From NCBI GenBank assembly GCA_016722945.1, contig JAEQMT010000010.1, positions 241,765-265,764 of the forward strand: DNA of 24,000 nucleotides, written 5' to 3'. The translations under genes and the position numbers were made by a program. This DNA is from Desulfofustis sp. PB-SRB1. Its GTDB lineage: Bacteria; Desulfobacterota; Desulfobulbia; Desulfobulbales; Desulfocapsaceae. Under the pieces are notes generated by a model. That model did no database searches, was not told the origin of the DNA, and worked only from the letters and a program-made list of their open reading frames with translations. Of this stretch, positions 1 to 24,000 are shown piece by piece. Within the stretch, counting starts at the first letter, position 1, and the number at the start of each line of letters is the position of its first letter.

Positions 1-1
1 G

Positions 2-838
2 GTTGCTCTGGGCTTTTACAAGGACATTGCCAATATTGATATCACCTTTTTTGAATACACCTGGTATCTGTTCCCGGTTGGTTGGCTTATGACGCTGCTG
101 CTCTGGGGCTTTTTCATGATCTTCTGCAAGCCGGAAAAAGACCGTATCGACGGGCTGAAGGAGCGGTCCAAGCGCATGTACAAGGAGCTTGGCGGGTGGA
201 GTCGCGATGAGATCCTTGCCGTAACGATTGTGGTGGCCACCATTCTGATCATCGCCCTGAAAAATTTCATTCCCGCCCTGGCAGATTTCCACAAAACAGC
301 AATTATACTCTGTTCAACTATTGCCTTCTTTATCACCAGGCTGTTGACCATTGAAGATCTGGAAGAAATTCCCTGGAACATTATTCTTCTGTTCGCCGGC
401 GCCATGTCCATCGGTTTCTGTCTGTGGGAAACCGGAGCGGCCAAGTGGCTGGCCGTCAACTGGCTGGTGATGTTCCAGAATGCCCCGGCAATCGTGTTTA
501 TCCTCGGCATGGCATTTTTTGTTATGATGATGACAAACTTCATCATGAACGTGGCCGCCATTGCCATCTCTTTACCGGTTGCCCTGGTCATTGCCCCCTA
601 TCTTGGCGTGGCGGGGGAGGTTGTGCTCTTTTCATCCCTGGTGGTTTCCGGCATGCCCTTTCTGTTGCTCGTGGGTGCGGCCCCCAATGCCATTGCCTAT
701 AACTCCAGGCAGTTTACTACCGCCGAGTTTGCCATGTATGGCGTACCGGCGAGCATCCTGCTGATGGTGGTCACCTGGTTCGCGGTCGCCGTCATCTGGC
801 CGCTGATGGGAATGCAGGTCTTTATTCCTGCCTCCTGA
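2..838 (+). CDS. SLC13/DASS-family (anion:cation symporter-like) permease, C-terminal portion; the 5' end lies outside the window
   Basis: The frame of the listed 89..838 ORF stays open back to nt 2 (VALGFYKDIANIDITFFEYTWYLFPVGWL precedes the listed Met). The sequence is hydrophobic and multi-TM. Segments PWNIILLFAGAMSIG and VGAAPNAIAY resemble conserved re-entrant regions of DASS/ArsB-NhaD superfamily permeases. Confidence 0.7.
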   Translation, partial: VALGFYKDIANIDITFFEYTWYLFPVGWLMTLLLWGFFMIFCKPEKDRIDGLKERSKRMYKELGGWSRDEILAVTIVVATILIIALKNFIPALADFHKTAIILCSTIAFFITRLLTIEDLEEIPWNIILLFAGAMSIGFCLWETGAAKWLAVNWLVMFQNAPAIVFILGMAFFVMMMTNFIMNVAAIAISLPVALVIAPYLGVAGEVVLFSSLVVSGMPFLLLVGAAPNAIAYNSRQFTTAEFAMYGVPASILLMVVTWFAVAVIWPLMGMQVFIPAS

Positions 839-844
839 TCGGCA

Positions 845-882
845 GAATCCGGTGCCGCCTGCCGGCAGGCGGCACCGGATTC
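845..882 (+). terminator. GC-rich perfect palindrome/hairpin just downstream of the permease stop
   Basis: GAATCCGGTGCCGCCTGCC / GGCAGGCGGCACCGGATTC is a 38-nt perfect inverted repeat starting 7 nt after the TGA at 836-838. No U-tract follows, so this is terminator-like rather than a canonical intrinsic terminator. Confidence 0.5.
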
Positions 883-923
883 GGGCATAGGATGATCTAC
901 CAGCGCTGTCATTAACTATAAGG

Positions 924-1060
924 GAACCTTGCATAATGGCCTTTTCGCCAAGCTCTTCGTTGCTTGAAACATGTTGTTTTCGAAAAAGTGGGTCGGCCCG
1001 CGGAACTATGTTCCCGGCGCCTCGATCGTGTACGAAAATTCTCATTTTTCAAGTTTCCCA
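924..1060 (+). repeat. Conserved noncoding element, copy A (paralog of 10304..10441)
   Basis: By-eye alignment with 10304..10441 in the same (+) orientation. Shared blocks are CTGCA.AATGGCCTTTTCGCC, CGTTGCT, ATGT, GCGCCTC, ACGAAAAT.CTCA.TTTTCAAG and CCCAT. Both copies keep the small inverted repeat GAAAAT-N4/5-ATTTTC. Substitutions are not third-position biased and an indel breaks the frame, so it looks noncoding. Confidence 0.6.
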
Positions 1061-1081
1061 TGAGAAGAGAACCTGAATCTG

Positions 1082-2476
1082 ATGGCTGCCGATAGTCCTG
1101 ATCTGAGCTCTCTACTGGAGGGTTTTCCCCATCCGGTCATGATTTTGGACGACTCCTGCCGAATTATCACCATGAACCGACTCATGGAGGCAATCACCGG
1201 CTATGCCATTCAGCAGGTGGCGGGACTCCATGGCGAACTCGTGGTCCGCAGCAATACCGGCAACAACCGTGGTCAATTGTTCATGGAGGTACTGAGAAGC
1301 GGTGATCCGTCAACCGCCAGGGGTGATATGCTCACCTGTTATCGCCGCAGGATTCCGATCCAGTACACCATTTCGGCGCTGCTGGGTAAAGGCGGCAGGC
1401 GGGTCGGCCTGATGGTGGTTGTCGAGGATACCTCCGCAACTGAAGCGGCAAGCAGTACTATTGATGATGAGCAGCAGGCAAATGGACTGATTGGCTACAG
1501 TCCCGCAATGCGGAAAGTATTTGATGCCATTCCGGTACTTGCCAAGACCGATGCCTCCGTTCTGGTTACCGGCGAAACCGGCACCGGGAAAGATCGCGTG
1601 GCCGAGGTCTTACACAGAAAATCGGAGCGTGCCAGATTCCCGTTTGTTAAAATAAATTGTGGTGCTCTGCCTTCAGAGCTCCTTGAATCGGAGTTGTTCG
1701 GTCACGTCAAGGGCGCCTTCACCGGGGCTACCCGCAACAAACCCGGAAAGTTCAAACTTGCTGAGAAAGGAACCATATTTCTGACGGAAATCGGCGATAT
1801 GCCGTTGCCGTTGCAGGTTAAGCTACTCACCGTGCTGGATGATAAAACATTTGTTCCGGTTGGTGGTGAGCGAGAGCTCACTATTGATGTGAGAATTGTT
1901 GCGGCCACCCATAGGCCGCTGCGGGAGCAGGTCGCCAAGGGGCTGTTTCGGGAAGACCTTTTCTACCGTCTGAACGTGTTGCATGTTCACCTACCCGCAT
2001 TGCGGGAACGGGAAGGTGACGTTCAGTATCTGCTTGATCATTTTCTGCAGAAATATGCAAAGGCATTGGGCAAGACCGTGGTCGGTTTTTCCTCAGACGC
2101 AGTGATTTGCCTTCTTGGCTATCATTATCCAGGCAATGTCAGAGAGTTGAGCAATATCGTCGAGTATGCCGTCAATATGAGTAAGAAGAAAAAAGTAGGT
2201 AAAGAGGATCTGCCTCCCTATCTTTTCGAAAAGACGCAGGTGCAGGGTGCTGCAAGTACTGAAAACAGACAGATGAGTGTACAAGAGTCCGAGCCGATGA
2301 ATGAACAATCAGGAGCACCGGACTACCGGCGGCAACAGCAGAGTTGGGGAGATATTGAGCGCCAGTTGATTGTCGATACACTCAAAAAAAACAGAGGAAA
2401 CCGAACAAAAACCGCTGAAAGTCTTGAATGGGGACGTATGAAGCTGTGGCGCAAGATGCAGAAATACGGACTCTAA
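1082..2476 (+). CDS. Sigma-54-dependent transcriptional activator (bEBP), PAS - AAA+ - Fis-type HTH, no receiver domain (EBP-1)
   Basis: N-terminal PAS-like region (ILDDSCRIITMNRLMEAITGY). Walker A GETGTGKD, ESELFGH, GAFTGA loop and FREDLFYRLNV arginine-finger region. PGNVRELSNIVEYA (sensor II region). C-terminal HTH (NRTKTAESLEWGRMKLWRKMQKYGL). The Walker B region reads FLTEIGD, with T where D is usual. Confidence 0.9.
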   Translation: MAADSPDLSSLLEGFPHPVMILDDSCRIITMNRLMEAITGYAIQQVAGLHGELVVRSNTGNNRGQLFMEVLRSGDPSTARGDMLTCYRRRIPIQYTISALLGKGGRRVGLMVVVEDTSATEAASSTIDDEQQANGLIGYSPAMRKVFDAIPVLAKTDASVLVTGETGTGKDRVAEVLHRKSERARFPFVKINCGALPSELLESELFGHVKGAFTGATRNKPGKFKLAEKGTIFLTEIGDMPLPLQVKLLTVLDDKTFVPVGGERELTIDVRIVAATHRPLREQVAKGLFREDLFYRLNVLHVHLPALREREGDVQYLLDHFLQKYAKALGKTVVGFSSDAVICLLGYHYPGNVRELSNIVEYAVNMSKKKKVGKEDLPPYLFEKTQVQGAASTENRQMSVQESEPMNEQSGAPDYRRQQQSWGDIERQLIVDTLKKNRGNRTKTAESLEWGRMKLWRKMQKYGL

Positions 2477-2492
2477 CGCCGGAGGCAACTCA

Positions 2493-2843
2493 TTGAGAAA
2501 ACTGCTCATACCAATCCAGGGAGACTATGTTGCACCGCGGTTCGATCTTGCGGTGGAATTGCTCATCGTGCGTTTCAGTGATGATGGGCAGGAAGAGCCG
2601 CGAACCATCATTATGGAGCGTCCTTCCGAGGAAGCACTCTGCCAGATGATCGTTGAGGAGCAGGTAACGGATCTGGTCTGTGGCGGGATTGATGAGGTGC
2701 ACTATAACTTCCTGTTGTGGAAAAAAGTCGATGTTATCGACGGTGTTATCGGCGGCTGGTGCCGGGCGCTGGAAAAGGCGGTATGTGGTGATCTGAAAGC
2801 TGGTGAAATTCTGCTAAACGGGGAGGGCGCGCTCGCTCTATAA
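2493..2843 (+). CDS. NifX/NifB-like (dinitrogenase FeMo-cofactor-biosynthesis-domain family) small protein, paralog 1
   Basis: TTG start 7 nt after GGAGG (2481-2485), 16 nt after the EBP-1 stop. LIPIQGDYVAPRFDLA...LVCGGIDEVHYNFLLWKKVDVIDGVIGGW fits the beta-alpha pattern of small NifX/NifB-type proteins. It is clearly paralogous to 8358..8717. Confidence 0.6.
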   Translation: MRKLLIPIQGDYVAPRFDLAVELLIVRFSDDGQEEPRTIIMERPSEEALCQMIVEEQVTDLVCGGIDEVHYNFLLWKKVDVIDGVIGGWCRALEKAVCGDLKAGEILLNGEGALAL

Positions 2844-2848
2844 TTCTT

Positions 2849-4549
2849 ATGAAGATTGCAGATATCATTCTTCCGAATTCCTTGAAAGGTTCTATTGACC
2901 TGGGTTTGGAGAGAAGAAGCTATGGCCGGTTCAAAGTGATTTTGTTTCTGATCATGATCGCGATCACCGCAATACCGGCAACCACGATTGCCTTTCTGGG
3001 CTATATCAATTACAAAAATCTCCTGCAAAAAGATGAGATCACCCAGCTCAAATGGCAGATGGATGGTTCCATCGGTTCCATCGAGCAGATGGTTGGCAGC
3101 CTCAAATCCGTTGTCCAGTTTATCGCTCGCAAAGATCGCTATACGGAATTGACTACGGGCTCCAGCCTTGAGGATCTGTTTGACCGGTTGCAACGGCAAT
3201 ACCCTTCGTTTGCCGATCTTGGCGTGATCGACGAGCAGGGGGTTCAGCAGGCGTATTATGGGTCATATGATCTTGAGGGGACTGACTATTCCGGTGAGAG
3301 CTGGTTCAGCGAAGTGATGGAAAAAGGTCTTCACATCAGCCCCGTATATCGAGGGTATCGAGATGTGCCTCATTTTGCCATTGCCGTCAGCACCTATGAT
3401 CCTGTAATTCGAAAAACATGGGTGATGCGTGCTACTATCGAGGCGGACACGCTACAGAATTTTGTCGGAACCATAAAAACAGAAGCAACCGATGATCTTT
3501 TTCTTGTTGTTAGTGAAGGAGTTTTGCAGACCTTCTCCAATTATTTCGGGCAACCGCTTACCCAGACCGAACTAGAGATCGAACCTGGCGTGCGTTCATA
3601 CATGTCGATGGCGCAGGAAGAATTTCTGATTGCGATCGGCGACATCGCGGCAACCCCGTGGTATCTGGTCATCATCAAAAATGGCTACACCAGCAATAGT
3701 GAGTGGAGGTCGTTTCGCTCCGAGCTGTTCATTCTCTATGTTGTCTGCATGGTCATTAGTGTGATTGTTATCTTCGCCCTGGTCAACATGCTCACCTCGC
3801 TGATTCGCAAGGCTGATGAAATACAGATCGGCATGATGAAGGAAGCGGAACACAAGGACAAACTGGCTTCCATCGGCCGACTCGCCTCAGGGGTGGCGCA
3901 TGAAATCAACAACCCGCTTGCCATTATCAATCAAAAAACCGGTCTGGTTGAAGACATCCTCAATATCACACCAGATTTTGATCATAAACACACGGTTCTC
4001 GAGAGCCTTAAGTCAATTGATAACAGTGTGGAACGGTGCAAGGCAATCACTCATCGATTGCTTGGGTTCGCCCGTCGCACCGAGGTGTTGTACCAGCACA
4101 TTGATGTGAATGAGACGATCAGAGAGGTGCTGAAATTTCTTGAAAAGGAGATGATGTACAGCAGGATTGAGCTGGATCTCCAACTGCAAGACAATTTGCC
4201 GAACATTTACAGCGATCGTCTTCAGATTCAGCAGGTGCTGCTCAACATCATCAACAATGCCATCGACGCAATTGGCAAGGACGGGACGATTTCGATCATA
4301 TCCAACCTGATAGCCGGGGAGGTCAGAATCGTGATTCAAGATGATGGGTCAGGGATCCCCGAGGATATGCTTTCCCAGATATTTGAACCCTTTTTTACAA
4401 CAAAAGAGACAGGCAAAGGGACCGGGCTTGGCCTTTCAATTACCTATGGCCTGGTTAAAAAGCTGGGCGGTGATATTACCGTGCGATCCAATGTCGGTAA
4501 AGGAACCGCTTTTACGATAACCTTACCCGTTAAGGTGGAAAAACAATGA
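2849..4549 (+). CDS. Sensor histidine kinase: TM - Cache-like extracytoplasmic domain - TM - HisKA - HATPase_c
   Basis: Two hydrophobic segments ([23 protein letters not shown] and [20 protein letters not shown]) flank a ~250-aa region containing DYSGESWF (Cache-like). H-box [11 protein letters not shown]-box [15 protein letters not shown]1 QDDGSGIP, F-box FEPFFTTK, G2 GTGLGLSI. Confidence 0.9.
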
Positions 4550-4929
4550 CGAATAACACCAGCAAAAAGATCAGGGTGCTCATTGCCGACGACGAGTTTG
4601 ATTTTGCTTCAACTCTGCAGACGCGTCTGAATTTGCGGGATTTTGAGGCCACTATGGTAAGCTCCGGGGAAGAGGCGGTGCAAGCCGTCGAGCAACAGAA
4701 GCCTGATGTCCTTCTACTTGATCTGAAGATGCCCGATCTGGACGGGTTGGAGGTGTTGTCCAGATTAAAAGAGATGGGCGCTGAGACCAAGGTGATCATT
4801 CTCACCGGGCATGGTTCATTTGAGGTCGGCCGGGAGGGGATGGAAATGGGCGCATTTGACTACATCATGAAGCCGGTGGATCTAAACGAGTTGATTGTCA
4901 AAATCGAGGATGCGCACGGTTCCCGATAA
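4546..4929 (+). CDS. Single-domain response regulator (CheY-like receiver), RR-1
   Basis: ATGA start/stop overlap with the kinase gene. Canonical receiver residues are present: IADDE, LLLDLKMPDLDG, ILTGHG, IMKPV. There is no output domain. Paralogous to 7911..8300. Confidence 0.9.
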   Translation: MTNNTSKKIRVLIADDEFDFASTLQTRLNLRDFEATMVSSGEEAVQAVEQQKPDVLLLDLKMPDLDGLEVLSRLKEMGAETKVIILTGHGSFEVGREGMEMGAFDYIMKPVDLNELIVKIEDAHGSR

Positions 4930-5008
4930 CTCCGTGGCAGCCTGCCGAAGCGACGGCGCGCCGGTGCCTGGGGATCAGGCGTTTCTTATAACGATTGAGA
5001 GGTAAAAT

Positions 5009-5665
5009 ATGGACATACAAAAGTCTCCCCGCGGTGTCGAGGCAGTCTGCCTGGAAGTATATGGCATGCTGTCCGCCTCTGTTACCCATGAAATCAAGAA
5101 TACCCTTTCCATCATCAACGAGAATGCCGGTCTGATCCAGGATCTCTGCGCTATGGTTGAAGGCGATGATGGTGTTCCAGCCGGAAGGGTTGACGCCTCA
5201 ATGCAGATGATTGCCAATCAAGTTAACAGATCAAATGTGATCATGAAAAATCTTAACCGTTTCTCCCACAGCAATGACAGAATTCCCGATCAGGCCGATC
5301 TGTCGGAAACGGTGACGCTTCTGGTGGCATTGACCAGTCGGTTTGCGGCAATGCGTAAAGTTTCGGTAGCCACAGATTGCGAATCCGGACATGTCATAAC
5401 AACCAATGTGCTGACCCTGTATTGCCTGGTTTTCCTCATTCTCAAAACCCTCTACTCTCTTTGTTTGGAAGACACTACGCTGCTGGTGTCAGGTAAGCAG
5501 GCTGCTGGGCTCCTGGAACTGCGGTTTGTTCCGGAAAAAACAAACAGTCAAACATATCCCCCGGACTTTCCCGGCGAAAAGGAGAAGATGCTCGCTGAGC
5601 ACATCGGAGCAACGTGTTCGTGTGAGGATGGGGAGGTGGTCGTGATTTTGAAAGAAAGGGGTTAG
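5009..5665 (+). CDS. Soluble HisKA-containing kinase-like protein with a degenerate or absent ATP-binding motif set
   Basis: RBS GAGAGG 7 nt upstream. H-box SVTHEIKNTLSIINENAGL. The C-terminal ~110 aa have the length of an HATPase_c domain, but I cannot find an N-box Asn, DxGxG (G1) or GxGxGL (G2). No TM segments. Confidence 0.65.
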   Translation: MDIQKSPRGVEAVCLEVYGMLSASVTHEIKNTLSIINENAGLIQDLCAMVEGDDGVPAGRVDASMQMIANQVNRSNVIMKNLNRFSHSNDRIPDQADLSETVTLLVALTSRFAAMRKVSVATDCESGHVITTNVLTLYCLVFLILKTLYSLCLEDTTLLVSGKQAAGLLELRFVPEKTNSQTYPPDFPGEKEKMLAEHIGATCSCEDGEVVVILKERG

Positions 5666-5718
5666 AGTGGCAGGTGAGAGGATCTTTCCCGAAACTTATC
5701 CTGCTGTGAAAGCGTAGA

Positions 5719-6276
5719 TCATGTGATATCACATTTTTGCATCACTTCCAGTATATAATGGTACACATCTGAAAGCCTGAGTACACCCACCACACGATCG
5801 CCATTTTCAACCAGCAAGGACTGGTGTCTTCCCAATACCAGTTGGTGAATGCCCTCGTTAAGCGTTGCGCCTTGGCCAATGTACTCGCTTTTCGCCGGGA
5901 TATGCATGATTTTTCGGACGGTCAGTTTGCCGGCTTTTTTACAGATGTCGTCCAGCGGCTTCTGGAGAAGATCAAAGTCCCGGGTAATGTTACGCACGAA
6001 ACTTGGCCCAAGGCCATGACGGGTCAACATACTGATATCGCCAATATCCTGAAACTCCGGCTCCAGGGCGTGCAGGACGCTGATATGGTCAAGCTTTCCG
6101 ATAACCCGTCCGGCGCCATCGGTAACCAGCAGGGCCCGGTATTTATAGCTCGGCCCTCTTTCATTGCAATGCGCTTTCTCCAGAGCCATAACCGATTCAA
6201 ACAACAAAGAATCTTCGGAAATGGTTGGGTACTGCTCCAGGGGGATCATCACTTGATCAACCGTAACGGGATCCAT
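5719..6276 (-). CDS. CBS-pair domain protein
   Basis: Two CBS-like units (VDQVMIPLEQYPTISEDSLL...RVIGKLDHISVLHAL and LTVRKIMHIPAKSEYIGQGATL...RVVGVLRLSDVYHYILEV). I place the start at ATG 6276 (MDPVTVDQ...), preceded by GGAAGGAGAAG. The track's longer ORF (to 6438) would overlap the upstream gene by 74 nt and begin with an Arg run. Confidence 0.75.
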   Translation of the reverse strand: MDPVTVDQVMIPLEQYPTISEDSLLFESVMALEKAHCNERGPSYKYRALLVTDGAGRVIGKLDHISVLHALEPEFQDIGDISMLTRHGLGPSFVRNITRDFDLLQKPLDDICKKAGKLTVRKIMHIPAKSEYIGQGATLNEGIHQLVLGRHQSLLVENGDRVVGVLRLSDVYHYILEVMQKCDIT

Positions 6277-6364
6277 CTTCTCCTTCCAGACGATATTTCG
6301 GTCAAATTGTAGTGTATCGTTTTCCCAACTGCTGCTTGCAACCAGAGCTAAATCGGGCTGGCCG

Positions 6365-6844
6365 CTATTTCTTCTTCTTCTTCTTCTCCTCCTGATCCAT
6401 AATCTCCTTGGCGGTATCAAATTCACCGGCTTCGGCAAATACCCCTGCCATCAGAGACGATTCGACAGTGGCGCTGTAAGCGCGACGGATCTTATCGACC
6501 AGGGTGTCAACTTCGATGGGTTTTTCCAGATATTCAAAGGCACCAAGCTTCCTTACCTCTTTTTCATCCTGCTCTGTACCCTTACCGGTTAAAACAATGA
6601 CCTGAACTTTCGGGTAAGTTTTTCTTACCCGCTTTAGAACTTCGATGCCGTCTATGCCCGGCATCCGAAGATCAAGCACCATTACATCGGGCACCTCGTT
6701 GCTGACCAACTCGAGCGCCTCTTCACCATCCAGTGCCACACTGGAAGAGAGTTCACGCATGTTAATCCGTTCGGCGAGCGTATTGGCGAAGTCTTTTTCA
6801 TCGTCGACAAGCAAAATCTTGATTTTCTCTTTACCCTTGCCCAT
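6365..6844 (-). CDS. Response regulator receiver with a C-terminal FAEAGE-module and poly-Lys tail (RR-3)
   Basis: Start chosen at ATG 6844 (MGKGKEKIKILLVDDE), preceded by GAGGAG. Canonical receiver residues: LVDDE, VLDLRMPGIDG, VLTGKG, LEKPI. The C-terminal extension SSLMAGVFAEAGEFDTAKEIMDQEEKKKKKK carries the shared motif (FAEAGE encoded at 6422-6439). Confidence 0.85.
   Translation of the reverse strand: MGKGKEKIKILLVDDEKDFANTLAERINMRELSSSVALDGEEALELVSNEVPDVMVLDLRMPGIDGIEVLKRVRKTYPKVQVIVLTGKGTEQDEKEVRKLGAFEYLEKPIEVDTLVDKIRRAYSATVESSLMAGVFAEAGEFDTAKEIMDQEEKKKKKK
6368..6391 (-). repeat. Trinucleotide tract (AAG)5-AAA preceded by GAGGAG, encoding EEKKKKKK
   Basis: The + strand reads TTT CTT CTT CTT CTT CTT CTC CTC immediately before the stop of RR-3. 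The same tract reads as eight Arg codons in the +1 frame. Confidence 0.9.
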
Positions 6845-7355
6845 CCCTTTTCTCCTCTGGTTTGTGTGAAAACCCTCCGGTTTCAGCAATTATCTGCGCT
6901 GTTGTCAGTTCTCCCACCTCGGCAAAAGCAACAGCCATCATCGCGTCCTGACATTTCCGCAGCAGCGGGCGCCGCTTCTTTTCTAGTTTTATCTTGTGCG
7001 CACCCGCTGCCTGTATGCTTCTTATCAGGGTGTTTATTTCCACGGGGACGAGAAAATCATCAAACACGCCGGCCTTCATCGCTGCAATCGAGTTATTGAA
7101 ATAATCGTAAGTATTGATGGTAATTATTTCAACATGAGGCTTGATCCGTTTTATCTCCTCAACGATGCGCACACCCTCGATCTTGAGACTGGATAGATCA
7201 ACAAGTCCAACATCTATGGGCTTTTGCGAAAGAATTGCCGTCGCAGCGCCAATTTGATTGGCGCCAAAGAAACGGAATTCGTTTCTATTTAATCGACTGC
7301 TGATTGCATCTCGAAAGTATTTATCACTTTCGACAAAAAGAAGACTCAGGCCCAT
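6831..7355 (-). CDS. Atypical (pseudo-)receiver domain protein with a C-terminal FAEVGE-module
   Basis: Receiver-like fold pattern (LLFVESD, GLVDLSSLKIEG, IITINT, GVFDDFLVPVEINTL). The position of the invariant Lys (..KP..) is Val (FLVPV), and the acidic pair reads ESD. The C-terminal extension QDAMMAVAFAEVGELTTAQIIAE carries the motif (6909-6926). The 3' end overlaps RR-3 by 14 nt. Confidence 0.75.
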   Translation of the reverse strand: MGLSLLFVESDKYFRDAISSRLNRNEFRFFGANQIGAATAILSQKPIDVGLVDLSSLKIEGVRIVEEIKRIKPHVEIITINTYDYFNNSIAAMKAGVFDDFLVPVEINTLIRSIQAAGAHKIKLEKKRRPLLRKCQDAMMAVAFAEVGELTTAQIIAETGGFSHKPEEKRDGQG

Positions 7356-7366
7356 ACGTAACTCTA

Positions 7367-7690
7367 TCAGGTGCTGATGGGAACAAAACCGTAAGAGATG
7401 TGCGCACCTTCCAGACCGACTTTTTCCAAAAACCCTGCCAATGTGTTTTCTTTCTGAATGTACCGGGTTTCTTTTTTACCAACCAGTCGACGTGCTTCTT
7501 CGACTTCGCCGCTTTCGGCAAAGGCCACTGCGGTCATATGGTTCTGAAAGCCTTGCAATAGCTTATCCAGCAGCCGCTTTGGCTTGTCGGTTACATCAGC
7601 CATGCGGATTGCCGTGTCATGCTCACCTGCCTCGGCGAATGCAGCTGCCGCAAATGTCTTTTCAAATGTGGATTGTGATTTGTTGCCCAT
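7367..7690 (-). CDS. Small (107 aa) soluble protein with two copies of the FAExGE-module; no recognisable domain
   Basis: Start chosen at ATG 7690 (MGNKSQ...), preceded by AGGAGG at 6-nt spacing. Motif copies are TFAAAAFAEAGEHDTAIRMA (FAEAGE at 7622-7639) and HMTAVAFAESGEVEEARRLV (FAESGE at 7505-7522). A weaker third resemblance is LAGFLEKVGLEGA near the C-terminus. Confidence 0.7.
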   Translation of the reverse strand: MGNKSQSTFEKTFAAAAFAEAGEHDTAIRMADVTDKPKRLLDKLLQGFQNHMTAVAFAESGEVEEARRLVGKKETRYIQKENTLAGFLEKVGLEGAHISYGFVPIST

Positions 7691-7752
7691 GGTTACCCTC
7701 CTGTGAGTAGATTGGTAAACTGTTCCACTCATGTGAAACACAATCTATTACC

Positions 7753-7768
7753 TACAAGGATCGTGCCA
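7753..7768 (-). promoter_or_regulatory. Sigma-54 (-24/-12) type promoter for the 7690->5719 operon
   Basis: The minus strand reads TGGCACGATCCTTGTA. TGGCACG is a perfect -24 element and the GG-N10 spacing is correct, but the -12 element is TTGT instead of TTGC. It lies ~60 nt upstream of the ATG at 7690 in an AT-rich intergenic region. Confidence 0.6.
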
Positions 7769-7842
7769 GATCGGAAAATAAAATAAAATCAACGAAAACA
7801 AATAGATATTGTGTTAGAAAAATGAATAGGAAGTCAATAAAT

Positions 7843-7902
7843 CATAATGAAACATTAAGAGACGTTTTTGTAGACCCATAATGAAACATTTAGAGACGTT
7901 TT
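7843..7902. promoter_or_regulatory. Tandem direct repeats, candidate upstream activator sequences (UAS) for a bEBP
   Basis: CATAATGAAACATTAAGAGACGTTTT(T) at 7843-7869 and CATAATGAAACATTTAGAGACGTTTT at 7877-7902. They differ at 1 position and have a 34-bp period. Each contains the dyad AATG-N3-CATT. They sit ~75-150 bp upstream of the sigma-54-like core, separated from it by an A/T-rich stretch. Confidence 0.55.
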
Positions 7903-7910
7903 GCTCTCGC

Positions 7911-8300
7911 TTACCGATCATCGCCATGTGCTCTGCGGTGGGGGACGGCTTCAGTGATCTTTGTGATGAGTTCATCGAGATCAACCGGCTTCATCAAAAA
8001 ATCAAACGCACCGAAGCGCATACCGGCCAATCCCTCCCTCGTTGATCCCTGTCCGGTCAACATGATAACCGGTAAATCAGGGTACTGTTGCTTGACTTGC
8101 TGAAGTACATCAAGCCCGCTTAGGCCGGGCAACATAAGATCCAGCACCATTACGTCGTAGATGTTGTTGGCAAGCAGGTTCAACGCTTCCTCACCATCAA
8201 CCGCAACTCCGGTTGGGTAGCCCCTGATCTGAAGGCGATGAGCGAGCGTTGAAGCGAACTCCTCTTCATCGTCCACCAGCAACAATCTCAGATTATTCAT
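7911..8300 (-). CDS. Single-domain response regulator (CheY-like receiver), RR-2
   Basis: LLVDDEEE, VLDLMLPGLSG, MLTGQG, LMKPV. There is no output domain. Colinear with RR-1 (4546..4929). Confidence 0.9.
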   Translation of the reverse strand: MNNLRLLLVDDEEEFASTLAHRLQIRGYPTGVAVDGEEALNLLANNIYDVMVLDLMLPGLSGLDVLQQVKQQYPDLPVIMLTGQGSTREGLAGMRFGAFDFLMKPVDLDELITKITEAVPHRRAHGDDR

Positions 8301-8357
8301 TAGGTTCTCCCGGTAGTTCCAATCCCCTTGACCGACATATCAGCATCCATGTTAGAC

Positions 8358-8717
8358 TTACTGATTGCCACCCTGATCTGTAGTGTGGTCGACAATATCA
8401 CCGGGTGAAAGCTTCGCATTGGCGTAGCGTTTCAGAGCCTCCTCCCACATACCGATGATGGAATCGAAAACTTCGATGCGTTTCCAGACAAGGTATTGAT
8501 AATATTCTTCCTCAATGCCACAGCAGATGACTGTTGTCACTCCTTCAGTGAGAATCAGGTGACAGAGCTTTTCGGCTGATACCTGGGGCAGGACAACCAG
8601 TTTTTCCTCAAGCTTTTTCCTCTGTTGGTCAAGGGTTACAATGACTGCTTCGGATGCCAGATCAAAACGTGGTGCCACTTCGGCGTCATAGAGTGGAATG
8701 AGAACCTTGTGGTGCAT
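8358..8717 (-). CDS. NifX/NifB-like small protein, paralog 2
   Basis: VLIPLYDAEVAPRFDLASEAVIV...VICCGIEEEYYQYLVWKRIEVFDSIIGMW is colinear with 2493..2843. The start ATG at 8717 is only 4 nt after the EBP-2 stop, which suggests translational coupling. Confidence 0.6.
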   Translation of the reverse strand: MHHKVLIPLYDAEVAPRFDLASEAVIVTLDQQRKKLEEKLVVLPQVSAEKLCHLILTEGVTTVICCGIEEEYYQYLVWKRIEVFDSIIGMWEEALKRYANAKLSPGDIVDHTTDQGGNQ

Positions 8718-8721
8718 GTCG

Positions 8722-10137
8722 CTAAATCCCGTATTGTTTCATTTTTCGCCACAACGTGCTTCTCCCCCACCCTAATAGGTCTGCTGTTTTTTGTTTTTTA
8801 CCGCCCGTCTTGACGAGGGCATTGATAATCATTTGCTTTTCGGTCTGAGCCCAGGTGGAACCAGTCACCTGTACTGTTGTTGCTTCGCGAGCCGCCAGGG
8901 GGGAGGCACCTTGATCAGATACGCCGGATACCGGTGTCGGCATGGTGGAAAGATGGTCTGGTTCCATCAAATAGGTGGGGAGGCTCTCTATTCCGATACG
9001 CGAATCCTGGCTTACATTGACCGCGTACTCAACGATGTTGCGAAGCTCTCTTACATTGCCGGGAAAATGGTAATTATTGAGAAAATACAAGGTCTGCCGG
9101 TCGAACCCCTCTATTTTCTTACCAAACTTTTCAGCAAAGGTGTTGAGGAAATGATCTATGAGCAAAACGATATCATCTTCCCGCTCACGCAGCGGAGGTA
9201 AGGTAATTCTCACTACATTGAGTCTGAACAGCAGGTCTTTTCTGAAACTGCCGTTTTCCACCATCCGTTCAAGATTCTGGTTTGTTCCCGCAATTATTCT
9301 GACATTGACCTCAAAGCCTTTGGTGCTGCCGAGAGGGAAGACGACACGATCGTCGAGGAAGGTGAGCAGTTTGACCTGCAGTGATAGTGGTAAGTCCCCG
9401 ATCTCAGTCAGGTAGAGCGACCCGTTGTGGGCCAGGCGAAAACGGCCGGGTTTGTTTTCTTTGGCGTCGGTGAAGGCACCTTTCTGGTGTCCAAAGAGTT
9501 CCGATTCCAATAATGTTTCCGGAAGTGCACCGCAGTTGATCTTGATAAATGGGCCCCTGGCTCGATTGGAGGCTTTGTGGATGGCCTCCGCGGTAAGATC
9601 TTTACCGGTACCCGTTTCCCCGGTGATGAGAACCGATGAGTCGTTCTGGGCAAGCAGCGGCAGCATCTGAAAAACCTTTTCCATTTGCGGACCTTTTCCG
9701 ATCATTTCGGAAAAGCGAAACCCATGCATATCCTGACTGGTACGATTCTGCAGTGCGCGGATGTCCTCCAGGGTTTCAAGATATCCGATCAGCTCACCGG
9801 ATCCACTGGTTATCGGGGCAAAGGTGATGCGTACCTGAACCAGTTCGCGACCCCGGTTGATCAGATCGGTATGTTCACAAATCGGTTCGGAATCTTCTTT
9901 CAGTCGCAGAACCGGACATTTTTTCAAGCAGATTCGACTGCGAATGATGTTGTGACACATAACTCCCCGGGCCTCCTGGGGAGAATAACCGGTCAACGCC
10001 GAGACAGCTTTGTTCGTATGGGCTATTCGGCGATCCTTGTCCAGGATGACAACGCCAATGGGTATTTCATCGAGAATGGTATCAAATGGTACTGACTGAT
10101 CGAATAGTGCCGTAATTTTTGGTTTATTTGACTTCAT
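8722..10137 (-). CDS. Sigma-54-dependent transcriptional activator (bEBP), PAS - AAA+ - Fis-type HTH (EBP-2), paralog of 1082..2476
   Basis: PAS-like N-terminus (ILDKDRRIAHTNKAVSALTGY). GETGTGKD, ESELFGH, loop GAFTDA (variant of GAFTGA), YLTEIGD (Walker B with T for D), FRKDLLFRLNV, PGNVRELRNIVEYA. HTH KQKTADLLGWGRSTLWRKMKQYGI. Cys cluster C-X8-C-X3-C-X12-C in the sensory region. Confidence 0.9.
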   Translation of the reverse strand: MKSNKPKITALFDQSVPFDTILDEIPIGVVILDKDRRIAHTNKAVSALTGYSPQEARGVMCHNIIRSRICLKKCPVLRLKEDSEPICEHTDLINRGRELVQVRITFAPITSGSGELIGYLETLEDIRALQNRTSQDMHGFRFSEMIGKGPQMEKVFQMLPLLAQNDSSVLITGETGTGKDLTAEAIHKASNRARGPFIKINCGALPETLLESELFGHQKGAFTDAKENKPGRFRLAHNGSLYLTEIGDLPLSLQVKLLTFLDDRVVFPLGSTKGFEVNVRIIAGTNQNLERMVENGSFRKDLLFRLNVVRITLPPLREREDDIVLLIDHFLNTFAEKFGKKIEGFDRQTLYFLNNYHFPGNVRELRNIVEYAVNVSQDSRIGIESLPTYLMEPDHLSTMPTPVSGVSDQGASPLAAREATTVQVTGSTWAQTEKQMIINALVKTGGKKQKTADLLGWGRSTLWRKMKQYGI

Positions 10138-10187
10138 TAAACCTGATCATCCGTTGCTGAGTGACTACCCGGTTATTGAAATATTGT

Positions 10188-10202
10188 TGGTTCCTGGAAC
10201 CA
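10188..10202. promoter_or_regulatory. Perfect palindrome TGGTTCC-T-GGAACCA upstream of EBP-2
   Basis: 7-bp arms with a 1-nt spacer, 51-65 nt upstream of the EBP-2 start codon (10137). It has an operator-like shape, but no factor can be assigned. Confidence 0.3.
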
Positions 10203-10303
10203 GTGTACCATCTCGACAGCAATAAGCATCACTAATTCAAGGATCCCTTCAACCAGAAAATCATGGGTACATGCCCTTCTTGCCGGAAGGGTAAGAGATA
10301 TGG

Positions 10304-10441
10304 GAATCCTGCAAAATGGCCTTTTCGCCCAACCTCACCGTTGCTCAAAAAATGTATTCTCAAATATTGGCTCTTTGCCTGTGATAGAATGTACCTCGCG
10401 CCTCAACCTTGCACGAAAATGCTCAATTTTCAAGGTCCCCA
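10304..10441 (+). repeat. Conserved noncoding element, copy B (paralog of 924..1060)
   Basis: Evidence as for copy A. It lies in a 516-nt gene-free gap and has the same absolute orientation as copy A, so it is inverted relative to its neighbouring activator gene. An imperfect hairpin follows at 10444-10469 (CCACTTCCC...GGGAATTGTGG). Confidence 0.6.
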
Positions 10442-10599
10442 TACCACTTCCCTGAAGGGGGAATTGTGGGGTTGTACAGCTACCGTGATACGCATTTCAC
10501 ATATAGTGCATAATTTCAGATGGTGACAAAGACGTCGTGGGTAGAATAAACCAGTGCCGCAAACCAGCAGAGGGGCTGTTTGAAGTCCATCACATCTAT

Positions 10600-10635
10600 G
10601 GCGGTTGGTTTCCCGAAGCCAGGGAACTCACCGCC
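10600..10635 (-). terminator. Hairpin downstream of the 10654..11127 gene
   Basis: GGCGGT tgg TTCCC gaagcca GGGAA ctc ACCGCC (two-tier inverted repeat) lies 19 nt beyond the stop. There is no clear U-tract. Confidence 0.4.
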
Positions 10636-10653
10636 AATCAGCCTTGTGTTGCA

Positions 10654-11127
10654 CTACCCGGAGAATGGAATAGATGAGTGGTGGAGATCGATTTTAACCT
10701 TGCCGGCTGAATCCTTTTTATAGCCGAAGGTGTACTCAACCTTGGTTTCATTTCCCTCAAGATCGGTAAACCAGTAGTTACCCATTGCGATGGCCCGGTT
10801 TTCTTCGAGGATGATGGCGGCATTTTCAAATCGAACAGCGGTCCATGGATTGATTGCGAAACCAGTATCTTCGGGATAATCGCTGTTTCCACCAACAAAA
10901 TAGGAGAGGGCAGCTATCTTGCCGAGGCGAAATTGCACCTGCGCACACTTTGTCGGTTTGAACAAAACATCACCCAGTTCAAATGCATAGAGAGTGTCGA
11001 GATGCTCTTCGGCTGCTTTGACAGCGGCGCTGACATCCGCCTTTAAGGAGCCTATTCTGACAATGCCATTTCCCCATGCCTGCTGTGCTTTGATGACTTC
11101 CTGTTCGGTAAACATAGATTTTCCCAT
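10654..11127 (-). CDS. NTF2-like / SnoaL-like fold protein (hypothetical)
   Basis: Soluble ~155-aa protein. The N-terminal FTEQEVIKAQQAWGNGIVRIG and the later alternating beta-like segments (AIAMGNYWFTDLEGNETKVEYTFGYKKD) resemble the NTF2-superfamily cone fold. The assignment is from memory of similar sequences, not from a search. The start could be the second Met (MFTEQE). Confidence 0.45.
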   Translation of the reverse strand: MGKSMFTEQEVIKAQQAWGNGIVRIGSLKADVSAAVKAAEEHLDTLYAFELGDVLFKPTKCAQVQFRLGKIAALSYFVGGNSDYPEDTGFAINPWTAVRFENAAIILEENRAIAMGNYWFTDLEGNETKVEYTFGYKKDSAGKVKIDLHHSSIPFSG

Positions 11128-11411
11128 TTGTTATCTGATCATAACAGCCAGAGACCGACACCTAAACAAGCCGGCTCTCTTTGCTTACTAACACGGTAAA
11201 AGCCACTCATGGCTGATTGTCCCGTCGCTTTTATCCCGCACTTTACTGTTCTTGCATTTATCTAAGCACAAAAACGTCGAAAACAACATTTTGCCTGATT
11301 TTTCAGGGGTCGTGTATGGTTCGTGAGGGGATTGATATCTCCACTCCGGTGCCATATTGCACGGTTCGCCATATTCTTATCGATGGTAGATAGAGTCCGC
11401 CACAATCACCA

Positions 11412-11696
11412 TTGGCTTTTTCCGACCCCATCACCTTTCGCATGGGCGAATGTATGCCTATGCTATCGACAATTCATGATAATAAAACCTCAGCGTTTTC
11501 GGAGATAATGCAGGCGGTTGAGTTTATCTTTTTTTTGGGGCTGGCAGTGTTTGTGATGATGCCGCTCTATCTATTGACGACATTGCCACCGCTGGTCGTG
11601 GTTGTTGCCAGTGTTCTTGTTTCGGCTGGACTGGTCACATGGGTGGAGCCGCGGGCCAGCCGCTGGCTCAAAGATGAAACGGAGCAGGATCGCTAG
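11412..11696 (+). CDS. Possible small membrane protein (two hydrophobic helices); start uncertain
   Basis: AVEFIFFLGLAVFVMMPLYLL and LPPLVVVVASVLVSAGLVTW are TM-like. An internal ATG at 11509 has GGAG just upstream. No homology recognised. Confidence 0.3.
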   Translation: MAFSDPITFRMGECMPMLSTIHDNKTSAFSEIMQAVEFIFFLGLAVFVMMPLYLLTTLPPLVVVVASVLVSAGLVTWVEPRASRWLKDETEQDR

Positions 11697-11709
11697 TTAT
11701 ATGGCCCGC

Positions 11710-12972
11710 TCACTTCTTGTGCGCGGTAATAATGAACAGCGGGTCGGCATGGGGAAGTTCGGGATAGGGGTCGTCTTCCGGGCGTGGGTAGCCGCGAATG
11801 GTGGTGGTTGATCCGATGGTGAAGCACCCAGCCTGCTCCAGCAGTTCACGAACGAAACCGAGCCGCTCACATTCATGCAGCTCCGGCCACAGGGTGATGG
11901 TCTTGGGGGCAAACCAGCGGTTGGAAAACGAAATGATCAGAGTGCCGCCCGGTCGCAGCAGGCGCCCCGCTTCTTTCAACACGGCAACCGGGTCAATCAG
12001 ATACTCGATTGATGCGGTGCAGATGATGACGTCACAGGCTGCATCTGCCAGCGGCAGCAGCGGCAGCTCATTGAGATCGTGCACCAGGTGGTTGGTGGCA
12101 CGCGGATTGCGGTGCAACTCGACCTCATTGAGTCCAACCACGGTAAGTGATGAAACAGCAAGCGACTCGGGCAGATGCGACTCCCAGCTCGCCATCAGAT
12201 CGAGAACATCGGCGCCTGTCTCAATGAGATCGCCATACTGGTTGCTCAGTAGCAATCTTGCTCGCTCATCCAGGTGATGAACAAGGCGTGGCTGGTGGTA
12301 AAATTGTCCATCGGGGCGCTCGTCGATTCGGGGCAAAGGCGGTGCATCGAAAAAGTGGGTAGGGCGGTTCTGGTAGCGGCATTGCATTCCCGGCCCGGCC
12401 GCGCTCATTGTTTCCAGCCAGTGTTCGCAGCGTCCGCCGCGTTCGGTTTTTGCCGAAACTATCTTTTCGATTCGGGCCGTCACATGCAGGGCGTGGCCGG
12501 CCAGGGGATGATTGAGGTCAAACACCAGCCGGTCTCTGTCGTGTCCGACGAAGCGGGCCGCTGCCGTCGAACTGGCAAATATACCGGGTACCCCGCGCAG
12601 AAACCCCTGTGGATAAAAGCGGCCGGGTTGCGGCGTCAACTGCTGCCCGTTTTGCCGGATAACCGGCTGAAACTGCTCGGCACGCAGTGCAATGAGCAGT
12701 CTATTATCGTATGGCGCGTGAAAATCGCTTTCGGTAAGTGAGGAGGTAGCCTCCGCGCTCTGCTCACGGTCCACAAGCTGGTCGTAGATGGCAGGTGGAA
12801 AGATGTCGCGCCACATGCTGACCCGTTGGCCGAAGTGGATACAGCAATGGCGAATGGCTCCTTCCAGCCAGCGCAGAGAAAATAGTATCTCGGCGGTGCC
12901 GTCTCCGGTGAGCCGGCGGTTAGTCGCCGGGGCGACTGAATTGCCCGCGGTATTGTCTGCTTTATCGTCCAT
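11710..12972 (-). CDS. Fusion protein: SlyD/FKBP-like region + class I SAM-dependent methyltransferase
   Basis: The C-terminal half has ADVLDLMASWESHLP (motif I-like), DVIICTASIEYLIDP and LLRPGGTLIISFSNR, typical of Methyltransf_11-type enzymes. The N-terminal half has ...RLVFDLNHPLAGHALHVTARIEKI, which matches the NHPLAG-x-L-x-F/V signature at the end of SlyD-type FKBP domains. Confidence 0.65.
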   Translation of the reverse strand: MDDKADNTAGNSVAPATNRRLTGDGTAEILFSLRWLEGAIRHCCIHFGQRVSMWRDIFPPAIYDQLVDREQSAEATSSLTESDFHAPYDNRLLIALRAEQFQPVIRQNGQQLTPQPGRFYPQGFLRGVPGIFASSTAAARFVGHDRDRLVFDLNHPLAGHALHVTARIEKIVSAKTERGGRCEHWLETMSAAGPGMQCRYQNRPTHFFDAPPLPRIDERPDGQFYHQPRLVHHLDERARLLLSNQYGDLIETGADVLDLMASWESHLPESLAVSSLTVVGLNEVELHRNPRATNHLVHDLNELPLLPLADAACDVIICTASIEYLIDPVAVLKEAGRLLRPGGTLIISFSNRWFAPKTITLWPELHECERLGFVRELLEQAGCFTIGSTTTIRGYPRPEDDPYPELPHADPLFIITAHKK

Positions 12973-12975
12973 CGG

Positions 12976-13010
12976 GATTACAAATGAGTGAGACTTGCCT
13001 GATTACAAAT
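12976..13010. promoter_or_regulatory. Direct repeat GATTACAAAT x2 (25-bp period) in the divergent methyltransferase/selD intergenic region
   Basis: GATTACAAAT occurs at 12976-12985 and 13001-13010. The second copy is embedded in TGATT-ACA-AATCA (5-bp dyad). Confidence 0.35.
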
Positions 13011-13087
13011 CAATATTGGTGAAAACAGCCTGCCAACAATACTGTTTGTCTTGAAATTTCATAAACAAACTACGTGTGGGTCTATCC

Positions 13088-14149
13088 ATGAACATTAAAC
13101 ATCTTTTTCAAAAGCCAACCCTGCAGAGCCTCGCGAAAACCTGCGGCTGAGCGGCAAAGATCGACCCGGTCGGGCTCGGTGAAATGTTGGCGGCCTTGCC
13201 GCAGGCGGATGATGACAACCTCCTGGTGGGGTATAAAACCAGCGATGATGCCGGTATCTACAAGATTTCCGATGATCAGGCACTGGTGACCACCGCCGAC
13301 TACATCACCCCGCCGGTAAATGATCCCTACCTCTTCGGGCAGATCGCCGCCGCCAACGCGCTCAGTGACGTGTATGCCATGGGCGGCGTGCCGAAGGTGT
13401 GTCTCAACCTGGTCTGTTTTCCTTTCAAGAAACTGCCGGCCGATGATCTCAACCAGATTATTGCCGGCGCCCTGGAACGGATAACCGCCGCCGGCGCGGT
13501 TTTGGCGGGCGGCCATTCGGTGGAGGACGATGAGCCGAAATTCGGCCTGTCGGTGATTGGTCTTGTTCATCCGGATAAATATTGGGCCAACCTCGGTGCA
13601 AAACCAGGTGATGCCCTTATTCTGACCAAGCCGTTGGGCAGCGGGGTGCTCTTTAACGCCAATCTGAAAAAATGGGTCTCAAAGCAGGCGATGGATACGT
13701 GCATCGCCCACCTGATTCAGCTGAATCGATCCGCGGCCGAGGCTATGCACGATTTTGATATTCACGCCGTCACCGACATCACTGGTTTCGGACTGGCCGG
13801 ACATGGCATGGAGATGGCCAAAGGCTCGAATGTCGAGCTAACCATCGAGATGGCGGCGCTGCCGGTGATGGATGAGGCCGTGGCCATGTATCGCAAGGGG
13901 ATGAATACCGGGGTCAATCGCTTCAATGAGAATCTGGTGCGGGAAACCCTGAGCTTTGCCAAACCGTATCCCCGACATCAGCAGGAAATCCTGTTCGACC
14001 CGCAGACCAGCGGCGGCCTGCTGGCGGCCCTGCCCCATGACCAGGCTGAATCACTGGTGCGGGCCCTGCATGACTCAGATAATCTCGCCGCCGCCATCAT
14101 TGGCCGCGTCACCGGTGTTGCCGAAAACGGAAGAATCGTTGTCAACTAG
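13088..14149 (+). CDS. selD: Selenophosphate synthetase SelD, selenocysteine-containing (in-frame UGA at 13148-13150)
   Basis: The track ORF (13184..14149) matches SelD from roughly residue 35 on (LLVG..T.DDAGIY, ITPPVNDPYLFGQIAAANALSDVYAMGG, AGGHSVEDDEPKFG, TKPLGSG, VTDITGFGL.GH, DPQTSGGLL) but lacks the catalytic N-terminus. Extending in frame gives MNIKHLFQKPTLQSLAKTCG-U-AAKIDPVGLGE-MLAAL. The UGA aligns with Cys17 of E. coli SelD (GAGCGCKISP), three residues before the conserved Lys. Confidence 0.85.
13160..13180 (+). promoter_or_regulatory. SECIS-like hairpin downstream of the selD UGA
   Basis: AUCGACCC [GGUC] GGG(C)UCGGU forms 8 pairs (including one G-U) with a bulged C and a 4-nt GGUC apical loop. 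It starts 9 nt after the UGA. The geometry and GU-containing loop resemble the E. coli fdhF SECIS upper stem-loop. Confidence 0.6.
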
Positions 14150-14239
14150 CAATTTTCGCGGTACAAGGTGAGGCAGTTTTCACCCTTTGCCGATGAAGGC
14201 GGAAGGGCTCACTCGTAATATTTACAAAAGGAGACTGTC

Positions 14240-14431
14240 ATGGCACAACAAGTGGTAATCGATGAGGATGAATGTGTTGGTTGCGAGGCCTGTGTAGAAG
14301 CATGTCCCGAGGTGTTCGGGTTTGACGGCGATACCGAAAAGGCGCACGTCCTGGAAAACGCGGATCTCGATGCGGACTGCATAGAGGAGGCGGTGGCCTC
14401 GTGTCCGGCCGAATGCATTACGATGGAATAG
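14240..14431 (+). CDS. Small single-cluster [4Fe-4S]/[3Fe-4S] ferredoxin
   Basis: 63 aa, with AAGGAG 7 nt upstream. CVGCEACVEACP plus the distal CPAEC/CIEEA cysteines match the C-x2-C-x2-C...CP pattern of Desulfovibrio/Pyrococcus-type mono-cluster ferredoxins. Confidence 0.85.
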   Translation: MAQQVVIDEDECVGCEACVEACPEVFGFDGDTEKAHVLENADLDADCIEEAVASCPAECITME

Positions 14432-14454
14432 AGCATTTAATTACGCTCATCGGT

Positions 14455-14493
14455 GCCGGGAATCGGTGGCCGTTGCCGCTTCGATTTCCCGGC
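14455..14493 (+). terminator. Hairpin downstream of the ferredoxin gene
   Basis: GCCGGGAATCG ... CGATTTCCCGGC is an 11-bp stem with one bulged base and a 16-nt loop, 24 nt after the stop. A short T-run (CGTTTTAT) follows only ~20 nt later, so this is an imperfect intrinsic terminator. Confidence 0.4.
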
Positions 14494-14611
14494 GCCTGAG
14501 ACGAATACCGTTTTATATCTCCCACGCAGCTCGCGTCAGGCTGCGCTCACTACGTATATCGATAGAGCGCAATCCGCGTTTCTTTCAGATACAGTGGTAG
14601 CTGCAAAACAC

Positions 14612-15544
14612 TCAGGGTACCGATTGCTGGTAGGGCTCTTCACAATCCTGTTCAATGGTGCACCCGTCCTCACTATCCTGTAGAGAAAGTGAGTCTAGAA
14701 CCGAGGTTTCGCCAATGGGCGTGTCGGGCAGTTGCGGCCGCGCTTTTCGGCAGGAGCGTTCCAGATATGCGGTGATATCCTGCTCACCGCTGCGTATCGA
14801 CCAGCCGTCTGGCTCGGCAAGGAGCAGGACCGGGACCGTCTCGATGCCCAGCATGGTGAGGAAGCGGACATTGATTCGCGGATTGTAGGAGGCCGTCGTC
14901 GTTGCCCGCGGTAAGGAAAAGTTTTCTATTTCTTCAATTGGGTTGAAATTGATGGCGCACCTGTTGTCCCGCCGAATCTCTTCGATAACCGCCTCGCAAT
15001 GTGGACAGTCGGCGGAGAAAAAGAAGTAGTGAGCCTGTCGGGAGCCGTCCTGTTCAAGCCGCGCCAGCGTTCCTTCGGCAAGGGAGTCCCCGGTGTTTGC
15101 CGGGGCCTGATAGTCGAGGGCGTAGGACGCCAGTACCACGGCGGTGAAAATAAAAATTCCCTTGATCATCTGAGATATGCCCATAAAACAGTTGGCCAGG
15201 GCGATAAGTGCCAGAACAAGCAGACAATAGGAGCAGAATGTCTGGGTTACGAAGAGTTGAAAAGAAAATAACACCCCCTCTGCCGCCAGTCCACAGAGCA
15301 GCAGCAATCCGGTAATACTGCGCCACACCGTTACCCCTTTACGGGCCTGGGCAATGCCGATGCTGATTATCAGGAAAAAAAAGAAACCGGCGATATTGTA
15401 GTAGAGCGGGTCAACCGTGGTAAACTGGTCGACAATCTCGCATCCGTCGTAGAGGCAGATCCCCGCTCCCTTGAGCTTGACGAGAACAATCTGCACGGCG
15501 GTGAGAACGCAACCGATGATGGCGAAGAGGTAACTGAGATACAT
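14612..15544 (-). CDS. VKOR (vitamin K epoxide reductase-like) membrane domain fused to a thioredoxin-like domain
   Basis: The N-terminal ~150 aa have 4-5 TM helices, a loop Cys pair (GICLYDGCE) and an intramembrane CxxC (FCSYCLL). The C-terminal soluble part has FFFSADCPHCEAV (Trx-type CxxC) and a later VPVLL (cis-Pro loop-like). This architecture is known for bacterial DsbB-analogous VKOR-Trx fusions. Confidence 0.65.
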   Translation of the reverse strand: MYLSYLFAIIGCVLTAVQIVLVKLKGAGICLYDGCEIVDQFTTVDPLYYNIAGFFFFLIISIGIAQARKGVTVWRSITGLLLLCGLAAEGVLFSFQLFVTQTFCSYCLLVLALIALANCFMGISQMIKGIFIFTAVVLASYALDYQAPANTGDSLAEGTLARLEQDGSRQAHYFFFSADCPHCEAVIEEIRRDNRCAINFNPIEEIENFSLPRATTTASYNPRINVRFLTMLGIETVPVLLLAEPDGWSIRSGEQDITAYLERSCRKARPQLPDTPIGETSVLDSLSLQDSEDGCTIEQDCEEPYQQSVP

Positions 15545-15878
15545 GATGGGTAGCCTGTTGTGAGTGTTGTGCCCATTTTAGTTGCACTGCCGGGCTTGTC
15601 AATAGCTGATCCGGGTGGGTGGAAACATTGCCTGATTCTTTGGGATTTCTAAGTTGTGTCGGGTCAGCAGGTGGTGCCCCATTGCCCTGAAGTTCTCAGT
15701 TGCTGGTATTGTGCGGCAGATACCGGGCAATGGAGTCCCTGGTGCGAATTATTATTTTGCAATTTCCTGATGTTTGCTACATGTTCTTTTCATGGCGGCG
15801 GCGCCCTACGACTGTCTCCCAAGCCGCTGCTTTACACCGCGCGCCGGGACGATTGAGCCGCGGTACAACGAGGTTGTC

Positions 15879-16589
15879 ATGGTAATTCAAATTGTTTTAG
15901 CTGTGTTTCTCTCGCTGGTATTCGGGTTTGGCTATCTTTCCGGGATGATCAGGGTCATGAGCGGGCTGCTTATCGGGTTCGGGGTGCTTACCTCGTTTTT
16001 TTTCGGGGTTTTGTTCATCATTCCGAACCTGCAGGAGGTGGTTGGTACACCGGTGTTGCGACCGGGCGGGGCGTATCCCTTTTTCGTGCTTGCCCTGGTG
16101 CTCTTGGGCTTCATCGCCTGGCTCTTCACCCGTCCGCTCAAACCGGCGCCGGAGGAGCCCATGGGATCAAAGCATATTCGTTGCTTTGCCGCGGGGCTGC
16201 TGGTGTATCCGGTCAGCCTCTTTGTTCCCGCGTTTTTCCTGTTTCCCTCCAGTGAACAGAGACTGACGGCCGCCGCGGCCACCCTGGAAGTACAGGTACT
16301 TATCGGGGTGCTGTTGTTTCTGGTGGGTATGGCCACGGCCCTGTATCTCTTATACAAAGCCACCAGGGGAACGGCGCCTGGGCAGCCGGACATGATGCGC
16401 CGTTTTGTCCTGGCACTTTTCGCGGTCCTTCATCTTGATAAAATGCCCGCCCTGATTACCTATTTGCTGATCTATTCGCCTGAGACCGGGATTATTTTTC
16501 CCCAGGCCGCGGCCCTGGCCCTGGCCGGGTATGTTCTGATCGGCGTCTTTCTGGTCAAAGTCACCGGTGATGCGCACAGCATGCAATAG
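15879..16589 (+). CDS. Polytopic membrane protein, unknown function
   Basis: Start chosen at ATG 15879 (MVIQIVLAVF...), preceded by GAGG 5 nt upstream. About 7 hydrophobic helices. No motif recognised. Confidence 0.5.
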   Translation: MVIQIVLAVFLSLVFGFGYLSGMIRVMSGLLIGFGVLTSFFFGVLFIIPNLQEVVGTPVLRPGGAYPFFVLALVLLGFIAWLFTRPLKPAPEEPMGSKHIRCFAAGLLVYPVSLFVPAFFLFPSSEQRLTAAAATLEVQVLIGVLLFLVGMATALYLLYKATRGTAPGQPDMMRRFVLALFAVLHLDKMPALITYLLIYSPETGIIFPQAAALALAGYVLIGVFLVKVTGDAHSMQ

Positions 16590-16652
16590 CAGGAGAGGAT
16601 GGCCGAGGCGTCACCATTGGTGGATGCCGGGATTTGACTGATATCTGCACTG

Positions 16653-17375
16653 ATGTGTACGCTTACCTGGTATAGTGGCGATCATTCATACGGGGTCCTG
16701 TTTAGTCGGGACGAGTCAAACGCGCGCTCCGAGGCAGAGCCGCCGTCTATCCATGACGACGGGGCGACTTCGTTTGTCTCACCACGCGACCCCGATGGCG
16801 GCGGCACCTGGCTGTGGGGCAATAGCCAGGGAGTTATCGCCTGTGTCCTGAATCATTATCCGGTTGATGGTGAAACACCCCAGAAACCGGAAAGCCGTGG
16901 TCTGCTGCTCCTGGCCCTGACTTCATGTACCCATGTGGAGCAGGTGGCCGCGGCGCTTGTCCGCCATGATCTGTCAAAGTACCGGCCATTTCTGCTGTTT
17001 TGTCGCGATAACAGGTTGTTTCGTCTGTTTTGCTGGAATATGAATCGCCTTGAGATTGTCAGAGAAAGCGAGATCAATCCACCCATCACCACGTCCGGGT
17101 ATCGGACTCAGGAGGTGGCGGCGTATCGAAAAGGACTCTATGATACGCTGATTGGCGCAGCGGTGCCGATAAACGCCGAGCCGCTTATGCGCTATCATTG
17201 TCGGCATGATCCCGCCATGGCCGCTCACTCGGTATTGACCAGCCGGCCCCACACTCGAACGAGAAGCATCAGCATGGTTTCGGTGGATAGCGAGCTGGTC
17301 ACTTTTTCATATACCACAGTCCATGATTCACTCATGCTCGAGCCTCCTGTCACTGTGCAACTGAGCCGTGACTGA
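16653..17375 (+). CDS. NRDE / TANGO2-family protein (Ntn-hydrolase-like, N-terminal Met-Cys)
   Basis: Begins MCTLTW (Cys2, as in the NRDE/DUF833 family) and carries VLFSRDES at the position of the eponymous NRDE motif. The length (~240 aa) fits. Confidence 0.6.
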   Translation: MCTLTWYSGDHSYGVLFSRDESNARSEAEPPSIHDDGATSFVSPRDPDGGGTWLWGNSQGVIACVLNHYPVDGETPQKPESRGLLLLALTSCTHVEQVAAALVRHDLSKYRPFLLFCRDNRLFRLFCWNMNRLEIVRESEINPPITTSGYRTQEVAAYRKGLYDTLIGAAVPINAEPLMRYHCRHDPAMAAHSVLTSRPHTRTRSISMVSVDSELVTFSYTTVHDSLMLEPPVTVQLSRD

Positions 17376-19101
17376 CACATCCCGGCTCATACTCATCTGC
17401 GCCTGTCTGTTGGGGCTGCCCGTTTCGGGATGGGCCGCCGATGAACCGATGGTGCAGTCGCTGATGAGCCAGCTCGAAACCTACGGCGCTAATCATACCA
17501 ATCGCATGGTGCTGCTGGCCGGTATTGCCCTGGTTACCCTGATCAGTGAAGATCTGGCCTGTATCTGGGCCGGTTTTCTGGCCGCTCGGGCAATCATTTC
17601 GCCCATCGAGGCCATTGTTGCCAGCGGGCTTGGTATCTTTGTGGGCGATATGCTGCTCTACACCACCGGTTATTTTATCGGTGCCGCCGCTCTAGAGCAT
17701 CCGCCGCTTAAATGGTTTATCACACCTCATGCCGTATCTCGATTCAATCGGCTCTTCAAACGGCGTGGAATTATTTTCATCATCACCAGCAGATTTATTC
17801 CCGGAACCAGGGCGGCAACATTTTTCGCCGCCGGCGTGATCCGCTATAATGTTGTCAAGATTGTCCTGATTTTTGCGTTCGCGGTGGCCGTCTGGACGCC
17901 GATTCTGGTGCTGGGCGCCATGCTTGCCGGCCATCAGGCTCTTTATTATCTGGAGGTGTACAGCGCCTATGCCCTGCCCATTCTGGCCGGTTTCATGATC
18001 GGCGTCTACCTGCTCACCCGGCTGGTGGCGCCGCTCTTTACCTGGCGCGGCCGCAGGTTGTTGCTGGGACGCTGGCGGCGCCTGAGCCGGTGGGAATTCT
18101 GGCCCTATTACGTGACCAATGTGCCAACCTTTATCTACGTCTTATATCTCGGCTTCATCAGGTATCGCAAGCCGGCCCTGTTCACCGCGGTCAATCCGGC
18201 GATGAAGCCGGACGGCGGCTTTATGTGGGAGAGCAAGGCGGAGGTTCTGCAGGCACTGCCGGCCGGTGCCACCGGCGCCTGGCGATCTATCCCGGTTGGG
18301 TTATCGCTGGAAGATAAAGTGAGGCGGGTCAAAGAGTTGATGGCTGACAATAGGCTGAGCTATCCAATCGTGCTTAAGCCTGATCATGGCCAGCGCGGGT
18401 TTGGCGTTGCCGTCTGTGATGACGAGGAGATGGTGCGAGACTGGCTGGCCACCAGCACTGCCGCTTGTGTCGCCATGCAGTATCTGCCGGGTGAGGAGTT
18501 CGGTGTTTTTTATATGCGTTATCCGGGCAACCAGTCTGGCGAGATTTTCAGCATAAACAGAAAAAAACTGATCGGTGTGGTGGGTGACGGCGTCCATACC
18601 CTGGAAGAGTTGATTCTGCTCGATGACCGGGCCGTGTGTCTGGCGCCGTTATTTCTGAACCGGTTCACCCCTGAGTTGCTCGACATCATCGAGGTCGGTG
18701 AAACCAAGCAGTTGGTGCGGATCGGCACCCATTCAATGGGGGCGGTGTTTCTTGAAGGCATCGATCTGAAAACCGACGAACTGCTTGCCTCGGTGGAAAA
18801 TATCATCTCTCATTACAAGGGATTTTGTTTTGGCCGGCTCGATATCCGAACAACCGACGAGGATAGTCTACGGGCCGGTGAGAACCTGAAAATCATCGAA
18901 ATTAACGGGCTTACCTCGGAAGCGACCAGCATGTACGATCCGCGCTACTCCATTTTTACCGCCTGGCGCATCCTTTTCACCCAGTGGCGAAAAGCCTTTG
19001 AGATCGCCTATCTGAACTGGCGAAACGGTCATCAGCCGATGACCGGCATGGCTTTTATCCGTCACGGTTTCGGCTGGAAGAGCGGTGAGCAAAGTACGTG
19101 A
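17368..19101 (+). CDS. Fusion: DedA/VTT-type membrane domain + ATP-grasp ligase domain
   Basis: GTG start overlapping the NRDE gene stop by 8 nt. The N-terminal ~230 aa have TM helices with SEDLACIWAGFLA and SRFIPGTRAATFFAAGV (DedA signature R-F/L-x-P-x-x-R). The C-terminal part has YPIVLKPDHGQRGFGV, YLPGEEFGVFY, VVGDGVHTLEELI and GRLDIR...LKIIEINGLTSE, which are ATP-grasp phosphate-binding/Mg-site-like segments. The start codon is uncertain. Confidence 0.65.
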   Translation: MTDTSRLILICACLLGLPVSGWAADEPMVQSLMSQLETYGANHTNRMVLLAGIALVTLISEDLACIWAGFLAARAIISPIEAIVASGLGIFVGDMLLYTTGYFIGAAALEHPPLKWFITPHAVSRFNRLFKRRGIIFIITSRFIPGTRAATFFAAGVIRYNVVKIVLIFAFAVAVWTPILVLGAMLAGHQALYYLEVYSAYALPILAGFMIGVYLLTRLVAPLFTWRGRRLLLGRWRRLSRWEFWPYYVTNVPTFIYVLYLGFIRYRKPALFTAVNPAMKPDGGFMWESKAEVLQALPAGATGAWRSIPVGLSLEDKVRRVKELMADNRLSYPIVLKPDHGQRGFGVAVCDDEEMVRDWLATSTAACVAMQYLPGEEFGVFYMRYPGNQSGEIFSINRKKLIGVVGDGVHTLEELILLDDRAVCLAPLFLNRFTPELLDIIEVGETKQLVRIGTHSMGAVFLEGIDLKTDELLASVENIISHYKGFCFGRLDIRTTDEDSLRAGENLKIIEINGLTSEATSMYDPRYSIFTAWRILFTQWRKAFEIAYLNWRNGHQPMTGMAFIRHGFGWKSGEQST

Positions 19102-19110
19102 AGCGGGCAA

Positions 19111-20385
19111 CTATGCCGGGTTCGTGACTTCACCCGCCTTGACTTTTGTGAGAAAAAATCCCCCTATCACAAACAGCACCAGGATGGAGAGCATTCCCCA
19201 GCGGGAGTGGCCGGTGGCGGCGGTAATGATTCCCATGAGCAGGGGACCGGAGATTGCCGCGAATTTGCCGAAGACGTTGTAAAACCCGAAAAATTCACCG
19301 CTCTGCGCGGATGGGATCAAGGCGCCGAAATAGCTTCTGCTGAGCGCCTGGATGCCTCCCATGGAAGACGCCACCAGGGTTGCGATCAGCCAGAACAGAG
19401 CAGTCTTGAGGGTGGTGCCGGCGGCGGGCAGGCTGAATCCCAGAATTGAGACAACCATGTATACACCAATGCCTGCAAACAGCATGGTCTTTGTGCCAAA
19501 CCGCCGCGCCAGGCGGCCGTAGACAAGGGTAAAGGGAAAGGCTACGATCTGGATATAGGGCAACACAATGATGAGCATGGTGGCGGAGAAGCCCAGATCA
19601 CGGCCATAGGCGATCGCCATGGTAATGATTGTTCCCACCCCGTCAATGTAGAAAAAATAGGCGAGCAGGAAGAAAAACACCGGGCGGTTGTCGGTGATGG
19701 TTGCCAGGGTCGTTGCCAGATGCCGGAACCCCACGGTGAAACGTGCATCTGTAGTGTCGCGGTAGTGGCGCTGCTTCACCCAGATCAGCATCGGCACCGA
19801 AAGCAGCAGCCACCAGAGGATAACGATGACAAAGCCGATTCTGGTCTGGGCAACCGGAAGCGAGGCCCCCGCGCCGGCCGCCAGAATTAGCCCGATGACC
19901 GCAACAAACGGAATGACGCTGCCGATATAACCCAGGCCAAAACCACGCGCCGATACGGTGTCCAGCCGATCTTTCGTGGTGACGTCAACGAGAAAGGCGT
20001 CATAGAAAATGTTGGCGCCGGCCCAGCCGATACGGGCACCGCAGAAGATCAGCAGGCACGGCAGCCATTGTCCGGGGCCAACGAAGAGAAGAGTTGCGGT
20101 CAGCACGAGACCAAAACTGAGAAAGAGGGCGAACAGCCGTTTCTTCCGTCCCGGGAAATCGGCCATGGCGCCCAGCAGGGGGGCGAGTACGGCGAGGATG
20201 AGGGCCGCCGCCGCGTTGGCAAAACCCCACCGGGCGGTAGACACCGCGCCGGGCAGGTCGGCGGCGATGACATCCTTGAAATAGATGGGCATAATGGCGG
20301 TCACCATAATCAGCACGAAGGCCGAATTAGCCACATCGTACAGAACCCAGCTGGTTTCCTCTCTGTTCATCAAAGTTGGCGACAC
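19111..20385 (-). CDS. MFS transporter, UMF1/Atg22-like family
   Basis: About 12 TM helices. The N-terminal SWVLYDVANSAF is the characteristic W-x-L-Y-D-x-A-N-S-A-F signature of the UMF1/Atg22-like MFS subgroup. Confidence 0.75.
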   Translation of the reverse strand: MSPTLMNREETSWVLYDVANSAFVLIMVTAIMPIYFKDVIAADLPGAVSTARWGFANAAAALILAVLAPLLGAMADFPGRKKRLFALFLSFGLVLTATLLFVGPGQWLPCLLIFCGARIGWAGANIFYDAFLVDVTTKDRLDTVSARGFGLGYIGSVIPFVAVIGLILAAGAGASLPVAQTRIGFVIVILWWLLLSVPMLIWVKQRHYRDTTDARFTVGFRHLATTLATITDNRPVFFFLLAYFFYIDGVGTIITMAIAYGRDLGFSATMLIIVLPYIQIVAFPFTLVYGRLARRFGTKTMLFAGIGVYMVVSILGFSLPAAGTTLKTALFWLIATLVASSMGGIQALSRSYFGALIPSAQSGEFFGFYNVFGKFAAISGPLLMGIITAATGHSRWGMLSILVLFVIGGFFLTKVKAGEVTNPA

Positions 20386-20587
20386 GTTACAAAAGGTATC
20401 AATGGATGCGGGTAACCCTGTTTCATGATAAAGGGCGGGGAGACCGGGTGCAATGCAAATCGGCCCCTGTGCGGGGCAATTCGTGCTTGCGCAATGGAGC
20501 AGACGTGGTAAAGCAGTGGTGTTTCCCAGACTATGGGCATGATGGGAACAAGGTTTTTAAAGAGTCCATCAACCTTAATTACTGGTA

Positions 20588-21685
20588 ATGAGTTTCGTCC
20601 CCAAAATCGGTACCTCAATCAAGCGTCAGCTGGAAGAGCGCGAGGATATCGTTCTTTCGCCCTATGCGGCCCGTAATAAACACTCCCGGGGCAGGCGCAC
20701 GCCGGAACCTGAGGACACCTGTGATATCCGGCTGCCCTACCAGCGAGACCGGGACCGAATCACCCACTCCAAGACCTTTCGGCGCCTCAAATATAAAACG
20801 CAGGTATTTCTCGCCCCCACCGGCGATCACTACCGCACCCGGCTTACCCATGTCCTGGAAGTATCGCAGATTGCCCGCACCATATCGGCGGCACTGTGCC
20901 TCAACGAACCACTCACCGAGGCCATTGCCCTGGGCCACGATCTTGGCCATACCCCTTTTGGCCATGCCGGCGAGGTGACGTTGAACGAATTGCATCCGGG
21001 CGGCTTTCGCCACTACATCCACAGTCTGCGGGTGGTTGATTTTCTGGAAAACGACGGGCGCGGCCTCAATCTGACGCTTGAGGTGCGCAACGGTATCGTC
21101 CGTCATTCCAAGGGGCGCGAAGATATTTTCCCTTCCCGCATGGGCGAACGTGCCATCACCCTGGAAGGCCAGGTGGTGCGCCTGGCCGACATCATCGCCT
21201 ATGTTAATCACGATCTCGATGACGCCATGCGGGCCGGCATCCTCGGCCCCAATCAGGTGCCGTCCGCCATTTCCACGGTGGTGGGAGAGCGCCACTCGCA
21301 GCGGATCGGGACGATGGTGCGTGACGTGATTGTCGAAACCCTTACCGCCGATGACGGGTATCTCCATATCAGCGAACGAATGCTTGCGGCAATTACCGAA
21401 TTGCGTGGTTTTTTATACGAACATGTCTATCGCTATCACCGGGTTCATGACGAATTTGAGAAGGCGCAGCGCATTATCGGCGAACTCTACGGTTATTTTC
21501 TGGAACATGGACTGGTCAGGCGGGTTGGTGGCGAGTGGCTGGAGCAGACTGAAAACCGTGAGCAGTGGCGCGACGAGAAGTACGCCCACCGAATGGTGTG
21601 TGACTACATAGCGGGGATGACGGATCGTTATGCCATGGCGATCTATGAATACCTCTTCCTTCCCACCCCCTGGAGCGCCCGGTAG
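20588..21685 (+). CDS. dGTP triphosphohydrolase-like HD-domain protein (dGTPase type 2)
   Basis: YQRDRDRITHSKTFRRLKYKTQVF, HYRTRLTHVLEVSQIARTI, GHDLGHTPFGHAGE, VRLADIIAYVNHDLDDA and the C-terminal DYIAGMTDRYA are the canonical Dgt-family blocks. Confidence 0.9.
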   Translation: MSFVPKIGTSIKRQLEEREDIVLSPYAARNKHSRGRRTPEPEDTCDIRLPYQRDRDRITHSKTFRRLKYKTQVFLAPTGDHYRTRLTHVLEVSQIARTISAALCLNEPLTEAIALGHDLGHTPFGHAGEVTLNELHPGGFRHYIHSLRVVDFLENDGRGLNLTLEVRNGIVRHSKGREDIFPSRMGERAITLEGQVVRLADIIAYVNHDLDDAMRAGILGPNQVPSAISTVVGERHSQRIGTMVRDVIVETLTADDGYLHISERMLAAITELRGFLYEHVYRYHRVHDEFEKAQRIIGELYGYFLEHGLVRRVGGEWLEQTENREQWRDEKYAHRMVCDYIAGMTDRYAMAIYEYLFLPTPWSAR

Positions 21686-21744
21686 CCCATCGCCACCCCT
21701 TAAACCATATCCGCACATATTTTCTCTTTACCATCAACTGCCTC

Positions 21745-24000
21745 ATGACAACCAGCGAACACAACTCATTGCCGAAGAACTACGAATTTTCCGATGTAGA
21801 AAGCAAGTGGCTGTCGCGGTGGGAGGAGCACGACTCTTTCAACGCCCGCATGGACGAAGATCGGCCCAGCTACGCAATCGTTATTCCGCCTCCCAACGTC
21901 ACCGGCGTATTGCATGTTGGTCATGCCCTCAATAACACCCTGCAGGATATCCTGGTACGCTACAAGCGGATGGATGGCTACAATACCCTCTGGGTACCCG
22001 GCACCGATCACGCCGGGATTGCCACCCAGAATGTGGTTGAGCGGCAACTTGGCGCGGAAGGCAAAAGCCGCCACGATGTGGGCCGCGACCAGTTTGTCGA
22101 ACGGGTGTGGGAGTGGCGCCGGGAAAAGGGCGGCGCCATTATCACCCAGCTCAAACGACTGGGCTGTTCCTGTGACTGGAGCCGCGAACGTTTCACCATG
22201 GACGAGGGGCTCTCCCGCGCCGTGCGCGAGGTATTCGTCCGGCTCTATCACGAGGGATTGATCTACAAAGGCGATTATATCGTCAACTGGTGTCCCCGCT
22301 GCCTGACGGCTCTGGCTGATGACGAGGTGGACCATGAAGAGCGGGCCGGTAAACTCTATCATGTGCGCTATCCTCTGGTTGATGGTTCCGGCACTCTGGT
22401 GGTGGCCACCACCAGACCCGAGACCATGCTGGGCGACACCGGCGTGGCGGTGCATCCCGATGATGAACGCTACGCCCACCTGAGCGGCACCATGGTCGAT
22501 CTGCCGTTGACCGGCAGGCGCATTCCGATTGTGTTCGATTCCCATGTGCAGCGCGAGTTCGGCACCGGCGCCCTGAAAGTGACTCCTTCCCACGATCGTG
22601 ACGACTATGAGATCGGCCTCCGCCACAACCTTGAGCGGTGCAAGGTAATGGATGAGCACGGGGTAATGAACGAGCAGGCCGGAGTCTACGCCGGGCTCGA
22701 TCGATTTGAGTGCCGGGCCAGAGTGGTGGACGATCTGCGGGCCCAGGGGCTGCTGGTGAATATCGAGGAGCATGAACATGCCGTGGGGCTGTGCTACCGG
22801 TGCAAAGCGGTGGTTGAGCCCACCACTTCCCTGCAGTGGTTTGTCGCCGTCAAACCGCTGGCCGAGGCGGCGGTATCGGCGGTTCGTGACGATCGCATCA
22901 CCATCTACCCGAAGACCTGGTACAACACCTTTTACCACTGGATGGACAATATTCGGGACTGGTGCATTTCCCGGCAGATATGGTGGGGACACCGGATCCC
23001 GGCCTGGAACTGCGCGGCCTGTGGTGAGGTGGTTGTCGCCGTTACCGATCCCACCGTCTGCCCCGCCTGCGGTTCATCCGAGTTGATTCAGGAAACCGAT
23101 GTGCTGGACACCTGGTTTTCCTCCGCACTATGGCCATTTTCGACCATGGGGTGGCCGGAGACAACCAGAGAGTTGCGCTTTTTCTATCCTACCTCGGTGC
23201 TGATTACCAGTTTTGATATCCTCTTTTTCTGGGTGGCCCGAATGATGATGATGGGAATCCATTTCATGAAGGAGGTACCCTTCAGAGACGTCTATCTGCA
23301 TGCCCTGGTGCGTGATAAGGATGGCAAGAAAATGTCCAAGTCCACCGGCAACGTCATCGATCCGCTGGCGGTAATGGATCGCTACGGCACCGATGCCCTG
23401 CGTTTCACTCTGACCGCGTTTGCCGCCCAGGGAAGGGAGATAAAGCTGGACGAGGAGCGTATCGATGGATATCGCCATTTCATCAACAAGTTGTGGAATG
23501 CATCCCGCTTTGCCCTCATGCACGTTGATGACAAGACGGAGGTTAATCTTGTCGACCACGACGATATCGCCGATCTGCCATTGATTCACCGCTGGATCCT
23601 GGGTCGCAGCTCGGTTGCCGTCGGCGGGGTACGCACCGCTTTGGATAATTATCATTTCAACGAGGCGGCCTCGGTGATCTACCAGTTTACCTGGCGTGAG
23701 TTTTGTGACTGGTACGTGGAATGGATCAAGGCGGATCTGTTCAGTGACGATCAGGACGTTAGAAAACAGGCCCGGGCCGTGCTCCTCCACGTGCTGGAAA
23801 CGATTGTCAAACTCATTCACCCCATTACTCCGTTTGTCAGCGAGGAGGTCTGGGCGGCCCTGCCGGGACACAGAGAGGTGTTAATGACCCGGCCGTTCCC
23901 TCAAGAAAACCTCGCCTGGCAGGACCGCGATGTTGAAGATCAGATGCGTTTTCTGATGGGGATCATTACCGCCATTCGCACCATCCGGGCGGAGACCGGC
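21745..24000 (+). CDS. valS: Valyl-tRNA synthetase, N-terminal ~750 aa (3' end outside the window)
   Basis: Not in the ORF track because no stop is reached. ATG at 21745, and frame 1 stays open to nt 24000. MTTSEHNSLPKNYEFSDVESKW..., PPPNVTGVLHVGHA (HIGH region), WVPGTDHAGIATQ, RDWCISRQIWWGHRIP and KMSKSTGN (KMSKS, ~23330). Confidence 0.95.
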   Translation, partial: MTTSEHNSLPKNYEFSDVESKWLSRWEEHDSFNARMDEDRPSYAIVIPPPNVTGVLHVGHALNNTLQDILVRYKRMDGYNTLWVPGTDHAGIATQNVVERQLGAEGKSRHDVGRDQFVERVWEWRREKGGAIITQLKRLGCSCDWSRERFTMDEGLSRAVREVFVRLYHEGLIYKGDYIVNWCPRCLTALADDEVDHEERAGKLYHVRYPLVDGSGTLVVATTRPETMLGDTGVAVHPDDERYAHLSGTMVDLPLTGRRIPIVFDSHVQREFGTGALKVTPSHDRDDYEIGLRHNLERCKVMDEHGVMNEQAGVYAGLDRFECRARVVDDLRAQGLLVNIEEHEHAVGLCYRCKAVVEPTTSLQWFVAVKPLAEAAVSAVRDDRITIYPKTWYNTFYHWMDNIRDWCISRQIWWGHRIPAWNCAACGEVVVAVTDPTVCPACGSSELIQETDVLDTWFSSALWPFSTMGWPETTRELRFFYPTSVLITSFDILFFWVARMMMMGIHFMKEVPFRDVYLHALVRDKDGKKMSKSTGNVIDPLAVMDRYGTDALRFTLTAFAAQGREIKLDEERIDGYRHFINKLWNASRFALMHVDDKTEVNLVDHDDIADLPLIHRWILGRSSVAVGGVRTALDNYHFNEAASVIYQFTWREFCDWYVEWIKADLFSDDQDVRKQARAVLLHVLETIVKLIHPITPFVSEEVWAALPGHREVLMTRPFPQENLAWQDRDVEDQMRFLMGIITAIRTIRAETG

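Follow-up and report, generated by a model that had tools for sequence, protein, structure and literature searches.

Control of a sigma-54 activator in trans by a partner protein is known from NifL-NifA, PspA-PspF and HrpV-HrpS. In Desulfovibrio vulgaris Hildenborough, OrpR (DVU2106) is a PAS-[4Fe-4S] sigma-54 activator encoded beside the PF02579-type orp genes that it controls (PMC8359166, PMC4641369, PMC3897727), the [4Fe-4S] cluster being bound by C52, C61 and C65 (PMC8359166). A gene cluster encoding a DASS transporter, Cache kinases, receivers and CBS proteins was reported in 2025 to be conserved in 26 sulfate reducers including Desulfosarcina variabilis and proposed to control sulfate uptake (PMC11887813); no mention of a sigma-54 activator or a NifX-like protein was found there. 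In Desulfobacterium autotrophicum, DASS genes respond to the sulfate level (PMC5840216).

The window, i.e., the whole stretch of 24,000 nucleotides from Desulfofustis sp. PB-SRB1 analyzed here, probably contains two copies, long diverged, of a signalling cassette that is kept beside a DASS-type (probable sulfate) transporter in sulfate-reducing Desulfobacterota, a reading which we favor with moderate confidence. A full cassette would comprise a PAS-sigma-54 activator with a Walker B Thr, a NifX-like protein, a periplasmic Cache kinase, a single-domain receiver and a HisKA-only protein, and the activator would drive the sigma-54 promoter of an operon for receiver proteins, a CBS protein and a DASS transporter. 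The survey is based on 80 species-genome loci plus order-level loci, with about 100 other genomes carrying the activator/NifX-like pair.

Gene content of the window

The original prediction had proposed a left module of activator, NifX-like protein, kinase and receiver and a right module lacking the kinase, and all of these genes were found where it had placed them:

2..838, + strand: 3' part of a DASS transporter gene, last gene of the upstream operon (Pfam Na_sulph_symp/CitMHS)
1082-2476, + strand: EBP-1, with PAS, Sigma54_activat, AAA_lid_14 and HTH_8 (Pfam)
2493..2843, + strand: NifX-like-1, PF02579-fold protein of the PRFD/two-Cys subfamily (homology to NifX-like-2)
2849-4549, + strand: kinase with dCache_1, HisKA and HATPase_c (Pfam)
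4546-4929, + strand: RR-1, canonical receiver-only protein (Pfam 105.6 bits, alignment)
5009..5665, + strand: HisKA-only protein, DHp and degenerate CA-like domain (AlphaFold2, Foldseek)
5719..7741, - strand: central operon, predicted to be sigma-54-driven (Pfam, gene order in other genomes)
5719-6276, - strand: CBS protein of the central operon (Pfam)
6365-6844, - strand: RR-3 receiver of the central operon (Pfam)
6831-7355, - strand: atypical receiver of the central operon (Pfam)
7367-7693, - strand: small protein of the central operon
7754-7768, - strand: sigma-54 promoter-like site, TGGCACGATCCTTGT
7843-7868 and 7877-7902, - strand: two 26-bp direct repeats with core ATGTTTCATTATG, 34-bp period
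7911-8300, - strand: RR-2, canonical receiver-only protein (Pfam)
8358..8717, - strand: NifX-like-2, PF02579 protein (Pfam 30.4 bits)
8722-10137, - strand: EBP-2, with PAS, Sigma54_activat, AAA_lid_14 and HTH_8 (Pfam)

The start of RR-1 overlaps the kinase stop, and the alignment shows the DD pair, the acceptor Asp, the Thr and the Lys retained in RR-1 as well as in RR-2. No gene of the full cassette is missing from the left copy, which lies downstream of the upstream cytidylate-kinase-like receiver/receiver/DASS operon.

Relationship between the two cassettes

In line with the proposed paralogy, pairwise BLASTP gives 43% identity over 457 aa for the EBPs (E 2e-134), 39% for the NifX-like proteins (E 2e-28) and 46% for RR-1 and RR-2 (E 3e-36), i.e., three colinear pairs on opposite strands sharing 39-46% identity. 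The shared motifs that had been quoted are present in these alignments, except that 'DL.MP' reads DLKMP in RR-1 and DLMLP in RR-2. Such colinear sets facing each other could be taken for a recent inverted duplication within the genome, leaving redundant copies around an unrelated island. This origin is nevertheless highly improbable, as relatives elsewhere show 63-80% identity compared to the 39-46% between the copies, the EBP and NifX-like trees put the copies in different clades, type-2 cassettes normally have an operon like the central one downstream, and the repeat of about 145 nt found close to each EBP occurs dispersed in the genome in more than 150 copies. Likewise, cassettes from other lineages are closer to each set (63-70% identity) than its neighbor set is. 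The EBP tree resolves OrpR-like, type-1 and type-2 proteins as separate clades, the type-1 clade holding EBP-1 with an SH-aLRT of 100, while EBP-2 is nested among Desulfobacterales/Desulfohalobiaceae-type genes; for the EBPs and NifX-like proteins of the window the trees are congruent, with the copies in different old clades. Judged from these phylogenies, the two modules are old and diverged sets arranged tail to tail and not a local inverted duplication, and the right cassette, with its OrpR-like Fe-S motif in the PAS domain, is assigned to the Desulfobacterales type; its kinase, HisKA-only and transporter genes would have been lost. Hence, what stands of the predicted island bracketed by inverted modules is the colinear paralogs, whereas the island is not independent, the central operon being the putative sigma-54 target of the right cassette.

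Sequence motifs of the activators

As predicted, neither EBP has a receiver domain (Pfam). Both carry the Walker B motif L-T-E, with Thr for Asp. EBP-1 has the loop GAFTGA and is devoid of the PAS cysteine motif, these cysteines also missing in the other EBPs of this order, while EBP-2 has the loop GAFTDA and the PAS motif C-X8-C-X3-C (CHNIIRSRICLKKC), a motif that almost all type-2 EBPs share and from which a PAS cluster might add redox input. L-T-E was found in all 97 EBPs with an adjoining NifX-like gene (97/97). In contrast, L-D-E is present in the other EBPs of the same loci (22/22), in the OrpR-like EBPs (6/6) and in 15 other EBPs of the same genome readable at the motif. As the type-1 EBPs do not possess the PAS cysteines, the NifX-like protein cannot simply serve a cluster of the OrpR type.

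NifX-like proteins and their coupling to the activators

The assignment of the small proteins to the NifX/NifB family is borne out for NifX-like-2, which scores above the PF02579 cut-off (30.4 versus 26.3 bits) and whose AlphaFold2 model (pLDDT 90.2) retrieves exclusively PF02579-fold structures among the top 14 Foldseek hits, with MJ0327, PH0822, TM1816, NifX, NafY and ORP among its matches. NifX-like-1 gives no Pfam hit at E <= 0.01 and by sequence is clearly homologous to NifX-like-2. Orthologues of NifX-like-1 share 62-80% identity, the named ones occurring in Desulfopila, Desulfofustis and Desulforhopalus, and homologues of NifX-like-2 share 55-79%. Together they form a compact subfamily of about 40 representatives (at 50% identity) with E < 1e-20 among 1.84 billion proteins, with P-R-F-D, two Cys and W-K as invariant residues; in an alignment, the PRFD loop corresponds to the PRFG loop of an orp-cluster PF02579 protein of the same genome.

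Reading of the junctions verified the short gaps behind both activators: TAA, 16 nt containing GGAGG and a TTG start between EBP-1 and NifX-like-1, and TAG, 4 nt and an ATG start between EBP-2 and NifX-like-2. The NifX-like gene is immediately preceded by an EBP gene in 74/74 assessable species-genome loci and 25/26 assessable order-level loci, one locus having a NifX-like gene without EBP. With 99 of 100 assessable loci, the adjacency is thus conserved in other genomes, and the coupling is specific and real. A fusion of both proteins, which could argue for physical contact, was not found. The pairing had been called not a textbook one, and indeed no description of it was found in the literature searched, but the known relative OrpR is likewise encoded beside PF02579-type orp genes (PMC8359166, PMC4641369).

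Descent from an orpR-orp-like ancestor could also mean that the NifX-like protein is co-transcribed cargo or a target, a small metal-cluster carrier and not the activator's regulator, for example, for maturing Fe-S or Mo proteins required upon a change in sulfate uptake. Consistent with this, OrpR-like EBPs form the sister clade, two orp loci (L128, L129) have an OrpR-like EBP followed by a PF02579 gene, the known regulon of OrpR consists of the orp genes (PMC8359166), and the PF02579 proteins NifX, NafY and ORP are cofactor carriers. We still consider it unlikely, as the NifX-like gene resides within the regulator operon (EBP, NifX-like, HK, RR) and not behind the sigma-54 promoter, the gaps amount to only 4-16 nt, the adjacency has been held in 99/100 loci despite many rearrangements of other genes, and the gene co-occurs perfectly with the Walker B Thr variant. 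In the preferred reading, the NifX-like protein would act as co-sensor or modulator, binding a metal-sulfur ligand and modulating its partner activator in trans, comparable to NifL-NifA or PspA-PspF.

Kinase, receivers and HisKA-only protein

Pfam and gene calls agree with the predicted asymmetry, the Cache kinase being present in the left module only, and genome-wide tblastn reveals just one Cache kinase, one HisKA-only gene and one DASS of this type. The gene following the NifX-like gene is a Cache kinase in 54 of 69 other loci. Across 80 loci, RR-2 is the best match of the kinase-adjacent receiver (47-63% identity), by which it is identified as the orthologue of the receiver following the Cache kinase in type-2 cassettes. 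The convergent layout without second kinase is also found in three metagenome contigs (L164-L166, about 75% identity), indicating that the missing kinase of the right module is a stable state.

The HisKA-only gene, detected in 45 of 80 loci, is the usual fifth cassette gene. Its product gives no Pfam hit, and both its similarity to kinases and its invariant residues are confined to the DHp region. The AlphaFold2 model (pLDDT 90.1) matches kinase cores and ChpT (4fpp) in Foldseek, making the protein a candidate ChpT/Spo0B-like phosphotransferase. The single Cache kinase would phosphorylate both RR-1 and RR-2, and phosphate may then pass via the HisKA-only protein to other receivers in a Spo0F/Spo0B- or ChpT-like relay; a kinase encoded at another locus might supply RR-2. 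A fully self-sufficient right module, in which RR-2 uses an unlinked kinase or small-molecule donors or is a phosphate sink, with no cross-talk from the left kinase, would fit the kinase-less type-2 modules of other lineages (L020, L021, L022) and the many other histidine kinases of the genome. It appears quite improbable, however, with RR-2 being orthologous to the receiver following the Cache kinase in 54 loci, the sole Cache kinase of that family only 3 kb away, and L164-L166 keeping the kinase-less layout together with the left cassette.

Target operons and transporter

Other genomes show the succession EBP, NifX-like, HK, RR, HisKA-only, promoter, small protein, receivers, CBS and DASS, and as type-2 cassettes there are followed by genes in the order of the central operon, the latter represents the canonical target of the right cassette. 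The survey of 80 loci shows TGGCAY-N5-TTGC at 28 sites in front of the homologous small/atypical-receiver gene, and rpoN is present in the genome. The 26-bp repeats upstream of the promoter at 7754-7768 are unique in the genome, and in five other loci (L164, L003, L040, L054, L081) the promoter is preceded by related GTTTCA repeats at a distance of 100-140 bp. The repeats are probable EBP-2 binding sites, and EBP-2 probably activates the central operon from these GTTTCA repeats, position and repeats being the basis for assigning promoters to EBPs.

The upstream operon, in the order cytidylate-kinase-like receiver, receiver, DASS, carries its own TGGCAT-N5-TTGC site and probably is served and activated by the left cassette; the same order is found in L007, L009 and L167. 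The full DASS gene encodes 499 aa and has the two receiver genes upstream (L090). Against TIGR00785 dass, the protein scores 193.6 bits, just below the cut-off of 198.6. The DASS family carries dicarboxylates too. DASS genes are present in 37 and CBS genes in 31 of the 80 loci. Sulfate is the probable substrate of the transporter.

Comparison with known systems

NifL-NifA, PspA-PspF and HrpV-HrpS resemble the cassettes in having a receiver-less activator and a small or sensor partner from the same operon, often translationally coupled, whereas the fold of the partner in these cassettes is that of a cofactor carrier and the interaction is putative. This fold is shared by NifX-like-2 with NifX, NafY, the NifB C-terminal domain and orange protein (PF02579). 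In contrast to NifX, NafY and ORP, the subfamily shows P-R-F-D, two Cys and W-K instead of the usual PF02579 motifs and is paired with an activator in 99/100 assessable loci; unlike for NifX, no nif genes are near the NifX-like genes of the window. The multi-step phosphorelays KinA-Spo0F-Spo0B-Spo0A and CckA-ChpT-CtrA/CpdR employ a histidine phosphotransferase lacking ATP binding. Similarly, kinase and single-domain receiver are followed here by a DHp plus degenerate CA-like protein of about 218 aa, with more receivers nearby, but a DNA-binding terminal regulator is absent, phosphotransfer is putative and the likeness to ChpT is at the fold level only (TM about 0.5).

With the Desulfosarcina variabilis cluster, the locus shares DASS, Cache kinase, several response regulators and CBS (PMC11887813). 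The regulators there are called WalR-type, whereas here the receivers do not have a DNA-binding domain and sigma-54-type promoters are found; moreover, this genome has two cassettes and one kinase. OrpR is likewise a PAS, sigma-54 AAA+ and HTH activator without receiver domain, encoded beside genes for PF02579-type small proteins and with an A/T-rich spacer between binding sites and sigma-54 promoter. It has the PAS C-X8-C-X3-C motif in common with EBP-2 and nearly all type-2 EBPs and the GAFTDA loop with EBP-2 (PMC4641369), and OrpR-like EBPs encoded next to MrpORP form the sister clade. Identity is only 38-40%, however, with the cassette EBPs in a separate clade and showing L-T-E in Walker B versus L-D-E in OrpR-like proteins, and the PAS cysteines are absent from EBP-1 as well as from the remaining EBPs of this order. 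No MrpORP/MinD-like orp genes are near the window cassettes, in which the small protein belongs to the distinct PRFD/two-Cys subfamily, a Cache kinase and receivers are added, and the predicted targets are receiver/CBS/DASS operons instead of orp.

Gene order and conservation of the activator/NifX-like pair

From the ORF listing and Pfam scans of the window, two cassettes can be deduced, each comprising a sigma-54 activator (EBP), a small NifX-like protein and a single-domain receiver (RR), together with a central operon on the minus strand.

Gene order in the window (coordinates, strand, feature; source in brackets)
2-838, +, DASS transporter gene, end part (ORF listing, Pfam)
1082-2476, +, EBP-1 with PAS, sigma-54 AAA+, lid and HTH_8 domains (Pfam)
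2493-2843, +, NifX-like-1, 116 aa (ORF listing)
2849-4549, +, dCache_1/HisKA/HATPase_c kinase, here termed Cache kinase (Pfam)
4546-4929, +, RR-1, receiver-only (Pfam)
5009-5665, +, HisKA-only protein, 218 aa, kinase-like H-box region alone (ORF listing, Pfam)
7741 down to 5719, -, central operon: small protein, atypical receiver, RR-3, CBS protein (ORF listing, Pfam)
7911-8300, -, RR-2, receiver-only (Pfam)
8358-8717, -, NifX-like-2, 119-aa PF02579 protein (Pfam)
8722-10137, -, EBP-2, domains as in EBP-1 (Pfam)

The original prediction of three paralogous protein pairs with tight gene junctions is corroborated. Identities across full length are 43% for the EBPs, 39% for the NifX-like proteins and 46% for RR-1 and RR-2, the latter two retaining all phosphorylation residues. 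Between the EBP-1 stop and the TTG start of NifX-like-1 there are 16 nt with a GGAGG within, while only 4 nt separate the EBP-2 stop from the ATG start of NifX-like-2. The kinase gene follows NifX-like-1 after 5 nt and its stop overlaps the RR-1 start, and on the minus strand a 169-bp gap lies between RR-2 and the central-operon genes. An Rfam scan of the window matched no family. Besides, a 37-nt direct repeat present in four copies (6417-7653, minus strand) encodes a short common peptide (..AFAEAGE..) found twice in the small protein and recurring in the atypical receiver and in RR-3, at their C-terminal tails. A 157-aa protein encoded at 10654-11127 (minus strand) resembles metal-independent carbonic anhydrase, albeit at 133 bits versus a cut-off of 350 (NF047901).

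For assessing the conservation of the pairing, 80 loci from one-genome-per-species contigs, found with a profile of the NifX-like subfamily, were annotated by tblastn with the window proteins.

Neighbors of the NifX-like gene in the surveyed loci
EBP gene directly upstream, same strand: 74 of 74 loci with enough upstream flank
Next downstream gene a Cache kinase: 54 of 69
Next downstream gene a receiver: 5 of 69
Next downstream gene another one, mostly an atypical receiver: 10 of 69
DASS transporter in the fetched flank (within 10 kb): 37 of 80
CBS protein in the fetched flank: 31 of 80
HisKA-only protein in the fetched flank: 45 of 80

In a sample of 81 genomes from the window's own order, the subfamily is present in 29, and an EBP gene precedes the NifX-like gene in 25 of 26 assessable loci. 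The pairing of activator and NifX-like genes is conserved in both the species-level and the order-level sample. The sole assessable locus bearing NifX-like, kinase, receiver and HisKA-only genes but no upstream EBP is L180 (G257:C35:4485-8125), where the upstream ORFs are unrelated and show no EBP similarity.

Two cassette layouts, corresponding to two EBP clades, can be distinguished. Type 2 occurs in bins of Desulfobacterales, Desulfohalobiaceae, Syntrophobacteraceae, Desulfarculia and SAR324, and its order is EBP, NifX-like, Cache kinase, receiver and HisKA-only, followed by a sigma-54 promoter and then small protein, atypical receiver, receiver(s), CBS protein and DASS transporter. In type 1, which occurs in Desulfopila-like genomes and in the order to which the window belongs, a cytidylate-kinase-like receiver, a receiver, (a CBS protein) and DASS come first, and EBP, NifX-like, Cache kinase, receiver and HisKA-only follow. 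The left side of the window has exactly the type-1 layout, its receiver genes and complete DASS gene being located directly upstream of the window, and the right side has the type-2 layout without kinase, HisKA-only and DASS genes. In the whole genome, Cache kinase, HisKA-only protein and DASS transporter of the cassette type are each encoded only once. The earlier interpretation was right about the coupling and about the wiring puzzle of stand-alone receivers beside activators lacking a receiver domain, but wrong in viewing the modules as flanking an independent island: the central operon is the usual target of a cassette like the right one, and the left one probably serves the DASS operon.

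Origin of the two cassettes

In a quick EBP tree with SH-aLRT support, the OrpR-like EBPs located beside MrpORP form a clade of their own (SH-aLRT 100), with the EBPs adjoining a NifX-like gene as sister clade. The latter splits into type 1 and type 2, with EBP-1 inside type 1 and EBP-2 deep inside type 2, next to a Desulfohalobiaceae bin. The NifX-like tree is in agreement with this topology. As both trees split the two module copies, the modules are old paralogues or the product of transfer and not of a local inverted duplication; a recent local duplication is rejected by the trees and by the identities to outside relatives. Three metagenome contigs from different samples (L164-L166), with proteins about 75% identical to those of the window, have the same two cassettes in convergent orientation, and there, too, the second kinase is missing, which argues for the asymmetric, one-kinase state being maintained.

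A similarity of about 145 nt near both EBP genes (918-1062 and 10298-10441) represents a dispersed intergenic repeat with more than 150 genome copies at 68-83% identity on both strands, and is absent from the related contigs L164-L166. Its assignment to the duplicated modules was rejected in view of this copy number and of both window copies lying on the same strand.

Sequence signatures of the activators

The sigma-54 interaction AAA+ domain (PF00158) is matched at 227.1 and 218.7 bits in EBP-1 and EBP-2, respectively, both showing the Walker A motif GETGTGK and a C-terminal HTH_8 domain (Pfam), and rpoN is present in the genome (430 bits, above cut-off). The sigma-54 contact loop reads GAFTGA in EBP-1 and GAFTDA in EBP-2, the latter variant being found also in L164-L166. 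Considering GAFTDA as the mark of an inactive EBP-2 was rejected, since it is the loop of OrpR, a functional Fe-S PAS activator from Desulfovibrio (PMC4641369), and is carried by three other EBPs of the same genome.

The canonical Walker B motif (hhhhDE) is replaced by L-T-E in EBP-1 and EBP-2. The same holds for 97 of 97 EBPs with an adjoining NifX-like gene in the surveyed loci (91 confirmed by motif scan, the six others with the adjoining small gene by tblastn). L-D-E, on the other hand, is what each of the 22 remaining EBPs in these loci has, and it is shared by the six OrpR-like EBPs and by 15 further EBPs encoded in the window's genome, where the pattern used found no Walker B in eight additional EBP matches. 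The reverse question, L-T-E occurring without the small gene, is covered by this genome and these loci alone. In three loci from Desulfosalsimonas-like bins (L024, L042, and L043), the EBP-like genes beside the NifX-like gene bear L-A-E and lack both the GAFTGA loop and the PAS cysteine motif; their products may no longer be sigma-54-activating.

This cysteine motif, C-X8-C-X3-C, is located at about residue 60 of the EBP-2 PAS domain, where it reads CHNIIRSRICLKKC, and is found in nearly all type-2 EBPs as well as in the OrpR-like EBPs adjoining MrpORP, whereas it is missing from EBP-1, type-1 EBPs and other EBPs of the window's order. In OrpR, cysteines C52, C61 and C65 show the same spacing and are required for the redox-sensing [4Fe-4S] cluster (PMC8359166).

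NifX-like proteins

NifX-like-2 matches PF02579 at 30.4 bits (gathering cut-off 26.3). NifX-like-1 gave no Pfam match at E ≤ 0.01, yet it is 39% identical to NifX-like-2 and clearly homologous to it. A profile built from 30 family members matched MJ0327, a protein of solved structure, at E = 1.5e-5, and with an AlphaFold2 model of NifX-like-2 (pLDDT 90.2) the first 14 Foldseek matches in the PDB are all of the PF02579 fold, including NifX, NafY and orange protein. The small proteins are thus predicted to have the NifX/NifB fold. They belong to a compact subfamily of about 40 representatives (50% identity) at E < 1e-20 among 1.84 billion proteins, with P-R-F-D, two cysteines, W-K and a few acidic residues as invariants. 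The two invariant cysteines and the PRFD loop are no more than suggestive of binding an Fe-Mo, Fe-S or Mo-Cu-S cofactor. Fusions of EBP and NifX-like protein were not found among the best 150 representatives, and longer NifX-like matches are ordinary PF02579 fusions (DUF1847, DUF5320). That the NifX-like protein is a maturase dedicated to the Fe-S cluster in the PAS domain is unlikely because type-1 EBPs keep this partner but lack the PAS cysteines.

HisKA-only protein

For the HisKA-only protein, no HATPase_c match was obtained in the Pfam scan. Its AlphaFold2 model (pLDDT 90.1) shows a DHp hairpin plus a degenerate CA-like domain, and structure comparison gave matches to kinase cores and to ChpT (4fpp), a phosphotransferase. 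All invariant residues, H27 included, are in the DHp and none in the CA-like half. The protein is a candidate ChpT/Spo0B-like phosphotransferase. The gene is kept after the cassette receiver in 45 of the 80 loci. In combination with the kinase and the single-domain receivers, these features may point to a multi-step relay.

Promoters and candidate binding sites

The central operon is preceded by a promoter-like sigma-54 site, TGGCAC-N5-TTGT, at 7754-7768. Likewise, a TGGCAT-N5-TTGC site, TGGCATTTAAATTGC, lies ahead of the DASS operon encoding cytidylate-kinase-like receiver, receiver and DASS (9240-9400 of L090, the own-genome locus including sequence upstream of the window). In the 80 loci, 28 TGGCAY-N5-TTGC sites are located just ahead of a homologue of the small protein or atypical receiver. 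ACATAA-type repeats are found about 120-150 bp farther upstream of the DASS-operon site in L090 and may be bound by EBP-1. At 7843-7902, there are two 26-bp repeats that are found nowhere else in the genome, and in several type-2 loci related repeats with a GTTTCA core precede the sigma-54 site by 100-140 bp. This distribution would fit an EBP-2 regulon comprising only the central operon, without being proof of it.

Proposed switch and its significance

An action of NifX-like protein and receivers on the activators is inferred. A far-reaching proposal, which we ourselves consider rather improbable, is an obligate sigma-54 switch made up of two proteins, the activator and the NifX-like protein, with the Walker-B threonine, a partner-gated ATPase and sulfur or metal input. 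The threonine would render the AAA+ ATPase unable to fire alone, and the PF02579 partner carrying a metal-sulfur ligand would gate ATP hydrolysis. Candidate ligands are an Fe-S cluster, sulfide, polysulfide, and the thiomolybdate that arises from molybdate, an analogue of sulfate. Expression of the sulfate transporter would then be tied to the intracellular sulfur/metal status, besides the external signal via the Cache kinase.

Dissimilatory sulfate reduction is of major importance to the marine cycles of carbon and sulfur. It begins with the uptake of sulfate, and the regulation of this uptake is scarcely studied. The published DASS-cluster model comprises Cache kinases, receivers and CBS proteins alone; to this, a sigma-54 layer is added here, consisting of an activator related to OrpR, a Walker B that is non-canonical throughout the family, and a NifX-like protein as dedicated partner. 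For sigma-54 research, this represents a natural and widespread activator family with a rule-departing ATPase motif and a constant small companion of cofactor-binding fold. As PF02579 members outside nitrogen fixation are mostly without known role, a testable regulatory one can be proposed for one subfamily. Moreover, two cassettes with one kinase constitute a natural experiment on two switches sharing a single sensor.

Comparison with known systems

A gene cluster in which a DASS sulfate transporter is encoded along with Cache kinases, receivers and CBS proteins was described in 26 sulfate reducers in a 2025 study proposing sulfate sensing by the Cache kinase (PMC11887813), and in Desulfobacterium autotrophicum DASS genes react to the concentration of sulfate (PMC5840216). 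In the text and accessible supplements of the former, neither a sigma-54 activator nor a NifX-like protein is mentioned, and a literature search for PF02579 together with enhancer-binding proteins retrieved only the orp work and nif regulation. The likeness to the published cluster consists in DASS, Cache kinase, receivers and CBS protein being clustered in this genome, a set that recurs within 10 kb in 37 of 80 related loci. Sulfate as substrate of the window's DASS transporter is a putative family assignment, TIGR00785 being matched at 193.6 bits versus a cut-off of 198.6.

No MrpORP was found near the window. About 78 kb away, an orp-like cluster (L097, C1:163.5-166 kb) encodes two PF02579 proteins, two MinD-like Fe-S ATPases and a receiver-like protein; an OrpR-type EBP was sought beside it, but no sigma-54 activator adjoins. 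EBP-2 resembles OrpR in the C-X8-C-X3-C spacing and the GAFTDA loop, and a redox-sensitive [4Fe-4S] cluster in EBP-2 is putative. In contrast, the OrpR-like EBPs encoded beside MrpORP form a separate clade and bear L-D-E as Walker B, versus L-T-E here. With the universal NifX-like partner and the Walker-B threonine as unreported features, the system is a variant of OrpR-type activators and DASS regulatory clusters.

Follow-up and report, generated by a model that had tools for sequence, protein, structure and literature searches.

We tentatively propose that a short helical hairpin built around the residues F-A-E-A-G-E (the FAEAGE hairpin) is a previously undescribed, self-contained module that acts as a protein-protein docking unit of the regulators in sigma-54/transporter operons, a reading that may well be correct but falls a little short of probable. 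The hairpin was found in a window of 24,000 nucleotides of Desulfofustis sp. PB-SRB1, the whole stretch of DNA that was analysed, and in many related loci. The motif marks regulators in sigma-54-controlled operons that accompany anion transporters of the DASS and TSUP families, whose substrates are likely of the sulfate family.

Four copies of the pattern h-[EQ]-x-x-[MF]-x-A-x-x-F-A-E-A-G-E-x-x-T-A are spread over three consecutive minus-strand genes of the window. A six-frame regular-expression scan of the window for FAE.[GN][EC] yielded four matches and no others, each on the minus strand (7622-7639, 7505-7522, 6909-6926 and 6422-6439), and these are the coordinates at which the original prediction had placed its four F-A-E-x-G-E cores. 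An HMM of 21 positions, trained solely on copies from other loci, recovered on the minus strand the first and second copies of the small protein (7595..7657, TFAAAAFAEAGEHDTAIRMAD, 36.3 bits; 7478..7540, HMTAVAFAESGEVEEARRLVG, 32.7 bits), the copy in the tail of the canonical receiver (6395..6457, SLMAGVFAEAGEFDTAKEIMD, 33.3 bits) and that in the tail of the atypical receiver (6882..6944, AMMAVAFAEVGELTTAQIIAE, 15.8 bits, rising to 20.3 when the full HMM was used). With the same leave-window-out HMM, the next best of the 204 window ORFs scored 3.6 bits and the top score among 50 x 204 shuffled ORFs was 8.3 bits.

Among 259 distinct copies, the conserved block extends from position -2 to +20, about 23 residues, with the highest information content at F7 (4.35 bits) and 3.2-3.5 bits at each of A4, A8, E9, G11 and A16. 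A basic amphipathic helix, K/R-rich at positions -9 to -3 and hydrophobic at -6, -5 and -2, ends in ..M-x-A-x-x-F-A-E-A and is followed by a Gly turn and then by E-x-x-T-A-x-x-h-h. Position 12 is E in 177 of these copies, C in 31 and D in 26, while position 13 is His in 74 and Phe equally often. The first copy of the window's small protein has E12 and T15 and so represents the canonical variant. The second copy belongs to a class that is divergent throughout the family, in which position 12 is occupied by C, L or E (Cys in 24 and Leu in 16 of 53) and position 15 by E; the two copies are thus not equivalent. No Pfam or NCBIfam family reached its cut-off for the motif and the PDB gave no significant sequence match, in agreement with the earlier failure to assign it to a named family. 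Orthologous loci conserve it as well: all four copies are kept in loci L004-L006, and L001 keeps the two small-protein copies and one receiver-tail copy.

The first gene of the operon (7367..7690, minus strand) encodes the small protein of 107 amino acids, which we regard as a possible adaptor, and has AGGAGG 6 nt ahead of its ATG. Comparison with a 61%-identical orthologue in L004 gave a pN of 0.23 against a pS of 0.90, indicating that the small ORF is a protein-coding gene under purifying selection; a gene of identical length was called in L087. Every motif is conserved among 12 close homologues that were aligned, and a profile of the protein matched 343 cluster representatives at E<=1e-3. 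The protein also has, at its C terminus, a third conserved element, FLEKVGLxxAxVxYG (7388..7432, minus strand, FLEKVGLEGAHISYG; FLExVGL..V.YG in shorter form), which had not been remarked on before. F87, L88, E89, V91, G92 and L93 of this element are invariant in alignment A1, and it is duplicated both in P0012 and in the HTH fusion proteins.

The atypical receiver follows (6831..7355, minus strand, 174 amino acids), with a Response_reg match of 6.1e-10 and 39.7 bits in Pfam, against a cut-off of 30.2. The Asp at its phospho-acceptor position is conserved in the alignment, the window protein having VDL, and the protein has VP for KP, with loss of the Lys, Asn for Thr/Ser and an incomplete acidic pair. 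The replacements of Lys and Thr/Ser, like the hairpin tail, were seen in 27 orthologues, and judged by its residues the protein is likely a pseudo-receiver. In the canonical receiver (6365..6844, minus strand, 159 amino acids, Response_reg 6e-29), DD, VLDL, LTG and KP are all conserved in 51 orthologues, and A133, F136, A137, E138, G140 and A145 of its hairpin tail are invariant in 59. The last gene (5719..6276, minus strand) encodes a CBS-pair protein of 185 amino acids, matched by Pfam CBS (3.4e-06) in two stretches. Across the family, a CBS protein comes after the receivers in 23 of 83 loci, mostly as the immediate neighbour, on one side or the other, of a DASS or TSUP gene.

This organization bears out the original prediction of a tightly packed operon that ends in a CBS-pair protein and starts from a sigma-54 promoter preceded by repeats. 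The gap between the small protein and the atypical receiver is 11 nt, and the two receiver genes overlap by 14 nt. A putative -24/-12 promoter at 7753..7768 on the minus strand (TGGCACGATCCTTGTA) is the sole match to the pattern in the window; it reads TGGCAC-N5-TTGTA, with GT instead of GC at -12. The identical 16-mer lies about 111-115 nt ahead of the first motif in L014, L023, L034, L037 and L053, and 33 loci have similar or identical sites. Of the 65 stringent -24/-12 matches in a set of related loci totalling 1.13 Mb, 33 are on the strand of a motif gene and precede its first motif by 83-400 nt. A 26-nt direct repeat is present in two copies, spaced 34 nt apart, at 7843-7868 and 7877-7902 on the minus strand, and its core AATGTTTCAwTATG also occurs upstream of the orthologous gene in L004. 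These repeats are putative upstream activator sites, to which the adjacent PAS-type enhancer-binding protein would bind. At the sequence level, then, the -24/-12 spacing, its conservation and a PAS-AAA+-HTH_8 activator two genes upstream all point to a sigma-54 operon.

Upstream of the repeats, Pfam identified on the minus strand a stand-alone receiver (7911-8300), an ORP/NifX-like protein (8358-8717) and this PAS-AAA+-HTH_8 sigma-54 activator (8722-10137), and the order of the block 7911..10137 is the same in L004 and L087. A second string of genes (2..5665, plus strand) is convergent with the motif operon. It begins with the 3' part of a DASS Na:sulfate-symporter gene (2-838; Na_sulph_symp 3.3e-16 at 89-838), the complete form of which, 499 amino acids, is found in the near-identical contig L087; there, a second sigma-54 site stands at the head of the gene string that includes the DASS gene. 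The string continues, by Pfam and NCBIfam, with a second PAS sigma-54 activator (1082-2476), an ORP/NifX-like protein (2493-2843), a histidine kinase with dCache_1, HisKA and HATPase_c domains (2849-4549), a receiver (4546-4929) and a sensor-less kinase-like protein of 218 amino acids (5009-5665).

Of the 83 loci, 68 include a gene for a TSUP or DASS anion transporter, and in 47 of those 68 it is co-directional with the motif genes and 1-6 genes downstream of them; kinase and activator genes adjoin the motif genes across loci. The loci were collected using the small protein as bait, so that these neighbourhood statistics are biased towards the operon type of the window. A second operon type was also found, in which a tiny protein, a USP, a two-helix protein, TauE and a tandem USP are encoded. 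Neither the tight linkage of the motif to TSUP and DASS genes nor the DASS cluster of the window had been noted previously.

The motif also occurs in 80 further genomes of Desulfobacterota and Nitrospirota and is concentrated in lineages that hold classical sulfate reducers. A search of 5.8 billion proteins gave about 2,000 matching protein clusters at E<=10 and, among the matches listed, the motif-bearing clusters are all annotated as hypothetical. This wide spread of the family is a further observation not made before. That the motif is a modular unit appended to different domains, as originally suggested from the window, holds for the family as a whole. Receivers with a motif tail account for 88 ORFs; USP domains carry the motif as an insertion or at the N terminus; and it is present in two-copy small adaptor-like proteins, in tiny proteins of 55-65 amino acids that consist of a basic helix, the motif and a basic tail, in 8 of 17 two-helix membrane proteins beside TauE, and as an insert in one PPDK-like enzyme. 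At least two different motif-bearing proteins are encoded in 72 of the 83 loci. Because the motif is found in the cultured strains Halodesulfovibrio aestuarii DSM 17919 and Hydrosulfovibrio ferrireducens CB1MN, the hypothesis is directly testable.

The AF2 model of the canonical receiver (mean pLDDT 82.9) shows alpha-5 running unbroken into the motif: a helix spans 112-138 through F-A-E, a turn falls at A-G-E, and a second helix spans 142-158. The pLDDT, about 90 within the domain, drops to 76-52 along the tail, which fits a protruding element that has no intramolecular partner. In the small protein, AF2 predicted two hairpins and no compact fold (pTM 0.30). All three modelled copies, with moderate confidence in the tail, thus form a helix, a Gly turn and a helix. 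The half-TPR-like unit that had been read from the letters of the window is consistent with these models and also with the database comparisons, in which the motif showed sub-threshold likeness only to TPR/PPR hairpins (TPR_4, TPR_6, TPR_14, the NsdA TPR-like family, and designed TPR and PPR10 chains). On TPR_4, whose cut-off is 27 bits, the small protein of the window scored 16.7, and the best relative also stayed below the cut-offs, with 23.2 bits on TPR_4 (27), 22.8 on TPR_6 (26.3) and 22.6 on TPR_14 (23.5). The window holds no tandem array of 34-residue TPRs, the receiver copies being single and the two copies of the small protein 39 residues apart. Some multi-copy relatives have three or four copies about 32-38 residues apart, and this makes the wider family borderline as a TPR array.

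The best reading of these data, we infer, is a role of the hairpin in docking or hetero-oligomerisation. Its conserved hydrophobic and small surface (h-2, M2, A4, F7, A8 and A16) is larger than one short partner helix would bury, which suggests that hairpins pack together, and those of different proteins might do so in the manner of adjacent TPR repeats or by forming a four-helix bundle. A PAS-type activator at the 26-nt repeats would fire the -24/-12 promoter, and the operon would then supply a two-hairpin adaptor, a one-hairpin pseudo-receiver, a one-hairpin phosphorylatable receiver and the CBS protein. Phosphorylation would remodel the alpha4-beta5-alpha5 face of the receiver and, since the hairpin is continuous with alpha-5, its presentation and choice of partner would be altered. 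Once assembled, the complex might regulate the two-component system by feedback, or it might have a post-translational effect on the neighbouring transporter. A bolder form of this idea, rather unlikely on the present evidence, is a "split TPR" in which hairpins on phospho-receivers, pseudo-receivers, USPs, tiny proteins and a membrane subunit stack in trans at DASS/TSUP transporters, while receiver phosphorylation and the nucleotide-binding CBS and USP domains choose which proteins join. The strict partner-switching circuit that had also been suggested finds no support: Pfam scans of the operon's four proteins and of nine further genes of the window detected neither a STAS nor a PP2C domain nor an anti-sigma kinase, and the sole HATPase_c match in the scanned genes is the dCache/HisKA sensor kinase at 2849-4549, which is not RsbW-type. 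Three findings stand against docking itself. The number of copies per locus, from 1 to 5 with 3 (28 of 83) and then 4 (23 of 83) the commonest, follows no simple pairing rule; the second copies of the small proteins have Cys or Leu in place of E12 and so are not equivalent to the first; and the near-invariant acidic E9 and E12 are odd for a purely hydrophobic packing interface and might rather indicate a ligand or a basic partner.

It is also conceivable, although we consider it unlikely, that the hairpin is a homodimerisation element of its own protein and takes part in no mixed assembly. The alpha-5 extension of NtrC1 and DctD is a dimerising, phosphorylation-sensitive coiled coil, and the hairpin would in the same way prolong alpha-5 into a four-helix bundle formed with another copy of its own receiver or USP. 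The continuity of alpha-5 with the first helix of the motif in the AF2 model agrees with this, as do the longest structural alignments of the receiver model, which were to NtrC1 receivers (1zy2, 1ny5 and 4l4u) whose alpha-5 extends past the receiver fold; receivers and USPs are, moreover, often dimers. However, homodimerisation leaves unexplained why a near-invariant sequence is placed on unrelated scaffolds, why some stand-alone proteins consist of one to three hairpins only, and why 72 of the 83 loci have several different motif proteins, the more so as the homodimer interfaces of paralogues usually diverge and thereby avoid cross-talk.

An equally unlikely alternative is that the hairpin serves as an address tag for one common motif-free partner, such as the TSUP or DASS transporter on its cytoplasmic side, or else the sensor-less kinase-like protein or the sigma-54 activator, for which the tagged proteins would compete or to which they would be recruited. 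The invariant and exposed acidic E9 and E12 would suit recognition of a basic surface, the motif genes are accompanied by kinase and activator genes and usually by a transporter gene, and the membrane protein beside TauE has the motif in just 8 of its 17 cases. However, no single motif-free family is present in all loci, the transporters fall into four different clusters of two families, and the activators differ between loci in their N-terminal domains.

Sensing of a cation, a metal or a redox/sulfide signal through E9, E12 (or Cys12) and His13 seems very improbable to us. The alternation of E, C and D at position 12, the frequent His at position 13, the predominance of Cys in the second copies of the small proteins and the sulfidic, metal-rich settings of the host organisms would fit such a site, but Leu also occurs at position 12 in the second copies, Phe is as frequent as His at position 13, one hairpin offers too few ligands, and Pfam, NCBIfam and the PDB gave no likeness to known metal-binding motifs. 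There is little to recommend the view that the basic amphipathic helix ahead of the motif binds the membrane and brings the regulators to the transporter, with the FAEAGE turn merely capping the helix: its K/R-rich and hydrophobic positions, the basic helix and tail of the tiny proteins and the precedent of small transporter-regulating proteins such as MgtS and SgrT speak for it, but conservation peaks in the Ala/Phe/Glu/Gly core and not in the amphipathic segment, and in the receivers this helix is alpha-5 of a soluble domain. That the four copies are ordinary degenerate TPR repeats of no special role, sharing a common TPR-like composition, is scarcely credible, because, for all the sub-threshold matches, even the best TPR score stays below its cut-off, the conserved block has about 23 and not 34 residues, F-A-E-x-G-E is near-invariant in a way that the consensus positions of TPR are not, single copies are attached to globular domains, and the motif is sharply restricted both in its genomic context and in its taxonomy.

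Dissimilatory sulfate reduction begins with the uptake of sulfate, a step that influences its rate (PMC5840216), and the substrates of TSUP transporters are unknown (PMC5840216, PMC4641369). The uptake transporters of sulfate reducers and their regulation are still largely unassigned, and the motif bears on this open question of physiology. As a candidate new domain family for annotation, the FAEAGE hairpin joins receivers, USPs, tiny proteins and a membrane subunit over about 2,000 clusters of hypothetical regulators under one tag, and it offers a concrete handle on these uncharacterised proteins through an HMM and point mutants. An alpha-5-borne docking hairpin may also be a new output mode for single-domain response regulators. 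If hairpins do stack in trans at the transporters, sulfate reducers would possess a dedicated post-translational gate on the uptake of sulfate-family anions.

By gene content, the window resembles the DASS clusters of Desulfobacteraceae described in a 2025 paper, having a DASS gene, a dCache kinase, several receivers and a CBS pair; the paper proposes that such clusters, with their Cache kinases and CBS proteins, regulate sulfate uptake, and its section 14 says nothing of the shared motif or of the small protein (PMC11887813). In D. vulgaris, nine sigma-54 operons encode TSUP or PSE transporters, and in the TSUP/USP operons of strain Hildenborough, as in our window, a sigma-54 promoter and a neighbouring enhancer-binding protein drive transporter operons (PMC4641369); these operons match the second operon type found here. 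The window receiver and NtrC1/DctD both prolong alpha-5 of a phosphorylatable receiver as a long helix, but theirs joins covalently to an AAA+ domain whereas ours terminates in a short hairpin, and in the window locus it is PAS domains, not receiver domains, that the sigma-54 activators have. With the alpha-hairpin repeats of TPR, PPR and SEL1, the motif shares the order of helix, Gly turn and helix, an aromatic knob, and packing positions that are occupied by small residues (Ala), and it aligns with the central 20 or so positions of TPR_4, TPR_6, TPR_14 and the designed TPR and PPR10 hairpins; it differs in its shorter conserved block, its near-invariant F-A-E-A-G-E and its restricted taxonomy and operon context. 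In its mode of action, the FAEAGE hairpin may be compared with the D/D domain of PKA RII bound to AKAP and with the docking domains of polyketide synthases; these have no relationship to it in sequence or in demonstrated structure, but in them, too, short helical hairpins on globular domains serve solely to assemble defined partners.

The F-A-E-x-[GN]-[EC] core was found at four sites only in a six-frame scan of the window (minus strand; 7622-7639, 7505-7522, 6909-6926 and 6422-6439), and all four lay within three consecutive ORFs. We scored them with a 21-position HMM that had been trained on copies from other loci, with the window excluded. The copies obtained 36.3 bits (small protein, copy 1), 33.3 bits (canonical receiver), 32.7 bits (small protein, copy 2) and 15.8 bits (atypical receiver), against 3.6 bits for the best non-motif score among the 204 ORFs of the window and a maximum of 8.3 bits among 10,200 shuffled ORFs. 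The four copies of the original prediction were thus borne out at the codons assigned to them, and the gene models that we obtained were also the same. The small protein of 107 aa (7367-7690, minus strand; AGGAGG 6 nt ahead of the ATG) is followed after an 11-nt gap by the atypical receiver (6831-7355, minus strand), which overlaps by 14 nt with the canonical receiver (6365-6844, minus strand), and the next gene encodes the CBS-pair protein (5719-6276, minus strand; ORF and Pfam). The -24/-12 promoter with repeats noted ahead of the operon was located as TGGCACGATCCTTGTA at 7753-7768 on the minus strand, the sole match to the pattern within the window, and as two 26-nt direct repeats, 34 nt apart, at 7843-7902.

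All four genes differed from their orthologues in L004, a related locus, with pN of 0.10-0.23 and a saturated pS of 0.73-0.90; pN/pS was used instead of dN/dS because synonymous sites were saturated in three of the four genes. The small ORF had values of 0.23 and 0.90, respectively, and is therefore a genuine coding gene. The atypical receiver keeps the phospho-acceptor Asp, and the conserved Lys and Thr are absent. All four receivers in the window are stand-alone proteins, and both activators (8722-10137, minus strand; 1082-2476, plus strand) are of the PAS-AAA+-HTH_8 type without a receiver domain. Behind each activator comes the gene of a small Nitro_FeMo-Co (ORP/NifX-like) protein (8358-8717, minus strand; 2493-2843, plus strand). 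The PAS region of the 471-aa activator is rich in Cys (..MCHNIIRSRICLKKCPVLR..PICEH).

Orthologous loci, which had been suggested as a check, kept the motif: the four copies and the entire gene order were retained in L004-L006, and in the more distant L001-L003 both small-protein copies and a single receiver tail. Twelve close homologues of the small protein kept both copies, together with a third conserved element, FLEKVGLxxAxVxYG, at the C-terminal end. A scan that used the small protein as bait and one genome per species collected 80 further loci, whose taxon labels derive from metagenome bins. Eighteen were titled Nitrospirota/Thermodesulfovibrionia, most others Desulfobacterota or 'delta proteobacterium' (Desulfobacterales, Desulfobulbales, Desulfovibrionales, Desulfomonilales and Syntrophales), and a few merely Proteobacteria, Pseudomonadota or 'uncultured bacterium'; two came from strains in culture, Halodesulfovibrio aestuarii DSM 17919 and Hydrosulfovibrio ferrireducens CB1MN. 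Across every ORF of the collected loci, iterated HMM searches identified 230-259 distinct copies, with a conserved block at positions -2 to +20 of h-[EQD]-x-x-[MF]-x-A-[AV]-[AT]-F-A-E-A-G-E-[FH]-[ED]-T-A-[RK]-x-[IML]-[LM]. F7 carries 4.35 bits of information, and A4, A8, E9, G11 and A16 carry 3.2-3.5 bits each.

At E<=10, a motif profile built from an alignment of concatenated copy pairs matched 1,993 clusters in a set of 5.8 billion proteins. The best 120 of these contained no Pfam domain and were mostly 34-70 aa in size; nearly all were unnamed or 'hypothetical', and one had an unrelated source name (tRNA(Ile2) C34 agmatinyltransferase TiaS). Where an organism was named among the 120, it was mostly from Nitrospirota and Thermodesulfovibrionia; the labels Thermodesulfobacterium and Acidobacteriota each occurred once. 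The small-protein profile matched 343 representatives at E<=1e-3 among 1.84 billion proteins. Three motif-bearing proteins (P0361, P0370 and P0062) came from bins labelled Ignavibacteria or Acidobacteriota, which may reflect mis-binning or a true spread beyond Desulfobacterota and Nitrospirota.

The motif genes lie directly 3' of histidine-kinase and sigma-54-activator genes, and 33 of the 65 stringent -24/-12 matches in the 1.13 Mb of loci were located 83-400 nt upstream of the first motif on the same strand. The 16-mer TGGCACGATCCTTGTA recurs identically in five distant loci (L014, L023, L034, L037 and L053), each time about 111-115 nt before the first motif; these loci are from different families (Desulfobulbaceae, Hydrosulfovibrio, Desulfurivibrionaceae). 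The commonest neighbours were TauE/TSUP permeases (54/83 loci) and the DASS Na:sulfate-symporter family (19/83), one or the other being present in 68 of the 83 loci, and in 47 loci the transporter was co-directional and 1-6 genes downstream. Two types of operon could be recognized. Type A, to which the window belongs, was seen where the label was Desulfobacterota or delta proteobacteria. It has an activator, an ORP/NifX-like protein, a dCache kinase, a receiver and a kinase-like protein, and then sigma-54-driven genes that encode the small protein, the atypical receiver, the receiver, CBS, and either DASS or TauE. Type B, found mostly under a Nitrospirota label, has a kinase and an activator, and its regulated genes encode a tiny protein, a USP with the motif, a two-helix membrane protein, TauE and a tandem USP. 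The kinase-like protein of the window (218 aa, 5009-5665, plus strand; H-box SVTHEIKN) lacks a sensor and had no Pfam match, its AtoS/ZraS-type similarity being limited to the DHp and the start of the ATPase region; in most type-A loci, a homologue directly precedes the gene for the small protein. The DASS gene of the window lies at 2-838. The near-identical contig L087 has this gene in full (499 aa, 16850-18349, minus strand), and a second sigma-54-type site, TGGCATTTAAATTGCT (20289-20304, minus strand), is followed downstream by a 410-aa Cytidylate_kin2-plus-receiver protein (18990-20222, minus strand) and, before the DASS gene, by a 146-aa receiver (18502-18942, minus strand). The hairpin is absent from all three of these L087 proteins.

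The motif was found behind receiver domains in 88 ORFs, and A133, F136, A137, E138, G140 and A145 were invariant across 59 orthologues of the canonical receiver of the window. It was also found in small proteins with two, sometimes three, copies, within USP domains or ahead of them, and once as an insert in a PPDK-like enzyme (L039, 12649-14964, plus strand; residues 196-214). A PPDK_N/PEP-utilizers protein of about 700-850 aa closes many type-A operons, behind TauE_b and a 232-aa membrane protein (L039, L014, L016, L023, L034, L037, L043, L053 and L082). By clustering, 8 of the 17 members of a two-helix membrane protein of about 84 aa, adjoining TauE genes, bear the motif at the N terminus. 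This protein belongs to no Pfam family, is encoded directly upstream of TauE_b genes and may serve the TSUP permease as an accessory subunit. A fuller form of about 117-120 aa with the N-terminal hairpin is present in L048 (6469-6831) and L080 (7986-8339), and motif-less forms occur in L061, L062, L065, L069, L073, L076, L079, L081 and L086.

Tiny proteins carry a single motif and a basic tail ending in ..LRA. They form a large family of roughly 55-65 aa, each with a basic helix at the N terminus, a single FAEAGE hairpin and a tail with a conserved R-x-x-[LM]-R-A end (P0021, P0022, P0026, P0044, P0047, P0048, P0056, P0062, P0083, P0094 and P0096; in loci L051, L056, L065, L069, L074, L076, L081 and L083); the organism-named members are mostly Nitrospirota/Thermodesulfovibrionia, and the usual place is the first gene of a TauE operon. 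In fusions of about 350-505 aa (P0179, P0184, P0202, P0211 and P0228), the entire small-protein module stands behind an IS630-transposase-type HTH domain. Their layout comprises this HTH, about 250 residues of unknown fold, two hairpins and two FLExVGL motifs, and they may join the hairpin module to a domesticated DNA-binding domain from a transposase. P0281-P0296 are tandem receiver-receiver proteins of about 271-279 aa, annotated solely as NtrC/OmpR-family response regulators; among the three inspected, P0282 and P0292 have a single terminal FAEAGE-like hairpin (..MLMAAAFAQVGETDMA..), and P0285 has the start of the hairpin alone, then divergent sequence.

The tag is a conserved, mobile, hairpin-shaped element on several co-expressed regulators of sigma-54-controlled transporter operons. 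The AF2 model of the canonical receiver (59 sequences; mean pLDDT 82.9) has a confident receiver fold, in which alpha-5 (112-138) runs unbroken through ..F-A-E, followed by a turn at A-G-E and a helix at 142-158, with the pLDDT of the tail falling to 76-52. The small protein was modelled as two hairpins and a short C-terminal helix without a compact fold (pLDDT 64.5, pTM 0.30). We infer that the hairpin is a docking unit, because the same sequence is retained on unrelated scaffolds, because some proteins are hairpins alone, because several tagged proteins are almost always encoded together (at least two different ones in 72 of the 83 non-redundant loci), because the conserved hydrophobic and small residues of the first helix exceed what the short second helix can bury, and because the predicted hairpins protrude without an intramolecular partner. 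In the window, the small protein with its two hairpins would link the pseudo-receiver to the phosphorylatable receiver. The way in which the hairpin borne by alpha-5 is presented would change on phosphorylation at the alpha4-beta5-alpha5 face, and candidates for the output are the CBS protein and the DASS transporter nearby. We regard this docking scheme as tentative, with a chance a little short of even.

Each hairpin protein might instead simply form homodimers. Foldseek with the receiver model returned ordinary receivers only, none with a comparable terminal hairpin; the longest alignments were to NtrC1 receivers, whose alpha-5 extends past the receiver fold. In NtrC1 this extension is a dimerising coiled coil. 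Covariation among the copies of one locus, assessed by eye, tracks lineage, so that interaction and shared ancestry are inseparable in it. We consider pure homodimerisation unlikely, and equally so the binding of the hairpin to a common partner that lacks the motif. It is improbable that E9, E/C12 and H13 make up a cation, metal or redox site. Position 12 is acidic in the canonical class, to which copy 1 of the small protein and the tails of the canonical receivers belong (E, with D in 20 of the 50 receiver tails; mostly T15); it is Cys or Leu in copy 2, with Glu at position 15, and Q9 is frequent in the atypical-receiver tails. Even less probable is membrane binding by a basic amphipathic helix. 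A K/R-rich amphipathic stretch precedes the motif, and a charged linker follows it.

That the motif is a meaningless degenerate TPR is scarcely credible. Pfam gave nothing above cut-off (TPR_4, TPR_6 and TPR_14 aligned sub-threshold at model positions ~6-26), NCBIfam gave nothing beyond one sub-threshold TPR-like family, and against PDB sequences the motif profile had weak designed-TPR and PPR10 matches alone (E>=0.017) and the small-protein profile had zero matches at E<=10. By these tests, the motif is not a member of any TPR family. Literature searches on the core string 'FAEAGE' retrieved nothing relevant, and on 'DVU2957' the regulome paper alone; the motif is unmentioned in the accessible portions of PMC11887813, PMC4641369 and PMC5840216. 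The earlier claim that it belongs to no named family therefore holds for Pfam, NCBIfam, PDB sequences and the literature on the core string. Two further candidates were set aside. A compartment-targeting peptide (microcompartment or encapsulin) was weighed against the recurrent neighbour families that had been annotated, which were transporters, USP, CBS, kinases, the PPDK-like enzyme and membrane proteins. Hpt-like phosphotransfer by the small protein was dismissed because, in the alignment of the family, histidine occupies no invariant or near-invariant column.

That DASS and TSUP operons are under two-component and sigma-54 control is already known; the hairpin family that their regulators share, and the pattern of its fusions, are undescribed in the literature searched. 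By analogy, the FAEAGE hairpin may work like the packing of TPR-type hairpins or like docking or dimerisation helices, and it resembles the alpha-5 extension of NtrC1/DctD receivers. PMC11887813 describes a DASS-type cluster for sulfate transport that is conserved across 26 sulfate reducers, contains Cache kinases, CBS proteins and numerous two-component systems, and is proposed to tune sulfate uptake. Two other papers describe nine sigma-54 operons of D. vulgaris for transporters (TSUP or PSE) whose substrate is unknown (PMC4641369), and abundant, unassigned TSUP proteins in sulfate reducers (PMC5840216). The setting of the motif loci agrees with all three. Together, the Cys-rich PAS of the 471-aa activator and the pairs of activator and ORP/NifX-like protein in the window bring to mind OrpR, a PAS activator that carries an Fe-S cluster, as well as the orange-protein operons of D. 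vulgaris (PMC8359166).
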